Of a stretch of 64,000 nt of DNA, positions 1 through 64,000 are shown in pieces. The DNA is from a virus. Its lineage: Duplodnaviria > Caudoviricetes. Under the pieces are notes generated by a model. The model ran no database searches. It was not told the DNA's origin and saw nothing but the letters and a program-made list of their open reading frames with translations. Within the stretch, counting starts at the first letter, position 1. Every line of letters starts with the position of its first letter. The DNA lies in IMG/VR virus record IMGVR_UViG_3300017963_000189. One strand, given 5' to 3'. Made by a program: the position numbers and the translations under genes.

Positions 1-74
1 CCCATTTTATTGTTCTCCTATTATTACATACATTTCTATTCATATATAAATATAAGTAATGAAAATATTTACTT

Positions 75-3000
75 TTATTCTACAGTTATTTTTGACGGCC
101 CTTGATCAGTGGCTTTCAATTTGTTTGGATTAGTAAAGGTAATCTCAACAGGATCTTTTCCATCAATAGTTGTATCTTTTGTATTCAATGTTCCTTTATA
201 CCAAACTTCACTTTGTATTTCTCTATATTGTATCAACCAATTTCCTTGATGTAAATCATACACATAATGATAAGGGCTTATCACTACTTTACCATCCGAA
301 CCAGTATAATATTGTAATCGAGTATATGTTTTTTCGCCATTACTTCCAATAGATTCACTAATATGATCAAATACTTGTCGTTTCGTTTGAAATCTACTCC
401 AATTATAATTAGGATTATCTTGTACCGGCCATACCATATCAACTGTTTGTTGATCATCCCTTTCACCAGGTACAAAAAGTGATCCAGTACCAGCATAAAT
501 ACCAGGACTAAATCCTTGTTGAGCTTGTTTCGAACCTGCTCCGGCTAACGATTCATCAGTAACAACGACCGGTGTTTGTTGAAAATATGTTGATTTTTCA
601 CCCATACCCAAATCTAACTCAGTAACATGAGTCAAATATTCAGATTCAGACATATGAGTCATTTGAAGTGTAGTTTCATAATGAATATAATCATTACTAA
701 ATGTTGGATGTGTCGCCCGATCTAAATTGGCTTGATAATCCTTTCTATCTTCCTCAAGTGGTTGCCATTTGACTTTATACCTCTCAAGTATATGTGGTTC
801 AATCAATGTTCCAACTACTGGCTTAGCACGTGCAGGAATTAATGATTTCAAATGATCAAAAAATGATTGATCGTAATTCTTTATCACTCGTATAAAATCA
901 TTGTGATCCGGTCTACTTGTGTACTTTTCCCAATAAAATTTATTCAATTCATCTAAATCACTATATGTACTTTTAAACTTATCTCTTGGATCACCGATAT
1001 ATCCTAATAAATCTAATCCAGCATATGTTCCAACTATGTCTTTATTTATCGCGTCTTGTGGAGTAAAATATATTCCAAGTTTTGGCGAATCATTTGGTGC
1101 TCTATCAAATTGAGCTTTCTCAACTCTCTTTCCAACACTTAGTTGACCATACGCAATCTCGTTGTCCTCAAGTCGTATTTTGTTGTTGATAAAACGACCA
1201 GCACCAATCAACGGTGTAATAGCAGCATATTCTTCCGTTATTGAATGATAATTTATTTCACTATCGAAATTGTTCGCTGTTCCAGGTAAAACGCCAGGAC
1301 CTGGACTTGAACCTTGATTTGCTTTTATATCAGTTACGGTCGTCGATAACGCATGATTTACAGGATCGTCAAATGAATATCTCAATGTCAAATCCCAATA
1401 TGTTCTTCTTGGATCGTTTGAGTTGTATGACTTCGGCCATCTTACATGATTATTAAAAGTTGATTCCGATAACGCTGTTTGATATAATTTAAATTCTTGT
1501 ACCGATCCAGTGAATTGTTGTCCAAATGTAGCACTACTATCTCCACCAATGTAAAATGTTCCTGCTGATTGATAATCAGAAGTATAATTAATGCTAGCAG
1601 AAGATTCCCAAATAACGTGATCCCCTTCGGCTTTTTTAGTTATAAGTTGAAGTGAATCATTTGACCCACTAACTCTTAACATTACAGTGTTAAACTCACC
1701 ATCATAATATTGATATTCTTCCGTATTAGCACTATTATTAGAACTATCCACGATTTGAAGGCTACCATATTGACTTTTCGAACCTTTGACAAGATTTATA
1801 CCAAAATACCCATTTACATGAAATAATGATTGTGTTAGTTTTGTGTCAGTCGGCGCGGCAGCGAACCTGAACTCAATCGTTTGTGGATATATACTTTGTG
1901 TGTACGCACTCCAAGCACGTGAAACACTTTGACTGCCTTCCATATCTAACGCATATACAAAATCGTCAAATATCCAAGCTGACTTTTGTTCAAAATTTTC
2001 ATAATCTCTTGGATCAGGACCACCGTATTCCCTTATCGTCAATAATGATGTTGGAATACCATAACACGCTAATAACGCCTTGATCGATCTCGACGTTCCT
2101 TTTGTTTTCAACATATAAGGTAAATTATTAAGTATTCTTCTCCATATTTCTTTTGACGCATCTTCGCTACTCATATGTGTTTCATTCGAACCACTTACAC
2201 TAACCGCAGACCCGCTTGAATATGAACTATAACTACCGGTATTAGCAAATCCTAATGTATACTTCCACAACTCAGTATTATCTTGACCACCTTTCATGTC
2301 AAATCCCATTGACTTAGCAACATTATATGTTAAGTCTTTCGCCAGACCCTCATATAACGATTCATCACGATTGGCGACCATCGTAAGATGTCTTACATAT
2401 GTGTACAAAATGTCAAAATGTTGTCCTATCATATACATGAATGTCAAATAATCCTCGTTATCTTCCTCTACACTCAGGTACGCAGGTATGTTGTTTATAA
2501 AACTATGTATGTTGTCACGATCAAATCTCTGAGCAATCGTTAGTTGATCGTTATACCAATCTGTCGCTTGGGATGAAGTCAATGTATATAATTCATATGG
2601 TTCAGTTGTATTTTGTTTCGGCCATTCATGTATTGGATTTGTAAGATATTCGCCACTTAAAAGCGATCCAGAATAAGATGAACCGGATGTGTAATATAAA
2701 TGTTTTTCATATGAATCAAATGTATTTATCGTTTGACGAATCTTTGACCTAAATCCACTAATACTTTGTGACACATATAACGAATCGGCTACACTCGCGG
2801 AATATAGTGTCGTTTTCTTTATATTTTCGTTGTATTCGTCTATAACTTCCATTTTATATTTGAAATTTTTCAATCTTTCTTCGGCTGAACCAAAATGTAT
2901 AAAGTTATAATAACTACTCCAATCAATATTCAATGAAACGTCACCAACATCTGACGCACTAAAATAATGATCTATAAGTTGTTGTGATGTCGAAGCTTCA

Positions 3001-4166
3001 GTAGAAACTAAACTATTCCACGTCTCAAATCCAGTCCCACGACCCGTCATTCCTGCAACTTCTACATCCCAATTCGCTGGACGTAGTAATCTACCTTCCT
3101 CTTGTATATCTTCACTACCAAGTAAGAAAACTTTTTCAATGACTGATGGAGTTATTTGACGTGAAACCCATAATTGATCTTTTACCTTTACTTCTCTTGG
3201 AAGTGGCTCATATAATTTGAATACGATTGAATTTGGCGCTTCAGGATATTTTACATTGTCATTTACCCAATTAGTAACCAAATAATGTTTACCATCACCA
3301 AAATTCAAATAAAAATCACCATTCTTGGCATCAGCATCTTGAAATGTAAATCCATTTACTAATTGAGTCAAATCCTGGAACGCTTGAAGCATCACTTCTT
3401 GTTGATCCCAACCATCACCAAAAACTTCAGTCCAAACACTTTCATGTACACTATTTATTATTTCTTGTTGTTCTTCTCTTGAAAGAATATCTTGTGGATT
3501 GTTTTGATATGCATCTATTGCAGCAGCAACTTTCTCAATCGTTGTATCTCGTAAAGTAATTCTTTGACCACTAACTTGTCTCAATAATTTTCTATCATAT
3601 CCAAAAGCGGAAGCAAATTGGCGAGCCCCAATTCGTTTCATTCTCGCATTGAAACGACGATTGAATTCTTCCTTCCCAACTCCAGGATTAGAAAAATTAA
3701 GAAATTCACTTGCAAATATAGCATCTATTCCGGCAACATCTTTCTTTACCGGTAAAACTCTTATTTCCTTTCTTGATGGTGAAATTTCATCAATGAATAC
3801 TTTCCCACGATCACGTAAACCAACCGTACCACTACCTAACTCGTCACGATAAAAATCATAAACAATACGATATTGACCACGATTAAAACCACTACCTCTT
3901 AAATCGTCGCCAGGACGTAAGATTAATCTCGTTGGCGAAAACTGATCGTATAATTCGTACGGTGGTTCTTTGATTGTCCATAAAATTTGATTATCTTCCA
4001 TGTCATACACAGAAAATTCAATCGTATCTCGACCACTCAAATTATAGTTTTCTTCAAGAAATTTATCAAAAAAGATTAATGTCAAATCCTTTTCAGCTAT
4101 CTTTTCGCCACGAACCCGACCAGTTTGGTTCTTTATTTCTTCATAATTTTTAAAATCTTTGATCAT
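75..4166 (-). CDS. Large virion structural protein (probable baseplate/tail component), 1363 aa
   Basis: Long ORF at the distal end of the baseplate module; no catalytic motif recognised; function inferred from context. Confidence 0.55.
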   Translation of the reverse strand: MIKDFKNYEEIKNQTGRVRGEKIAEKDLTLIFFDKFLEENYNLSGRDTIEFSVYDMEDNQILWTIKEPPYELYDQFSPTRLILRPGDDLRGSGFNRGQYRIVYDFYRDELGSGTVGLRDRGKVFIDEISPSRKEIRVLPVKKDVAGIDAIFASEFLNFSNPGVGKEEFNRRFNARMKRIGARQFASAFGYDRKLLRQVSGQRITLRDTTIEKVAAAIDAYQNNPQDILSREEQQEIINSVHESVWTEVFGDGWDQQEVMLQAFQDLTQLVNGFTFQDADAKNGDFYLNFGDGKHYLVTNWVNDNVKYPEAPNSIVFKLYEPLPREVKVKDQLWVSRQITPSVIEKVFLLGSEDIQEEGRLLRPANWDVEVAGMTGRGTGFETWNSLVSTEASTSQQLIDHYFSASDVGDVSLNIDWSSYYNFIHFGSAEERLKNFKYKMEVIDEYNENIKKTTLYSASVADSLYVSQSISGFRSKIRQTINTFDSYEKHLYYTSGSSYSGSLLSGEYLTNPIHEWPKQNTTEPYELYTLTSSQATDWYNDQLTIAQRFDRDNIHSFINNIPAYLSVEEDNEDYLTFMYMIGQHFDILYTYVRHLTMVANRDESLYEGLAKDLTYNVAKSMGFDMKGGQDNTELWKYTLGFANTGSYSSYSSGSAVSVSGSNETHMSSEDASKEIWRRILNNLPYMLKTKGTSRSIKALLACYGIPTSLLTIREYGGPDPRDYENFEQKSAWIFDDFVYALDMEGSQSVSRAWSAYTQSIYPQTIEFRFAAAPTDTKLTQSLFHVNGYFGINLVKGSKSQYGSLQIVDSSNNSANTEEYQYYDGEFNTVMLRVSGSNDSLQLITKKAEGDHVIWESSASINYTSDYQSAGTFYIGGDSSATFGQQFTGSVQEFKLYQTALSESTFNNHVRWPKSYNSNDPRRTYWDLTLRYSFDDPVNHALSTTVTDIKANQGSSPGPGVLPGTANNFDSEINYHSITEEYAAITPLIGAGRFINNKIRLEDNEIAYGQLSVGKRVEKAQFDRAPNDSPKLGIYFTPQDAINKDIVGTYAGLDLLGYIGDPRDKFKSTYSDLDELNKFYWEKYTSRPDHNDFIRVIKNYDQSFFDHLKSLIPARAKPVVGTLIEPHILERYKVKWQPLEEDRKDYQANLDRATHPTFSNDYIHYETTLQMTHMSESEYLTHVTELDLGMGEKSTYFQQTPVVVTDESLAGAGSKQAQQGFSPGIYAGTGSLFVPGERDDQQTVDMVWPVQDNPNYNWSRFQTKRQVFDHISESIGSNGEKTYTRLQYYTGSDGKVVISPYHYVYDLHQGNWLIQYREIQSEVWYKGTLNTKDTTIDGKDPVEITFTNPNKLKATDQGPSKITVE

Positions 4167-4178
4167 TATTAATTCCCA

Positions 4179-5435
4179 TTAAAGTCTGTTTCGATTTCCG
4201 TCGCCTTCCGATTGTTCACTATATCCATTATATGAAAGTATTAATTGTTTAATATCATCCGGTATTGTAAAAGTTACAACATTTCCCGATCTACCACTAA
4301 CATTATCTTGTTTCTTCCAAGTATTATTATCAGTAACTGTATACCAATGACCTAAACTTATCACTCCATCCGTACCCTCAACATCTATCATTGATACTCT
4401 CAACGTTTGTCCTGGAATTACATTTATATCAAATGGATTGTTAACAGGAGCTCCGCTTTGATCTACTACATTCCCTTCACTATCCGACAATCTCCAAGTA
4501 AATCTTCCCTCAACATCGTCTCTCGCCCCAACAAGTTGTCCACTAATAAGTTCTATCATTTGAAAAGTCAATCTATCAGTCGTTACAACTGGTGGCGCTT
4601 CATCTTTATACGCGACCGCAAAAGTGAATTTATTTTCATCACCTTGATTTGCTTCACGTTCATCCGTAAGATTCATTGAAATGATATTTTTTTGACCACC
4701 ATATGCTATATAATCTTGTGTATTTCCTAAATTCTCTGAATCAAAATACCATCCTTGAAAATATTCCGGATTAGCAATTCCACTTGTAAATCTTGCTGTT
4801 ATTTGTCCGGTCTCATTATTTCTTGATATTTCATAGTTAATTCTTTGAGAAGGCACATTAAGTTGATTAGGCTCTATTCGTTGAGTGTCCGTATTCCATA
4901 TAGCAGTTTGAACATTTATTGTAAAACCTTCAACCTCTAATGTATATGGAGCTAATCTATCTCCACTTAACAAGACTTCAGTTCCGGTTGGAGACGTTCC
5001 ATCTCCATCTCCGTCGCCCGTTCCATCACCATCAGAAACAACTTCCTGAACGATTATGTCGGCTTCAGCTTCTGCAAGAAGTCGTCTCATTCTTTCTATT
5101 TCTTCTCTCAATTCATCAGCAGTTTTCGTCTTTGGTGACTTGAATAACTCATTTATCTCCGTATCAAACACCTTTTGTATTTCGCCGTCATTATAATCTC
5201 GTCTCTCAACCATTACTGACATATATTGGTTTACAAGTTGTTTATTACTACCAAGATTATTCGGATCTTCATGTAATAAAATGTTACCCATATCATCACG
5301 TTCAGTAGAAATTAAACCACCTGATACCGTAAGTGCGTTTAAGGTTTTCGCCCTTAACTCTTGTTCAGTTAAAGCTTTCCCCTCAGCACCAATAGAATCT
5401 TGTTGACGTTTTGCTTCTTTTGTTGGTTGTGCCAT
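4179..5435 (-). CDS. Hypothetical virion-associated protein, 418 aa
   Basis: ORF in structural operon; acidic, GDG repeat linker, beta-rich C-terminus. Confidence 0.45.
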   Translation of the reverse strand: MAQPTKEAKRQQDSIGAEGKALTEQELRAKTLNALTVSGGLISTERDDMGNILLHEDPNNLGSNKQLVNQYMSVMVERRDYNDGEIQKVFDTEINELFKSPKTKTADELREEIERMRRLLAEAEADIIVQEVVSDGDGTGDGDGDGTSPTGTEVLLSGDRLAPYTLEVEGFTINVQTAIWNTDTQRIEPNQLNVPSQRINYEISRNNETGQITARFTSGIANPEYFQGWYFDSENLGNTQDYIAYGGQKNIISMNLTDEREANQGDENKFTFAVAYKDEAPPVVTTDRLTFQMIELISGQLVGARDDVEGRFTWRLSDSEGNVVDQSGAPVNNPFDINVIPGQTLRVSMIDVEGTDGVISLGHWYTVTDNNTWKKQDNVSGRSGNVVTFTIPDDIKQLILSYNGYSEQSEGDGNRNRL

Positions 5436-5441
5436 ACCTTA

Positions 5442-7103
5442 TTACCTTATTACTCTAAATGTATAATTTTTGTCATATACAGTTTCTATATTTCCTTTTA
5501 CTACTTTAAATAATATTCTATACAATCTTTCTGGCTCAAGTCCATTCAAGAATAAATCAAAATAACTTCCAGTCGCATCCACAGAAATTTGAGTATATGT
5601 TGACCACGGCATAACTTCGTCCTCACTCCACGCGTCACGTATAGCATAATAAGACGAAGATAAGAAATAAGTGTCTCGTGTGTACGCCCAACTTTGTGTT
5701 ACAAATGTCTTTCTTGGATAACGTTCTCTAGCATTTACTCTAAACTTTATCTTAGAATCTTGTACATATTCATCTTGTAAATTGTCAAGATAAATAACGA
5801 AATCCTCTCCAGGTACAACATCCATTAGTTGTGTTGTCGTTGTTGATTGTGATATTGAACTCGATAAACTTGAACTTGTCCACGTATATGATGTCGTTAC
5901 CGCATCAAAACTTTGACTTGTATAATATCCCGCTACAGGATTATACGTCCACATAGCATCACTGGATGTTAATGAAGCTGAACTAAAATATACACTCGCA
6001 CTTTCAAACTCCGATCCAAGACTTGCTGTATAAAAATTAACAATAGTAAAACTCGATGTCAAACTACTACTAATCCATGTATTACTTTGACTTATACTTT
6101 CACTTATACTTGAACTTGTATATGTATCAAATGAAGCGGTTGTAAATGTATAATCTAAACTTGAACTACGATATAAACCAAGGCTGCTCGTGTAAGAATA
6201 AATAGATTGTGTCACCCACGAATAACTTTCACTATACCATGTGTTCGCATCATCACTTTGAGTAAAATATCCACTTCCAGTTCCTACCCCACTTCCAGTA
6301 AAAAAACTTGAAGTATTATAATATATTATAGGATTTGTTGTTTCATTCGTCACCGTTGCAGAACTCGACACACTTTGACTTATACTTGACGTTGTATATG
6401 GCGACCAAGCATAATCTTTCCAAACCACTTCTAATCTTGGACGATAAATTGTGTGTGTTTCTTTTGAAAAGAATTGAAGATTTCCTTGATTCAAAATACT
6501 TTGTTCAGCAGCATTATCTCTCTTTATCAAAAATCCATAATTATCTATTGACCCACTCAACCAACCTTCAACAATATTTGTTACATCAACGTGTAAATCC
6601 GTTGTTTGATAATTAAATGATTGTGATGCTTCATATTTTGTTGGATTTGCTAACGTTCCACTAAAATATGCTCCACCAGGACCACCAGCCGAACCGGACG
6701 ACCACGCACTACCAGTCACACCAGATATAGTTACACCATCACGAAGATTCCAACTTACACCGGTTGTTGTAATCGGGCTATCAGCTCTCTTACCATTACC
6801 CATTTGCCAGGATTGTGATACCGGATAAACATATACACTATATGTTACAGGAATTTCTACAGCTTCATCAGTGTAAAGATTCAAGTAGTATTTCATATCA
6901 CTACCACTTGTTTCGCCGGACGCTAACGAGGCAGAAAAGTCGTCCAAATCAAATTGTACCAAAATACGTGAATTGAATGGAGCGTCACCGAGCGCGTGTA
7001 CAAGTTGTTTCTCTAACTCCAATATTTGATCCATTCCAGTATTTTGATGTATACTGTCCTCATAAATCGTGGCGTCTTTCGAAGGAAAGATAAAATAATG
7101 CAT
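5442..7103 (-). CDS. Virion protein (DNRLRE/CBM-like beta domain) with long Ser/Thr-rich insert
   Basis: N-terminal FPSKDATIYE...NTG...ILEL and central FFSKETHTIYRPRLEVVW resemble DNRLRE-type domains; central S/T-rich low-complexity block. Confidence 0.5.
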   Translation of the reverse strand: MHYFIFPSKDATIYEDSIHQNTGMDQILELEKQLVHALGDAPFNSRILVQFDLDDFSASLASGETSGSDMKYYLNLYTDEAVEIPVTYSVYVYPVSQSWQMGNGKRADSPITTTGVSWNLRDGVTISGVTGSAWSSGSAGGPGGAYFSGTLANPTKYEASQSFNYQTTDLHVDVTNIVEGWLSGSIDNYGFLIKRDNAAEQSILNQGNLQFFSKETHTIYRPRLEVVWKDYAWSPYTTSSISQSVSSSATVTNETTNPIIYYNTSSFFTGSGVGTGSGYFTQSDDANTWYSESYSWVTQSIYSYTSSLGLYRSSSLDYTFTTASFDTYTSSSISESISQSNTWISSSLTSSFTIVNFYTASLGSEFESASVYFSSASLTSSDAMWTYNPVAGYYTSQSFDAVTTSYTWTSSSLSSSISQSTTTTQLMDVVPGEDFVIYLDNLQDEYVQDSKIKFRVNARERYPRKTFVTQSWAYTRDTYFLSSSYYAIRDAWSEDEVMPWSTYTQISVDATGSYFDLFLNGLEPERLYRILFKVVKGNIETVYDKNYTFRVIR

Positions 7104-7603
7104 TATTTATTCTCCAAATATTTTTCAACAGCGTCTTTAACAACCTCTGTCCATTGTTTTAAGCTTGAAGTTCCCAATTTGAGATTCCAACCTTTATCTT
7201 TAGCAAGTTTGTCAATCTCTTTTTTATACCCTTTTTTATCAGTATCACCGTATGTAGAAAGAGCATCCTCTTTAAATTTATCGATTTCTCTTTTAGCAAA
7301 AATAGGATAATCATAGTTTAAATCTTTATATGAACCGGGCACCGCTCCACGATCATCTTTTGAAAGTTGAAACCAAGGCACTCCAGTCGAATAAATATGT
7401 CTAAGCCATACATACCCACCCGGTACTTTGATTGAATATAATTGTCCACGACCATGATATTTAATTGAATCACTACCCAATTCTTTCGCCACTATTTTGG
7501 CTACGTGTTTACCATATTTTCTCATTATCCAACGGCTAACATGAGTGTCTACATAATCTTTCATTGGTGCCGTACCTTCTACTAAACTTGTTAATTTTAT
7601 CAT
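7103..7603 (-). CDS. Hypothetical protein, possible head-packaged protein (N-terminus MIKLTSLVE)
   Basis: ORF track; N-terminal motif shared with other small genes in the module. Confidence 0.45.
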   Translation of the reverse strand: MIKLTSLVEGTAPMKDYVDTHVSRWIMRKYGKHVAKIVAKELGSDSIKYHGRGQLYSIKVPGGYVWLRHIYSTGVPWFQLSKDDRGAVPGSYKDLNYDYPIFAKREIDKFKEDALSTYGDTDKKGYKKEIDKLAKDKGWNLKLGTSSLKQWTEVVKDAVEKYLENK

Positions 7604-9504
7604 TATAATGCTCTCCCCTCAATGTCCGTATTTGGATATTTTAATTCAAATATACTTGGATCAAGACTTGGATATATGATTCCATCTTTTGTTGCTTCTT
7701 CAATATTATACACATTTCCAGAATATCCTTCAGATGATTTCCATTTATTTTCTACTTCAGCGCTCACAACAGCTTGAACACCTTCAACCTTAAATAGTTC
7801 AGTTTGAATATCTGCAATAATAATAGGTTGATTAAACTGCCATTTTTCAACATCAAAAAAGGCTTTGATTCTATCAATACACCTTAATAATACTTCTCGT
7901 TTATTGAAATTTTTAAAGGCGACAATCGAAAATTTTACACCAACATTTATTACAAATCCATCTTTTATATTGATCGCATCAGTTAATATTCTATATTGTC
8001 CAAGATAAACTTTCAAGTTTTCTTTTATCGCATCATTCAACGATGTAAGTTTTTTATCCTTATCAAATCCTAATAAATACATATTCAATGCTAATGGATT
8101 CGGTACTCGTGTCCTATCTATTCCCTCTACTTGAGCGGTGTCAGGTGATTCACTTAGTTGATCATCTTGTATTATATAGGCTTTCGCCACTCGTCCAAAT
8201 CGGGCGGGCATTGAGTACGCCCGTGTGATGTAATCCTCTTTCGTTACTGCTCTCAACTGAGTTGGAAAATTCGCTAACGCGTTTTGTCGTATTTCCTCTA
8301 CACTCTCTCCATCACGACCACCTGTCGCTGCGTCAGGATTGTTACACGCAATCGAGTTTTTAACTTGTGCTAATGTAGATGAATCTAATACATCGTCGTC
8401 GATTGTAAATGTCGCGTCTTTTATTTCAGTTAAATCGTCTTGATTTACATTTGATGTTATTCCACCACCAACTACATATCTCACGGTTATCGTCGTGTCC
8501 GTTGGAGCTTGACCATACGTTTTCGTGTGTAAAAAGTTTGCTGGATCAATAGGTGTGTCAGTAAATGTTACTGATCCAAATAAAGTTGATCCTACATTTG
8601 TTGGATTTGGTATAAGTAATTCATCAGGATTATCAGATACACCCGCACCAAATTGTATTTCCGTCTTTTTATCTCCACGTATTCTTGATGTAAATCTACG
8701 AGCAGATTTCTTGAGTTTCAATAAGTAAGGAGCTGTATCATTATATTGTGCCAAATCTTTATCAAACGCTTCCACGTTACGAAGTTCAGTGTAAACGGTG
8801 TCCTGAGCAAGAAATGGTACGTGATACCATGTATTACCATCCGCGTCAGTAGCATCCAAAATTTGTACCACGTTCGTTTCTGAGACCACTTTTTTCTCAA
8901 ATCGTTTTGGATCACTAAAAGAAAAGTCGGCAGTCAAAATTTCTCCGGCAGCGGCTTGAGTTGATTTTTTCAATACAAAAAATGTTGGATTTCCTTGATC
9001 GTCCGTTTCCCAAACTGTAGCAGTTGTTGGATCATCACTTGACGAGTGAGCAAAATTTACATCCTCTAATGTCCTAAATACTACACTTGAATCCGCTTTA
9101 CTTGCGATCTGCATTCCTGAATTTACGATTAAGGCGTATCTCCAATCAGGAACTACATTTGCACCACTTCCCAACGCTGGTACAATATGATACACATCAA
9201 CATTAGTTGTACCAGGTACAGATAATGCAGGTGTATATCCAAGTGTTTGAGCAAGAGCATAAATGTTTTGCTCTTCTTCGGCGTACAATAATAAACTTTC
9301 TTTCAATGAGTTATCGATATAATAACTTAGTGAGTCGCCAACGTAAGACGCCATTTCAATAAACATCATTCCTACACTCGTCTCATTGAAGTTTTTATAC
9401 ACCGTAGGAAAATACACTTTGGCGAAATTTATTAGATTAGTCCTATAATCATTGAAATCTCGACCAAGATAACGTACTTCCTTTACTATGTTTTCATTCG
9501 CCAT
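7603..9504 (-). CDS. Baseplate wedge protein (T4 gp6/baseplate J-like)
   Basis: RDFNDYRTNLINFAKVYFP...FNETSVGMMFIEMASYVGDSLSYYID, GGRDGESVEEIRQNA...RAVTKEDY; adjacent to gp25-like gene. Confidence 0.85.
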   Translation of the reverse strand: MANENIVKEVRYLGRDFNDYRTNLINFAKVYFPTVYKNFNETSVGMMFIEMASYVGDSLSYYIDNSLKESLLLYAEEEQNIYALAQTLGYTPALSVPGTTNVDVYHIVPALGSGANVVPDWRYALIVNSGMQIASKADSSVVFRTLEDVNFAHSSSDDPTTATVWETDDQGNPTFFVLKKSTQAAAGEILTADFSFSDPKRFEKKVVSETNVVQILDATDADGNTWYHVPFLAQDTVYTELRNVEAFDKDLAQYNDTAPYLLKLKKSARRFTSRIRGDKKTEIQFGAGVSDNPDELLIPNPTNVGSTLFGSVTFTDTPIDPANFLHTKTYGQAPTDTTITVRYVVGGGITSNVNQDDLTEIKDATFTIDDDVLDSSTLAQVKNSIACNNPDAATGGRDGESVEEIRQNALANFPTQLRAVTKEDYITRAYSMPARFGRVAKAYIIQDDQLSESPDTAQVEGIDRTRVPNPLALNMYLLGFDKDKKLTSLNDAIKENLKVYLGQYRILTDAINIKDGFVINVGVKFSIVAFKNFNKREVLLRCIDRIKAFFDVEKWQFNQPIIIADIQTELFKVEGVQAVVSAEVENKWKSSEGYSGNVYNIEEATKDGIIYPSLDPSIFELKYPNTDIEGRAL

Positions 9505-9517
9505 CTATTTTCTCCAA

Positions 9518-9790
9518 TTATCCTCGCATTTTTGATAATTTTAATAAAGTTTTCATTTCATCTTTAGTAACATTGACAGGTTTATTTGTATTCCTTACCA
9601 TTTCGTTACCAACACATCTATAAATTAATTCTTTCTCTTTATCAGATAATTTATTGAGTAAAGTTTTCTTTATTGTAATACTTTTTCCTGTCGGGCTTGT
9701 AATTTTAACATAAGATGATTCTAAACTTCGCATCCAACTTGAATTATCACACTTTACGGTTACTTCCAAAAGATTTTTTAACTTTACCAT
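9518..9790 (-). CDS. Hypothetical protein (N-terminus MVKLKNLLE)
   Basis: ORF with GGAG RBS; inserted between gp25-like and gp6-like genes. Confidence 0.5.
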   Translation of the reverse strand: MVKLKNLLEVTVKCDNSSWMRSLESSYVKITSPTGKSITIKKTLLNKLSDKEKELIYRCVGNEMVRNTNKPVNVTKDEMKTLLKLSKMRG

Positions 9791-9802
9791 CTATTTTCTC
9801 CA

Positions 9803-10189
9803 TTACACTACAAAAGTAATTACTATTTCATCATGTTCTTTTATATTCCTCTTTAATCCAAATGCGATCCTAACGTCAATCTTGTTTTGATCCATGTTCG
9901 TCGGGCCAGCGTCTACGGTGACCTCGGTTAACTCAACATAAGGCAACCACGTCTCTACCGCAGTTGTTATCTCATTTTGTATCTTACTCGATAAATCACC
10001 CGTCATTTGATCAAATAAATAATTGTATATGTTTGTCCCGAGTTCAGGGTGCATCATTCTCTCGCCTTTTCTCGTCAAAAGAAGATTGATCATGTTTGAC
10101 TTCGCTTCCTCTATCGAAGAAAACGTTTGATCAAAAAATCCAGTATTACCCATTCTAATAGGAACTTTTACTCCTATCGGTTCTGCCAT
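9803..10189 (-). CDS. Baseplate protein, gp25/GPW-like
   Basis: NMINLLLTRKGERMMHPELGTNIYNYLFD...ITTAVETWLPYV is typical of the gp25 family. Confidence 0.9.
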   Translation of the reverse strand: MAEPIGVKVPIRMGNTGFFDQTFSSIEEAKSNMINLLLTRKGERMMHPELGTNIYNYLFDQMTGDLSSKIQNEITTAVETWLPYVELTEVTVDAGPTNMDQNKIDVRIAFGLKRNIKEHDEIVITFVV

Positions 10190-10200
10190 TTATCTTCCCC

Positions 10201-11010
10201 TTATACAGGTCTATTTACTTTTTGTTCCGTCTTTTTCATCAATCCACGATAATCTTTCATCATGTTTTGAACTAAATCCATTGGAACTTTTGAATAATTT
10301 ATTGGTTGTCCATCAGGATTTTGTGTTGGAAGTTCTACTTCAGTTAATGGTTCACTTGAAGCTGGAATCGGGTCTTCCGCAATAATCCTTTTCGCTGTAC
10401 TCTTTGGTTTTATTTCCATTCCAGGTATACCCTCTCCACCACCTATTTTTTCCATGTCGCCATATCCCATCTTAGCAGCCATAGCTTCTTTTGATGGAGG
10501 CGGCTTTGACGATGGTACATAATCTTCCGTTGGTTGTACATTCTCAACGACAGGTTGTCCTGAAGCTAAATTAACCTTCACTTGATCACTACCACCGGTG
10601 GCAGCCATCTTGTGCGGATTCGAATATATACCCTCTCGATTTGTTACTTCCTTCGCCGTTTGATTCAATACGTTGGCGAAAGGATTCTTTTCGTCCTCAA
10701 ATGGTTTCTTCCCAGCAAAAATCTTCTCGTTTACTCCAGCTCTTACTGGATCACTCTCTTTATCTTCGTCAATTAAATTCATTAATGATGTCTCGGATGA
10801 AACTTCCTCAGTCATCATTTTTCTCGGTTTCGCTTCCGTTTTTGGAGCGGATTCCGCTTCACTCAAAATCTTGTGAAACTCTTTTCGTATCGTTGTCTCA
10901 ATTAAAGGTTTCATTTCCTTTATCGCAGCTTTCACTGAGACATTGATTAACTTTTGTAAATCTTGTTTTGTCATATCTAACTCCTTACTTTTTACCCGTA
11001 ACCAACCCAC
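10201..11010 (-). CDS. Hypothetical protein (start probably at internal MTKQDLQKLI)
   Basis: ORF in baseplate operon. Confidence 0.5.
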   Translation of the reverse strand: MGWLRVKSKELDMTKQDLQKLINVSVKAAIKEMKPLIETTIRKEFHKILSEAESAPKTEAKPRKMMTEEVSSETSLMNLIDEDKESDPVRAGVNEKIFAGKKPFEDEKNPFANVLNQTAKEVTNREGIYSNPHKMAATGGSDQVKVNLASGQPVVENVQPTEDYVPSSKPPPSKEAMAAKMGYGDMEKIGGGEGIPGMEIKPKSTAKRIIAEDPIPASSEPLTEVELPTQNPDGQPINYSKVPMDLVQNMMKDYRGLMKKTEQKVNRPV

Positions 11011-11531
11011 GGAAATGGCGTGGGCACAGGACCACTTGGCGTTGTAACCAACGCAGTTGTAACTCCACTCAAACTTTGTAGATGTTGAGTAAAAAAATCT
11101 ATCAAATTATCTATAAATTCATCTTCATTCTCTGTCGCACTTACCTCTAATCTTGGAACTGGCGTTCCGGGTACACTAACTACATTCGTCACCACCGCAG
11201 TTGAACCGGGTGGCGGAATCACTGGAGCTAATGTAGCACCAGACCAAAATCCTATCAACCCTTGTGAAATCGTCGTTCCAAAAAAATTAGGTACAACACT
11301 TTCATTCATAGCAGGATTGTTCGCTTGTGTGAACGCATTCCCAATCGCTGCGGATAATGTAGGCTTAGTGTAAGTTAATACTACATTATTATATGTCAAA
11401 TCTCCACCGGTCAATATCGCTATTTCATATTGATCAGCGATAAAATTTGCTGCTTGTTGTTCAGTTTTCGCCGTGTAACTGACAAAATAATTTTTTGTCG
11501 TTTGTTTAAATGTCGTCCAATCTATCGGCAT
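10992..11531 (-). CDS. Hypothetical baseplate/spike-associated protein
   Basis: ORF next to spike gene; Pro/Gly-rich C-terminus PFPWVGYG. Confidence 0.5.
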   Translation of the reverse strand: MPIDWTTFKQTTKNYFVSYTAKTEQQAANFIADQYEIAILTGGDLTYNNVVLTYTKPTLSAAIGNAFTQANNPAMNESVVPNFFGTTISQGLIGFWSGATLAPVIPPPGSTAVVTNVVSVPGTPVPRLEVSATENEDEFIDNLIDFFTQHLQSLSGVTTALVTTPSGPVPTPFPWVGYG

Positions 11532-11536
11532 CTTTA

Positions 11537-11863
11537 TTATCCAATATATTCTATTTTATCATCACTCAATGTATAATAGTCGCCATTTTTATCTAAAACA
11601 GAAACTTCATCATAAAACATCCCACCTCTTACGTCTACTCTTTTTATTTTCTCAATAGTATGATATTCCCAATCATGACGACCCGTACCAGCTTTAGATG
11701 CTTTTGCTCTTATAGTTTTTCCCAATAACAATTTATCAAGAAAATCTTCATACATTTTTTGATGTTTATTTAACCAATTATCAATAGTCTTGTTCAAATC
11801 AAATTTTTTTCCTTCATTTAATTTGTTTCCGCGAAATATTTTGTTCCAAAGTTGTTTATCCAT
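11537..11863 (-). CDS. Hypothetical protein (N-terminal ...KLNE motif)
   Basis: ORF with RBS. Confidence 0.45.
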   Translation of the reverse strand: MDKQLWNKIFRGNKLNEGKKFDLNKTIDNWLNKHQKMYEDFLDKLLLGKTIRAKASKAGTGRHDWEYHTIEKIKRVDVRGGMFYDEVSVLDKNGDYYTLSDDKIEYIG

Positions 11864-11875
11864 CCTTTATCTCCA

Positions 11876-13093
11876 TTATAAACTATAATTTCGTTGTGAT
11901 AACGCACTCTCTAACTTACTCTTGAGTTGATTTAGTTGTGGATTCTCCGGTGGCATTGGCGGCCCACTTGGACCTGTGCCAGTAGGATGTGTATGACTTA
12001 TCAATAAATCCACTAACTCATTCAATAAATCAACTAATGTATTTCCTAATACAACCGCTTCCTGAGCATCCTCTCCACCTAAATATATCTCAGGTGAGTT
12101 TAGTATCGTTCGTGATGTCGTATTCGTTATTATATCATCTACAGCATCAACAGTAAAAATACCCTCAGTCACAAGATTCATCGCTTTCTTGGAAAATCCC
12201 ATAATCTCTTGTGTTTTAGCATTCAATATGAGTCTATCACTATTTATAAATATTTGATTTCCAAGAAATTCATTTGGTTTATCTTCATAAAATTGTAAAT
12301 GTACTTCACTCTCCGCAGTTGAGGCGATAAATGGTACATCTTCATCATTTACAATCCATATCGAACTTGGATCATCATTTATGTTTTCATCTATTGGTTG
12401 TATCGATGTCTCAGGTACTTCGTCAGGTTGTCCTACCTTTATCTTTATTGTTGGTAATCCATTCTCTTGATTTGACCCAAACCTTATTGAATGTCCAAAC
12501 CTACCTTCATATATTATGTCGCCTTCATATGGTTGTAATGGTTTTATGTCTATGTTGTCCTTGAATACCTTTCCCAACTTTATATCGTCTTGATCACTCT
12601 GGCGATTTGGGGCGCCTGATGTGGACACCGATTCATATGATTGTGCGTCCGCTTTTGACGAAGTTTCTTCCTTCGATGATACGGTCGGTAAACTTATACC
12701 AGGTACAGCATTTTGATTTGGAGCATTGTAAACATTCATTCGCTGTGTGTAATATAACTCGTTTAAATGTTGCGCGACAATTACTACCTCGTGAAGTAAT
12801 GGAAATGACTTTATGTTTGAGTCTAACGGTTTCGCCCAAGATAAAGTCGATCTCTCCTTACCATTTTCACTTATCACCATTCGAACTTTGGCTTTACCTA
12901 TATCACTATATTCTACAAACTCAGGATGTGTATCGTCTAATATAATGTCAATAACCTCAGCAGCTTCTAACTCATAAAATTCATAATGAGGCGAACCGAT
13001 CCCACGACCCGGACTTGATTCTACAGTCGTCAAACCAAATCGTTGATTTGTAAGTTGAACTGAACCTTTATTTTTATCTCGTTCCCACGCCAT
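11876..13093 (-). CDS. Baseplate hub/central spike protein (gp5/VgrG-like)
   Basis: OB-fold-like N-terminus (PLLHEVV), EGDIIYEGRFGHSIRFGS, C-terminal HTH-PTGTGPSGPP metal-binding tip motif. Confidence 0.75.
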   Translation of the reverse strand: MAWERDKNKGSVQLTNQRFGLTTVESSPGRGIGSPHYEFYELEAAEVIDIILDDTHPEFVEYSDIGKAKVRMVISENGKERSTLSWAKPLDSNIKSFPLLHEVVIVAQHLNELYYTQRMNVYNAPNQNAVPGISLPTVSSKEETSSKADAQSYESVSTSGAPNRQSDQDDIKLGKVFKDNIDIKPLQPYEGDIIYEGRFGHSIRFGSNQENGLPTIKIKVGQPDEVPETSIQPIDENINDDPSSIWIVNDEDVPFIASTAESEVHLQFYEDKPNEFLGNQIFINSDRLILNAKTQEIMGFSKKAMNLVTEGIFTVDAVDDIITNTTSRTILNSPEIYLGGEDAQEAVVLGNTLVDLLNELVDLLISHTHPTGTGPSGPPMPPENPQLNQLKSKLESALSQRNYSL

Positions 13094-13521
13094 TACTTTT
13101 CTTCCTCACTAAGTTTTTCCTTTATTTCCTCAACTCTTTGATCTAATGATTTTTGGTTTTCTTTTTCCTCTTTTACATATTCCTCATATTCATCAACGTC
13201 ACCTAATAGTTGTTTCTTTTCATCCTCAGATAAAAATCCTGGCCCTTCAGTACTCGCAATCTTACCTTCCTTGATAAGCCGTATCGCTGAGTCGCTCAAC
13301 TTGATAAGTTGTTCATCACTTCGTAAAATAATCTCCATGTATTCACGAATTAAAGGTGCTATTATCGTAGCAGATTCCAATGAGTTTACATACTTTTTCA
13401 TTTGATCTATCATACCTTTAGCATTACTTCTCGTATTAGCAGCATTTTTATGTATCTCTTTGAATACATCACTTATTGATTTGTCCTCAAATAACTCATA
13501 AAATTTTCTATCTTCTGACAT
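13093..13521 (-). CDS. Conserved hypothetical helical protein
   Basis: ORF coupled to spike gene. Confidence 0.5.
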   Translation of the reverse strand: MSEDRKFYELFEDKSISDVFKEIHKNAANTRSNAKGMIDQMKKYVNSLESATIIAPLIREYMEIILRSDEQLIKLSDSAIRLIKEGKIASTEGPGFLSEDEKKQLLGDVDEYEEYVKEEKENQKSLDQRVEEIKEKLSEEEK

Positions 13522-13532
13522 ATTAACCTCTC

Positions 13533-13976
13533 TTAAACTATTGTTTCTAATACAAACTTGTATTTTGGATTTTTTGATTTAACTTTTTTAGCATACTTTT
13601 TCAAATAAGGCATAAGTTCATGTTCATCAAAATACATTGTGTCACTGAAATCGGTTGATTCACTCAACCAAAATTCATCGGTTGACCCTTTCCTTTGCCA
13701 ATTTATATACCCATTTTTCATACCATCAACTATTCTTGTTTTTAAATTCATATTAGGTACTTTATATCCATTTTTATTTAACCACTCAGCAAATGCAGAA
13801 TGAATAACATTCCAATTATCATCAATAACAAATAAATCTCCATTTGGAAAACTTATCGCCCTTAATTCTTTCGCCATACGTTTGATTGATTTGGGATTCT
13901 TGTACACTTCGTAACCTTGATGTGTAGTTCCAACAAAATCTTCTTTCAATAAATCCTTCAATTTTATATTCGCCAT
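13533..13976 (-). CDS. Hypothetical protein (N-terminus MANIKLKDLLKE), possible head-packaged protein
   Basis: ORF directly downstream of ATATTTATA motif; GGAG RBS. Confidence 0.5.
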   Translation of the reverse strand: MANIKLKDLLKEDFVGTTHQGYEVYKNPKSIKRMAKELRAISFPNGDLFVIDDNWNVIHSAFAEWLNKNGYKVPNMNLKTRIVDGMKNGYINWQRKGSTDEFWLSESTDFSDTMYFDEHELMPYLKKYAKKVKSKNPKYKFVLETIV

Positions 13977-14007
13977 AGACTATCTCCATAAAATACAATA
14001 TCTCACA

Positions 14008-14016
14008 TATAAATAT
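14008..14016 (-). promoter_or_regulatory. Putative late promoter motif ATATTTATA upstream of structural module (also at 45, 18498, 34102, 37029, 40599, 53970)
   Basis: Recurrent intergenic 9-mer upstream of starts, here without a TTGACA; phage encodes a gp55-like sigma. Confidence 0.55.
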
Positions 14017-14024
14017 ACACAAAC

Positions 14025-14058
14025 AAAAAAAGGTTGATCTAATTAAAGACCAACCTTT
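14025..14058 (-). terminator. Rho-independent terminator after the sigma gene
   Basis: AAAGGTTG...CAACCTTT inverted repeat followed by T-run on minus strand. Confidence 0.6.
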
Positions 14059-14131
14059 AAACTTACGCCCAAGTGAACCACTTGGCTGCACTACCACTTA
14101 TTATAACCTTTGGTGTGTTTACTTCCGATTC

Positions 14132-14839
14132 TCAAAGAAAATCATCTAAACACATTTCCGTATCAAAATACCCAATAGCATTGTATTCCTCTATAAGAAT
14201 ATTATTATGTTCTCTCATTTTGTTTACGACGGCAGTAATATATTGTGTTCTCAATCCGGTCATTTCACGGATCATTAAGTAGAGTGCTTTTTTATTGAAG
14301 TTTTCTATATTGATGGAACGTCTGAATAATGTGAGTACGGCGTCCGCAATCATCATTTCTTGACGTTTAGTAAAAATCGTTGTGAGATTGTTTTCCCAAT
14401 ATTCCACCATCATTTTTATAAACTCAGGTGTATCGTCATTTTGTTTCTTATTTTGAGCTTCATCTATAATATCAAATGCGTATTCTGTCGCATTCGTATC
14501 TATACGTTGTGAAATTTTCTTGAATTTCCAATGTTCATTGTTACCAAGAATAAGATAGTTTTTCGCCAAGATAGAAAAATAAGAAAAGGCGCGACCTTTC
14601 TCTTGTTGATACTTGTGCATCTGCATCACAAGAAATGACACCGTATCGGCATGTAAATCTATTGAAGCATCCTGAAAGTGCGGAAACTTAAATCTATTTA
14701 TTATGTTTTCTACCAGTTTGTTTAAAGGTTTTTCTATCTTGTCTCTGTATATCTTCGATTTGAACGTCTGATCGTCGGACTCGTTGTATTCGACGATTGC
14801 GTTCTCTGTCTCTTTCGTAAAGTAAATCCTCCGCCTCAT
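14132..14839 (-). CDS. Phage RNA polymerase sigma factor (T4 gp55-like, late)
   Basis: YFTKETENAIVEYN...LVENIINRFKF...KYQQEKGRAFSYFSILAKNYLI resembles sigma region 2 of gp55-type factors. Confidence 0.75.
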   Translation of the reverse strand: MRRRIYFTKETENAIVEYNESDDQTFKSKIYRDKIEKPLNKLVENIINRFKFPHFQDASIDLHADTVSFLVMQMHKYQQEKGRAFSYFSILAKNYLILGNNEHWKFKKISQRIDTNATEYAFDIIDEAQNKKQNDDTPEFIKMMVEYWENNLTTIFTKRQEMMIADAVLTLFRRSINIENFNKKALYLMIREMTGLRTQYITAVVNKMREHNNILIEEYNAIGYFDTEMCLDDFL

Positions 14840-15128
14840 TAATTTCCTCTCCTGGTTCTACAAGTTTAAATTCTTCTAATCGTTTTAGTATTGAGTACAT
14901 TCCTTGATAAAAATATCCGACTTCGTCGTCGGCACGAAATGTAGCTTCGGCGTCAAGGTCATTCAAATCAGAATCAATCTTTTCAACAGTTATGGCAAAG
15001 TTTTCTATCCAACCCTCATATAACGCGAGTGTTTCTTCAAACGCTCCATTTTTACGAGACAAATTCCATACCACATAGCTCATAGTTAATATTATCAGTA
15101 TTAAAATTATTATTATAATTGTTATCAT
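14694..15128 (-). CDS. Membrane-anchored hypothetical protein overlapping sigma gene by 146 nt
   Basis: N-terminal TM helix, FRADDEVGYF motif. Confidence 0.6.
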   Translation of the reverse strand: MITIIIIILILIILTMSYVVWNLSRKNGAFEETLALYEGWIENFAITVEKIDSDLNDLDAEATFRADDEVGYFYQGMYSILKRLEEFKLVEPGEEINEAEDLLYERDRERNRRIQRVRRSDVQIEDIQRQDRKTFKQTGRKHNK

Positions 15129-15922
15129 TTTTCATTGTCCTTAAATGCGTTACCAAATAAATCTTCAAACTTCTCTATCTTTATATCAGCGTTTTCTAAT
15201 TTTTTGGGATTAAATGCTTTTTTAACTGTGGTTTTAGTCTTTTTACTTATAGGTTTACCTGATCCATTTCCTTCTAAATGTGGACGCGCTTCAGGTGTCT
15301 TAGCCCATTCTTCCCACTCCAACTTAGATGCCAACATATCTGCCGTATGTATTACGTGAACAAATCTATCTACTTCTTTTGCGCCCCATTGAATGTAATA
15401 TGGTTTATTCGGGTCTTGATACAATCCATCATGGGCACGAATGGCGATAAACTCTCGTTTACTCATTTTGATTCCATAATGTTGTAACCAAAATAAACTA
15501 CGATCTTCTATTTGCATGTATTCTATTTTTGGATTTGATTCAAATTCCATTCCTCTCTTTTTCTTCCAATCTTCGTCAGTAGGAATGTAATTATCATTCT
15601 CTATGTCGCCAACCTTTCCTAAATCGTGATTCATGGCGACAAAAAATAATTCTTCGTCCGTCCACGTCTTTTCGCCACCTATCGATTCCCATAAAGATGA
15701 AACCTTTGGTGCTATCTTCATCACATTTAGTACGTGATGGACATAACCACCAACAAACGCTGAGTGAAAATAAACCCTACTCGATGCTGGTGCTTGAGCG
15801 ATACGGTTATCATGATCGTTGTATAACTTCAATAACCTTTCTCTCCGTTCGCCATCAAAACCATCTTCAATAAAACGTATTAACTTATTCCAATTACTTT
15901 CAATCTGTTCTGCCGTTAACAT
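15125..15922 (-). CDS. HD-domain metal-dependent phosphohydrolase
   Basis: HSAFVGGYVHHV, AMNHDLGKVG, IHTADML. Confidence 0.85.
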   Translation of the reverse strand: MLTAEQIESNWNKLIRFIEDGFDGERRERLLKLYNDHDNRIAQAPASSRVYFHSAFVGGYVHHVLNVMKIAPKVSSLWESIGGEKTWTDEELFFVAMNHDLGKVGDIENDNYIPTDEDWKKKRGMEFESNPKIEYMQIEDRSLFWLQHYGIKMSKREFIAIRAHDGLYQDPNKPYYIQWGAKEVDRFVHVIHTADMLASKLEWEEWAKTPEARPHLEGNGSGKPISKKTKTTVKKAFNPKKLENADIKIEKFEDLFGNAFKDNEK

Positions 15923-15964
15923 AGTTCTCCCTTAAATATATTCTTTATTTCCTTTAACATACTT

Positions 15965-15994
15965 ATTATACTTACTTTATTTAATAAAGTTCCA
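15965..15994 (-). promoter_or_regulatory. Second promoter class TGGAAC-N18/19-TATAAT-like (also ~43155-43183, 43513-43543, ~53875-53901)
   Basis: Four intergenic copies with conserved spacing. Confidence 0.5.
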
Positions 15995-16004
15995 TTTTCG
16001 GTAT

Positions 16005-16030
16005 AAAAAAACCCGATTCAATGAATCGGG
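16005..16030 (-). terminator. Rho-independent terminator
   Basis: CCCGATTCA-A-TGAATCGGG hairpin plus T7 tail on minus strand. Confidence 0.8.
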
Positions 16031-16039
16031 CTTTATTTT

Positions 16040-16858
16040 TTAGTAAGGAATGTTACTTGTATCAAGTTCTTTCCTTTTAGTAACACTCTCAGCTTCCTTT
16101 TTCTTTTTAGTATAACGAACATGAACTTTATTCAATGCTTCCCTTTGTTTAGGTGAAAGGAAGTTTCTTGTAGTCGCACTTTCAAGAACATCAGTTACAA
16201 AATCATACGCAGACCATTTTGGAATGTCGTAATACGCAGTATCATTAGTAATACCATCAACCTCTTTTACGAGATTCAACAAAGTTTTGATCTTTGGAAT
16301 GGTTACATTTCTATGATGATCAAGTTTGTCGCCATATTCCTTGGCAGTGATTTGAATCTTCGCCATCTTGGAACGAATTGCTTTCTCCATCTTTGGAGTA
16401 AACACACGGCGACCCGTTGTCAAAATGGAAAACATATCACTAAGAAATTTGTTTGTCTTGATATACTCAGGATGTAATCCATCAAACCAAGCAATCATAT
16501 CTTTATACTGAGTCGCATATTTTTCAGCCCTTTTCTTCTGGGCTGCTTCTTTTTTCAACTTAGCAATTTCACGTTTCGCTTGACGAAAATATACCCATTC
16601 TTCACCTAAAACGAGCTGTAAACAATCCAAACCAACATCATATACTTTTGATGTAGTCTTGTGGGCAGTGTTTCCCTCAAGTAAAGAGTCGCCAGTAATC
16701 GTTGCGACATACACAAGTTTATTACCACAAAAATTACACTTTCCACCATTACCATGTACATGATGTAACTTGAAATTATAGTTGTTGACCGTTTCTTTTA
16801 TATCAACTTTCCATCTACGAGAAACAAGTGACATTCCTTTAGATTCTTTTGTTGACAT
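16040..16858 (-). CDS. Hypothetical protein with CxxC Zn-binding motif
   Basis: KCNFCG...VGLDCL. Confidence 0.55.
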   Translation of the reverse strand: MSTKESKGMSLVSRRWKVDIKETVNNYNFKLHHVHGNGGKCNFCGNKLVYVATITGDSLLEGNTAHKTTSKVYDVGLDCLQLVLGEEWVYFRQAKREIAKLKKEAAQKKRAEKYATQYKDMIAWFDGLHPEYIKTNKFLSDMFSILTTGRRVFTPKMEKAIRSKMAKIQITAKEYGDKLDHHRNVTIPKIKTLLNLVKEVDGITNDTAYYDIPKWSAYDFVTDVLESATTRNFLSPKQREALNKVHVRYTKKKKEAESVTKRKELDTSNIPY

Positions 16859-16889
16859 TATTTTTACCCTTTCTTAATTTGTATACCTA

Positions 16890-16918
16890 AATATACAAAA
16901 TTTCAGGGTATTTGTCAA
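16890..16918 (-). promoter_or_regulatory. sigma70-type early promoter TTGACA-N17-TATATT (same boxes with -35 at 22303, 22354, 30320, 35975, 48536, 49090, 58772, 60602)
   Basis: Nine copies with exact -35/-10 boxes and 17-nt spacer, most preceded by GAAAACAG or similar. Confidence 0.85.
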
Positions 16919-16935
16919 CTGTTTTCTGATATTTT

Positions 16936-17679
16936 TTATACTTCCGGTTCAACCATTGCTAAAGGTTGTGGATTTTCCTCAAAGTCGTGATATATTTCAT
17001 TCAATATACGAACAAACTCAGGATTCTCAACTTTATACATCAATACATTTTTGTAATAAAATGACCTCTCACCAGGAGTCAAAAGAATATCAATCCATTG
17101 AGTATGACGTTTATTCATCGTATCTCTAACTTGATATATCCCATCTTGTGCTCCATCAGGAGTTCCCTTGATGAAAATGTAGTCGCCAAAGTTTATGTCG
17201 GCGCCACGTCGATTGAAATGTGTAAGTAAATCCCTACTCAATGCTACATATTTGTATTCACCTGCTCTATCAATGTCAAACTTTGTTCCATCTGCCGTGA
17301 TGTCGGGTGTTGAGTCCGTTTGCTCAGGGACTGGATGGTATCCGGTCAAACTTGTTCTATAATACCTCTGTGAAAACATTTCCTTGACAAATTCTTTTAC
17401 AAGTCGATCCTTTTCTTTGTGAGCAGCAATCAACTCGTCTTTCTTACCATTTTCATATTGTAATTCAGTAACTTGTCCTTTCAAGTTCTCAATATATTTG
17501 TTTTGTTTATAAATGTCAATATTTAGAAACGATGCGTGAAACCACATCGCGAAAAACATAACTATTAAAGCTCCAATACTAAACTTCATTATGTCAACAT
17601 TTGTCAAGTTCTTGTACCACGTCTCAACCATTGAACAACCTTTTAAGACTGAATACTTAAATTTGGCGATTGTTTTCAT
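16936..17679 (-). CDS. 3D (Asp-Asp-Asp) domain protein with N-terminal TM/coiled coil (MltA-like cell-wall-associated)
   Basis: TGYHPVPEQTDSTPDITADG...VALSRDLL...FGDYIFI...YQVRDTMNKRHTQWIDILL. Confidence 0.75.
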   Translation of the reverse strand: MKTIAKFKYSVLKGCSMVETWYKNLTNVDIMKFSIGALIVMFFAMWFHASFLNIDIYKQNKYIENLKGQVTELQYENGKKDELIAAHKEKDRLVKEFVKEMFSQRYYRTSLTGYHPVPEQTDSTPDITADGTKFDIDRAGEYKYVALSRDLLTHFNRRGADINFGDYIFIKGTPDGAQDGIYQVRDTMNKRHTQWIDILLTPGERSFYYKNVLMYKVENPEFVRILNEIYHDFEENPQPLAMVEPEV

Positions 17680-17728
17680 AATTTAAATCTCCCATTCATT
17701 TAACTTACCAACTATTATAAATAAAAAG

Positions 17729-17802
17729 AGCGGAATAACGGATTCGAACCGATACTTCCACGTTGGCAACGTGGCGTGCTAACCGTTGAACACCAATCCC
17801 GC
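17729..17802 (-). tRNA. tRNA-Gly(GCC)
   Basis: Cloverleaf; CCACG-TT GCC AA-CGTGG; GTTCGAATC T-loop. Confidence 0.95.
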
Positions 17803-17827
17803 TTTTTATAAACCTACTATGTAAAAC

Positions 17828-18133
17828 TTAATCTAATTCGTTTTGACCTATAATAACTTTCATCAACTCACGTACTTTTTTTCGTTCCTTTAGACGTTTA
17901 CTTTTGTTCTCTTTACGGCGAATAATTGTCCTGTCTCGACACATACCACAACCGCAATTCATTGAATGATGATTTCTTAGATAACCCATTCCACCACCAT
18001 CACTTTCATTACAAGTGTAATCGGTAACATACTCACCACCATCATTACGCTTGTACGCCCAAAACCAACCGAAAATAGACCATAATCTTCTGCGAGATAA
18101 CAATTTTTCTTTTTCTTTACGTTTAAATCTCAA
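17828..18133 (-). CDS. Small basic hypothetical protein with HxxxCxCxxC motif
   Basis: ORF track. Confidence 0.5.
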   Translation of the reverse strand: MRFKRKEKEKLLSRRRLWSIFGWFWAYKRNDGGEYVTDYTCNESDGGGMGYLRNHHSMNCGCGMCRDRTIIRRKENKSKRLKERKKVRELMKVIIGQNELD

Positions 18134-18155
18134 GAAATGTTCTCCCTATGTGTTG

Positions 18156-18484
18156 TGGAGTCGGCGGGAATTGAACCCGCGTCCAAAATATTTCAAAATC
18201 CAACTTCTACGATTATAGTTTGATTTTGTTATTTTACGTCACGAAAAAACCAAACAAAAGTTGTGACAACGAGTTTTGATTTACTTTGAGTTGTCGCCCT
18301 CAAAGGTTCTACCGATTATGACATCACTTTACCCAATATCGGTGTCTTGGAGTGACGGCTTAATTCGTTGTGATTAAGCAGCTAATTGTAATTCGTTGCC
18401 AGTTATTTTAGGCTTTTGGATTTCCCACTTCCCAGTGAATCGCTATTAAATCTCTCAGTTATCCTGTCGAATCCGATCGACCCC
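18156..18484 (-). ncRNA. ssrA: tmRNA (one-piece); tag reading frame 18400-18374 = GNELQLAA*
   Basis: 5' GGGGTCGATCGGATTCGAC, 3' GGACGCGGGTTCAATTCCCGCCGACTCCA, resume context AAAATAACT|GGC, tag ends LAA-stop. Confidence 0.95.
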
Positions 18485-18514
18485 ATATTATATCGTGTAT
18501 AAATATATACAAAT

Positions 18515-18859
18515 TTAGTTTTCATCACCAGAATCATTGTCCGGTGGTACACTTTCATCGTCCTGAATAAACTTATCTATCTTTTTTTCATCATGCATCA
18601 AGTCAAATATATGTTTTCTTATCTCAATATCATCCTCAAACTTAAAATATGGTGTATCAACAGGACCAAAAGCATCCATTATATTTTCTTCGCCAAAACC
18701 CATGGCTTGAGCCATTCTAATACACATTATTCTATATTCATAAATATTCAAGTCCTTTGGAACATTAAAAACAATCTTTTTGGGCTCCCTTGTCTTTACC
18801 CCTTGATTTTTTAGTTCATTATCGAAATCCCTTTCCAATGTGAATTTGTCCATATTCAC
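18515..18859 (-). CDS. Hypothetical protein
   Basis: ORF track, coupled to next gene. Confidence 0.55.
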   Translation of the reverse strand: MNMDKFTLERDFDNELKNQGVKTREPKKIVFNVPKDLNIYEYRIMCIRMAQAMGFGEENIMDAFGPVDTPYFKFEDDIEIRKHIFDLMHDEKKIDKFIQDDESVPPDNDSGDEN

Positions 18860-19257
18860 CCCTTTCCTTCATAATGTTCTAACCTCTTTTTTAATCTTTG
18901 TATTTCATCATACGATTTTAATGATTCATCTACGTGTAACTTCTTAATGTTTTCATTCCATTCACGTATTGATTTATTTTCTTCTAATATCCTAATCATT
19001 TCTTCTTTGTCTTGGCGAAACCAACCAATATCATTCATTTCTTTTTCACTTACCTTACCAAATCTCATATCTTCAGGTAAAACCATAACACTTACATCAA
19101 TATTCTTGTATATTTTTAGTCGCCGTACAATAACTCTCAATACATCAATCCATTTACGAAATCCTTTATTCGTTCGTAATACAATAACGTCGCCTTGTTC
19201 TAATGATAATTTACTTATCGCCTTTTCTAATCTTTTCTTACCAAACATATCAAACAT
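18856..19257 (-). CDS. Hypothetical protein
   Basis: ORF with GAGG RBS. Confidence 0.55.
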   Translation of the reverse strand: MFDMFGKKRLEKAISKLSLEQGDVIVLRTNKGFRKWIDVLRVIVRRLKIYKNIDVSVMVLPEDMRFGKVSEKEMNDIGWFRQDKEEMIRILEENKSIREWNENIKKLHVDESLKSYDEIQRLKKRLEHYEGKG

Positions 19258-19266
19258 TTTGTACCT

Positions 19267-20433
19267 CTATTTTTTTAATAAATGTGGTTGAGCTTCAAGT
19301 TGTCCTGCTCTTGTTACTCTCACAAATTCAGCATTCTTTCTAAATTCTTCTATATTTTCAGCACCTACATAACTCATAGATGATTTTATTCCATCAGTTA
19401 TAGATTCTATTATTCGTTTTACTTTCCCTTTATACGGGATAAGTTTTGAGTTACCCTCTATGTTATTATCGTTTTCGCCACGATCTAACTTACTCGATTG
19501 ACTGGCCGACCCGCGATATTGTTTGAATAATTGTTCGTCAGGAAAATTTCCTACTCGTATCAATCTACCTGGCGTTTCCTTAGTTCCGGCAAAAAGTGAT
19601 CCCATCATAACCATGTCTGCTCCAAGAGCAATCGCTTTTGCAGCGTCACCGGGTGTCCGTATACCACCATCTGCTATGATAGAAATTCCACTTCCCTTGA
19701 GCACTCGATATACCTCAGCTATCGCTGATGCTTGTGGAATACCTACTCCGGTTCTTATTCTTGTCTCACATAATGACCCATTTCCTATACCAACTCTAAC
19801 ACTATCTAATCTCCATTTAACTAAATCTTTAGCTGCATCAGCAGTAGCAATACTCCCACCTATAAGTGTTACGTTGTCGCCGTACTTCTTTCGTATCTTC
19901 GTGACGGCCCTCTTGAGTAAAATGTGATGTCCATGAGCTACATCAAATAAAAATGTCTTGACACCTCTGTTGTGTAACTCTAAAAATCTTTCATAATAAT
20001 CACCGGTTACTCCAATCGCACAAGCAATCATTTGTTGAAAAGCAAACCCGTCTGCAGGTTCAAGTTGAGTTGTCGCAAATCCTGTATTTGATTCTACATA
20101 ATTATTATTTTCATACATACAACGATTATGCGGTTGATATTTATACCATTCCCTAAACTTTTCTCTCAAATACATTACTTGTTCGGCTTGTTCCTCTATC
20201 GTCATAAAACGATGTATGAAACCAACTCCGCCGAGCTCCCATAACTGGTACGCCATTTCATGTTCCGTTACAGTATCCATTGGTGAAGATACTATTGGAA
20301 TACGAATCTTGAACATCCCATTATGAGAAAATCCGGTTGTAAGATCACAATCAACCCTTGATAAAACTTTACTATATTTCGGGCGTAATTGTAAATCATC
20401 AAATGTATATGTATCTGGAACAATATGCGTCAT
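19267..20433 (-). CDS. guaB: IMP dehydrogenase/GMP reductase family (CBS-less)
   Basis: SSPMDTVTE, DVAHGH, GIGNGSLCETR catalytic loop, IIADGGI, GIKSSMSYVGA; GuaB versus GuaC not resolvable by eye. Confidence 0.85.
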   Translation of the reverse strand: MTHIVPDTYTFDDLQLRPKYSKVLSRVDCDLTTGFSHNGMFKIRIPIVSSPMDTVTEHEMAYQLWELGGVGFIHRFMTIEEQAEQVMYLREKFREWYKYQPHNRCMYENNNYVESNTGFATTQLEPADGFAFQQMIACAIGVTGDYYERFLELHNRGVKTFLFDVAHGHHILLKRAVTKIRKKYGDNVTLIGGSIATADAAKDLVKWRLDSVRVGIGNGSLCETRIRTGVGIPQASAIAEVYRVLKGSGISIIADGGIRTPGDAAKAIALGADMVMMGSLFAGTKETPGRLIRVGNFPDEQLFKQYRGSASQSSKLDRGENDNNIEGNSKLIPYKGKVKRIIESITDGIKSSMSYVGAENIEEFRKNAEFVRVTRAGQLEAQPHLLKK

Positions 20434-20495
20434 AACCTTTCCCCTATTTATAAAACCTCTTTTCTCTTATACTACCGAAAACCTATTTTTGTTCC

Positions 20496-21140
20496 CTAAA
20501 CCTTTCCACAACACTTCTTATATTTTTTTTGGCTACCACATGGGCAAGGCTCGTTACGACCTACTTTTTTCTCATTCTTGATGGGCTCAAGTTTCCATTC
20601 CCTATCAAACATCAATACACCATTCAAATGATCAACCTCATGTTGAACGGCGACACTCTCTAATAAACTCGTATCATTTTCCATATCATCACGATCTTCG
20701 GCAGCAAAATATAATGTTTGATCCTTTTCCCATACTATACTTACACCATTATATATTCCTACCCAATCAACCTTGACTACTATATTTTTCTTTCTTTTCG
20801 TCCTTACACTGGCTCCAGGAAATGAAACACAACCCTCTTGATACCACGTTTCGCCATCACTCTCGATGATTGTTGGATTGACTAATACTATTGGTTCTTT
20901 CGCCCGAATTACACAAATCTTCTTTCGAATACCAATCTGGGGCGCTGATAGACCAACATCATTTTCATTACGTGCCGATAAAGTAGCCCATAGTTGTTCG
21001 GCTATATCTCCTGCTTCAGTTGTGTCCTTTACTTTAGAACTACGTTTTCGTAATACCGTTTCGTCCGTTATAATAGGGAGAGCACGAGACTTCGCGCTCT
21101 CCTTGAGTGTTTCTTTTAATTCATCTAATGCTTTGCTCAT
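20496..21140 (-). CDS. def: Peptide deformylase with C-terminal SEC-C Zn motif
   Basis: [24 protein letters not shown]; tail [21 protein letters not shown]. Confidence 0.92.
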
Positions 21141-21592
21141 TTCTTTTTCCTACCACGTTTTTTCTTTTTATCCTTACCATTCTTTTTATTATACTTAGCA
21201 GCAAGTTTTTGTTGTTTCTTTATACGTTCTTGTTCCTTTTCAAAAGAAGATTTCTTAGCTTTTGGTTCAATTACGGTTGGTTTCTTTGTTCCCTTGAGTT
21301 TAGGTTGTTCCACACCCTTGAAGAAAACATTTCCTTCTGAATCAACAAACTCTTTGTAAAATCTCCAACCACGCGGACGACGAACTTTGTTCTCGTCGGC
21401 TTCGGCTTTCTTTTTCGCCCGTACTAAAGCTTCCGGCGGCCCGGCCATCTTTTGAGTACAACGCCAACATATCCCACCTTTACTGTCACCATCAATTTCA
21501 AGTTCCTCGCCACACCCTTTCATACAAAGTACCCACTTTGTCTCTGCACGTTTAGGTAATGAAAATCTGTTAACTTTTTTTCTGCGAGCCAT
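21137..21592 (-). CDS. Basic hypothetical protein with Cys pairs
   Basis: CxxxC...Cxx[11 protein letters not shown]. Confidence 0.55.
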
Positions 21593-21741
21593 TTTTTACT
21601 CCTTTTTAAGTATACATTTCGTCTACTTGTTCTGTTTTTCTTTTTATTGGTTCTTTATTAAATACTTCATTGTTTAATATTACAAATCTCAATACAAGAT
21701 AACCTACTAATATTGACAATAATATTATAATTATTGATTTT

Positions 21742-22248
21742 CTAATTTTTGTCCACTCGATATTTGTTGTAAATCTCATTTAATTCCTTTGCCTTTTCTT
21801 GTGTAAATGTTCCGGGATCGTCACAAAAATTCGCATATATTCCTTGCACTCTCTGTTTATTTACTTGAAAAGCATTTTCTTCAAGTTCCGGAATATCTAT
21901 CTCAGAAAGCAATTCTACAACCATTCTAATCTTGAGTTTTATAGCACTTACTTTCTTCGTGTCGTATTTTGGTTCTACAGGTTGAGGCGATTGTACCGGT
22001 TGTGGTTGATAAGTTGTATTACCAGGATCGTTCCCAAACACATAACCTTTATTCTCTTTTTTTGTTTGAATGTTATACCATTCGCCCATTGAATACTCTT
22101 TTGTTCCCAATGGATTTTTACCTATACTACCCCACTCAACCAAAAACTTACCATTTCCAAGTTCTATCATACGATAAAACTTACTATGATGTTTTCCCGT
22201 GTTATGGTTTAAAGTTGTATTCTCAAAATAATAAACTCGATTTGACAC
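21742..22248 (-). CDS. WGR-domain protein
   Basis: SKFYRMIE...FLVEWGSIG...KKENKGY. Confidence 0.7.
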   Translation of the reverse strand: MSNRVYYFENTTLNHNTGKHHSKFYRMIELGNGKFLVEWGSIGKNPLGTKEYSMGEWYNIQTKKENKGYVFGNDPGNTTYQPQPVQSPQPVEPKYDTKKVSAIKLKIRMVVELLSEIDIPELEENAFQVNKQRVQGIYANFCDDPGTFTQEKAKELNEIYNKYRVDKN

Positions 22249-22362
22249 TTTCTAAAACCTTTCATTTTTTCAGTATACCAATATACAAAATAAAAACATC
22301 TTTGTCAAATGTTTTTTTACTTGATATATAAATATACGAAAAAATAGCTTCATTGTCAACCG

Positions 22363-22632
22363 TTATTTTCGTTTTTTTGTGGCTATTGTTATCCTTTCTT
22401 TCTTTTTATTACTTATCCACTTGACATATTTTTGTATTTTTGGATTCGCCAATAATTTCTCCAATGTGTCATAATTCCTATCTAACTCTTTGTTTGGTAT
22501 AAGTTGATGAACCATGTCCTTACACGAAAGGCATACTTTTATCGTGTCGCCCTTTGAGCCTCCTCGTGCTTTTGGCGTCAGGTGATGTCGAGTAAGTGTT
22601 TCTACATCCCTATTACATAAATTACATATCAT
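22363..22632 (-). CDS. Small HNH endonuclease-like protein
   Basis: CNLC...LTRHHLTPKARGG...VCLSCKDMVH. Confidence 0.8.
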   Translation of the reverse strand: MICNLCNRDVETLTRHHLTPKARGGSKGDTIKVCLSCKDMVHQLIPNKELDRNYDTLEKLLANPKIQKYVKWISNKKKERITIATKKRK

Positions 22633-23117
22633 ATCAAATAAGCTTTTTCAAGTTTATATTTCGTTTTCAAATAATTCTTTCTAAACTTTGTTCGTTCTTT
22701 TCTCAAATCTTCAAGTTCAAGTTTCAATTTGATTATCTTAGCATCAAGACCGTCGTTGTGATTCACAGCTTCCAGGAGCGCTGCAGGTTCTACATTTACA
22801 AACTTCATTATACCCTTTTTATCAAAATGTATTTCGCCTTCATAATGATGTATGGGAAATGGATAAAGATACATATCTTTTCGATACGCAATATTCAAAT
22901 ATTTTTGTGGCTCAAAATATGATCTTTCTTTGTCTTTCCACGTTACTTGAAAAGAAAAATATTTCTTATTCTCTTTGTGTTCCCGTATTTTCTTTTCAAG
23001 ATTTGTGATCTTGTGTTCATATTCCCTATCAATCATATCAGGATTTTCTAACGCAGTTTTGTGAGAATACTTTACAATTTCACCATATAACTTTTCTTTT
23101 CTTCTAAATAACTTCAT
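22629..23117 (-). CDS. Hypothetical protein
   Basis: ORF track, coupled stop/start. Confidence 0.5.
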   Translation of the reverse strand: MKLFRRKEKLYGEIVKYSHKTALENPDMIDREYEHKITNLEKKIREHKENKKYFSFQVTWKDKERSYFEPQKYLNIAYRKDMYLYPFPIHHYEGEIHFDKKGIMKFVNVEPAALLEAVNHNDGLDAKIIKLKLELEDLRKERTKFRKNYLKTKYKLEKAYLI

Positions 23118-23512
23118 TTGATGTTTCCTTTCCTCAAAATTTCACCTAAATGTATTTTATATAATCCTTCGTCACGATCCTTTACAATCCCTAACATTTT
23201 TACATCCATCCAAGGCTTGTCGGCTCCATAACCATTTACAAAATGTATGTAATCATATTTCTTGTCCTCTAACCTCTTTGACCAATAACCCTTGATTTCC
23301 CTATTCTCTACTTTCTTTTCGCCACATAAAATGGCGTCAAAATACTCTTTCATCAATGTCAAATGTAATACTTTATCCACTTTATTCTCCCTTTCCTTTT
23401 TTCCCTTTAACCAACTCTTATATAATAATGATCCTTTTGGAGCATAACCGGGTGCGGGTAACCCATCTAAACCTCTCTGGTATGCTGATCCCATATTTCC
23501 TAATGTTTTCAT
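23114..23512 (-). CDS. ASCH-domain protein
   Basis: LHLTLMKEYFDAILCGEKKVENRE...YDYIHFVNGY. Confidence 0.8.
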   Translation of the reverse strand: MKTLGNMGSAYQRGLDGLPAPGYAPKGSLLYKSWLKGKKERENKVDKVLHLTLMKEYFDAILCGEKKVENREIKGYWSKRLEDKKYDYIHFVNGYGADKPWMDVKMLGIVKDRDEGLYKIHLGEILRKGNIK

Positions 23513-23886
23513 CTATTATACCATACTATTGTGTCAAAATCTTTCCTAACCATATTGTGTTTTACATCACTTGGATATATCTCGATGTCGGTTTCTTGAC
23601 CATCTTTTACATAATGACCAAATCCGTCATAATCAATAAATCCACCACACTTTACACATTCAACAAAATGTTCTATTGACATAACATCACCGTAATCCGG
23701 AAGCTCACTCAATTTGTAAGATTTTATCAACCTATATTTTCTACTCAACTCATTTAATTTTTTCCGTTCAGGTAATGTATATTCTTGATATAATTCAAAT
23801 GGTTTACTATAATCCCATTCCTGCTCTTTTTTCTCAAGTTCTTTTTCAACTTTTTTTGCTTCTTCTAATAGTTGTTTTTCATCCAT
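23509..23886 (-). CDS. Hypothetical protein
   Basis: ORF track; GGFIDYDGFG motif. Confidence 0.55.
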   Translation of the reverse strand: MDEKQLLEEAKKVEKELEKKEQEWDYSKPFELYQEYTLPERKKLNELSRKYRLIKSYKLSELPDYGDVMSIEHFVECVKCGGFIDYDGFGHYVKDGQETDIEIYPSDVKHNMVRKDFDTIVWYNR

Positions 23887-23887
23887 C

Positions 23888-24883
23888 TTAATACCCCAAA
23901 ATTTCGCTTATATGTTTTTTAGCTTGTTCTATACGATCATTATAATCGTCGCCATGAATTATCTTATATTCCCAATTACGATTGTCTAACTCTTTCCTAA
24001 TCATTCCATAATGTTCAACCCTACGATTTGAAAATGTCCTTGTTCCATCGTCAACCCAAGGCACTTCAGGTGTCAAAAGTAAATGTAAATGATACTTACT
24101 ATTCCACGACTGTGTCGCTATCCACGCTGGACACGGAACGTTATATAACTCCGCCCACGTCTGTGTCGTCATTAAATCCGTATCACAAATCAATAACCGG
24201 TTCGCGTGTCTCGCAACTTCATCTTCCCATTGTAATTGACCAGCAGCTATCCGTGAAAAATCCATTGAATTTATCTGAGCGTTCCTTTTCATATTGTCAG
24301 TATATACCCTACCATATTCAGGTACAAAAGCTGTCTTGTAATGTACGGCTAATTCGTGTGCCATTGTTGTCTTTCCAACAGATTCAGGTCCAACTAATAC
24401 CACTTTCTTGGCGAAAAAATGACGAGCTTCCTTTGGTATCATTTCCCAGTTCGTCATTGGATTTCCACGAATATCCGTCCCTGATATTGGAAATGTAACT
24501 CTCAACTTGTCCACACATTCATGTTTGATACCAAAAATCTCAGATATTTGATTACCATATTCCTCAGATGTAAATACCACATCTAAATTGCTTGGTGTAT
24601 TATCCTTGATTATTTGTGTCCACACTTCCCAAAATTTTACCGGACCTTGATCATAAGTTTCAGGATAATCAGGTACATTTGTCAAGTGAATGACATTTGC
24701 TTTTGGGAACTTTTCTTTGATCCAATTATAACGAAGATAACCGGGTATAAATTCCGACTCCAAACTACATATTAATATTGTTAAGTTTTTCGCCCGTTTG
24801 AGCCCTTCCTCAATCAAATATGAATGTCCATTGTGTAAAGGATAAAACTTACCTAATATCAACCCATGTTTATACATGACCAT
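23888..24883 (-). CDS. nadR: NadR-type NMN adenylyltransferase/nicotinamide riboside kinase (no HTH)
   Basis: GKFYPLHNGH (HIGH-like), ISGTDIR, GPESVGKTT P-loop, LICDTD, PWVDDGTR. Confidence 0.92.
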   Translation of the reverse strand: MVMYKHGLILGKFYPLHNGHSYLIEEGLKRAKNLTILICSLESEFIPGYLRYNWIKEKFPKANVIHLTNVPDYPETYDQGPVKFWEVWTQIIKDNTPSNLDVVFTSEEYGNQISEIFGIKHECVDKLRVTFPISGTDIRGNPMTNWEMIPKEARHFFAKKVVLVGPESVGKTTMAHELAVHYKTAFVPEYGRVYTDNMKRNAQINSMDFSRIAAGQLQWEDEVARHANRLLICDTDLMTTQTWAELYNVPCPAWIATQSWNSKYHLHLLLTPEVPWVDDGTRTFSNRRVEHYGMIRKELDNRNWEYKIIHGDDYNDRIEQAKKHISEILGY

Positions 24884-26192
24884 TTCCCTCTATTATTTCT
24901 TCCCATGTTATTTTCTTACCACTACTATTGTTTGACATCGTTAAAAATTCGATGGCTCTCGAGGCAGCTGTGTAAAGCCAGCGGGGATTGTCGCCCCAAT
25001 AATCGTTGTGAATGTATACATTATCCCACTGTGAGCCTTGTGACTTGTGAGCCGTTATCGCATATCCATATGTTGTTATCAAAACGCTTCTACTCAATAT
25101 AGGTTTCTTGTAAAACTTTCTATCAATCAAATGTTCCAAATCAAAAGGTAATGTGGTTATATCTATCTCAGGATGATAGATTGATGGGCGTACCGTATTC
25201 GGGAATAAAAACATATCATACTCTCCATCACGACCCATTATTTCTACTTTACAATAATAACAATCTCCAAAACTATCGCCATCTTTGGAATAGATTTCTA
25301 ATGGGCGAATGTCGATTACTTTGTTTACCCGGAATGTCTCCGAATTCTTGTAAGTAGGTGAATTAGCAATCACGATTATTTGATCAGTCTTCCGGAGCGC
25401 ACTTGGTTCTTCACCAAACTTGTGTGTTCTGGCCAACTTGTTCAACAATACTCGTGTCTTGTTTTTCGCCACAATGAAAACACTATCATCATAGTTTTTT
25501 AAGCCGTCAAGCCATTTCTTTCCAACTTCCTCAATGTCTAAAACATCCACTTCATCTTTTGACTTTGTTGGAACACAGGACTTCTTTATTTCTCTCAACT
25601 TTGTAACATAGTCAAGGATAACTCCATCATGACGTTGAACATTTTTTAACTCGTAATGTGGATTCCTCAATACTTTTGGATCATCACCGACTGGCTCAAG
25701 TTGAAATCCATCACCTATCTTTATTACTTTCGCCCCATGTTTGGCGATGTGTTTGTTGATGTCGTTGTTTACAAATGTGTCTATCATACTCGATTCATCT
25801 ATGATAACAAGTTGTCCTTGTGTAAAACTACACTTGGCATTCCAGTTTCCATCGTCGTCGGGCTCGCCATAGAGCAAACTGTGTAACGTCCTAAACTTTT
25901 CCTTGTAATCAATTAACCCGGCTAACCAATCTGCTGACTTGTGTCTCAATACCTTGACCGCAGCATTTGTTGGTGCTGATACATAAACATCATAATGTAA
26001 AATGTCACGAGCATATGAAAATATGTTTTCTATGATTGTGGTTTTACCTGTTCCAGCATATCCTGCTAACTTGAAAGTATTCAAGTTTTGATCATACGTT
26101 TTTGGTTTCTTTAGAAATTTCTCAACTTCCAGTAACGCTTCCTTTTGATCCTTTGTATAACTAATCTTTTCACTACGTTGTTTGAGTATCAT
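24870..26192 (-). CDS. SF1B helicase (Dda/RecD2-like)
   Basis: GYAGTGKTT, APTNAAVKVL, IIDESSMI, IGDGFQLEPV, YAITAHKSQGSQW, YTAASRA. Confidence 0.9.
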   Translation of the reverse strand: MILKQRSEKISYTKDQKEALLEVEKFLKKPKTYDQNLNTFKLAGYAGTGKTTIIENIFSYARDILHYDVYVSAPTNAAVKVLRHKSADWLAGLIDYKEKFRTLHSLLYGEPDDDGNWNAKCSFTQGQLVIIDESSMIDTFVNNDINKHIAKHGAKVIKIGDGFQLEPVGDDPKVLRNPHYELKNVQRHDGVILDYVTKLREIKKSCVPTKSKDEVDVLDIEEVGKKWLDGLKNYDDSVFIVAKNKTRVLLNKLARTHKFGEEPSALRKTDQIIVIANSPTYKNSETFRVNKVIDIRPLEIYSKDGDSFGDCYYCKVEIMGRDGEYDMFLFPNTVRPSIYHPEIDITTLPFDLEHLIDRKFYKKPILSRSVLITTYGYAITAHKSQGSQWDNVYIHNDYWGDNPRWLYTAASRAIEFLTMSNNSSGKKITWEEIIEGNGHV

Positions 26193-26772
26193 ATAACTCT
26201 CTCCATTTCCTGTAACCTTGTAACGCCATAAAGAAGAATAAGGCGTATAATCCTGCTGTCATATATAATTCTTTGTAAATAAAAACACCTACATAAATAA
26301 CATCTACTGTGATCCATAAAAACCAATTCTCTATATATCGTTTCGCCAGATAAAAGTTGGCGACCAAACTCAATGATGTGGTAAATGAATCTATAATAGG
26401 AATATCCGGTTGTCCAATGTAACCACCTTGATACAATCCCATTATTATACTATAAATGAACCACGTTCCTACTAAAACATACATCATAATGGTTAAAACC
26501 ATTGTGTCTTTTGGACACGCAGCAAATTGATCCTTATACCTTGTTATTGGTGCTGGTGGCTTGTTACGCAGTTTCGCCCAATTATACCATCCATAAAATG
26601 ATTGACACAAAAATACGATTTGTGTTATGACCTCGGCGTACAGGTTCACAGAGAAAAACAAATGTAAATAAGCACTTACTCCAATAATACCTAACGGCCA
26701 CGCAATAACCTTGTTTTGTATAGTAAAATATACACACGCTAATGTGAATAGAACAGCAATAATTTCTATCAT
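26173..26772 (-). CDS. pnuC: PnuC-family nicotinamide riboside/vitamin transporter
   Basis: AWPLGIIG, QSFYGWYNW, DSFTTSLSLVANFYLAKRYIENWFLWITVD. Confidence 0.92.
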   Translation of the reverse strand: MIEIIAVLFTLACVYFTIQNKVIAWPLGIIGVSAYLHLFFSVNLYAEVITQIVFLCQSFYGWYNWAKLRNKPPAPITRYKDQFAACPKDTMVLTIMMYVLVGTWFIYSIIMGLYQGGYIGQPDIPIIDSFTTSLSLVANFYLAKRYIENWFLWITVDVIYVGVFIYKELYMTAGLYALFFFMALQGYRKWRELYDTQTT

Positions 26773-28697
26773 AAGTTTATTGTAACTCCAAGTGTATAGT
26801 TTCTTAAAGCAGCTACATAATAGTTTGCTCCATCATATACATAACCACTATTATAATAATCATTATCAAACACATTGTTTATTGTAAAACTAAATATCAA
26901 CTCTTTGAATGTCGTTTTGAAATATAAATCAGTAACAAAATATGGTTTCATCTTCGTTGTGTTTTCATTATCTAAAAATGATTCTCCCATATATCTACAA
27001 TATACTCCACTCGTAAAATAATGATTTACATTGTAAATCAAGTTCCCGGTGTAAGTCAACTCCGGACTTAACAATGGAGTAACATCTTTGTAGACGCCGT
27101 ACTCTTTTATATTCGATTTATTCACACCTATAAAATTGAACATACTCAAATCTTTTGAAAACTTATATGTTGATTCAATTTCTATTCCTTGTCTTGTACT
27201 CTTTGGTACATTCATTCTCAATGGTAATCCAATGTAACTTAGTTCACCTATGGCGGCGATTTCATTGGTGAAATCCATATGATATAGATTTACATTCAAT
27301 GTGAAGTCCTTTTCAATATACTTAATTCCCGCCTCAATGTCAAGAACTTTTTCTGGCTCAACTTGATAAGCTTCGTGAATGTTATCTTCATTTAGATCAT
27401 CTTCGCCATTGAATAAATCGTTTCGTGTTGGTTCTCTCATGTTTTGACCAATAGAAACATAATACATTCCATACTTTACGCCGACCTTTGGATTCACAAA
27501 TAACCATGAAGTTTTTGGTGGCGAAACACTACCATTGTAAATAAACTCGTTGTATCTTACTTGTACGTCACCAAATAAATCTATGTCTCTCGTTATGTCA
27601 TAACTACCTTTTATAAAACCACTCGCCTCATTCTTGATCCCATAATTCTTGTAAACCTCGTCGCCAATTATATCCATTGAATGATTTCGTTTATAGGTGT
27701 ATAAATGAAAACCCGAGTATAGTTTTAACCTTGTAAAATCATAGTTTACATTTAATATGTTACCTAAATAGTATGAATCTAAATTAAAGTTCAACATATC
27801 CTCTGCCAGAACACCATATGTACCATCTAACTTGATAAAATAGATTGTATTCGTTACGTGTTCACTCATATATGATAATGAATTGAACCAATAATGAAAA
27901 TGATCCTTTTCGTTGGGCGACAAGTAATTCATTTGACGATTGTAACTTAAATCATTTTCGTGTGTCGCCAGGTACGCCATTTCATTCTCTTGATTTCCAT
28001 AAAATGTTATATACTTGAATGCATAGTTTTCCTTGAATACTCCACCACTTAAATAAAATGAATAACCATAATGACCGGAATTGTCACGGTAACCTTTCGT
28101 ATTTACCCTTGAAAATCTTAGATTCAAGCCAATACCATCTTCATTTATACCGAAACTCTGTTCCGCCATGAACTTGTATGTATTGTATGATCCATAATTG
28201 AAATTCAACCTTGAGTATTCTTCGTCTAAAGTCTTTGATGTGAAATTGAGTGATCCACCATAAGAAGCTGTACCATTACTTGTAGTTCCAACTCCACGTT
28301 GTATTTGTACATCTTGAACGGAACTCAAAAAATCAGGATAGTTGTTGAAATAAACTCCCATATCTTCAGGTTCATTTAGTGGAACACCATCTAATGTAGC
28401 ATTGATCCTTGTTTGATCAATCCCGCGAAGGCGAAAATAAGAATAACCATAAAATGTTCCCATGTCAGAATAAAACTGAATCGCGGGAGTGTATGTCAGC
28501 ATCGCTGGAACATCTTTGTCGTCTAAAGGTATTTGTTGTAAATCATCTTGAGAATATGTTTTCTCTGTAATAGGATTATCTTTTATTCTAAGATGTCCTA
28601 CAACTGAAATTTCTCCATCATATTCATAAACCTTTAGTGTATCTTGTGAAAATACAAATGAAACAAACAACAATAAAATAACCATTATTTTAAACAT
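26769..28697 (-). CDS. TonB-dependent outer-membrane receptor (start taken at MFKIMVILL)
   Basis: Signal peptide; plug motif RLRGIDQTRINATLDGVPLNEPED...QIQRGVGTTSNGTASYGGSLNF; barrel end NNVFDNDY...RNYTLGVTINL. Confidence 0.88.
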   Translation of the reverse strand: MFKIMVILLLFVSFVFSQDTLKVYEYDGEISVVGHLRIKDNPITEKTYSQDDLQQIPLDDKDVPAMLTYTPAIQFYSDMGTFYGYSYFRLRGIDQTRINATLDGVPLNEPEDMGVYFNNYPDFLSSVQDVQIQRGVGTTSNGTASYGGSLNFTSKTLDEEYSRLNFNYGSYNTYKFMAEQSFGINEDGIGLNLRFSRVNTKGYRDNSGHYGYSFYLSGGVFKENYAFKYITFYGNQENEMAYLATHENDLSYNRQMNYLSPNEKDHFHYWFNSLSYMSEHVTNTIYFIKLDGTYGVLAEDMLNFNLDSYYLGNILNVNYDFTRLKLYSGFHLYTYKRNHSMDIIGDEVYKNYGIKNEASGFIKGSYDITRDIDLFGDVQVRYNEFIYNGSVSPPKTSWLFVNPKVGVKYGMYYVSIGQNMREPTRNDLFNGEDDLNEDNIHEAYQVEPEKVLDIEAGIKYIEKDFTLNVNLYHMDFTNEIAAIGELSYIGLPLRMNVPKSTRQGIEIESTYKFSKDLSMFNFIGVNKSNIKEYGVYKDVTPLLSPELTYTGNLIYNVNHYFTSGVYCRYMGESFLDNENTTKMKPYFVTDLYFKTTFKELIFSFTINNVFDNDYYNSGYVYDGANYYVAALRNYTLGVTINL

Positions 28698-28710
28698 AAC
28701 TACCCCTTTC

Positions 28711-28965
28711 TTATCTAAATGCGATAAAGTCCAATTCATCAAGTTTAACTGTTTGGCAAAATGGATGTGAATCTTTCGGGTCTTTTGGTTGCATAACCAC
28801 TATTCCCATTTCGTCTTTTGTTTCGCCGTCTGGGCTTACTCTTGTCCATTGATGAACTAATGTTACACGACATTCATTATATGATTCATCCTTGAACTTT
28901 ACCCACGGCCCTTCACTCATTTCGATTTTTTTCATCACTTCCCCAATATGTTTTTGTCGATCCAT
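28711..28965 (-). CDS. Hypothetical protein
   Basis: ORF track. Confidence 0.45.
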   Translation of the reverse strand: MDRQKHIGEVMKKIEMSEGPWVKFKDESYNECRVTLVHQWTRVSPDGETKDEMGIVVMQPKDPKDSHPFCQTVKLDELDFIAFR

Positions 28966-29123
28966 AAATCGGCACCACGATATGTATTAAAATATCTTAT
29001 CGTCCACCATATAATAAATTTACCTTGAACAGCGTAAAGCGTTTCATTCCAATCACCCATCATATTTGGCGAATGAATAGGTTTTACTCTGTACTTACTA
29101 AACAAGATTGCACTTAATGACAT
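28935..29123 (-). CDS. Small hypothetical protein (start probably MSLSAILF)
   Basis: 3' part of track ORF 28935..29225. Confidence 0.4.
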   Translation of the reverse strand: MSLSAILFSKYRVKPIHSPNMMGDWNETLYAVQGKFIIWWTIRYFNTYRGADLWIDKNILGK

Positions 29124-29282
29124 TACATAACCCTTTCTAATTTGTCCATCGTATATACATTTATATGATTTAATCTGCGATCTAAAATAACCCGTGGTGA
29201 CTTTTTCCAAGACGGAGCAATCCATAGAATTATTGCTGTTTCCTTTTCGCCTATGAGGCGAACTTTATCACCACTTTTCATA
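29123..29282 (-). CDS. Small hypothetical protein (MKSGDKVRLIG..., SH3/KOW-like)
   Basis: 3' part of track ORF 29123..29308, following the tRNA-like RNA. Confidence 0.4.
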
Positions 29283-29283
29283 G

Positions 29284-29363
29284 AACTCTCGGTGAGATTC
29301 GAACTCACGTTTTCAGCTCCGGCTACGGCTAACAGGGTCGAAACCTGCCCCGGCTACGAGAGC
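29284..29363 (-). ncRNA. Non-canonical tRNA-like RNA, anticodon UCG (Arg), D-loop motif displaced 3' of anticodon arm
   Basis: Acceptor GCTCTCG/CGAGAGT, T-arm GTGAG-TTCGAAT-CTCAC, hairpin GCAGG-TT TCG AC-CCTGT, no D-arm. Confidence 0.75.
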
Positions 29364-29366
29364 ATT

Positions 29367-29486
29367 TTAATGCCATGCGTTATCAAACCAAATCCTTAAA
29401 GTTAAATACGCAAATGCTAATATACCAATAATGGCTGCTATTAATATACCAACTACCTTAAAAACTATTTTAAATACTTTGGACAT
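29367..29486 (-). CDS. 39-aa membrane peptide (MSKVFKIVFKVVGILIAAIIGILAFAYLTLRIWFDNAWH)
   Basis: Read by hand; GGAG RBS; single hydrophobic helix. Confidence 0.5.
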   Translation of the reverse strand: MSKVFKIVFKVVGILIAAIIGILAFAYLTLRIWFDNAWH

Positions 29487-29507
29487 AATTCACTCCAAGT
29501 TAATAAG

Positions 29508-29587
29508 AACCGTCGGCGAGATTCGAACTCGCATTTTCAGCTCCAATTACGATTAGTTGCTTAGAAGGCAACCTCGGCTACGACGGC
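29508..29587 (-). ncRNA. Non-canonical tRNA-like RNA, anticodon UCU (Arg), same architecture as 29284
   Basis: Acceptor GCCGTCG/CGACGGT, T-arm GCGAG-TTCGAAT-CTCGC, hairpin GTTGC-CT TCT AA-GCAAC. Confidence 0.75.
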
Positions 29588-29782
29588 TTATTTTCGTTTC
29601 AAGTCGGTTACGATTTCCCCACAATCGGGGCAAGTCAACCAATTCCACATTCCACCTTTGGCTAAAGTTTCTTTCAAACTTTTATACCTAAACGATTTTA
29701 CACATTTGTTACAAAAATAGTTGAAACCCTTTTTTGTAACCGTTACTTGTTCATCTAAACCCTTAGATGTATTTCTTGGCAT
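29588..29782 (-). CDS. Zn-ribbon protein
   Basis: CNKC...CPDCG. Confidence 0.6.
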   Translation of the reverse strand: MPRNTSKGLDEQVTVTKKGFNYFCNKCVKSFRYKSLKETLAKGGMWNWLTCPDCGEIVTDLKRK

Positions 29783-30266
29783 ATTCGTGATCCTTTGAAA
29801 AATTACTTACATTACTTTTTAACGCTTTCTTCAAGTCACCAAAATACTTGTCTATCGATTTTAGGATTTGATCAGGTGATCCAGTTTTCTTACGTACAGG
29901 AACTTTTACTCTATCATACGCCATATAAGAATCAGGACCCGGTTTAATAACAAAACTTCCTGCTCCACTTGGATCAAATTGAAGTTTATCTTTCATCTTA
30001 CCACTTTTTTCAAATCCCCAAATAAACATACGATTACTAACTATATCATTTTCAAAATATCCACCAGACCAATCATTCTTTTGACCTAACGCGAATACGA
30101 TATGAATACTCGGTTCAAAACGTCCACCAAATTCAACTTGAGAAAATGACTTTGGAAAATGTTTCTTTATTACACTTTCAATTTGTTTCACAAAATCATC
30201 AGTACTCATTGTTGCTTCGTTGAGTTTACCCTTTTCCAATACTTCTTTCCATTGTTTACTATCCAT
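29763..30266 (-). CDS. Hypothetical protein (N-terminal ...KLNE motif)
   Basis: ORF with RBS and ATATTTATA/TTGACA promoter. Confidence 0.55.
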   Translation of the reverse strand: MDSKQWKEVLEKGKLNEATMSTDDFVKQIESVIKKHFPKSFSQVEFGGRFEPSIHIVFALGQKNDWSGGYFENDIVSNRMFIWGFEKSGKMKDKLQFDPSGAGSFVIKPGPDSYMAYDRVKVPVRKKTGSPDQILKSIDKYFGDLKKALKSNVSNFSKDHEYAKKYI

Positions 30267-30340
30267 CTATATTCTCCATAAATGATTACTTATATAAATA
30301 TACGAAAAATAAAAAGAATTGTCAACTGTTTTCTGATTTT

Positions 30341-30709
30341 TTATGACAACAATTCAATCTCTATACTCAATACTTCATGAATAAATGTACCGATATTTTG
30401 TAAGTCTTTTGCCTTTGTCTCGGGCAAATGTATCTCTTTGTTCCTATCATCTAATGCTTGATCTACAACAAGTCTATACGTGTCCATCTTGGAAAATGGT
30501 AAATGATTTCTTATTTGTGTAGTAAATACAAATAAATCCTCTACCCGTATCTTATCCTTTTGGAATACGTGTTTTACTGGAGTATCAACAGATGGAATAC
30601 CTAATGCGGAAACAATCTTGTCGTTTACCCGATATACAGATACTAAAACTTTTACCTTTTGTGATTTTTTAACCGTTGTTTTAGTTGTCTTTTCTTTCGT
30701 TTCTGCCAT
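30341..30709 (-). CDS. Hypothetical protein
   Basis: ORF with GGAG RBS. Confidence 0.5.
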   Translation of the reverse strand: MAETKEKTTKTTVKKSQKVKVLVSVYRVNDKIVSALGIPSVDTPVKHVFQKDKIRVEDLFVFTTQIRNHLPFSKMDTYRLVVDQALDDRNKEIHLPETKAKDLQNIGTFIHEVLSIEIELLS

Positions 30710-30710
30710 T

Positions 30711-31244
30711 TTATTCTCCTTTTAATTTATTTATCGCCTCTTGAATCAAATCTTCATGAAACCCTTTTTCCATTGTAGTATGTATAAACTTTCCCTTATG
30801 TAAGGGCTCAATATCAGACAATTCATCATCTATAATTATATAAGAATCAACATTTTTATTCTCACTCAACCATAAATTTATCTCATTTCCACGTTCATGT
30901 TCCCAAAACATTTGTAAATCATTTATAGTTTTGATTCCTATATCCTCTTTATACTCTTTCCAAACTGGCGTCCTTCCTATAACAATCCCACGAAAGTCGG
31001 CGTTCATCAAATACATAATCAACTCATTTATTGGATGTAAATCTCGCCATGACGATGATATAACTACAAATGCTTGCGTTTCATCTATAACCTTGTTGAT
31101 GTTTTCTACCAACTTTGGATCAATCATTTTTTGACTATACAAATTACGATCACCATCTTTATTCGCTTTCGCAAATGTACGGGCGTCACTGATAGAATCA
31201 TTGGTACATATTACTCCATCAAAATCTAAAAATATAACTTTCAT
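30711..31244 (-). CDS. HAD-superfamily phosphatase, RNA-repair (Swiss Army Knife-like) type
   Basis: IFLDFDGVI, VISSSWR, ERGNEINLWL, YIIIDD. Confidence 0.8.
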   Translation of the reverse strand: MKVIFLDFDGVICTNDSISDARTFAKANKDGDRNLYSQKMIDPKLVENINKVIDETQAFVVISSSWRDLHPINELIMYLMNADFRGIVIGRTPVWKEYKEDIGIKTINDLQMFWEHERGNEINLWLSENKNVDSYIIIDDELSDIEPLHKGKFIHTTMEKGFHEDLIQEAINKLKGE

Positions 31245-31380
31245 CCTAATAACTCCGGATATTTCATTTCAAAATACTTGAATATCGCCACTATTGTAAA
31301 TGCGATTATTACACCATATCTTTCTATTACAATACCAAATATAATGGCGAATACACAAAATATAATCCATCCAATACATT

Positions 31381-33369
31381 TTATTTTTTGTTTTTTCTTC
31401 TCTTTTTCATCCATGCAAATAACTTGTTTATGTTTGTCGCCTTATCAAATATTTCTTCCTTACCAACTACCACACCATATACGTGTTCCTCAATCGTATC
31501 TTCGCCTATCAAATAATATACGTTCACGGCATTCTTTTGTCCTATTCGATGGGCTCTATCCTCGGCTTGTGTTAGCATCGCCGGTGTCCAGGGTAACTCA
31601 AGAAACGCAACCTTGTCACACACATCTTGTAATCCGTCTATACCAACTCCACCAGATTGAACCGAGGCGACAAATAGTTGTATTCTCTTGTCCTTGATAA
31701 ACTTGTTTACCAAATCCTCAACTTGATCACTCATTCCACCATATAATAATACAGCCCTATCTTTGTATTTCTCATAAACTTGTTCCGCAGCATCCCTGTG
31801 ATGCGTAAACAAAATCAACTTACTCGATTGTTCTAATGTATCATCTATCCACTCTAACGCCGCTTTCATTTTATACTCAACCGCAGCTTGTCGTAAATAT
31901 TCTACCTTTACCATCTTCTCAGCAAACGCACTACGATTTTGTAACTTTTCGTCTACTGCTTCCAAGATTTCATGTTCACTCATTTCATCTTGTTTTCGTA
32001 GTTTCGTCTCATACCAATTTATAGAATCATCCTCAACTTTTTCGTAAGCCGGAACATCAGATAATGGCAAATAAACTACTTGTCTAACTTTATCAGGTAA
32101 CTCAGTTAAAACATCCCTTTTCATACGACGAATCATACAAGATTTTCTCAACTCAACTTGTAGTTCTTCCTCGTTCGCCGAACCATATGTCGTACCAAAC
32201 CCATTCCATTGTGGCGGAGCGTAGCGGTTTATAAATTTCCTCTTTCCACCAAAATGTGTGTCCAAAATTCCTAACAAATCAAGCTGTGGTGCTAATTCAA
32301 CAGTTCGATTTAGTATCGGTGTACCGGTCGTCAAAATCTTGAATGGAACATTCTTGAAATTTTTGAGTATGTAATCCGTTCGAGCAGCTTTTGGATTTTT
32401 CAAATAGTGACTTTCGTCACATACAATGACTTTTGGTTTTCTTACCACAAAACGATTTGATACCTTTGACGCCATTGAATAACTTACAATGTATAAATCA
32501 CCAGGTGGAATGATTTTGTTCTTATCAACCGCAACCACACTTTTATGAGGCAACCACGTCTTTATTTCTCGCGCCCAATTTTTCTTCAGCATCGCTGGTA
32601 CAACAATCAATGCTGGATATAGTTGATGGTACTCTATAATCGCTAACGCTTGTATTGTCTTTCCTAATCCCATTTCGTCAGCGATAAGGATTGACCTTTT
32701 ATGTTTTGAGTATTCCACCGATACTTTTTGGAATGGATATAGTTTCTCAAACATACCCTTGAATTCTTCCGTTTCTTCCATTTCAGCGGTTACGGATAAC
32801 TCAAATAACTTCTTTTGTTTCTCAATCTCTTTCTTTAGTCTCTGTTTCGCCTTTTTTACTTTTTCTTCGTCAATGTCATATCCTATTACTTTAACTAATG
32901 GATGATTTGTTAGTTCATCAAATACATTTTCATCACGAATAATTGAAAACCAAACTCCATCTTGATTTTGGCGAAATTCAAATTGAAAATCTAAATCCTT
33001 CTTAAAAAATCCTATTAATATGTCAAACTTGTCTTTCGGTAACCAGGGTAACCTGACCTCTATTACATTATTATCACCTACTATTTTAATGTTTATTTTA
33101 TCGTATACCGGTCGTTCCTTGTTAACTTCATCATTTTTTGAACTTAATGTTTCATAATCAATTTCATACTTGTCTAATACACTCTTGTTCTTTACTAAAC
33201 ATTCATCTATAAGTTTTACTTTACCATAATCCGTTATCTTTCCTCTCAACAAGTGTTCCAATAATATTCTATCAGCGCCAGAAAATCCCTGTATCTTTCC
33301 TTGTTTAACAAAATCAAGAAATAGTTTAGCGAATTTTACGGTATAATGTTCATTATAGTTGTTACTCAC
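31381..33369 (-). CDS. SNF2-family helicase (SMARCAL1/HARP-like)
   Basis: LYPFQ, ADEMGLGKTIQA, VCDESHYLKN, LTTGTPILNR, GGVGIDGL, QAEDRAHRIGQ. Confidence 0.92.
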   Translation of the reverse strand: MSNNYNEHYTVKFAKLFLDFVKQGKIQGFSGADRILLEHLLRGKITDYGKVKLIDECLVKNKSVLDKYEIDYETLSSKNDEVNKERPVYDKINIKIVGDNNVIEVRLPWLPKDKFDILIGFFKKDLDFQFEFRQNQDGVWFSIIRDENVFDELTNHPLVKVIGYDIDEEKVKKAKQRLKKEIEKQKKLFELSVTAEMEETEEFKGMFEKLYPFQKVSVEYSKHKRSILIADEMGLGKTIQALAIIEYHQLYPALIVVPAMLKKNWAREIKTWLPHKSVVAVDKNKIIPPGDLYIVSYSMASKVSNRFVVRKPKVIVCDESHYLKNPKAARTDYILKNFKNVPFKILTTGTPILNRTVELAPQLDLLGILDTHFGGKRKFINRYAPPQWNGFGTTYGSANEEELQVELRKSCMIRRMKRDVLTELPDKVRQVVYLPLSDVPAYEKVEDDSINWYETKLRKQDEMSEHEILEAVDEKLQNRSAFAEKMVKVEYLRQAAVEYKMKAALEWIDDTLEQSSKLILFTHHRDAAEQVYEKYKDRAVLLYGGMSDQVEDLVNKFIKDKRIQLFVASVQSGGVGIDGLQDVCDKVAFLELPWTPAMLTQAEDRAHRIGQKNAVNVYYLIGEDTIEEHVYGVVVGKEEIFDKATNINKLFAWMKKRRKNKK

Positions 33370-33743
33370 ATACTCTCTCCGATTTGGATTACTCTACCAT
33401 AAACGTTCTTTGTCCAACCGTTTATCCGTCCATGATTATTTCCAATCAATAGTCCACGTTTATCATTTTTTCCTTTTACTAAATGTGTATAAAGATTTCC
33501 CTTGACCTTACAATAAACTATGTCGCCTACATTACATTCTTCCCACGTCACCGGTTCCAGTGTAACCGGTTGACGAGATTTGATTAACGGCATCATAGAG
33601 TTGCCAGGTTCTTTGGAAATTATTGTCTCTCCATTCAATAACTTTTCAACTTTCCAATTCAAATACTTTCTCCAAAATGGGCTCAAATCGTCTAAAGATA
33701 CGCCAACGGGCTTCCTCTTTGTCGATAAATCCTGCCCAATCAA
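33366..33743 (-). CDS. S24/S26 peptidase-like protein (true start probably internal)
   Basis: GNSMMPLI...VGDIVYCKV...THLVK. Confidence 0.6.
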   Translation of the reverse strand: MIGQDLSTKRKPVGVSLDDLSPFWRKYLNWKVEKLLNGETIISKEPGNSMMPLIKSRQPVTLEPVTWEECNVGDIVYCKVKGNLYTHLVKGKNDKRGLLIGNNHGRINGWTKNVYGRVIQIGESM

Positions 33744-34089
33744 TCTCTCTTATTTGTAGTAAATCCTTTGGTATTGTTGGATAAATGTGTTTTATAAAAT
33801 GTTTGTCCTTTATCCTAACAACAAACCAAAATACTTTCTTGTATGTCTTACCTTGTTTATTCTTATAGTTTATTACTTTTGGTTCACCACTTTCTACCAT
33901 GTCGGGCGAAAACTCAACCCCGAATTCCTCTCTCGTTTCTCTTATCGCTGCGTCTAACTCACTCTCTCCAATCTCTATCTTTCCCTTTGGAATGCTGTAT
34001 GAGCCTTTCCACGGTGCTCCGGTGGGATGTCCTAATAAAATACTATCTTCGTAGATAATAACTAAACCGGCCGATTTCTCTATTCCCAT
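33646..34089 (-). CDS. Nudix hydrolase
   Basis: PKGKIEIGESELDAAIRETREEFG Nudix box. Confidence 0.9.
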   Translation of the reverse strand: MGIEKSAGLVIIYEDSILLGHPTGAPWKGSYSIPKGKIEIGESELDAAIRETREEFGVEFSPDMVESGEPKVINYKNKQGKTYKKVFWFVVRIKDKHFIKHIYPTIPKDLLQIREIDWAGFIDKEEARWRIFRRFEPILEKVFELES

Positions 34090-34116
34090 TTCTCACCTAT
34101 ATATAAATATATAACT

Positions 34117-34494
34117 TTAGTATTTCCAACCATTTTTCTCAACATATATCCATTCACGTAATTCACCACCATATGAATTGTAATCATACATAACTTTTAT
34201 CGTGTCGCCAACTTCAATGTGTCGAATAATAGCTGGGTCGGTAATAACCTTGTTACCAATGTTCGGAACAACCAACACTATACTATTTTCATTCTTCTCA
34301 ATAAAACTACCATCAGGTACAATGATTTCCGTTTCAACCGGTAATGCTAATCCTACAAAAAGAAAACCAAAAATTATTGTAAAAAAAGCTAAAAAGAACC
34401 CGAACCCCATCATTCCATCAAGATCAATCATCACTCCAAGAAAGAATATAATAATACCAACTGCTAAAAGTATTCCACTAATTATCAAAACCAT
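34117..34494 (-). CDS. Membrane protein
   Basis: Two N-terminal hydrophobic helices. Confidence 0.55.
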   Translation of the reverse strand: MVLIISGILLAVGIIIFFLGVMIDLDGMMGFGFFLAFFTIIFGFLFVGLALPVETEIIVPDGSFIEKNENSIVLVVPNIGNKVITDPAIIRHIEVGDTIKVMYDYNSYGGELREWIYVEKNGWKY

Positions 34495-34497
34495 AAC

Positions 34498-35268
34498 TTA
34501 ATCTCCTATATTTCTACTTGTTATCCATTTTTCAATTATATATCTTTTATCCTTTACAAAATATGGTATTCTTGTATCGGCGACCCAGCGTGACCTTTCC
34601 ACCATTCCATCACCAACTACCACATCGTAACTTTCTTTATATACGACAAATCCCCACTTTTGTAAAGGTGTAAGATTATCCCACAAAATACCCTTTTTAT
34701 AACACATATCAACCATTTCTTGTTGATTCTTTCCATTACATTCACTGTGACTATATAATGAACGAGCAAGAGCTTGAATGGAATTTCTCTTGGCATCTTG
34801 TTGTCTCCAAATGAAAACATTTTCTATTTCGCCGACAGTTGGCACATTGAAAACTCGGGCATCAAATAATGCTGATGTCCATTGATCAAAATGACCCACT
34901 CCCTTTAGATTGAAATGTGCGGTGAACGCGGAAGCCATAATGGATGTGATCTTTTGTATCTTTCCACCAAAATACATTTGTGAATCAGGATTCGCCCATC
35001 CATTCAATAAAAATGTGACTTCATCAGATTGCCCGTAAGCCATAAGTATTTGTCCTACATCACGACATAAATCAATAGTCGCTTGTTGAAACAATAATGA
35101 CAAACGATAATCAAATGGTTTCTCGATGTTCATTCGTTTTACCCATGTGTGAAACGCCTTACCATCAAGGCGAACAAACGTAGGCATATTTTGATTTACA
35201 TATCCTAACTCCGGAGAATAAAATTCCTTCTCATACATTTTCATCCGGTCGCCTAATGAATCACTCAT
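34498..35268 (-). CDS. tRNA(His) guanylyltransferase Thg1-like protein (3'-5' polymerase)
   Basis: GDRMKMYE, VRLDGKAFH, AYGQSDEVTF, FDARVF, WRQQDAKRNSI. Confidence 0.92.
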   Translation of the reverse strand: MSDSLGDRMKMYEKEFYSPELGYVNQNMPTFVRLDGKAFHTWVKRMNIEKPFDYRLSLLFQQATIDLCRDVGQILMAYGQSDEVTFLLNGWANPDSQMYFGGKIQKITSIMASAFTAHFNLKGVGHFDQWTSALFDARVFNVPTVGEIENVFIWRQQDAKRNSIQALARSLYSHSECNGKNQQEMVDMCYKKGILWDNLTPLQKWGFVVYKESYDVVVGDGMVERSRWVADTRIPYFVKDKRYIIEKWITSRNIGD

Positions 35269-35567
35269 AATTCCTCCGTCCATTGACAATGTTCATACGC
35301 ATCGTTTGAGCCTTCTTCATACTTTAGTTGCATAACTTCATCTATTTCATCTAAAAGTTCTTTGCTCAATTTTATACCAAATTCCACACAAGATTCTAAC
35401 TTAGCCATCAATACATTGTAACGATAATTTACTTCAGATAAAGTAACGTGTTGTATAAACTTTCCATCAATCCATAACTCCGCATCATAATATGGATATG
35501 AACCATCAATCTTTTTTACGTTACGATATTCTTTATCACGATACTTTTTTCCCATCTTTCTTTCCAT
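35265..35567 (-). CDS. Hypothetical protein
   Basis: ORF track. Confidence 0.45.
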   Translation of the reverse strand: MERKMGKKYRDKEYRNVKKIDGSYPYYDAELWIDGKFIQHVTLSEVNYRYNVLMAKLESCVEFGIKLSKELLDEIDEVMQLKYEEGSNDAYEHCQWTEEL

Positions 35568-35742
35568 AATTTATTTTACTTACATCATACTCACTTATTA
35601 TTTTTGACATTTCATTACATTTTTGGAGCCACAAAGCATCGTCCTTGAGTGTCGTTTTACCATCTTTCTTCTTTTCACGGTACTTCCTACTATACTCAAC
35701 AAACGACCTTATGACTTCCATTGTCTCTTTGTGTGTCGCCAT
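35536..35742 (-). CDS. Hypothetical protein
   Basis: ORF with GGAG RBS. Confidence 0.5.
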   Translation of the reverse strand: MATHKETMEVIRSFVEYSRKYREKKKDGKTTLKDDALWLQKCNEMSKIISEYDVSKINYGKKDGKKVS

Positions 35743-35743
35743 T

Positions 35744-35923
35744 TTACTCCTTTACTTTGACTACATTATGTTTTACATGAACATATAAAAGAATGGCCAT
35801 TACCCCAATCAAATATACACCCGCCCAATCAATAGGTACATTGAATATAGAATACTTTACCATTATTACAAATACCGGTATAGCCATTAACGCAATTATT
35901 ATGTTTCTCATACGTTCTTTCAT
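35744..35923 (-). CDS. Small membrane protein
   Basis: Two TM segments; start estimated within track ORF 35744..35980. Confidence 0.45.
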   Translation of the reverse strand: MKERMRNIIIALMAIPVFVIMVKYSIFNVPIDWAGVYLIGVMAILLYVHVKHNVVKVKE

Positions 35924-35992
35924 GACACTTCCTTTCATTATAAGTTGATATAATATAATAAATAAAAATGGATTTGTCAACTGTTTTTTTAG

Positions 35993-36018
35993 AAAAAAAG
36001 GGCGATTCCTCGCCCTTT
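35993..36018 (-). terminator. Rho-independent terminator
   Basis: AAAGGGCGA-TTCC-TCGCCCTTT hairpin plus T-run. Confidence 0.8.
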
Positions 36019-36050
36019 CGATGTAACCTTATACTTATTATACTAATAAC

Positions 36051-36920
36051 TTAAAACTTTGTTCCACATTTCGGGCAGAATGCAAAATTCTTCTTTCTTC
36101 GTTTACCACACTGAGTACAATATTCTCGTGTCGCTTCTTGAATGTTTACTCGTTTTTTGGATAATGGAAAGATTTGAAATTCTTCAATGTGAGAAACCCA
36201 ACTTTCAAAATCAATATTCGTTTTATGGAATTTTTGTTTTGACTTTTTACCTTTCTCAATACGTCCAGTTTCTTCAGTTGGAACAGGTAAACTACATTGC
36301 ATTTCATCCCCAAGAGACACTTCCTTACAAGGATTTACATTACTTGTTGTAAATGAAATGTTATTATCACTACTATTTGAAATCGTTATCGTTCCACTTA
36401 AATTCGGATCAGCAGTATCTCCACCCGTATTACAATACCAATATGGTTCATATGGTGGGCAAGGCGTAATGTCTCGTTTATGGTAATGATGATGGTAAAT
36501 ATGAGTAGATACCGGTTGAATCAACCAATTAGGAAATTGTCTTTCCTTATAAAACTCGATCTTGACTTTACCATTTTCGGCGACCAAATGACCACGACCT
36601 TGTTCAATCTCATACGTCTCAAACTTGAACTTGTGTTTCTTCTTTCCACTCGCTGTTATATCAGGTGTGTCCAAAAATACGTGTTCACCAGGTTTCAAAA
36701 CTAATCCACTTTCGGATGTCTTTTCGCCGTTTAAACTGATCATGGCGAGCCATGTGTAGGGCGTACAGTTGTCCAACTCAATTTGGAATTCCGTTCCGTC
36801 AGCCATAAAGACCTGATTGTAAGGATAAGTTTTGATTCTGGATTTGTTAATTGTGATGTGCGCTGATGGATAATCCATAACAGCGACGGATGATGTGCTA
36901 ACGCGTCTGTGTTGTTTCAT
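36051..36920 (-). CDS. Conserved hypothetical protein with C-terminal double Zn ribbon
   Basis: GTEFQIEL...GLVLKPGEHVFL...ETGRIEKG; CTQCG...FCPKCG. Confidence 0.65.
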   Translation of the reverse strand: MKQHRRVSTSSVAVMDYPSAHITINKSRIKTYPYNQVFMADGTEFQIELDNCTPYTWLAMISLNGEKTSESGLVLKPGEHVFLDTPDITASGKKKHKFKFETYEIEQGRGHLVAENGKVKIEFYKERQFPNWLIQPVSTHIYHHHYHKRDITPCPPYEPYWYCNTGGDTADPNLSGTITISNSSDNNISFTTSNVNPCKEVSLGDEMQCSLPVPTEETGRIEKGKKSKQKFHKTNIDFESWVSHIEEFQIFPLSKKRVNIQEATREYCTQCGKRRKKNFAFCPKCGTKF

Positions 36921-37052
36921 AGCAATTCTCCTTATTTATTTGATAAATACCTGCAAACCAATTCATGTCCCGTTGGAACATTCTAAAGTCACCATTAACT
37001 CTTGGCTAACAGATTGATGAATTACATATATAAATATATAAAAATTTATTTT

Positions 37053-37685
37053 TTACTTATGTAACACTTTTGATTCTTCTAATTCTTTTGTATAAAAACA
37101 ATAATGTAACATTGGATATTCTGCAATATATCTTACAGGTTCCCTATCTCCAGGTAAAGTAGGTTTCGCACAATATTTATATGGTTTATATCCTATACCT
37201 TCTACCCATTTATACGCTTTACAATGTCTTGGATTTGGATATTTCATTACGTGTCGCCCATCGTCCGTAATCATTTTATACGAAAACATCATTATATCAT
37301 CACTCGATACCATAAACTTTTTTAAGTCAATAAGAAAATCCTCGTGAAATGTTTCATCTTCGTCTGGCGACAAAATGATGTCAGGTTTTTCGTCGTCTAA
37401 CTCTCGTAATAATTCCTCTCTCCAATTCCACCGATTCCACTTTATATCACTCGTAAATGTAATGAGCTTTGTTCCACTGGCTGCTTCTATACACTGGAGC
37501 CAAATGTCGGTGTCGCCATTTACCTCGTCAAATCTCAAAACTAATATGTCTACTAACTTTTTTAGTTCGCGGATCATCCGGGGCGCCATAGGGAAATCAT
37601 TTATCGCTACGATTCCTGCTACCTTTTTCTCTATCTCGTTGATTGTAAAACCTTCGTCACTAAAACCTTTTATTTTATATTTCAC
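37053..37685 (-). CDS. Glycosyltransferase family 2-like protein
   Basis: PDIILSPDEDETF DxD-like motif; NWREELL; MLHY. Confidence 0.5.
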   Translation of the reverse strand: MKYKIKGFSDEGFTINEIEKKVAGIVAINDFPMAPRMIRELKKLVDILVLRFDEVNGDTDIWLQCIEAASGTKLITFTSDIKWNRWNWREELLRELDDEKPDIILSPDEDETFHEDFLIDLKKFMVSSDDIMMFSYKMITDDGRHVMKYPNPRHCKAYKWVEGIGYKPYKYCAKPTLPGDREPVRYIAEYPMLHYCFYTKELEESKVLHK

Positions 37686-37993
37686 TGTAACTTTTCCTCG
37701 TCAAACTCGTCAAATGTTATGATCGCTGGACAATACTGCATCTTACCATTCTTGAAATGTTTGATCCATACATCGGGTGCTTCAGAGCCTTGTCCATACA
37801 ATGTAATTACATAATCTTCATGTTTCTTGGAAAATTCTCTCAAATCCTTTTCATGCTCTAACCAGATTGTCGGATCGCCGCTTAACGCATATTTGGCTTC
37901 CTTATATTCCTCACAAATCGCATCAATAATTTCTTCCGCATATGGCTCTACATCTATCGAATATAAAACAAACTCATTCATCGTCATTCCCAA
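37682..37993 (-). CDS. Hypothetical protein
   Basis: ORF track. Confidence 0.5.
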   Translation of the reverse strand: MGMTMNEFVLYSIDVEPYAEEIIDAICEEYKEAKYALSGDPTIWLEHEKDLREFSKKHEDYVITLYGQGSEAPDVWIKHFKNGKMQYCPAIITFDEFDEEKLQ

Positions 37994-38789
37994 AAAGTTT
38001 ATCAGGATCCCATCTGTATAGGTGTCCGTCTTTCTCAGCTCCCTCTATACCCTTTTCCTTGATAATTTCGTCTAACTCGTCGCCAGTCTTTCGTATTTCT
38101 TCGCCCGTTTCGTCACGACGATCAGGATCACCGTAAAAAGAAATGTCGTCCAAAATTCCACCAACTACATCAAATACAGTCATCTTCTTGTGACCTATAA
38201 CACAATACCAATAATCAGGATCGTCAGGAGTTTTATTCGTTTGGTATCTTTCCCAATCCAACATTCTGTATTCAGTATCTATCTTAAAGGGATAGCCTTT
38301 CATCTCATTTATTGGTGTAAATGAAAAAGAGATGCCCATATCATCCATCCAATCACCAGTTTCTTCGTCAAGTGTTTCGCCACGACCACCAAAACCTACC
38401 CATTCCTCAACTTCTCTATATTCACCATTGATACTCTTATCCCACCATTCAGTTGACCAAGCAACTTGTAAATACTTTGTTCGGGTATGACCATCGGGCT
38501 TATCCACAAATGGTTTCTTCCATTCGTCTACCCACTTACCCAAATCAAAATGACCAAGTTGACTGGCGAAAATCACACTAATAATTTCATGGTTGTCCAT
38601 AACATGATTGAAAAAATCCTCAAATGTTATATCGTCCTCTACTCGTATTTCTTCATTGAGATATGGTATAAAACTCTCTACTTTGTTTTCAAGTTGTTCG
38701 CCATCATCCCAATCACGGTAATATATTCCATCCTTTTTGATAAGGATTCCTCTTGTAAATTCACTCATAATAACCTCTCTATTTTTCAT
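37974..38789 (-). CDS. Acidic hypothetical protein
   Basis: ORF track. Confidence 0.55.
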   Translation of the reverse strand: MKNREVIMSEFTRGILIKKDGIYYRDWDDGEQLENKVESFIPYLNEEIRVEDDITFEDFFNHVMDNHEIISVIFASQLGHFDLGKWVDEWKKPFVDKPDGHTRTKYLQVAWSTEWWDKSINGEYREVEEWVGFGGRGETLDEETGDWMDDMGISFSFTPINEMKGYPFKIDTEYRMLDWERYQTNKTPDDPDYWYCVIGHKKMTVFDVVGGILDDISFYGDPDRRDETGEEIRKTGDELDEIIKEKGIEGAEKDGHLYRWDPDKLFGNDDE

Positions 38790-40380
38790 TTACAGGATCA
38801 CTTTGTACTGAATAATCAACATCAGGATCATCTTCCATATGACCCACATTTACACTACCACCTGCTTGAAATGGCGACCGTATAATCATTCCTTGACCCT
38901 CTTTCTTTACTTTTCTTACAGCATCCTCAAAATACGCTCGTATCTCGTCATTTGTTACGGGTGATTTCTTTTTTTCCTCTATCTCTTTCTCAAACGCTTC
39001 TTCGTCCTTTTTCTCAGGTTCCGTCCTCATTTTATCAAAAAACTCGTTTTTGTGTTTTACCTTTTCTACCGCATCTATAATCTTTTCTTTTGGTATGTCG
39101 CCCGATTTCGCAGGCTCTTGAACTATTCGTTCTTTTGTTGGTTCATCTTGTCCTACCTTTTTCGTCGTTTCCTCTAATGCCTCAGAAAAATCTTCGTCTA
39201 AATCCTCTTGACTTTCAATGAAATGTTTAAATAACTCAGTTCCTGCTTTTAACTCTTTCTCTACCTCAACTTCATTTTCCATTTCCTCAATTTCGTCGTC
39301 TACCTCTTGAAGAAAATCCTTTTCCTCTTTTATCTTCTTTTCTATGTTGTCAAATGATTCTTCTATCGGTTTCGCAGATTCTATACCCGGTTTATCAAAA
39401 ATAATTTCATCGTCCTCGTCGTCCTCTTGTGGTATATCATAACCACCAAATTCACCTACCTCTAAACCAATGTGTTCTTGTGGTATAGGATCAAATGAAC
39501 TTGTAATAGAAAAATCTCCCGGTAACGCAGGATCAATACCTACACTATATTCTTTCTCTTGTCTACCTTTCATTATCACAGAGTTATAGGCGACAATCAA
39601 AGCAATAGCTAATGGATCAAACACAAATACAATGACCAATGTAAACCATTTCATTACATTGTCCATCGTCGTATTGAATATACGTGCCATATAAACCAAA
39701 GGCCCAACGTCTACACCGGTGTCTATCATTTCAAGTTTTTTGTCCGAAATGTCCTGTTCTACGGTAGATAATCTCACATTCGTTGTATCAAGTTGTTCGG
39801 TGTAACGTGAAATGTTGTCGTCTATTCTCGTTAATTCTTCGTCATATCTCTTGTGTGCTTGACTATTTCTCCACGCTCTATACTTTACAGAATTAGAATC
39901 CGTCGCTGTATTGTTAGCAGCTATCTCACTGTTACGATTCTCAATGGTTGATTGTCTCTCCGCTCTCAGTGTCGCTATATCACTTTTCAATCTTTCTCGT
40001 TCATCCACTAAATTTTGTTTTCGTTGATCCAATACTTGAGCTTGACTATTGATTTTATCTAATCCTATCGTCGCCCCTTGATAACTGTTAGTCAAATAAC
40101 CATAAATACCACCGGACGTTACTAACATCAATACCAATACTGCTATCGATAAATACGTCTTTAATCCCCAACCTGTTGTTTTCCAATACCTATACAAAAA
40201 TGACGCGGTGATGATCTTGGCGAATTCCAAGGCACCCATGGCGATTGCCACGTATAACATTTCCCCTGAGTATAACATGGATAAACCCGTTACAGAAAAG
40301 ATCGCTGCAGCAGCAGCTACCAGTAACGCTGAAAATCCCAATAAGGTTGTGAATATTTTTGAGTTAGTTTTTTCGAGCAT
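38779..40380 (-). CDS. Membrane protein with long coiled coil and acidic tail
   Basis: Three N-terminal TMs (IFSVTGLS...LEFAKIITAS...GGIYGYL), coiled coil, fourth TM VFVFDPLAIAL. Confidence 0.7.
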   Translation of the reverse strand: MLEKTNSKIFTTLLGFSALLVAAAAAIFSVTGLSMLYSGEMLYVAIAMGALEFAKIITASFLYRYWKTTGWGLKTYLSIAVLVLMLVTSGGIYGYLTNSYQGATIGLDKINSQAQVLDQRKQNLVDERERLKSDIATLRAERQSTIENRNSEIAANNTATDSNSVKYRAWRNSQAHKRYDEELTRIDDNISRYTEQLDTTNVRLSTVEQDISDKKLEMIDTGVDVGPLVYMARIFNTTMDNVMKWFTLVIVFVFDPLAIALIVAYNSVIMKGRQEKEYSVGIDPALPGDFSITSSFDPIPQEHIGLEVGEFGGYDIPQEDDEDDEIIFDKPGIESAKPIEESFDNIEKKIKEEKDFLQEVDDEIEEMENEVEVEKELKAGTELFKHFIESQEDLDEDFSEALEETTKKVGQDEPTKERIVQEPAKSGDIPKEKIIDAVEKVKHKNEFFDKMRTEPEKKDEEAFEKEIEEKKKSPVTNDEIRAYFEDAVRKVKKEGQGMIIRSPFQAGGSVNVGHMEDDPDVDYSVQSDPVNEK

Positions 40381-40382
40381 TT

Positions 40383-40562
40383 TTAATCTTGATTTTCTCT
40401 ATTGAGTAAAGCCAGGATTTGTCCTAACTCGTGTTGAATTTTACCGTAAGATTCATGAACCTGTTCTTTTGTTAACGCATCCTTTTCAATGGAACGTTTT
40501 AACCCTTCTACGTTGTCGGTTAATCTTTCAATCTTTTCTACTATAATATCTTTAAATCTCAT
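40383..40562 (-). CDS. 59-aa hypothetical protein (MRFKDIIVEKIERLTDNVEGL...)
   Basis: Read by hand; AAGG RBS; fills gap. Confidence 0.5.
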   Translation of the reverse strand: MRFKDIIVEKIERLTDNVEGLKRSIEKDALTKEQVHESYGKIQHELGQILALLNRENQD

Positions 40563-40641
40563 AACATATCCTTTCCGTTTACGTTTTACACATACTTATA
40601 TAAATATTAAACTATTGAAAAATCAAATAGTTCCACAAAAT

Positions 40642-40671
40642 AAAAAACCCGCCCTACACAAATGGGGCGGG
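40642..40671 (-). terminator. Terminator downstream of Ro60 gene
   Basis: CCCGCCC...GGGCGGG hairpin plus T6. Confidence 0.75.
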
Positions 40672-40726
40672 TCTCGGCTAAGTTCATAGCTCTCCCAGAG
40701 TCCTCCAGTCTCCCGGCTGTTCTGGA

Positions 40727-42370
40727 TTAGAATTTATCCATAATAAAGTCACTCATTATAGATGGCGCGTTTGTGTCGAAACCAACAACGTCGAGTGAGC
40801 TTCTATCCTTTGGATCAGCAATAGTGAAACCATTCGATGCCATACCAACTACAACTAACTTGACATCGTGACCCACTTTATGACGATAACGATCCATTGC
40901 TTCGCTTGGTTGGATATTTCCTGCCCAAGTTTCATTATCGGTATATACAAAAATCGCGTCAAAATCCTTGTTCATACCAGCGGCCCACAATGCTGGTAAA
41001 GCACAATCAGTTCCACCAAAATCTAACCTGCTAACGTAATTATCCACATCATTCAAACTCATTCTATCGTGTAACTTCAATTCCGTTACATTAGTTAACG
41101 CTTGACCAGAACCATACCAACCACCACCGGTAAATCCAATAATACCCCAGTTCTTTTCAGCTTTCATCGTTACCATAGCCATTGCGGACGATGCGGAACG
41201 ACAACTGATAAATGGAGCGTTTTGAATACCACTACCCATAGAACCAGATACATCCAAAGCAATCAAGATTCTCTTACCCGTAGACTCAATGTTCTTGAAT
41301 GCTTTGTAAAATCCTGCGTCCAAAGCGGAAACGATTTGTGGTACAACGTTCCAAGTATTAGACCCACGAAAACCACGTCCTGCTTCATAGGTTTTCAAAG
41401 CCATTAATAATTGAATAGGATGTACACGTGCTTTCTTTAACGCTTCATCATTAGTGATCTTGTCAACCACTAAGTTGATTTCGTCAAAGTTACCACTTTC
41501 CAAGATACCAACTTTGGATAAGTTACCTAAATTACGAATTAACGCAGTCATAGGCATTGTTGGTAACAACGCTTCGTATACTTTCTTTCCTAAGAATTGT
41601 GTAGGAATAGCTTCCCGTGGCAAGTTATATTCCTTAATCAAGTTCACAATTTCCTTTTCATTTTCGGCTTTCTTTGCTAACTCAAAACCATAAATCATTG
41701 GAATTTTCCTATACTTCTCAATGTCGCCATTGATTCCTTGAGTAATCCAATGGAATACCTTGTTCATATCTTCATTGACGGCTTGTGCATGAGACTTACG
41801 TAAAATGTCACGGTGACTCCACCCGTCACGAGATTGATACTTGACTACTTGATACGCCAACTTGTTGATGTCCTTGTCGGTGTACCACTTGGCGAATGCC
41901 TTACGTAATCCACGACCCCAACCACGCATCGAGTTTACGAACTCTGTGAAATGGAATAAATGAGTACCAATACGTGCTACTTTACTCAAGTTGTCCAAAG
42001 CGTACTTCTTAGCTTCGTCAGTTCCATAGGAAGCAACCATCGCTAATACGAATAACGCTGGATCATTATTAGGTGCACGACCCTCTAAAGAAATCTCAAC
42101 TACACGATTTACAACTTCAATGCCATCTTCCTTGATTAACTTTTCAATGTTCTTAGCATTCTTCTTAGTTAACTTTTGCGCGGATGCGTAATAAGTTGGT
42201 TGATCGCTACCCAATACTAAGAAACGATTTAACTTATCCCACTTGTCCAACTTAAATGAGACGCCACCGCCATAATTCTTAGCCATATCTTTCTTACGAC
42301 CCTTGATTTTTTGGTTTTGTGGAGTTGCTACCTTAGTAGACTTGTTTAAAGTTTTGGTATAATTTTGCAT
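40727..42370 (-). CDS. rsr: Ro60/TROVE-domain RNA-binding protein (start MQNYTK)
   Basis: LNRFLVLGS...YY, KYQSRDGWSHRDILR, MTALIRNLG, ARVHPIQLL, vWA MIDAS LDVSGSM, GGTDCALP, VYTDNETWAG. Confidence 0.95.
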   Translation of the reverse strand: MQNYTKTLNKSTKVATPQNQKIKGRKKDMAKNYGGGVSFKLDKWDKLNRFLVLGSDQPTYYASAQKLTKKNAKNIEKLIKEDGIEVVNRVVEISLEGRAPNNDPALFVLAMVASYGTDEAKKYALDNLSKVARIGTHLFHFTEFVNSMRGWGRGLRKAFAKWYTDKDINKLAYQVVKYQSRDGWSHRDILRKSHAQAVNEDMNKVFHWITQGINGDIEKYRKIPMIYGFELAKKAENEKEIVNLIKEYNLPREAIPTQFLGKKVYEALLPTMPMTALIRNLGNLSKVGILESGNFDEINLVVDKITNDEALKKARVHPIQLLMALKTYEAGRGFRGSNTWNVVPQIVSALDAGFYKAFKNIESTGKRILIALDVSGSMGSGIQNAPFISCRSASSAMAMVTMKAEKNWGIIGFTGGGWYGSGQALTNVTELKLHDRMSLNDVDNYVSRLDFGGTDCALPALWAAGMNKDFDAIFVYTDNETWAGNIQPSEAMDRYRHKVGHDVKLVVVGMASNGFTIADPKDRSSLDVVGFDTNAPSIMSDFIMDKF

Positions 42371-42410
42371 GATTCGACCCTCCTGTTTAAAGGTAAATGT
42401 TATATAAACT

Positions 42411-42437
42411 AAAAAACCCGACAAGATATTTGTCGGG
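42411..42437 (-). terminator. Terminator/attenuator hairpin in Ro60 leader
   Basis: CCCGACAA-ATATC-TTGTCGGG plus T6, about 40 nt before the start codon. Confidence 0.7.
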
Positions 42438-42460
42438 TTACTATTGTAAACAAAATATCT

Positions 42461-42522
42461 TGGATAAAAAGTTGTTGATGTTATTTTTACGTGTGATCGC
42501 GATAATCATCAACTACGACCCA
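42461..42522 (-). ncRNA. Y-RNA-like element Y1
   Basis: TGGGTCGTA-GTTGATG-ATTATC...CATCAAC-AACTTTTTATCCA. Confidence 0.65.
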
Positions 42523-42599
42523 AATTATGTCTGAGATTGTAGGTTTTACAATCTCGTTACTGTTTGTACACATGGTACATCAGCTAAAATATAAAAAAT

Positions 42600-42915
42600 T
42601 GGCGGGATTCGCATCTACCCGCAAGCGTTCATTCAGACTTGAATTATTCGAGCATGTCGGTTAACAACCGTCGTTATTAACCTTATGACAGGAAGAACCT
42701 ATCTATTTATCTTCCAACGTCCACTAGCAGTAGCTCTATTGCCAATTATAATGGGGATTTTAGCAGACGAACCATTGATATGTTTTTTTCAACCCCAAGA
42801 GTTGATCCCACTCCCATATCGACAGTCTCTTATTCTCACTGAACTCGCAACCGACTCCCAGAACTTTTCAGTCTGGGCTATCGTACCTTACTCACCTGCA
42901 TGAGTTATTCAGTCA
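42600..42915 (-). ncRNA. Unidentified ~315-nt structured RNA
   Basis: No credible ORF, higher GC, closing stem GACTGAAT/ATTCAAGTC, GNRA hairpin CCCAGACT-GAAA-AGTTCTGGG, 3' hairpin GCGGG/CCCGC. Confidence 0.55.
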
Positions 42916-42944
42916 CAAAATTTTCAAAGATCAAAATAAAATGA

Positions 42945-43027
42945 TGGATAAAGGTGGCTAACGAGATTGACGCGCGTCACGTCCTGCGTTTTTTTCGATT
43001 AAAAGATAACGTTAAACCGACGACCCA
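42945..43027 (-). ncRNA. Y-RNA-like element Y2
   Basis: TGGGTCGTC-GGTTTAACG-TTATC...CGTTAGCC-ACCTTTATCCA. Confidence 0.65.
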
Positions 43028-43058
43028 TCAAGTCCTGTATCAATCAGGACTTGTTTAG

Positions 43059-43132
<74 letters not shown>

Positions 43133-43203
43133 ATACAATATGTTATATATACTTATATACTATTCAACTAAATAAAAGTTCCATTTTTCTCAAAAAAAAA
43201 TTT

Positions 43204-43437
43204 AGGATAAGGAACGACCAGAGAGAGTTGATTTTTCCGTGAAACTATCACGTCTTTTTAACGTTGTTGTTAAAGACTCTCAACGGGGCTTCTTAAACTT
43301 GCTCCCACACAAGAAACTCTAAGACCGCGAAAACTTTCTTCGGTTAAGATTTTACGACGCGGCTAGCAGATCGAGTTTACAATCTACCTTTCATCCTTTT
43401 AGAATTATCTGTAAGGTAACTCTGCATCAACGACCCT
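43204..43437 (-). ncRNA. Y-RNA-like element Y3 with ~190-nt inserted domain
   Basis: AGGGTCGTT-GATGCAGAG-TTACC...CTCTCTCTGGTC-GTTCCTTATCCT; own upstream promoter. Confidence 0.55.
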
Positions 43438-43569
43438 AAAAGTTGAGAAAAATTTTCAAAGAACTATTTGTACTACCATATATAAGTATATACAAATTTT
43501 CGAAACGTATCTATTATACTACTTTTTGTGAAAAAAAGTTCCATTTTTTGAAACTTTTTTTATTTTTTA

Positions 43570-43923
43570 TCATCCGTCTCGCCATGCTTCAGAATAAGTA
43601 GAAAATTCAAGATCATCACCGAACTTTTCCTTGAGTTTCTTTTCTACTCTCGCCTTAAATTCGGCTCCAGTTTCATCGTCTTTAACTTGATCCCACGACA
43701 CACCAATATAACAACCATAATCTCCGTCATAAGGCCATAGACATTCCATATCAAGTTCTTTTCCTAATTCATATCCAATTTCCCATACATCAGTATCATC
43801 GTCGTCGTTTTCAACTTCCATATTTAAAGCCTCACGAAATTCATCTTCCGATTCAAAACAAATTCCATAAATCAAGAATGAAGATGTGGAACTATTACTT
43901 ACAAACCCATTTCTTACTTTCAT
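43570..43923 (-). CDS. GFVSNSS-motif protein 8 (MKVRNGFVSNSSTSSF)
   Basis: N-terminal motif; AGGA RBS. Confidence 0.85.
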   Translation of the reverse strand: MKVRNGFVSNSSTSSFLIYGICFESEDEFREALNMEVENDDDDTDVWEIGYELGKELDMECLWPYDGDYGCYIGVSWDQVKDDETGAEFKARVEKKLKEKFGDDLEFSTYSEAWRDG

Positions 43924-43936
43924 ATTGTTTTCCTTT

Positions 43937-44314
43937 CTAACAATCTACTTCTACTTCAGCAACATTTTTAGGAAGTTTATCTTTAGCAGAATACCAAAGT
44001 TCACCTGGCCAGATTCCATCTACATTATCATATCCATATTTTTCTTCAAATTCTTCCTCAGACAAATCTTCATCTTCAGGTAATAATGTCACAGAAAAAT
44101 CTTCATAAAAACACCAATTACCTGTCATTCCACTAAAAATAACTACATCAAAATCACCAATTTTTTCTTCCTTTCGTCCTAAATAACTATTATCAATGAC
44201 TTGTTTCTCATAAACATCTAAATTGTCTCGCCATTCTTTTTCTTGTTCAGGTGTCATTACAATAGTAAAACTTGAACTTGAACTGTTTGATACAAAACCA
44301 CTACGTATTTTCAT
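43937..44314 (-). CDS. GFVSNSS-motif protein 7 (MKIRSGFVSNSSSSSF)
   Basis: N-terminal motif; AGGAGG RBS. Confidence 0.85.
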   Translation of the reverse strand: MKIRSGFVSNSSSSSFTIVMTPEQEKEWRDNLDVYEKQVIDNSYLGRKEEKIGDFDVVIFSGMTGNWCFYEDFSVTLLPEDEDLSEEEFEEKYGYDNVDGIWPGELWYSAKDKLPKNVAEVEVDC

Positions 44315-44328
44315 AACCTTTCCTCCTG

Positions 44329-44928
44329 TTAATGTCTACTTACTTTTATATGATATACCCTACGAAACAATGTACCATGTTCCATAGCAGCAAATAATGA
44401 ACTATCGTTATCACTATATTCAAATGTATAGAATACGGCGTCAGGATTCTTTTCCTTGAATCTCTCTAAAATAGCTTTCGCTCGTTTGTCACTTTCTTCC
44501 TCACGAGCTTTCCAACATTTTTCATATAACTCTCTACCCTTGTCCGTTGTATATCCACCATTTTCTAAGGCTTCCCTTTCCATTTCTTTATATTTTTCGT
44601 CTCGTTTGTCGCCACGATATACATCAACATGACCAGGTAATTCTTCATATCCATCAAACCAACCATCCCTGATACAATCCAACATTTGTTCATCAGTCGT
44701 CTCACCATCTTGTTCTTCAATGTCGGCCCATACGATTTGAGCTACTTGATCAACAGGCCAAAATGTGTCCTTGTCGTCCATTCCATATACAAAAGGATTT
44801 GGATAATCGTTTTGACCAGGTGAAAACAAAATCTCTTTTACATCGTTAATGTTTTTTGGTTTACGCGGAAACGCTACCAAAAATGAACTTGAACTTGAAT
44901 TACTTACAAAACCATTTCTAATCTTCAT
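44329..44928 (-). CDS. GFVSNSS-motif protein 6 (MKIRNGFVSNSSSSSF)
   Basis: N-terminal motif. Confidence 0.85.
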   Translation of the reverse strand: MKIRNGFVSNSSSSSFLVAFPRKPKNINDVKEILFSPGQNDYPNPFVYGMDDKDTFWPVDQVAQIVWADIEEQDGETTDEQMLDCIRDGWFDGYEELPGHVDVYRGDKRDEKYKEMEREALENGGYTTDKGRELYEKCWKAREEESDKRAKAILERFKEKNPDAVFYTFEYSDNDSSLFAAMEHGTLFRRVYHIKVSRH

Positions 44929-45403
44929 AACGATAACTACCTCTCTCTAAAAATTTATCAATATTGACTTCCCATGAACCTTTTTGATCCTTTACTTCGG
45001 CTAAATCCTTATACATCATATATTCCATACCAAAATTTCTGGCGATAAAAACATAATCGTTTCCTTTGTCATATTGTATATAATAATGATCGTAATGACA
45101 TAACGCCTTAAATGGAATATGATTTTTCAATAAAAACTCTATTACTTCCCACTCATTACATTCAATCGTATATCCATAAGCAGAAACTAACTCGCCTCTC
45201 AATTCCTCAAATTGATCTTGATAACTTACTTGATCTGGGTAATGAGCCATTGTTTTCCAAAATCCAAATCGTTCTAATTGTTCCATTTTCTTTTTTGATA
45301 TAAAAGTCTTTTCACATTTACCTTGAAAATCAAATTGATCCCTAAAATGAACTATAAAAGAACTTGAACTACTATTTGATACAAAACCATTTCTTACTTT
45401 CAT
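44918..45403 (-). CDS. GFVSNSS-motif protein 5 (MKVRNGFVSNSSSSSF; start 45403)
   Basis: N-terminal motif; GGAG RBS before internal ATG. Confidence 0.85.
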   Translation of the reverse strand: MKVRNGFVSNSSSSSFIVHFRDQFDFQGKCEKTFISKKKMEQLERFGFWKTMAHYPDQVSYQDQFEELRGELVSAYGYTIECNEWEVIEFLLKNHIPFKALCHYDHYYIQYDKGNDYVFIARNFGMEYMMYKDLAEVKDQKGSWEVNIDKFLERGSYRYED

Positions 45404-45405
45404 TG

Positions 45406-45678
45406 TTATCTCCACTCAACTTTATTCATGTCAATACCAATATATTCTAAAAACTTATACATATCAAAATTATCCATACTACACCAACCATGAATGTATT
45501 TTTCGCCAACATCTATATCCCATTCATCGTATTTACCAAAATAATCACCAACATTTTTTAATTTACCATACTCCAAATGATTCTTTATTTTGTATAGTTG
45601 TTTATCAGTTACACCGTCTCGTTCTATAATAAATGAACTTGATGAACTATTTGATACAAAACCTTGTCTTATCTTCAT
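45406..45678 (-). CDS. GFVSNSS-motif protein 4 (MKIRQGFVSNSSSSSF)
   Basis: N-terminal motif. Confidence 0.85.
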   Translation of the reverse strand: MKIRQGFVSNSSSSSFIIERDGVTDKQLYKIKNHLEYGKLKNVGDYFGKYDEWDIDVGEKYIHGWCSMDNFDMYKFLEYIGIDMNKVEWR

Positions 45679-45679
45679 A

Positions 45680-45997
45680 TTAACACAACCTTACACCAGA
45701 ATAAATCCTTACATCTTTTGAATTAGCACCAAACTCTTTTATAAGTTTTTCAGCCATTTGATTTATGTCCTCTAATGTTAAAACGTCACCACCAAAATCA
45801 GTTTCGTCACCCTCAGCAATCTCTATTCCTATAACAGTTTCATCAACTCCGTCCTCTCCGCCTTCATACAAAATTGTATATACATCTTGTAAATCATCTA
45901 ATTGATTCTCGTCATATTTACTATCGTCAAATGGAATGCCTACAATAACAAATGAACTTGTCGAACTATTACTTACAAACCCTACTCTTTTTTTCAT
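45680..45997 (-). CDS. GFVSNSS-motif protein 3 (MKKRVGFVSNSSTSSF)
   Basis: N-terminal motif; AGGAGG RBS. Confidence 0.85.
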   Translation of the reverse strand: MKKRVGFVSNSSTSSFVIVGIPFDDSKYDENQLDDLQDVYTILYEGGEDGVDETVIGIEIAEGDETDFGGDVLTLEDINQMAEKLIKEFGANSKDVRIYSGVRLC

Positions 45998-46009
45998 TGT
46001 CGCCTCCTA

Positions 46010-46426
46010 TTAATAATATTCCTCTTTTATGATTATAATTTCATCGGTTTTATAGTCAATACCCATTGGTACTAACATCATTGCTCCCATATCATCATAA
46101 TCTTGATCAGATACAGATCCCTCATACAACTTCCAACCATGATTTTTGACCTTATCATATATCTCAGGATACATATCCTCAAACTCTCCAGGTTCCCAGC
46201 ACCTATCATCTATAAATCCATCAAGAGTATATTCATCCGCATTATCAACAAACGCACCAGTGATTATGAAAATAAACTTCTCAACTAACTCTTTCATTGG
46301 AAAATCTTCAGTGGTTTTTATTCCATCTAATACCGTCTTAAAACTACTCTCCAGATCGCCTTCTTTTACCGCTATAACGAAGCTGGACGAGCTGGAATTA
46401 CTTACGAAACCTGTTCTTACTTTCAT
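46010..46426 (-). CDS. GFVSNSS-motif protein 2 (MKVRTGFVSNSSSSSF)
   Basis: N-terminal motif. Confidence 0.85.
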   Translation of the reverse strand: MKVRTGFVSNSSSSSFVIAVKEGDLESSFKTVLDGIKTTEDFPMKELVEKFIFIITGAFVDNADEYTLDGFIDDRCWEPGEFEDMYPEIYDKVKNHGWKLYEGSVSDQDYDDMGAMMLVPMGIDYKTDEIIIIKEEYY

Positions 46427-46438
46427 AATTTCTCCCTA

Positions 46439-46858
46439 TTAATAACTACAATATTCTAACATTTCATCAATGTCACCGATTGTCGTAGGTGAATGTTGAT
46501 CACATTCTCCAAATAATACAACTAACTCACCATCAGGTAAATCACTTTTATTAAGTTTCATATCTCCACCATAATCTGAAGCATATTTAGAAATTTCCAA
46601 AACAGTACCAACTTCTAAACGTTTTTCTCCCTCTACATCATCCGCATTAATCAACTCAAGTAATTTACCATATTCATTTTTGTCAAACCATTTGGTATTC
46701 AAGTGAATATATCCACCATCATAAGAATAACTCGTATCAATGAAATACTCATTTTTATTCAAATCTTCAACAGTCAAATCTTTGACATTTACTTTTTTTC
46801 CAATTACTACAAAACTTGAACTGGAACTGTTAGATACAAAACCATTTCTAATTTTCAT
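46439..46858 (-). CDS. GFVSNSS-motif protein 1 (MKIRNGFVSNSSSSSF)
   Basis: N-terminal motif. Confidence 0.85.
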   Translation of the reverse strand: MKIRNGFVSNSSSSSFVVIGKKVNVKDLTVEDLNKNEYFIDTSYSYDGGYIHLNTKWFDKNEYGKLLELINADDVEGEKRLEVGTVLEISKYASDYGGDMKLNKSDLPDGELVVLFGECDQHSPTTIGDIDEMLEYCSY

Positions 46859-46886
46859 AACTTATTCTCCCTACTTTATATTATTT

Positions 46887-47123
46887 TTATTGAGGCCATT
46901 CACTTGGAAATTTATCGAGGGCGACCCACACTGTTCCGCCTTCGTAGGGCTCGCCGTTCTCGTCGGCTAACTGAGCCTGAATTACACCATTTCGCTCTCG
47001 TAAATCGCTGATGTTAATTAAGCCCATTCCAAAAGGTGTGAGCCAAGGTGCTTCAAACGGAAGCTTGTTGATCGTGTCGCCAGTTGGCAGCTTCGCTTTT
47101 CCCAAAAATATGTTTTTTCCCAT
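46887..47123 (-). CDS. Hypothetical protein, locally GC-richer
   Basis: ORF with AGGAG RBS. Confidence 0.55.
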   Translation of the reverse strand: MGKNIFLGKAKLPTGDTINKLPFEAPWLTPFGMGLINISDLRERNGVIQAQLADENGEPYEGGTVWVALDKFPSEWPQ

Positions 47124-47134
47124 ATCATTTTCTC

Positions 47135-48169
47135 CTATATTTCATAATGTACACACGATTGTTTACATTCTCTACATTTAATTACTTTATTCCTAAACTC
47201 AATAACTCGTTCACTATTCCACAAATCATTGAGAAAATTGTCCACTTCATTTAACTTAATTCCCTCTTTCCAATCAGATTCACCTTCCATAAAACTACAA
47301 GGGAAAAACTCACCTTTTACATTGAAGTAACTTGAAAATAAACTTGATTCACATGGTTCAATGTATTGTTCATATTGAGAATCATTACCAACTGCTTTCA
47401 AAAACTTGAACGCACCACAACTATCAAATCCAATGGGAACATTATTTGAAAGGGCGAAATTGACAAGTTCACTAAATTTTTCTTGCGAAAGTTGAGTGTA
47501 ACGAGATTCTGCTCGACCCTTTTTCTTGAGTGACAAAAATACAATCGCGTTCATCTTTGATAAACGTTCGTCGTTATGTCTCTCATATATTAAACTACGC
47601 GCCTTGTCAAAAGTTTCATTTGAAATCATAAAATGTATGTTTACCTGATCCATACCACGATCGGTCAGTTTCTTGATCGTGTTGAATGTCATATCCTTGT
47701 CATAATAAGATACGGCTACCGCTCCACAAGCAGCTGCTAAATGATCTGCTAATTCGTCAGTAATACCAGCTCCGTTTACGGTGACATTTGGAATGACTTT
47801 GTTATCTCGACAATACTTGAAGATTTTCCACATATCAGGATTTGAATCTATATCACCTATACCAAAAGCGATTTGTGTGATTGTGGGCGGGAGTTTGGCG
47901 AAAAGTTCCTTGAATGTCTCTAATGTCATATATTCGCCGTTTGGATTGTTTTTCTTGTAACAAAAGTTACATGGAACACCAACACCTTTACACGATGTCG
48001 CTATCTCAATGTCAGCAATCTCAGGACCAAATGGTGAAAATTGTGGATCATCCTCTTGTGTCTTTCCCCAACGCGCAAAAAACCCACTTTTCCTATCAAA
48101 AATAAAGTTGTAATCTCGGGAGTGCAGATAAGTCTTGTCACCCTTATGGGCGATAATCGCTTTGTTCAT
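47135..48169 (-). CDS. Radical SAM enzyme with SPASM/twitch-like C-terminus
   Basis: CKGVGVPCNFCY (CX6CX2C), AFGIGD, VTVNG, GAVAVSY, PCESSLFSSYFNVKGEFFPCSF...CRECKQSC. Confidence 0.88.
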   Translation of the reverse strand: MNKAIIAHKGDKTYLHSRDYNFIFDRKSGFFARWGKTQEDDPQFSPFGPEIADIEIATSCKGVGVPCNFCYKKNNPNGEYMTLETFKELFAKLPPTITQIAFGIGDIDSNPDMWKIFKYCRDNKVIPNVTVNGAGITDELADHLAAACGAVAVSYYDKDMTFNTIKKLTDRGMDQVNIHFMISNETFDKARSLIYERHNDERLSKMNAIVFLSLKKKGRAESRYTQLSQEKFSELVNFALSNNVPIGFDSCGAFKFLKAVGNDSQYEQYIEPCESSLFSSYFNVKGEFFPCSFMEGESDWKEGIKLNEVDNFLNDLWNSERVIEFRNKVIKCRECKQSCVHYEI

Positions 48170-48185
48170 GAATGTAACCCTTTCT

Positions 48186-48485
48186 TTAGAATGGTTTATT
48201 TATATCCTTTATATAATGTCTTATCAAATCTAAATCATTAGCAATATAATCAACTGCTAACATATCAATACCATGACCCTCTTTGTATTTTTTCTCTATT
48301 CGCCGAAAAGATTCTTGTAGAAAATCAAACTCAATCATGACATCGTAAAAATCGTCGGCGTCACGTTCCTCTAAGAAATCATACTCATTGTCCATAATTT
48401 GGGGCGATAATTCCTCAAATGAACGATTCACATTCATCATGAGATTTGTTATCAGTAACGCTTCATCAAGATTTGTATATTCCAT
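48186..48485 (-). CDS. Hypothetical protein
   Basis: ORF behind TTGACA promoter. Confidence 0.55.
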   Translation of the reverse strand: MEYTNLDEALLITNLMMNVNRSFEELSPQIMDNEYDFLEERDADDFYDVMIEFDFLQESFRRIEKKYKEGHGIDMLAVDYIANDLDLIRHYIKDINKPF

Positions 48486-48537
48486 AAAATTTCCTTTCTT
48501 CCATTTTATATAAATATAATAAAAAGAAAGAAGATTG

Positions 48538-49041
48538 TCAACTGTTTTCTAATATTATTTCCTTATGTCCAAATGCGAACTCTTTATCCATTATTTCATC
48601 TATCTTGAACCAACCTATTTCTGCAGTTTCATTTTCCTCATTATATTTATTTGTCAATTCTGGAAGTTTATCCACTTGTATAAAAAACCTATATCTCAAC
48701 GTAACATTTTGTTTGTTTTGAGCAACATCAGATGCTACATAATATGGTTGATGTACATTAAGTAGATTGTCGCTGAAATATTGTTTTATATTTAATCCCG
48801 TTTCTTCATATATCTCACGAACAACGGCTTCAACTCCGGATTCATTCCAATCAAGATAACCACATGGTAAATTCCAATAACCTTGATAATCCGGTGCACC
48901 TTGTCCGCGCTGATTAATCAAAACATATGTTTCGCCTTTACAACGAACAAAAACTAATCCCACGACGGCAATAGAACGAGAAATCCAATAGACTTGCCCT
49001 TCATGTTCAATCATTTTATTTTGTACGTTATTAAATTTCAT
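48538..49041 (-). CDS. Nudix hydrolase (start MKFNNVQ)
   Basis: WNLPCGYLDWNESGVEAVVREIYEETG. Confidence 0.9.
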   Translation of the reverse strand: MKFNNVQNKMIEHEGQVYWISRSIAVVGLVFVRCKGETYVLINQRGQGAPDYQGYWNLPCGYLDWNESGVEAVVREIYEETGLNIKQYFSDNLLNVHQPYYVASDVAQNKQNVTLRYRFFIQVDKLPELTNKYNEENETAEIGWFKIDEIMDKEFAFGHKEIILENS

Positions 49042-49091
49042 AAAATCTCCTATTTTAATTGTTAGTAATATACGAAAATAAAAATGATTTG

Positions 49092-49286
49092 TCAACTGTT
49101 TTCTGATATTTCTTCAAATTCTATATCTTGTATTTCCTCAACGAAGTAAAGTAACCCATCTTTCTTTAAAACTAAATCGGCTTGTTTGTACCATCTAAAC
49201 CAATCTAACTTATCTGCCGAAAACCCCGTATCCGGAGTTTTCATTTTTACAACCCATCTTTTGTCTTGAAATGATAAAAATTCCAT
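49092..49286 (-). CDS. Hypothetical protein
   Basis: ORF track. Confidence 0.5.
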   Translation of the reverse strand: MEFLSFQDKRWVVKMKTPDTGFSADKLDWFRWYKQADLVLKKDGLLYFVEEIQDIEFEEISENS

Positions 49287-49288
49287 AT

Positions 49289-49528
49289 TTATCTTACCAA
49301 CGCTAATATATTTTCTTCATCTACAATAAAAGAACCATCAGACAATTCTATAGCTTTTCTTTTATCAAATATAACTTTTTTATTTTCACTTATAGCAGTT
49401 TCGCCATTTTTTAGAACAAGTCCAACAACCACCTTTTCATTTTGATCCGTATATTCTATTATACTACTTTTACTTTCTTTTATTTCTTCTATATGTAATC
49501 TCTTACCATAAGTATTTTGTATTTCCAT
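49289..49528 (-). CDS. GroES/cpn10-like co-chaperonin (divergent)
   Basis: KRLHIE...SSII...GLV...KVIF...FIVDEENILALV resembles cpn10 pattern; next to Hsp20. Confidence 0.55.
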   Translation of the reverse strand: MEIQNTYGKRLHIEEIKESKSSIIEYTDQNEKVVVGLVLKNGETAISENKKVIFDKRKAIELSDGSFIVDEENILALVR

Positions 49529-49597
49529 TTCATTTCTCCCATATAACCAGGTGGGGCATGGAGAGAGCCCCACCGGATTTCAGCCATTACGAAGCGG

Positions 49598-50014
49598 TTA
49601 TTTGATTTCTATTTCTTTTAGTTTTTCTTCCTCTTTTTTGGGAAGCGTAATTGTTAGGACACCATTCTTGAAATTGGCGTCGATGTTTTGTTTATCAAAA
49701 GAATCTCCAAGATAAAACCTACGAGCAAAAGTTTTACTACCTATCTCTCGATAAAGATATTTCTTCTTTTCCTCTTTTTCTTCTTTTACTTCGCCGGACA
49801 CGGTTAAGTAACCTTTTTCATACTCGATTTTGATGTCTTTCTTATCAAATCCTGGCGTTACGGCGACAACCTCTAATTGATCGTCTTTCTCAACAACGTC
49901 AACTTTTACATTGTCGCCATCGAAAAATCCCAGACTTCTCCGATTAAAAAAGAAATCACTATCATCAAAAAGTGACGGAATGTCGCGTGAAAAATATTTA
50001 ATTAAACTATCCAT
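49598..50014 (-). CDS. Small heat-shock protein Hsp20
   Basis: VDVVEKDD...PGFDKKDIKIE...LTVSGE...FARRFYL...ANFKNGVLTITLPK. Confidence 0.95.
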   Translation of the reverse strand: MDSLIKYFSRDIPSLFDDSDFFFNRRSLGFFDGDNVKVDVVEKDDQLEVVAVTPGFDKKDIKIEYEKGYLTVSGEVKEEKEEKKKYLYREIGSKTFARRFYLGDSFDKQNIDANFKNGVLTITLPKKEEEKLKEIEIK

Positions 50015-50149
50015 AATTAATTCTCCTTGTGTTTGTTTTACGTTATAGTTTAATCAAATATGTTACAAATATCGTACCAAAAAATCTCAGTCGTTGTTTT
50101 TATTGATTTTATCTTAGTTTAGTAAAATAACCATTATTTTTGTATGTCA

Positions 50150-51352
50150 TTATGTCACACTTAGTATGACATCATTGTTCGTGTCGCCAAAAACGGTGGC
50201 GAAAATCGCTTCCTTCTTGTCAAGGATATAATAATATACATCAACCTGTTCGCTCGTCTTTCTCAATGTTTGATTCTTGTAATGTACATCTTTACCCTCT
50301 TTTATGATCTTATCATAATGTTTCAATCTTTCCAAGTTCTCATTGTTTGTAACTCTAAAATGTTCCTGAGCTCTTGACTTCATTGGTTTATTGATTATAT
50401 CTTGTCGTTTTAAACCGGTCAACTTCTCAAAACTTTCATTCGCATCAAGTATAATGTAATCGACCACTCTATTCTTTTTATCATAAATAAGTTTTTTGTA
50501 GGCTATCGCATTGAAACTACGATGAAAAAGTAACTTGTATTTTCTCTCGTTTTCTTTGGCTTGTTCAGTGAGAAATTTTGTTTTTGTTATGTCTTGAATC
50601 GTTTGTATAAAATATAATGGTTCATCGTTTGATGTTTTTTGTAAAGTGGTTGTAACCAACGCCCAGAAGTAGAAACCATTATATTTCTTGAATCGTTTCT
50701 CTACTTGAACAAAATCTTGACCACCATCTAATAACCTATTACAAATATAATCAACCGATTCCAGATCAGATTTATATGTTATATCTTTTGGAGTAAGATC
50801 AAGTATGTCGCCACGAGTGTAACCCAATAGGTTACAAAATGTGTCGTTTACATCCATGTATTTCATGTCCATGTCTACTATGGCTTGAGCGACACCGGGA
50901 TTGTTGAATAATCCATCGAATTTTTCTTGTTCGATTTTCTCAGTGTTCGCTAACATCCTCTCGTTCGTTACATCACGACCAACTAAAATAAGGTATTCAT
51001 CGTCGTATAAACCATGAGCTGGATCATCTTGTGATGGAGTGTTAGATATACGATGTATATAATACTTACATGATACTAACTTAGTATCACTATTTTTTGT
51101 TTGTATAAAGAATTCCTGTTCACCATTGAATGTTTCATTGAACATTTTTTGTAATACTTTTTCGGTGTTGTCCTTATCATCTTCTATTACTAATGATGAA
51201 AAAGGTTTTTCCTGCATTTCATGATGATTATATCCCAACGCCTTAAAAGTATTGTTATTTACTTCTTGTACTCGTTTGAATTCATCAATGATGAAAATCA
51301 TTGCATCAACTTCATTTAATAAGTTGTATAAAAAATCTTTATCATTTAACAT
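50150..51352 (-). CDS. Multi-PAS sensor protein without recognisable output domain
   Basis: Three PAS/PAC repeats (VNNNTFKALGY, VNDTFCNLLGYT...KDIT...QTIQDIT, ANESFEKLTG); ends after third PAS. Confidence 0.85.
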   Translation of the reverse strand: MLNDKDFLYNLLNEVDAMIFIIDEFKRVQEVNNNTFKALGYNHHEMQEKPFSSLVIEDDKDNTEKVLQKMFNETFNGEQEFFIQTKNSDTKLVSCKYYIHRISNTPSQDDPAHGLYDDEYLILVGRDVTNERMLANTEKIEQEKFDGLFNNPGVAQAIVDMDMKYMDVNDTFCNLLGYTRGDILDLTPKDITYKSDLESVDYICNRLLDGGQDFVQVEKRFKKYNGFYFWALVTTTLQKTSNDEPLYFIQTIQDITKTKFLTEQAKENERKYKLLFHRSFNAIAYKKLIYDKKNRVVDYIILDANESFEKLTGLKRQDIINKPMKSRAQEHFRVTNNENLERLKHYDKIIKEGKDVHYKNQTLRKTSEQVDVYYYILDKKEAIFATVFGDTNNDVILSVT

Positions 51353-51606
51353 ATAAATCTCTCAAGTAAGTTAACTATCAAATAAGAACCTGAACAAGAT
51401 GTAAGTGTTTCTAATCGTTGTTCTTTACTTATTGTATTGTCACTAATAACCTTTAACATATCTCGTAAATATGACTTGTCCAAATCAGATGGCGCCACAA
51501 CTTCTATGTCTAAATTAGACAAAATAGATAAATCACGAATTTCACTTACTAACTCTTTTCGTGTTTCATCTTTCGCCTTGTCAATTATTTCTTTCCACTC
51601 TCCCAT
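51346..51606 (-). CDS. Hypothetical protein
   Basis: Track ORF 51346..51636; start probably MGEWKE. Confidence 0.45.
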   Translation of the reverse strand: MGEWKEIIDKAKDETRKELVSEIRDLSILSNLDIEVVAPSDLDKSYLRDMLKVISDNTISKEQRLETLTSCSGSYLIVNLLERFIC

Positions 51607-51632
51607 AATTTTACTCCATGTATAAATAGTGA

Positions 51633-52241
51633 TCAACCATAAAATTTTGATTCACCATATAGTAATTTTACCTCTTTCATGATAAAAGCATACATACGAG
51701 CAACATTATACGCATCGTCCATTCCACGATGGGGCGAGCCTTCAAACTCTAAACCAAGTACCTGAAGCGCGTTGTCCACGTTTCGTTGTACGTTTTGATT
51801 CGTCAAAAGTGAAAACCAATACTTGAAATTACTATGAGTATGTTTGAACGGATATTGTAATCCCTTTCTCTCACATTCTCTTTCTACTTGTTGTCTATCA
51901 AAATCTCCCCAGGACATCCATTCATATTTCGTTGTCTTGAACTCAGTCATCATCCTCGCCAGGGCATAGTCAAGGGCAAGACCATCCTTGATTATCATTT
52001 GTTGAGTGATACCTGTGAGTTTAGTGCAGTAATCTGTTATACCACTTAGACCCATCTCTGTAGGAATTATGAGATAACTTTCTTTCTTTTCGATCTCCAA
52101 TGATCTCGTATCAAGTTGTACTATTCCTATCTCAATCATTTCCATTACGTCACGTTGATTTCGTCCATCAGGAAGTATACCATTTTCCCAACAAGTGCTT
52201 TCCAAATCTACGAAATTTATTTTTTGTACCTTTTTCGCCAT
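51633..52241 (-). CDS. DEDDh 3'-5' exonuclease (KapD/ERI-1-like)
   Basis: FVDLESTCW, IIEIG, SWGDFDRQQ, HRGMDDAYN. Confidence 0.9.
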   Translation of the reverse strand: MAKKVQKINFVDLESTCWENGILPDGRNQRDVMEMIEIGIVQLDTRSLEIEKKESYLIIPTEMGLSGITDYCTKLTGITQQMIIKDGLALDYALARMMTEFKTTKYEWMSWGDFDRQQVERECERKGLQYPFKHTHSNFKYWFSLLTNQNVQRNVDNALQVLGLEFEGSPHRGMDDAYNVARMYAFIMKEVKLLYGESKFYG

Positions 52242-52242
52242 T

Positions 52243-52455
52243 TTATTTTCCTATCAATCTACAATTTTTTATTTCTTCCGGTGTCGCCAATCTATACCTA
52301 TCAAAAAAGATTACTTCCTTACCATGTTGTTTTCTCAACACTTCCTTTTGTTTCTTTACATATGAAAAAACATACACATTTCCGGTTGGAAAGTAAATCT
52401 TAAACGGACATTTGGTATCATCAAATATCACAATATCATCGTCTTTGAAATCCAT
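52243..52455 (-). CDS. Hypothetical protein
   Basis: ORF track. Confidence 0.45.
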   Translation of the reverse strand: MDFKDDDIVIFDDTKCPFKIYFPTGNVYVFSYVKKQKEVLRKQHGKEVIFFDRYRLATPEEIKNCRLIGK

Positions 52456-52456
52456 C

Positions 52457-52753
52457 TTACCAATCCTCAGTTGGATCGGGATTAATCCAAGATTCTATCA
52501 ATGCTGATATGTATTCGTCTTTTGACTCCCATATACAATTTTTTAGTGCTCGTTCCTTTTCTTGTTCACTTTCATAATGACCATATTGTTCGGCGAACTC
52601 AAGTACATCAGTCATTTTGTCGTTTGTATCTTCCATTTCAGCACGCCAAACATATTCTGCTGCTCTCCGTAACGCTTCTTTGTACTTTTGTTTACTCTTG
52701 AACTCGTCAAATATAGCGTCAACTAATTCTTCGGTATTTGTCTTTTTACACAT
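52457..52753 (-). CDS. Hypothetical protein
   Basis: ORF track. Confidence 0.5.
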   Translation of the reverse strand: MCKKTNTEELVDAIFDEFKSKQKYKEALRRAAEYVWRAEMEDTNDKMTDVLEFAEQYGHYESEQEKERALKNCIWESKDEYISALIESWINPDPTEDW

Positions 52754-52933
52754 TATTTATTCCTTTATTTTATATTTCTTTTTCGCCAATTTAAGATTTT
52801 GTGCGGTCGCTTTATCTTTTTCTTCATCACTTGTACAACCATAACATACATCTTCTGACATACCAAAAATAACTAAATTGATTTCTTCACCACACTTTTT
52901 ACATATCATAATTTATTCCTTTATTTTGTGTAG

Positions 52934-53004
52934 TCCGCCCACCGGGAATCGAACCCGAATAAGTGAGTTTAGAAGTCACTGTTCTACCATTGAACTATGG
53001 GCAG
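52934..53004 (-). tRNA. tRNA with CUA anticodon (probable amber suppressor)
   Basis: CTGCCCA/TGGGCGG acceptor, GTTC/GAAC D-stem, GTGAC-TT CTA AA-CTCAC (C31:C39 mismatch), T-loop TTCGATT. Confidence 0.75.
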
Positions 53005-53016
53005 ATATAAAAGCGG

Positions 53017-53406
53017 TCAACTTGTGACCGCTTCATTTTCTTTTTGAGCCATTATAGGTAAATCTTTGAACATTCTTCCATTTGTATATACAGCAATCGC
53101 TGTAAGTTGGTTATCTAAATCAGGTTCATGAAAAAGTGAAAAAGGTATTTTCTTTCTATCATCATATTGTTTATCATTGATAGATTGTAACTTGTCTTTC
53201 CACTCATTCAATTCATGACTACTTTCAACAGCGAGAAAAATAAGATAACCATTCTTCCACTCGCTCTTCGGATAGTCCATCATAAACTGAGCAACTACAT
53301 GAGCACCCTGAACTGCTTGATATGATGGATCAAATAATTTAATAAAACTATCCGGTTTCTCCATACATCCTAAATCATTACGAGTTAGAACATATAGCCG
53401 TTTCAT
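53017..53406 (-). CDS. Peptidyl-tRNA hydrolase type 2-like protein (start MKRLYVLT)
   Basis: LYVLTRNDL...AVQGAHVV...FHEPDLDNQLTAIA. Confidence 0.7.
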   Translation of the reverse strand: MKRLYVLTRNDLGCMEKPDSFIKLFDPSYQAVQGAHVVAQFMMDYPKSEWKNGYLIFLAVESSHELNEWKDKLQSINDKQYDDRKKIPFSLFHEPDLDNQLTAIAVYTNGRMFKDLPIMAQKENEAVTS

Positions 53407-53704
53407 TATCCACCTTCTGTATAACGGGATACGCATTAAGAAGTTGTTCAATGTAATCTTGATTTGGCTCATTATCGTCTCTTACCGACCTTTCAATTTG
53501 TTCATAACTTTTACCACGTGCCATACAATAAGCAATATGTTGATGTCTAAATTCATATTTCGCTTGTTGTACTTCGTGTCGTTTTTTATTTGATTCTTTT
53601 CTACTTCGTTCTAATTCCTTAAACTCGATCTTGAGTTGTCTGATTTGTTGTGCTAACCCTTTAAGGTAATATTTTCTCGATTTGATATATTCTTTACGTT
53701 CCAT
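53378..53704 (-). CDS. Basic hypothetical protein upstream of PTH2-like gene
   Basis: ORF; FRHQHIAYCMARGKSYEQIE. Confidence 0.6.
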   Translation of the reverse strand: MERKEYIKSRKYYLKGLAQQIRQLKIEFKELERSRKESNKKRHEVQQAKYEFRHQHIAYCMARGKSYEQIERSVRDDNEPNQDYIEQLLNAYPVIQKVDNETAICSNS

Positions 53705-53979
53705 TTTAAATCTCCTTTATATTATTGTTTCATTTTTTATGATACATTACCACTTGTTTCAATAAAAATGAAACATTAAGGAGGCTTAAAACTTTTTATC
53801 TACGTAAAGCCCTACGTCCACTTAATCATTTTGATACTCCTATAAAATATCCATTGATTGATATACATATACTTACACTATTGAAAATGATTTTTGTTCC
53901 AAAATCTTCATCCCAACCGTAAGATATGTGTTGACCTATATATTTTTCGTAATTTAATCTCATAACATATATAAATATA

Positions 53980-54123
53980 CTATTTTTTAATTTCCCCTAA
54001 TCCTTTACACTTTGTACACGCTACTTCCATATATACCGGTTGTCCGTCCAATAGGGAAATCGGGACTAATCGTTGTCCCGATCCCTTACAAGTTGGACAT
54101 ATTTCTTTTTTACTTTTCGCCAT
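53980..54123 (-). CDS. 47-aa DnaJ-type Zn-finger miniprotein
   Basis: Read by hand: MAKSKKEICPTCKGSGQRLVPISLLDGQPVYMEVACTKCKGLGEIKK* (two CxxCxGxG). Confidence 0.7.
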   Translation of the reverse strand: MAKSKKEICPTCKGSGQRLVPISLLDGQPVYMEVACTKCKGLGEIKK

Positions 54124-55426
54124 CAGTCTTTACCTTTTTTGTACGCGGTTTACGCGGTTTTGGTAAATACTTAATTTCATTTATAGAATGAATATGATAA
54201 CGACCCTCATAATCACTTGGATTTGTGGCGACAAGATTATAACTAATACGAACCTTTTTATAATCCGATTGTTTCGTCCTCAATTTGAACTTTTCAGGAA
54301 ATACATCAGAACCGATATAAATTTTTCGTTTCTCGCCATCTATAAAACCATTATGTGATTCATTTTGGAATCTTAAAACTAATTCGCCAACATCTTCATG
54401 TGTTTCAATAAACTCAATAGGCGGACAATGATTACTCACTGTTGATGTGATCATATGCCATACTACATAACAAATCTCACCAATCTTTTTCAATACCCAC
54501 CAAATAGTAGTGAATACAACTCCAATAACACTAAATATAAAACCAAATACCAACCCCACAGGTTTCAAAATAGCAACAATCGTATTGATCCACTTTTCTG
54601 CGGTTTCTTTTCGACGTTCCTCTTTAGCATCAATTTCTTCCTTGTGAGCCTTGTAATATTCGTCTTGTTGTTTCTTGAATTCGGCTTCTTTTTTACGGCG
54701 TTCCGCAAGACGAGCGAACTTTTTGTCTTGTCGTCGTTCTCGTATATTACAAGATTTCTTAATGAGAAAGTTGAAACATCCACGATTGAATAGAAATACA
54801 CCTATACGATATAATACCCAAAATGTGACCACCATACCTAATAAAATAAGTAATCCCATTCCAACTACATATCCTAACATTCCCCATTCAATGGCAACCA
54901 ACCAACCGGCAAGCATTACAAGTAAATCCCATACTACACTTAAAAACCAAAATACTGCCCATAATACCCAATACACAACAAAATATGGAATGGCGAAAAT
55001 AACATGAATACCATAACCTACCCATGCTACTGCATTGTCAAGGAATAATAAAGATATGAAGAATGTTGTAATGAATGCTAACATAGAAATAATTAATGAA
55101 AACGAAAAAGGATTTTCGTCTTTTAATGCTTCGAAATGTTCAGGTAACGATGGTATAACAAGACCTATCAATTTTGTTAGACCATAAATAATATAGGCGA
55201 AAATAAACAAAGGAAAAGTAACTACCATCAAAAGTGATCCCCAAAACATAAATTGGTAAAACGGACACTTATGAGTAACTAACTTTTCGCCCATACCATA
55301 CCAACTTCTCAACCATTGGTAATAACGATACCTGGCATCTGAGACGCCCATCGTAATGGTATCTTCGACACCAAACAACTTTTCGGAAGCGTCTCTTGCT
55401 TTAGATTTTGCTTCCCATTTACTCAT
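54110..55426 (-). CDS. Multi-pass membrane protein
   Basis: Many hydrophobic segments with central charged coil. Confidence 0.7.
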   Translation of the reverse strand: MSKWEAKSKARDASEKLFGVEDTITMGVSDARYRYYQWLRSWYGMGEKLVTHKCPFYQFMFWGSLLMVVTFPLFIFAYIIYGLTKLIGLVIPSLPEHFEALKDENPFSFSLIISMLAFITTFFISLLFLDNAVAWVGYGIHVIFAIPYFVVYWVLWAVFWFLSVVWDLLVMLAGWLVAIEWGMLGYVVGMGLLILLGMVVTFWVLYRIGVFLFNRGCFNFLIKKSCNIRERRQDKKFARLAERRKKEAEFKKQQDEYYKAHKEEIDAKEERRKETAEKWINTIVAILKPVGLVFGFIFSVIGVVFTTIWWVLKKIGEICYVVWHMITSTVSNHCPPIEFIETHEDVGELVLRFQNESHNGFIDGEKRKIYIGSDVFPEKFKLRTKQSDYKKVRISYNLVATNPSDYEGRYHIHSINEIKYLPKPRKPRTKKVKTDGEK

Positions 55427-55638
55427 TTGGACACCTCCGTTGAATCAGTTGATGTTGAGTCAGTTAATGTTTCGATAACTTGTAACAAACTATCTCTTTC
55501 TGCTGTTAGAGCGATAACAGCTTCAGAATCTTCGGAAACTCTCGCTTCCTCAAGATGATTCGTTGATTGCCATGAGAATATAAAAACTAAGACAATAACC
55601 AAGATAATAATACCTGCTCTTACATAATCATTCATAAT
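55423..55638 (-). CDS. Small membrane protein
   Basis: Track ORF 55423..55668; TM helix; start approximate. Confidence 0.45.
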   Translation of the reverse strand: MMNDYVRAGIIILVIVLVFIFSWQSTNHLEEARVSEDSEAVIALTAERDSLLQVIETLTDSTSTDSTEVSK

Positions 55639-55858
55639 ATAACCCTTTCTTTTTGATGAATGTTTCACCGATTATAGTGTATATCTTCTTTAACTAATAA
55701 TTCGTTATAATGTTCCAACCAGGTTAAAAAAACTTGTCCTTTAGTTGTAAATTCATTTTTATCAATAGGTTTTTCGCCATGTTTCTCACATAACTTCTCA
55801 TATCGTCTATAATCTCGTAGTAAATCCTTGTCCATAATAACCCTTTCATTTTAGATAG

Positions 55859-55930
55859 TAGCGTGTAGCAGATTCGAACTGCTAAGGCAACAGGATATGA
55901 GCCCGTGCTGGACAACCAATCCGACACGCC
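55859..55930 (-). tRNA. tRNA-Met/Ile2(CAU), atypical D-arm
   Basis: ACGGG-CT CAT AT-CCTGT; AGCAG-TTCGAAT-CTGCT. Confidence 0.8.
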
Positions 55931-55939
55931 ATTCAACCG

Positions 55940-56012
55940 TGGGTCTGGTTGGAGTTGAACCAACGATCTTCGCCATGTCACGACGACGACTTAACCTCTT
56001 GTCCACAGACCC
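55940..56012 (-). tRNA. tRNA-Val(GAC)
   Basis: Cloverleaf; loop GT GAC AT. Confidence 0.88.
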
Positions 56013-56024
56013 AATATAACAATT

Positions 56025-56534
56025 TTAAAACCATTTGTCAAGGAAATTCTGGATTGTGTCCTCTTTTCCTCTCTTTATCCACCATTCTTTTCTAAGTAAT
56101 CCCTTAAAAACATATATCTCGTGTGTTAAAAAATTTGTTACTCCAAATAAAATCAACCCACTAAAAAATACCCATGACCATGTTTGTAAAGTCATTGATA
56201 TAACTGCTAATACATATCCACCTAAAATACCTACAAAATATGTCAAGTATTGAAATCCTTGTCTTATTATTTTCGCCCCATGCCATCCATCAAACATGAA
56301 CGCTGGTTTAACAATAAATCCTAACCACTTCTTTCTCGTTCCATCTTCATTATATTTTCGTTCCCACGCACTATCAGGATCAACCATATACCACGACCAC
56401 CAACCACCTTTTGGCAACCAATCAAAAATTGAATCTTCATAATAATATTGTAGACCATCTTCTATATCATTGAATATAATAGAAACTATCCACAACACTA
56501 AGGCGACAAAAAATAATATAATAAATAAAAGCAT
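56025..56534 (-). CDS. Membrane protein
   Basis: TM helices; FDGWHGAK motif. Confidence 0.6.
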   Translation of the reverse strand: MLLFIILFFVALVLWIVSIIFNDIEDGLQYYYEDSIFDWLPKGGWWSWYMVDPDSAWERKYNEDGTRKKWLGFIVKPAFMFDGWHGAKIIRQGFQYLTYFVGILGGYVLAVISMTLQTWSWVFFSGLILFGVTNFLTHEIYVFKGLLRKEWWIKRGKEDTIQNFLDKWF

Positions 56535-56551
56535 CTTATCTCTCCCATTTA

Positions 56552-56866
56552 TTATAAATAGTGTTCATTCTTTTCTTTCAACCATTCCATTAATAATTTA
56601 TTCTTTTCGCCGACATAAACAGGACACCACTCAAGAAACTCAAGCGGTTTCACTGTTCCATATGGAGCTCCAGTATCCCAGTGATACTCCATATCAAGAA
56701 ACTCCATTGTAAACTTTTGTCGTATTCCTATAAAACCTTGTTTCTTCTGATGATATACTCCAAGAGTAAAGTTACGAGCTAATATCATATATAAACCGGT
56801 ATGCTCACACTTTTCTATTGGTAAATAATCCTCAACATTTGTTGTATATCCCATACAATACTCCAA
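56552..56866 (-). CDS. Hypothetical protein
   Basis: ORF track. Confidence 0.55.
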   Translation of the reverse strand: MEYCMGYTTNVEDYLPIEKCEHTGLYMILARNFTLGVYHQKKQGFIGIRQKFTMEFLDMEYHWDTGAPYGTVKPLEFLEWCPVYVGEKNKLLMEWLKEKNEHYL

Positions 56867-56875
56867 CTTAATTTG

Positions 56876-57001
56876 TGGTATTTGTAGGATTCGAACCTAA
56901 ATTCCGGTGTATCAGACCGACGTGTTACCGTGAGCGGTTATCCAATAAGATTAACCGGTCTCTTATTGGCTTCCCTTTGTGCTCTATTACACTACCATAC
57001 C
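56876..57001 (-). ncRNA. tRNA-Ile(GAU)-like RNA with ~50-nt domain inserted in D-loop
   Basis: GTGT/ACAC D-stem, TCGGT-CT GAT AC-ACCGG, T-loop TTCGAAT; imperfect acceptor; insert closed by GAGC/GCTC. Confidence 0.7.
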
Positions 57002-57011
57002 ATTATACTCA

Positions 57012-57108
57012 CCCCGTCACTGCCAGGTTTTACTCAACTGCGCGGGTCGAACACTCCAAACCTACCGCGAATCGGTTTTGGAGACGGTGGAATTGAACCA
57101 CCACGGGA
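57012..57108 (-). ncRNA. Circularly permuted tRNA-like RNA (T-arm first, closed acceptor; YrlA-like topology)
   Basis: TCCCGT-[GGTGG TTCAATT CCACC]-CTCCAAA...TTTGGAG-...-ACGGGG. Confidence 0.55.
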
Positions 57109-57112
57109 TTAG

Positions 57113-57184
57113 TGGGAGCACCAGGAATCGAACCCGGAACTGGAGGTTAAGAGCCAACTGCGTTCCCAATTACGCCATACTCCC
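57113..57184 (-). tRNA. tRNA-Lys(CUU), mismatched anticodon stem
   Basis: Cloverleaf; CT CTT AA loop. Confidence 0.8.
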
Positions 57185-57192
57185 ATAACTAC

Positions 57193-57275
57193 TTTTCACC
57201 AAACTATATCAAAAATACCTACTTTTCACGATCAGTAACCATTTTTCACCAAATGACCTTGAAAATACCTACTTT
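57193..57275. repeat. Two-copy direct repeat TTTTCACCAAA-N-AAAATACCTACTTT, ~50-nt period
   Basis: Seen between tRNA-Lys and tRNA-Phe. Confidence 0.6.
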
Positions 57276-57276
57276 G

Positions 57277-57355
57277 TGGGAGCAGTCGGGATCGAACCGA
57301 CGACACCCCGGGCTTCAACCGAGTGCTCTACCATTCTAATCTGAGCTACACTCCC
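57277..57355 (-). tRNA. tRNA-Phe(GAA), enlarged D-loop
   Basis: Cloverleaf; TT GAA GC. Confidence 0.9.
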
Positions 57356-57485
57356 ATATATAAAATAAAATCGATCTTCCTCACATCCCTTTACTCTTGG
57401 AAGAATTGATAGAATACGTCTATCTCTTGATAAATGATATATAGGCCAGGGTTTGGCGACCCTTACACCATCAACGATTTTATAG

Positions 57486-57605
57486 TTGCGCGAGTAGGAT
57501 TCGAACCTACATCCTTCCTTTCCAATAAGATAACGTTTCTCCAGCGGCCCTGTTAGGACAAAAACGAAGCAACGGTTTTAGATGTTACCATTACACCATC
57601 GCGCA
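57486..57605 (-). ncRNA. tRNA-Gln-derived RNA with anticodon arm replaced by ~65-nt domain
   Basis: TGCGCGA/TCGCGCA acceptor; D-arm TGGTGTAATGGTAACATC identical to tRNA-Gln at 63109; perfect T-arm. Confidence 0.7.
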
Positions 57606-57613
57606 AATTAAAA

Positions 57614-57826
57614 CTATTTTTTTACTACCCTATATTGTGTTTTGCGGTAATTCTTCCAATTCTTTTTCTCTCGTTTTGGAAGATACCACCATCCACAACC
57701 ACCATATATACTACCGGTTCTTTGTAAACAAATCATACAAGGTACGTCTCTTACGTGTTTCCATTGTAATTTTTTGTAGACACTACTATTTGTAGTATTC
57801 TTTAGCGTTTCTCTTTTTCTCGTCAT
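57614..57826 (-). CDS. Small basic Cys-containing protein (paralog A)
   Basis: TTNSSVY...CMIC...KNWKNYRKTQY; start MTRKR within track ORF. Confidence 0.6.
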   Translation of the reverse strand: MTRKRETLKNTTNSSVYKKLQWKHVRDVPCMICLQRTGSIYGGCGWWYLPKREKKNWKNYRKTQYRVVKK

Positions 57827-57868
57827 TTTGATTCTCCTTATGTAATGTTTGACCACTACTAAGGAAAA

Positions 57869-58081
57869 TCATTCTCCATATTCATCATACATTATTACCT
57901 TGTATTGTGTTTTTCTGTAATGTTTCCAATTTTTACGATAATACGTTCTTTGGTTTTCATTACGATTATATTTACAACGTGAACATGAAATGATACATTG
58001 TAGTTCACGATAACGTTTTAACGCTAAGTTGTAAATACGACTGTTAGTTGTTGTATCAACTATTCTTTTGTATTTCGCCAT
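57869..58081 (-). CDS. Small basic Cys-containing protein (paralog B)
   Basis: TTNSRIY...CSRC...KNWKHYRKTQY. Confidence 0.6.
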   Translation of the reverse strand: MAKYKRIVDTTTNSRIYNLALKRYRELQCIISCSRCKYNRNENQRTYYRKNWKHYRKTQYKVIMYDEYGE

Positions 58082-58206
58082 TTGGTTTCTCCTTGAGTTA
58101 AAATTTACTTAACTCAAACGAAACCACTCCCTACATAATGTGTAAAATATGTCATATTATCTCCCGTTTTGACACATAATTGGTAATATATGTCACTTTA
58201 TTTTTG

Positions 58207-58289
58207 TGGTAAGGGTAGGATTTGAACCTACGAACCCTTGCGAGACCGGTTTTACAGACCGGCGCCTTTAACCACTCGGCCACCCTACC
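58207..58289 (-). tRNA. tRNA-Tyr(GUA)
   Basis: Cloverleaf with long variable arm. Confidence 0.95.
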
Positions 58290-58320
58290 AAATCTTATTC
58301 TAAACCAATACTATATCTCA

Positions 58321-58473
58321 TTAGTAATCAACTTTCCCGCGACAAGCTTTACGGGATTGTTCACGTTTTTTGTTTTTGATTTTACGAACACGGTAACGTC
58401 CATCAAAGAAACCATCACGTTTCTGGATTTCTCTCAAAACACCTTTGTTCATATTTATGTTTACATTACTCAT
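58321..58473 (-). CDS. Small basic hypothetical protein (GFFDGRYR)
   Basis: 3' part of track ORF 58321..58515. Confidence 0.5.
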   Translation of the reverse strand: MSNVNINMNKGVLREIQKRDGFFDGRYRVRKIKNKKREQSRKACRGKVDY

Positions 58474-58718
58474 TAGACCATCACTACTTTCTTTTGTTTC
58501 AACCAAGTTAGACAATCATCTAACTCTTGTTCATCTATTTCGCCATTCAATAACTGACACTGCCAGTTCAACATATTTGAGATAACTTCTTTCCTTACAA
58601 ACTTCCCTTTTGGGAAATCATCTAAGGCTAATCCTAACAAAGGCGTAGTATCTACACCAGGATAAGTCTTTCCATTTCTCAAATCGTCAACTACTTCTTT
58701 TACGTCAGCTTTTGTCAT
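58473..58718 (-). CDS. Hypothetical protein
   Basis: ORF behind TTGACA promoter. Confidence 0.55.
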   Translation of the reverse strand: MTKADVKEVVDDLRNGKTYPGVDTTPLLGLALDDFPKGKFVRKEVISNMLNWQCQLLNGEIDEQELDDCLTWLKQKKVVMV

Positions 58719-58797
58719 TTCTCAAATCCTCTCTAAATGTTATACCTAAATATACAACATTTTTTTGGATTTGTCAACTGTTTTCTGGTTTTTTTTG

Positions 58798-58871
58798 TAC
58801 CGCGAGTTGGATTTGAACCAACGACTTCCTGCTTGTAAGGCAGACACTCTAAACCCCTGAGTTACCGCGGC
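58798..58871 (-). tRNA. tRNA-Val(UAC)
   Basis: Cloverleaf. Confidence 0.95.
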
Positions 58872-58885
58872 ATATAATGTTCCTT

Positions 58886-59021
58886 TGGTACGAGAGGCAA
58901 GACTTCATCCTTGCGCTTATGTATTGTAACCTATATGATCAACCTATAAGCCATACATCGTATGGAAGCGAATCAAACATACAGCGCTGACTTTGTTTGA
59001 CTTTTTCTCTACCTCTCTCGC
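58886..59021 (-). ncRNA. tRNA-like RNA (acceptor + T-like arm + encoded ACCA) with multi-hairpin core
   Basis: GCGAGAG/CTCTCGT-ACCA; GCAAG-GATGAAGT-CTTGC; hairpins TCAAACA/TGTTTGA, CCATAC/GTATGG, GCTTAT/ATAAGC. Confidence 0.6.
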
Positions 59022-59036
59022 CAGAGAAACATTGTG

Positions 59037-59110
59037 CTCCACCGGTAGGATTCGAACCTACGACAAGTCGGTTAACAGCCGACCGCTCTACCTGACTGAG
59101 CTACAGTGGA
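59037..59110 (-). tRNA. tRNA-Asn(GUU)
   Basis: Cloverleaf. Confidence 0.95.
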
Positions 59111-59113
59111 ATT

Positions 59114-59188
59114 TGGCTGGCCCGCCTGGACTTGAACCAGGAATGCTTGAGTCAAAGTCAAGTGTGTTGCCAATTACACCACGAGCCA
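59114..59188 (-). tRNA. tRNA-Gln(UUG), CCA encoded
   Basis: Cloverleaf. Confidence 0.95.
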
Positions 59189-59196
59189 ATTTCTTG

Positions 59197-59269
59197 TGGA
59201 GGCCCTGAGAATCGAACTCAGCTCTTCACGGGCTTCAACCGAACGCTTCACCAGGATAGCTTGACCTCC
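59197..59269 (-). tRNA. tRNA-Phe(GAA)
   Basis: Cloverleaf. Confidence 0.88.
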
Positions 59270-59278
59270 AAAAAAAAT

Positions 59279-59389
59279 GGGTAAGTGTCGAATAAGATAA
59301 ATCTCCCAAAGGGAGTTGTGGGGCTTGATCCCACGGCGATCCAGATTCGTAAATCCGACCGCCAACCAGGTAACCTTATCCATCGACCC
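59279..59389 (-). ncRNA. Y-RNA-like element Y4 with tRNA-like domain
   Basis: GGGTCGATGGATAAG-GTTACC...T-arm GTGGG-ATCAAGC-CCCAC, CTCCC/GGGAG hairpin...CTTATTCGACACTTACCC. Confidence 0.7.
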
Positions 59390-59395
59390 ACTTAG

Positions 59396-59588
59396 TTCTC
59401 AGAGTTGGAATCGAACCAACTTCCGTACAAGGTTTATTGTAGTTACTTACTATTCACACATTGTTTATTTTTCAGGCCTCAATGTGTGGGCTTCACTACA
59501 ATCTCACTTGATTCTACTTAGATTCGGCTGATCGCGATCAGCAGGAACGATCTAAGTCAACGTGTCTTACCGCATAAACGATCCAAGA
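59396..59588 (-). ncRNA. tRNA-like RNA with ~130-nt domain replacing anticodon arm
   Basis: TCTTGGA/TCTGAGA acceptor, GTTT/AGAC D-stem, GTTGG-TTCGATT-CCAAC; insert stems ACTTAGAT/ATCTAAGT, GCTGATC/GATCAGC, ATTGTAGT/ACTACAAT, CACACATTG/CAATGTGTG. Confidence 0.7.
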
Positions 59589-59589
59589 G

Positions 59590-59664
59590 CGGAACCGACG
59601 GGACTTGAACCCGCAAGCCTTCGCCTTGACAGGGCGATGTGCTAACCAATTACACCACGGCTCC
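59590..59664 (-). tRNA. tRNA-Asp(GUC)
   Basis: Cloverleaf. Confidence 0.95.
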
Positions 59665-59703
59665 AAATAAGAACAGTTTCACATCTTGTTCAGGATGTAA
59701 AAA

Positions 59704-60123
59704 TTACTGCAACAACGTCAGGTTCAGGAATGGGAAATGTCTTTTCAACTCAACTTCGTGTTTCAATAATACCTTAGCTTCCGGTTCCGCTTTCAATAAG
59801 ACATCTAAAGAATCGTAGTAAGTAACATCGTTGACTTCCGCTTCCCAGCCGTAGCAAGAACAGTGTCCGTCATACAATACTGCCCATCTACCATCTTTAG
59901 TTATTCCTATTTCAGTAGCGCCTTCTTCGTAATCATCCAAGTAAAACCCATCATACATTATCAACCACACTACTTCAACACCTTTCAACGCAAATTGTAA
60001 ACGATCAATGTTATCAACTCCAGATTCAATAGCATATTCCCCGTAGAATCCGTTGTCATAACTTTCCTGCAACGCTTTTTGTTGATAGTTGTACGCTTTT
60101 CTCCAAGTTTGTAAAGTTTTCAT
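59704..60123 (-). CDS. Hypothetical protein
   Basis: ORF with GGAG RBS; HCSCYG motif. Confidence 0.6.
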   Translation of the reverse strand: MKTLQTWRKAYNYQQKALQESYDNGFYGEYAIESGVDNIDRLQFALKGVEVVWLIMYDGFYLDDYEEGATEIGITKDGRWAVLYDGHCSCYGWEAEVNDVTYYDSLDVLLKAEPEAKVLLKHEVELKRHFPFLNLTLLQ

Positions 60124-60238
60124 GGCAATTCTCCTTATGTTAGTTTATGGTTTCTAAGTAGTTAAGAATTGCTTAACTTTACCATACCTATCATTTGGAT
60201 TGTCGCCTAAAAAATTTACTTCTCAAAGATCAAACTTG

Positions 60239-60311
60239 TGCCCCCACTTGGATTCGAACCAAGAACTCACCGCTTAAAAGGCGGGTGCGTTACCATTGAC
60301 GCCATGGAGGC
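60239..60311 (-). tRNA. tRNA-Lys(UUU)
   Basis: Cloverleaf. Confidence 0.93.
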
Positions 60312-60313
60312 AA

Positions 60314-60553
60314 TTACATACTATTTTTTATCGCACTTACTATTTGGTAAAAATTCATTATCGTCCAATTCTTGTATACCATCACTTCACCATCAGAATA
60401 ATGAACTACCATTTTTATTTTTCCATAAAATTTACATATTTTGTCGCCGTTCTCGTTGATAAATGTGACCTTGTTATTCTCTACAATAAAATCACACTCA
60501 ACTTCAATGGCGACCCACTTGTAAAAATCGTAAAAAACTCTATCATTGTCCAT
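60314..60553 (-). CDS. Hypothetical protein
   Basis: ORF behind TTGACA promoter. Confidence 0.5.
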   Translation of the reverse strand: MDNDRVFYDFYKWVAIEVECDFIVENNKVTFINENGDKICKFYGKIKMVVHYSDGEVMVYKNWTIMNFYQIVSAIKNSM

Positions 60554-60627
60554 CGTTTATTCCTTTAACGTATATATAAATATACGAAAAAAATGTAAAC
60601 TTGTCAACTGTTTTTTCAGATTTTTTG

Positions 60628-60699
60628 TAGGCCTGCAAGGTAACGATCCTTGTTCTCCCGCTTAAAAGGCGGGTGCTTCACCATTAAAGCTTCAGACCC
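60628..60699 (-). tRNA. tRNA-Lys(UUU), variant T-loop
   Basis: Cloverleaf; T-loop ATCGTTA. Confidence 0.85.
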
Positions 60700-60707
60700 A
60701 TAATTTG

Positions 60708-60780
60708 TGGAGCTACTCGGATTCGAACCGAGAACTCAGGCTTGCAAGGCGAGCGTAGTTCCCATTACTACCATAGCCCC
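60708..60780 (-). tRNA. tRNA-Ala(UGC), mismatched anticodon stem
   Basis: Cloverleaf; G3:U70. Confidence 0.85.
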
Positions 60781-60790
60781 ATATCATTTG

Positions 60791-60863
60791 TGGAGACGAT
60801 CGGAATCGAACCGACCACAGTCTGCTTGCAAGGCAGTCTCGCCCCCTTGGCACATGCGCCCCC
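60791..60863 (-). tRNA. tRNA-Ala(UGC)
   Basis: Cloverleaf; G3:U70. Confidence 0.85.
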
Positions 60864-60915
60864 ATAAAAGACAATCGTTTTAGGTTATCTCAACTCAAAC
60901 AACCTTTTTTACTTG

Positions 60916-60986
60916 TCCGCACAGAGAGAATCGAACTCCCATTTACTGGATATAAGCCAGGTGCTCTACCGTTGAACTATGCGCGG
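60916..60986 (-). tRNA. tRNA-Ile(UAU)
   Basis: CCTGG-CT TAT AT-CCAGT; A73. Confidence 0.85.
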
Positions 60987-61070
60987 ATAAATGAACAAGT
61001 ATTGTATTGGAAAGCGGGCATTAGCCCAACTCCATCATGAAAGGATAACCCAATACTTTCGGCTCATTAG

Positions 61071-61141
61071 CAAGGGCGACAGGAATCGAACCCGCCACAC
61101 CAGGATTTGGAGTCCCGGTCGTCACCTTGACATACGCCCCT
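61071..61141 (-). tRNA. tRNA-Trp(CCA)
   Basis: Cloverleaf. Confidence 0.92.
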
Positions 61142-61149
61142 ATAATTTG

Positions 61150-61232
61150 TACCGACACTCGGATTCGAACCGAGACGGGATTTCTCCCACTCGCTTTTGA
61201 AACGAGCGTGTCTACCATTCCACCATATCGGC
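61150..61232 (-). tRNA. tRNA-Leu(CAA)
   Basis: Cloverleaf with long variable arm. Confidence 0.95.
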
Positions 61233-61237
61233 ATAAT

Positions 61238-61337
61238 GTCAAGGATTTTCACTACACAAAAGTTGACATATCTATGTAGTAAAGGCGTTTTACGTTTGTC
61301 GGTCTAAGTCAACCTCGACCTTTCCCACGACCTTGAC
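61238..61337 (-). ncRNA. Unidentified structured intergenic RNA
   Basis: GTCAAGG/CCTTGAC closing stem, TTTACTACA/TGTAGTGAA hairpin, GTTGAC complementary to loop GTCAAC. Confidence 0.45.
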
Positions 61338-61346
61338 GTACCTTAG

Positions 61347-61429
61347 TAGCACTGGAGAGATTCGAACTCTCATGTATGTTTCAACCGCCGGGTTTAAGCC
61401 GACTGCGTATGCCATTCCGCCACAGTGCC
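61347..61429 (-). tRNA. tRNA-Leu(UAA)
   Basis: Cloverleaf with variable arm. Confidence 0.93.
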
Positions 61430-61439
61430 ATATATTTTG

Positions 61440-61512
61440 TAGCACCACCCGGATTCGAACCGAGATCTGTGGGGCGAAAACCCACTATCCTAAACCATTA
61501 GACGATGATGCC
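61440..61512 (-). tRNA. tRNA-Glu(UUC)
   Basis: Cloverleaf. Confidence 0.9.
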
Positions 61513-61519
61513 ATATAAT

Positions 61520-61599
61520 GAGCAAATAGTTGTCAAGGAATAACCCCGAAGGGCTATTGGATTCGAACCAATTTAACCGATAACCTTAACATTCGGCTC
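61520..61599 (-). ncRNA. YrlA-like Y RNA Y5
   Basis: GAGCCGAATG (GNCGAAN0-1G)-TTAAGG-TTATC, T-arm ATTGG-TTCGAAT-CCAAT, closed hairpin AGCCC-TTCG-GGGTT, CCTTGACA...GCTC. Confidence 0.8.
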
Positions 61600-61604
61600 A
61601 TTTG

Positions 61605-61679
61605 TCGGGATAGACGGATTCGAACCGCCGATCCCATGCTCCCAAAGCATGTGCGTTAGCCAGACTACGCTATATCCCG
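61605..61679 (-). tRNA. tRNA-Pro(UGG)
   Basis: Cloverleaf. Confidence 0.95.
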
Positions 61680-61686
61680 ATAAAAG

Positions 61687-61758
61687 TCTGAGCGGCTGGG
61701 CTCGAACCAGCGCGTTCCCGGTTCCAAGCCGGGGTTCTTCCAACTGAACTACGCCCAG
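61687..61758 (-). tRNA. tRNA-Pro(UGG)
   Basis: Cloverleaf. Confidence 0.92.
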
Positions 61759-61764
61759 ATAATA

Positions 61765-61836
61765 AAACGAACAAGAGTGACCAACGAGTTTTGTTCTTTT
61801 TGACAGGAAAGATAATCGTCAATCTTCGGCTCGTTT
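61765..61836 (-). ncRNA. Y-RNA-like element Y6 (minimal)
   Basis: AAACGAGC-CGAAG-ATTGACG-ATTATC...CGTTGGT-CACTCTT-GTTCGTTT. Confidence 0.75.
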
Positions 61837-61838
61837 AG

Positions 61839-61911
61839 AGTACCATATCGGATTCGAACCGATACCACCGACTTGGAAGGACGGAATGCTACCGTTAAAC
61901 ACCAATGGTAC
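61839..61911 (-). tRNA. tRNA-Gly(UCC)
   Basis: Cloverleaf, U73. Confidence 0.92.
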
Positions 61912-61918
61912 ATAAAAG

Positions 61919-61990
61919 TTGCGGGAGTGAGAATTGAACTCACGTGGCTCGGCTTATGAAACCGAGTGGGCGACCAACAGCCTTCCCACA
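61919..61990 (-). tRNA. tRNA-Met(CAU), minimal D-arm
   Basis: CTCGGT-TT CAT AA-GCCGAG; GTGAG-TTCAATT-CTCAC. Confidence 0.75.
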
Positions 61991-61996
61991 ATAAAA

Positions 61997-62157
61997 GTGC
62001 TCCGTTAAGGATTCGAACCTCGTTTAGTTATACCATGCTACACCTTGGCCCAGGACTTTGGTATAACCTACTCTTTCATCTTAGTGAACTGACTTGAATC
62101 AGTGTAGTAACTCAAGACTTCATTCTAAAACTATTAGACCATCTTCTAACCGGAACA
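61997..62157 (-). ncRNA. tRNA-like RNA with ~100-nt insert containing putative kissing loops
   Basis: TGTTCCG/CGGAGCA acceptor, TAGA/TCTA D-stem, T-loop TTCGAAT; hairpins CTTGA/TCAAG and GTTATACCA/TGGTATAAC with loops CTACAC and GTGTAG. Confidence 0.7.
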
Positions 62158-62165
62158 TATAAGGC

Positions 62166-62305
62166 TGCCTGAGGCCGGAATCGAACCGGCTTGAAAACCC
62201 ATTTCGTACTTTGTGGTTTTCTTTAGCGACCCCAGCGATTCTGTCTCAGTTAGTACGAACCAAAACATATTCTTTTCTGGGCGCCCCACTCCAGTGGGCT
62301 CGGGC
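62166..62305 (-). ncRNA. tRNA-like RNA with ~80-nt insert in anticodon loop
   Basis: GCCCGAG/CTCAGGC, CCCAC-TGGA-GTGGG, anticodon stem GCCCA/TGGGT, inner TTCGTACT/AGTACGAA, T-arm GCCGG-TTCGATT-CCGGC. Confidence 0.7.
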
Positions 62306-62311
62306 GTTTAG

Positions 62312-62393
62312 TACCTTCGGAGAGATTCGAACTCTCATGTCCTTTGGACGCTGGTTTCTAAAACCAGTGTGTATGCCGTTCCACCACGAAGGC
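62312..62393 (-). tRNA. tRNA-Leu(UAG)
   Basis: Cloverleaf with variable arm. Confidence 0.95.
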
Positions 62394-62399
62394 AAATAG

Positions 62400-62473
62400 T
62401 GCGGGAAGTAGGTTTTGTATCCTACAACTTCGGGCTTACTCACCCGATGTTTTTTCTCTTAAACTATTCCCAC
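62400..62473 (-). pseudogene. Degenerate tRNA (8-nt anticodon loop TGAGTAAG, T-loop ATACAAAA)
   Basis: All four stems pair but loops lack consensus. Confidence 0.6.
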
Positions 62474-62476
62474 TTG

Positions 62477-62551
62477 TGATGTCGACGGGATTCGAACCCG
62501 CATTTACCAGATTGAAAGTCTGGTGTCCTACTCCATTTAGACGACGACATC
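62477..62551 (-). tRNA. tRNA-Glu(UUC)
   Basis: Cloverleaf. Confidence 0.93.
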
Positions 62552-62557
62552 AATTTG

Positions 62558-62629
62558 AGCTACCTACAGGAATCGAACCCGTAACTTGGGCTTACAAAAC
62601 CCTTGTTTTCCCAGTTAAACTAAGGCAGC
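62558..62629 (-). tRNA. tRNA-Thr(UGU)
   Basis: Cloverleaf. Confidence 0.9.
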
Positions 62630-62638
62630 ATTCATTTG

Positions 62639-62711
62639 AGCTCCCGATCGGCATCGAACCGATACCACCAACTTACCAAGCTGGTATTCTATCCAATTAA
62701 ACTACAGGAGC
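62639..62711 (-). tRNA. tRNA-Thr(GGU)
   Basis: Cloverleaf. Confidence 0.92.
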
Positions 62712-62718
62712 AACTCAG

Positions 62719-62792
62719 GGTGATCGTCGGGATTCGAACCCGAACCAGCCGAGTCACAATCGACTATGCTCACCATTTACACCACGATCACC
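62719..62792 (-). tRNA. tRNA-His(GUG), G-1 genomically encoded, C73
   Basis: G-GTGATCG.../CGATCAC-C; TT GTG AC. Confidence 0.95.
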
Positions 62793-62799
62793 ATATAAG

Positions 62800-62873
62800 C
62801 GAGACCGAAGGGATTCGAACCCTCAGCTACCGGATAGACAGTCCGGTGTGTTGACCAATTACACCACGGCCCC
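62800..62873 (-). tRNA. tRNA-Asp(GUC)
   Basis: Cloverleaf. Confidence 0.95.
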
Positions 62874-62937
62874 AAATGAACCAAACTCCATTATCATCCG
62901 CACGGTTAGTCGGCTTGATCAATTTCATTTGGTTTAG

Positions 62938-63009
62938 CTTCTCCAATAGGATTCGAACCTATATCTCCGCCCCGATTGGGCAGTGTCCTTTCCTTTAGAC
63001 GATAGAGAA
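62938..63009 (-). tRNA. Glu/Asp-type tRNA body with aberrant loop CA ATC GG (anticodon AUC, A33)
   Basis: Intact stems and T-loop; U33 lost. Confidence 0.6.
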
Positions 63010-63108
63010 AACGAAACAAAGTGATCAACTTTATATTTCGCCGTGGATAGGAAAGTGATCAGCTCTCCAGCCCCACTATACCATTGGCATATAAAACCAA
63101 TGATGTTG

Positions 63109-63179
63109 CTGACCCACATGGATTCGAACCATGAACTTCTGATTCAAAGTCAGAGATGTTACCATTACACCATGAGCCA
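63109..63179 (-). tRNA. tRNA-Gln(UUG)
   Basis: Cloverleaf. Confidence 0.95.
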
Positions 63180-63184
63180 ATATA

Positions 63185-63277
63185 AAAAGAATCTCGATAT
63201 GTTGTGTTAAGTTCCTCATAGGGCAGACGTAACTCCTAAACAACATATCAGCCGTTCTGCTACTCATTGATTCTTTT
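63185..63277 (-). ncRNA. Long hairpin RNA with asymmetric bulge
   Basis: AAAAGAATC/GATTCTTTT and GATATGTTGT/ACAACATATC stems. Confidence 0.45.
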
Positions 63278-63278
63278 G

Positions 63279-63355
63279 TCCGCGCGGTTGGAATCGAACC
63301 AACGTGTAACCTACTACTCTTTCTACGCCTTATCAGAGCGAGGAGATACGCGCGG
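63279..63355 (-). ncRNA. Non-canonical tRNA-like RNA, anticodon GAU (Ile), displaced D-loop class
   Basis: CCGCGCG/CGCGCGG, CGCT-CT GAT AA-GGCG, TAGTAGG after anticodon arm, GTTGG-TTCGATT-CCAAC. Confidence 0.75.
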
Positions 63356-63366
63356 ATATTTTTTCG

Positions 63367-63439
63367 TACTCTCGGCCGGATTCGAACCGACATTGTTGGT
63401 TTCGTAGACCAAAGTCCTATCCTATTGAACGACGAGAGC
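63367..63439 (-). tRNA. tRNA-Arg(ACG)
   Basis: Cloverleaf. Confidence 0.93.
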
Positions 63440-63446
63440 ATATTAG

Positions 63447-63630
63447 CTTCACGAGTGAGATTCGAACTCATTGTCTCAGTCGGGCACTTAACCGCATCGA
63501 CAGTTTAACTTGTCCAACTCTTATCCGGAAAAGAGTAGAAACGTTCATGTTTCGCGAGAACATTACTAAGTTTCCAGAGGAACTCACCGAAGAAAGTGAG
63601 CGACGATTCACCACATCGTCCAGTCGTGAA
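63447..63630 (-). ncRNA. tRNA-like RNA with ~125-nt multi-hairpin core
   Basis: TTCACGA/TCGTGAA acceptor, GACGAT-GTGGTGA-ATCGTC D-arm, TGAG-TTCGAAT-CTCA T-arm, hairpins CTCAC/GTGAG, ACTCTT/AAGAGT, GTCG/CGAC. Confidence 0.7.
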
Positions 63631-63740
63631 ATATATTGTCTTAGCAGACAAGGAGCGTTCGGCATCGTCCTACTCTATCCTTTTCCCCTTATTTATGTTA
63701 CCAGCCACTAATGAGTGTCAGGTGGGTAAGTCTACCATTG

Positions 63741-63824
63741 TGAGAGCAATAGGATTCGAACCTATACAGCCGTTAGGCACCGGGTTTACAATCCGGCTCA
63801 GCTCACCGTCTCTGAAGTGCTCCC
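63741..63824 (-). tRNA. tRNA-Tyr(GUA)
   Basis: Cloverleaf with variable arm. Confidence 0.9.
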
Positions 63825-63916
63825 AAAAATGTGTGTTTCCATTTTGAACTACAACTGTATGACTTATGTCAGTGTTGCAGGATCGAGAACGTGTACACAC
63901 CAAACCAAACTCTTAG

Positions 63917-63991
63917 CTTACCCGCTCAGATTCGAACTGAGGTCTCACGGCTTAACAGGCCGGCGTTTTAGACCGCTAATACTACGGGCAA
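63917..63991 (-). tRNA. tRNA-Asn(GUU)
   Basis: Cloverleaf. Confidence 0.85.
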
Positions 63992-64000
63992 ATATGGTAT

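Follow-up and report, generated by a model that had tools for sequence, protein, structure and literature searches.

In RiPP biosynthesis, the leader peptide is bound by the RiPP recognition element, a winged-helix domain of the PqqD type, and in triceptide-type RiPPs an enzyme makes a C–C bond between an aromatic residue and a residue two or more positions away. Radical SAM proteins bind SAM at a 4Fe-4S cluster on three Cys residues, spaced as CX3CX2C or a variant of it, within a partial TIM barrel. The SPASM domain of radical SAM proteins has seven or eight Cys residues, including a CX2CX5CX3C motif, and carries two clusters, and the twitch domain has about four Cys residues and carries one cluster. 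anSME modifies Ser or Cys within the (C/S)-x-(P/A)-x-R motif of a sulfatase. Glycyl-radical proteins have an invariant Gly within an R-V-x-G-[FY] loop, and their activases lack a SPASM domain. The lanthionine synthetase ProcM acts on variable cores that follow a long leader. The capsid-targeting sequence of the T4 internal proteins, which ends in Leu/Ile-x-Glu, serves as a signal for the protease and the scaffold. The Avs system consists of a STAND NTPase that has its effector at the N-terminus and its sensor at the C-terminus, and to our knowledge the described Avs2 proteins act alone. In the HXS antiphage system, HxsA is matured by the radical SAM enzymes HxsB and HxsC together with HxsD (Nat Commun 2026, PMC13128918).

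The window analysed here is a 64,000-nucleotide stretch of DNA from a large uncultured phage of the Caudoviricetes. As the original prediction stated, eight tandem ORFs on the minus strand (43570–46858) begin with a common N-terminal sequence, MK-x-R-x-GFVSNSS-[ST]-SSF, hereafter the tag. ORF calling and tag alignment define, all on the minus strand, tag protein 1 (46439–46858, 139 aa, pI 4.45), tag protein 2 (46010–46426, 138 aa, pI 4.19), tag protein 3 (45680–45997, 105 aa, pI 4.05), tag protein 4 (45406–45678, 90 aa, pI 5.61), tag protein 5 (44918–45403, 161 aa from the ATG at 45403, pI 5.58), tag protein 7 (43937–44314, 125 aa, pI 4.14) and tag protein 8 (43570–43923, 117 aa, pI 4.06). Tag protein 6 (44329–44928, 199 aa, pI 4.88) is a full-length member of phrog_7397. 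An alternative upstream GTG start would extend tag protein 5 to 165 aa. The bodies are acidic, as had been expected, with pI values from 4.05 to 5.61 across the eight proteins. Alignment of the eight paralogues shows no variation at 13 of the 16 N-terminal positions (M1, K2, R4, G6, F7, V8, S9, N10, S11, S12, S14, S15 and F16). The Ser codons of the eight copies alternate between the AGY and TCN boxes (AGT 21, TCA 15, TCC 4, TCT 3, AGC 2 and TCG 2), indicating that selection on the tag is at the protein level. Consistently, the mean nucleotide identity over the first 48 nt of the eight genes is 0.68 and the same codon is used at only 56% of the invariant residues, so that the tag is not a DNA repeat.

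The record of this genome contains exactly eight tag copies and one enzyme gene. The enzyme gene (47135–48169, minus strand) lies upstream of the array on the same strand, as predicted, but the array does not follow it directly, since a 78-aa ORF (46887–47123, minus strand) intervenes. This ORF has no match in Pfam, PHROG or NCBIfam and no homologue among 72 related viral loci, and so it is not a conserved part of the module. The gaps within the tag array range from -11 to 28 nt, a Shine-Dalgarno-like site precedes each gene, and inspection of the intergenic regions revealed no terminator between the genes. Therefore, co-transcription of the tag array is plausible.

The enzyme is a radical SAM protein of 344 aa with a SPASM/twitch-like C-terminal domain, as judged from Pfam, phrog_7293 and the AF2 model. 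It scores above the Pfam gathering cut-offs for Radical_SAM (PF04055, 30.9 bits against 29.5) and SPASM (PF13186, 23.5 bits against 21.5), and it matches phrog_7293 with an E-value of 3e-91; phrog_7293 and phrog_7397 are both phage families of unknown function. The PF04055 score, the three-Cys motif and an AF2 barrel with a pLDDT of 94.5 place it in the radical SAM superfamily. The SAM-cluster motif is C60-x6-C67-x2-C70, and the three Cys residues are invariant among 35 homologues. This CX6CX2C spacing, which had been regarded as atypical, is present but is merely an ordinary loop-length variant, because 21 of the 35 homologues carry the canonical CX3CX2C. The extra C-terminal Cys residues that had been noted number six (C251, C273, C291, C332, C335 and C339, with a CX2CX3C motif) and belong to the SPASM/twitch-like domain. 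Only four Cys residues of the auxiliary domain are invariant in the phage clade, whereas the bacterial clade has the full CX2CX5CX3C. The N-terminus forms a four-stranded β-sheet (residues 5–34) without helices, with a conserved GFF-x-RWG hairpin (AF2 and alignment). The nearest solved folds are SkfB, TigE, SuiB, CteB, anSME and EpeE, all of which are peptide- or protein-modifying radical SAM enzymes. Foldseek E-values against RiPP maturase folds range from 3e-10 to 1e-6, with a TM score of about 0.5–0.63 and an identity of 11–16%. By sequence profile, SkfB and BtrN are the closest, and NCBIfam gives only generic, weak SPASM-family hits (13–21 bits against cut-offs of at least 265).

Tag and enzyme genes are strongly linked in phages. 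An enzyme gene is present within 10 kb on the same strand in 47 of 72 tag-seeded IMG/VR loci, whose arrays comprise 1–14 tag genes, and at least one tag gene is present in 65 of 79 enzyme-seeded viral loci, and so the suggested co-occurrence and synteny hold in both directions. About one third of the tag-seeded loci lack an enzyme gene within 10 kb, and most such records are incomplete. The records without an enzyme gene are all 6–88% complete, and all four records of at least 94% completeness that had none nearby carry one elsewhere in the genome, indicating that tag genes are not common without the radical SAM gene. In T4-like phages the tag and enzyme genes are not adjacent; the genomes of RB43 and KP15 both carry a single enzyme gene and two tag genes, about 20 kb apart. 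ORF clustering of the 72 tag-seeded loci found the tag in 72, the enzyme in 47 and the next family in 7 loci, with no third conserved gene family beside them.

A sister-enzyme clade is found in bacteria, where a tag gene lies directly upstream and ends at the enzyme gene start in 79 of 80 loci. A gene of ~120–150 aa lies upstream in 76 of 77 loci, and a STAND gene of 711–1077 aa is present in 73 of 77. In this four-gene cassette, an Avs2-like STAND NTPase gene comes first, followed by the small-protein gene, and the tag and sister-enzyme genes are the last two. The STAND gene matches the PADLOC Avs2 models with E-values down to 1e-31, and its N-terminus is interchangeable, being SMEK_N, trypsin-like, PNP or α/β-hydrolase. 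The cassette occurs in many bacteria, and one locus lies within a defence island. What is new here is the enzyme–tag pair as a sister form inside NLR-like (Avs2-like) bacterial operons.

These distributions bear on the possibility that the tag serves in sorting or stability, for example as a signal for capsid targeting or secretion or as an N-degron, and that it acts apart from the enzyme and is linked to it in timing only. A short N-terminal element on tandem, unrelated small proteins in a plastic region would suit such a signal, as in the T4 internal-protein locus, and so would a free tail formed by tag residues 1–9 in the structural model described below. However, the linkage is two-way, extends across genomes to one enzyme family and involves no other conserved gene, and the same pair occurs in bacterial cassettes without a virion context. 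In addition, the tag has neither a Leu/Ile-x-Glu protease site nor a hydrophobic signal-peptide core, and its modelled docking into the enzyme beat the controls. A signal independent of the enzyme is therefore highly improbable.

The tag consensus across the family is MK-[IV]-[RK]-x-[GD]-F-V-[ST]-NSS-[ST]-[ST]-SF, always at the extreme N-terminus, with an invariant aromatic-[VI]-[ST]-N core. Residues N10–F16 are the best-conserved part across the phage and bacterial clades. At position 6, most phage copies have Gly and several have Ser or Cys, whereas most of those in bacteria have Asp. The family comprises 25,254 clusters at 50% identity with many unrelated bodies, and it has no Pfam model. 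The eight proteins were predicted to be alike only in the N-terminal motif; in agreement with this, hhalign of two subfamilies aligns residues 1–32 and nothing beyond, and 457 unique tag proteins fall into 114 body clusters when the tag is removed. Pfam searches with 58 body representatives gave no significant or recurring match, with five isolated hits at E-values of 0.001–0.009. Orthologues of tag protein 1 form a subfamily of their own in other phages, and tag protein 8 belongs to the commonest body subfamily of the sampled loci. Tag protein 2 matches an HMM of 77 bacterial tag proteins over residues 1–107 (E 2.3e-9), and in the other seven paralogues the match is confined to the first 19–35 residues. 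Judged by this profile, tag protein 2 alone is related along most of its sequence to the STAND-cassette tag protein. The match of tag protein 6 to phrog_7397 is full-length (E 3e-14), whereas those of the other seven are weak or confined to the first 19–29 residues. Since the 199-aa subfamily of tag protein 6 has its own conserved Asp, Glu and His residues (the alignment additionally shows conservation of D173, E183, H184, H193, S197 and the C-terminal H199), some bodies at least may be enzymes in which the tag has a structural role.

The AF2 monomer of tag protein 6 (pLDDT 86) has a disordered segment at residues 1–9 (pLDDT below 50), and its first strand is formed by residues 13–20. No solved fold resembles it convincingly (best Foldseek E 2.7; VIA-align 2 Z no higher than 5.8, on a helical hairpin). 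For two paralogues, the atlas models show a weak likeness to small α/β sandwiches. The proposal that the motif is simply a buried core strand thus applies to residues 13–20 but not to residues 1–9, which are a free tail. If the whole motif were the first strand and loop conserved within a single, rapidly evolving fold family, and the enzyme acted on another target, the core strand would be explained, as would the single-linkage clustering of full-length ORFs at 50% coverage, which joins nearly all tag proteins, the sandwich-like atlas models and the extra conserved residues of the 199-aa subfamily. However, residues 1–9 lie outside the fold, profile similarity between the two subfamilies ends at residue 32, removal of the tag leaves 114 body clusters, and the near-obligate pairing with the enzyme would be left unaccounted for. 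Hence, we give a single fold family very little credence.

Docking of the tag into the enzyme was modelled by co-folding the enzyme, two 4Fe-4S clusters and SAM with the 90-aa tag protein 4, using our own alignments. The co-fold score is 0.68, and the best of three controls scored 0.01. Among 80 solved complexes, 58 scored at least as high as 0.68, as did 2 among 110 mismatched pairs, counts that give only a rough calibration because our own alignments were used and ligands were included. The runs have at least 68% of contacts in common, and the partner pLDDT is 41–42, and so the fold of the partner itself is uncertain. Residues 1–10 of the tag lie inside the enzyme barrel, with confident contacts to enzyme residues 28–35, 38–41, 51, 53, 99, 101, 126, 128–130, 148–152, 175, 177, 179, 210 and 268–271. 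Invariant or nearly invariant residues account for 18 of the 32 contact residues of the enzyme against 50 of 312 elsewhere (Fisher p 1.4e-6). Residues N10–F16 are outside the confident contacts despite their highest conservation. Since the model resembles the solved maturase–peptide complexes SuiB–SuiA, CteB and anSME–peptide, the co-fold pass may partly reflect likeness to solved complexes.

An invariant tag on highly diverse bodies, placed by the co-fold at the conserved hairpin of the enzyme, could also mean that the tag proteins are adaptors, in which the tag docks the body on the enzyme and the body either brings a varied target (a host or phage protein, a nucleic acid or a metabolite) or regulates the enzyme. 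That the bacterial pair travels with a sensor NTPase would fit a regulated enzyme. However, adaptors seem unlikely, because residues 6–8 fill the substrate place in the barrel with no obvious space for a second substrate, and because the extreme N-terminal position and the invariant aromatic/Asn/Ser core resemble a reaction site more than a docking strand. The two-way synteny, the presence of the enzyme elsewhere in near-complete genomes that lack it nearby, the lack of a third component and the co-fold score above the controls support the first of the two original proposals, one maturase acting on many substrates through a common tag.

These observations lead to the hypothesis, which we consider likely, that the locus encodes a two-component phage protein-modification module in which one enzyme reads an N-terminal tag and modifies diverse conflict effectors in a common manner. 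What the analysis shows is the anatomy of the locus, the genomic linkage and the docking model; catalysis on the tag, with its site, chemistry and biological role, is our inference. The enzyme would recognise the 16 residues of the tag at the very N-terminus of eight small acidic proteins that have nothing else in common. Tag residues 1–4 would pair as a β-strand with the N-terminal hairpin of the enzyme (residues 30–34), placing residues 6–8 in the barrel over conserved residues, with Phe7 deepest. The 5'-deoxyadenosyl radical would then abstract a hydrogen, leading to one common modification, for example a cross-link or epimerisation around F7–N10. The aromatic-[VI]-[ST]-N core of the tag appears compatible with a three-residue cyclophane (triceptide) or another aromatic cross-link. 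In each body, residues S13–F16 and the following hydrophobic residues would make up the first strand of the core, and so every body would carry the same N-terminal modification. The phage bodies would be diversified conflict effectors that act in host take-over or counter-defence and depend on the modification for their activity, stability or targeting. Because the sister enzyme–tag pair ends the Avs2-like STAND cassette, a putative defence cassette, gene neighbourhood suggests that the phage array most likely encodes conflict effectors. The literature search found no paper clearly describing the enzyme–tag system, which is probably an unrecognised protein-modification system in phage–host conflict. 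It is also conceivable, although we hold this only tentatively, that N-terminal radical SAM modification is a shared currency of phage–bacterium conflict, in which large phages, with one enzyme and the 16-residue tag, license arrays of up to 14 unrelated effectors and bacteria pair the sister enzyme and one tag protein with an NLR-like, Avs2-type sensor. If this is true, the modified bacterial tag protein would be an immune bait, ligand or effector, and phage paralogue 2 would be a viral mimic or antagonist.

The proposed module resembles the RiPP maturases SkfB, SuiB, CteB, TigE and EpeE/YydG in having one enzyme beside its presumed clients and in the predicted recognition by β-strand pairing. 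Unlike these maturases, the phage enzyme has the four-stranded N-terminal sheet in place of a PqqD-like domain, and Pfam and NCBIfam searches found no PqqD/RRE recognition domain in it, which sets it apart from enzymes with a RiPP recognition element. In RiPPs the leader is conserved and the core varies, whereas here the conserved element lies at the extreme N-terminus and is itself predicted to enter the active site, and the clients are folded 90–300-aa proteins with many unrelated bodies in a phage-encoded system. The tag has no Cys, and therefore thioether chemistry on it is excluded.

The radical SAM/SPASM enzymes anSME and QhpD target a short motif within a full-length protein, as the phage enzyme would, and anSMEcpe is among the structural neighbours of the phage enzyme. 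However, the clients are neither sulfatases nor dehydrogenase subunits. An anaerobic sulfatase-maturating system was rejected, as the tag lacks (C/S)-x-(P/A)-x-R and no body has a sulfatase domain. The enzyme of the window also has six C-terminal Cys residues, short of the full SPASM set of seven or eight. A glycyl-radical protein with its activase was likewise rejected, because position 6 is not an invariant Gly, the Arg–Gly spacing is one residue short and the enzyme is SPASM-like. Prochlorosin ProcM and the T4 internal-protein locus share with the array tandem divergent genes, one short N-terminal element and a single reading machine, but neither has radical SAM chemistry or the tag motif.

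The first gene of the sister cassette fits the Avs2 models and has the interchangeable N-terminal effector domains of Avs2, but here the STAND gene is conserved together with three extra genes, which encode the small protein, a tag protein and the sister radical SAM enzyme. There is no STAND gene within the enzyme and tag module of the window, and so this module is not itself an Avs system. HXS provides a precedent for a radical-SAM-matured protein effector in phage–bacterium conflict, and its small accessory protein is paralleled by the small extra protein of the bacterial cassette (PMC13128918). Assignment of the locus to HXS was rejected, as its own record has one radical SAM gene, the tag proteins have no HxS repeats and NCBIfam gives no Hxs match. 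HXS has two radical SAM enzymes, His-x-Ser repeats and a periplasmic effector that binds peptidoglycan, and it lacks a STAND NTPase (PMC13128918). By contrast, the system described here has a single enzyme and a Ser-rich tag at the N-terminus, its acidic proteins look cytoplasmic, and it includes a form with many clients that is encoded by phages.

The tag array at 43570-46858 on the minus strand consists of eight consecutive genes of 90-199 codons, spaced by -11 to 28 nt and each having a Shine-Dalgarno-like site. All eight products start with MK-[IVK]-R-x-GFVSNSS-[ST]-SSF, a tag in which 13 of the 16 positions are invariant, and continue into acidic bodies (pI 4.05-5.61). Both the AGY and TCN serine codon boxes are in use among the tag copies, and the codon is common between copies at just 56% of the invariant residues, indicating that the tag is conserved at the protein level, as the original prediction had claimed, and ruling out a DNA repeat as the source of the copies. 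The radical SAM gene that had been placed upstream in the same orientation is also borne out: it lies at 47135-48169 (-) and encodes a 344-aa protein with a SPASM-like C-terminal domain. In the whole IMG/VR record there are no tag genes beyond these eight, and the enzyme gene is single. A 78-aa ORF, which is not conserved, lies between the enzyme gene and the array; neither this ORF nor the 99-aa ORF on the other side of the enzyme gene has homologues in the related loci.

Pfam and NCBIfam searches assign the eight paralogues to no family and return nothing meaningful; NCBIfam and PADLOC give no specific match for the window proteins, and phrog_7397 matches the 199-aa paralogue (44329-44928) alone over its full length. 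An orthologous subfamily exists in other phages for each of the eight. Profile-profile alignment of the 199-aa and 90-aa subfamilies is limited to residues 1-32, and removal of the first 20 residues from the 457 unique tag proteins of the fetched loci leaves bodies that form 114 clusters, of which 81 are singletons. Some bodies carry Cys/His-rich zinc-ribbon-like motifs right behind the tag (fetched loci L057:2562-2951, L059:10681-11055, L075:11253-11738 and L008:7287-7775, among others), which again suggests that one tag has been taken up by unrelated domains. Fifty-eight diverse body representatives have no meaningful Pfam match, and a profile of these representatives retrieves 25,254 cluster representatives (50% identity) among 1.84 billion at E <= 0.001, with the match beginning at residue 1 almost always. 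With 25,254 clusters and no Pfam or NCBIfam model, the tag family is among the larger unannotated families measurable here.

The tag family is nearly confined to phages, its Atlas neighbours being 95-100% viral, and the radical SAM enzyme is its sole constant companion. An enzyme homologue with 36-59% identity lies within 10 kb of the tag in 47 of 72 tag-seeded IMG/VR loci, on the same strand and usually flanking arrays of 1-14 tag genes; conversely, 65 of 79 enzyme-seeded loci contain tag genes, mostly directly downstream of the enzyme. A whole-record search for the enzyme, covering 15 tag loci without one nearby, found it elsewhere in all four records that are at least 94% complete, and the records without it are all 6-88% complete. 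In the 72 tag-seeded loci, ORF clustering brings out no further family that recurs: the runner-up is present in 7 loci. The cultured T4-like phages RB43, RB16 and KP15 have a minimal form with one enzyme gene and two tag genes; in RB43 and KP15 the enzyme shows 43% identity and the tag genes lie about 20 kb off. Tag genes commonly occurring without the enzyme would have spoken against a shared maturase, and these counts show that the two usually occur together.

The enzyme has C60, C67 and C70 invariant in 35 homologues. Their CX6CX2C arrangement had been regarded as atypical, a description that does not hold, since 21 of the 35 homologues have CX3CX2C spacing and the longer spacing is a loop variant. 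The C-terminal domain contains six further cysteines, four of them invariant within the phage clade, a pattern that likely reflects one auxiliary cluster and possibly a second. The confident AF2 model (pLDDT 94.5) places four N-terminal beta-strands (residues 5-34) ahead of the barrel and has no winged-helix recognition domain. Its nearest solved structures, at 11-16% identity, are SkfB, TigE, SuiB, CteB, anSME and EpeE, all of which are peptide- or protein-modifying enzymes. A sequence-profile search returns SkfB and BtrN alone, both weakly; the enzyme fits no NCBIfam equivalog, and the PHROG family that it matches carries no assigned function.

Co-folding of the enzyme with two 4Fe-4S clusters, SAM and the 90-aa paralogue gives a score of 0.68, against 0.01 for the best of three controls. 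Of 80 solved complexes, 58 score at least this high, as do 2 of 110 mismatched pairs; this calibration is only rough because our own alignments were used and ligands were included. The runs have at least 68% of their contacts in common. At a pLDDT of 41-42 the body of the partner is modelled with little certainty, and all confident contacts fall within its residues 1-10. Residues 1-4 lie against enzyme strand 30-34, which is the conserved GFF-x-RWG hairpin, and residues 6-8 contact enzyme residues 99, 126-130, 148-152 and 175-179 in the barrel interior. Of the contacted enzyme residues, 18 of 32 are invariant or nearly so, compared with 50 of the 312 others (p 1.4e-6). Since similar maturase-peptide complexes have already been solved, the high score may partly reflect likeness to them. 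The model supports predicted binding of the tag by the enzyme, and together with the two-way linkage it gives computational support to the proposal that one maturase acts on a family of substrates through a common tag.

The tag could instead be a plain structural motif. In the AF2 model of the 199-aa paralogue (pLDDT 86), residues 13-20 form the first core strand, as this reading would have it, and residues 1-9 are disordered, suggesting that the second half of the tag is structural and the first half is a free tail. Such a tail might also serve as a sorting signal for capsid targeting, secretion or degradation, a weak candidate beside the linkage and docking that favour modification. The 199-aa body itself has no convincing match among solved structures: Foldseek against the PDB gives a best E of 2.7, VIA-align 2 gives Z <= 5.8 over a wide search, on a helical hairpin, and AFDB clusters return unnamed relatives alone. 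Within this subfamily (44329-44928, minus strand), D173, E183-H184, H193, S197 and the C-terminal His199 are conserved in 29 sequences, and residues 173-199 resemble a separate metal-binding or catalytic site.

Returning to modification by the enzyme, the positions of the tag that are constant in both phages and bacteria are K2, a basic residue at 4, an aromatic residue at 7, [VI]8, [ST]9, N10, S11, S12, S15 and F16. Thioethers are excluded because the tag has no Cys, and an aromatic cross-link, an ether link or epimerisation around F7-N10 would be compatible with this pattern. The likeness of the tag segment IRNGFV to RVSGY raised a glycyl radical as a candidate; it was ruled out because position 6, although usually Gly in phages, can be Ser or Cys there and is mostly Asp in bacteria.

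The window comes from a large phage that is uncultured; nearly all genes are on the minus strand, the GC content is about 35%, and ARAGORN detects 37 tRNA genes and a tmRNA. Its IMG/VR record is 161.6 kb long with an estimated completeness of 70%, and a 309-kb contig also carries proteins identical to those of the window. The DNA is present in two sequencing runs, from sediment and seawater metagenomes that are both possible sources, and no RNA run is listed; megablast of the locus against cultured phages gives no match. The tmRNA tag peptide is GNELQLAA, and the tRNA calls include one with a CTA anticodon (amber suppressor-type) and one with a four-base anticodon, yet table-11 ORFs look intact (tmRNA and tRNA observations at 18153-18484, 17728-17802, 52933-53004, 29283-29363 and 55858-63991). 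Upstream of the enzyme gene, all on the minus strand, are genes for a Nudix hydrolase (48538-49095), an Hsp20 small heat-shock protein (49598-50014), a multi-PAS-domain protein (50150-51352) and an RNase T-like exonuclease (51633-52241); in KP15, too, a Nudix gene is present, roughly 6 kb away from the enzyme gene. Immediately downstream of the array is a gene for a Ro60/TROVE protein with a vWA domain (40727-42424, minus strand; PF05731, PF25045). The adjoining 1.1 kb or so (42425-43569) has no convincing ORF, and its sole feature is a tRNA-Met (43058-43132), which is all that an Rfam gathering scan detects there; this stretch could encode a Y-RNA-like partner of the Ro60/TROVE protein.

When one genome per prokaryotic species was searched, the strict phage tag turned up at no more than 21 loci, each of them in a MAG. 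A common cassette is present at seven of these loci, from Acidobacteriota and Verrucomicrobiota, and comprises a large NTPase, a protein of about 128 aa, a 137-aa tag protein and a radical SAM enzyme with full-length identity of 31% to the window enzyme. A search seeded with this sister enzyme clade produced 171 confirmed matches; 80 of these were retained, and the four-gene cassette (for example, L161 6736-11502, L198 4584-9032 and L221 4610-9062) is spread over many phyla. The 80 include isolates of Agrobacterium, Rhizobium, Vibrio, Orbus, Chitinophaga, Clostridium, Arenibacter, Cellulophaga, Sphingomonas and Paracoccus, and cultured strains with the cassette include Agrobacterium tumefaciens ATCC 4720, Vibrio atypicus DSM 25292, Chitinophaga oryziterrae and Clostridium puniceum. 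A tag gene of 122-165 aa, starting MK-[IV]-[KR]-x-[DG]-F-V-[ST]-NSSSTSF, ends at the start of the enzyme gene in 79 of 80 loci, the exception lying at a contig end. It is preceded by a gene of about 120-150 aa in 76 of 77 loci, and this in turn by a gene of 711-1077 aa in 73 of 77, the product of which matches PADLOC Avs2 models and NACHT/nSTAND Pfam models. PADLOC detects the cassette through this STAND gene alone. The STAND N-termini are SMEK_N in 20 of 46, trypsin-like in two, and PNP, NNH5 (a NACHT N-terminal helical domain) and alpha/beta-hydrolase in one each, the rest having no assignment; such apparent domain swapping matches the modularity of antiviral STAND sensors. One cassette has a type IIG restriction-modification gene on one side and integrases on the other. 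These features point to an NLR-like immune system of several genes that has not been described before.

An HMM built from the tag proteins of the bacterial cassettes aligns with paralogue 2 (46010-46426) over residues 1-107 and with only the tags of the other seven, and it finds near-full-length matches in 37 phage ORFs from 31 loci. An HMM of the bacterial accessory protein of about 125 aa matches no ORF of the phage loci or the window; the STAND protein has no match in the IMG/VR record, a search that had no positive control and carries no weight. A tree of 174 enzyme sequences splits cleanly into bacterial and phage clades at a midpoint root on a long branch, a rooting that does not give the direction of descent. 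The tag proteins might instead act as adaptors, a less likely reading that the company of a STAND protein in bacteria would fit; the docking model, in which tag residues 6-8 fill the barrel interior where a substrate would sit, argues against it. A reading that we hold to be fairly probable is that radical modification directed by the tag licenses diverse conflict effectors. Modification of the tag by the enzyme, if real, would constitute a new class of post-translational modification, at the extreme N-terminus of folded proteins as opposed to a RiPP core, and would provide the first biochemical handle on thousands of phage dark-matter genes. Because the cassette is present in isolates and the minimal form in cultured RB43, RB16 and KP15, the bacterial and phage sides can both be tested directly in laboratory strains.

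A literature search found no paper clearly describing the pair of enzyme and tag, and Ophion was rejected as a known counterpart, being a different radical SAM system. Both tag genes flank a gene of about 738 aa in KP15 (L176, 67826-70042) and RB43 (L001, 6868-9087), which in KP15 is annotated with a MIDAS/vWA site. A passage of Kaur et al. 2020 describes a radical SAM enzyme and a 'peptide-effector' within vWA-MoxR-FtsH ternary conflict systems, and a connection of this vWA gene with those systems is possible by analogy. The nearest published precedent is HXS (PMC13128918), in which a protein effector matured by a radical SAM enzyme acts in defence.
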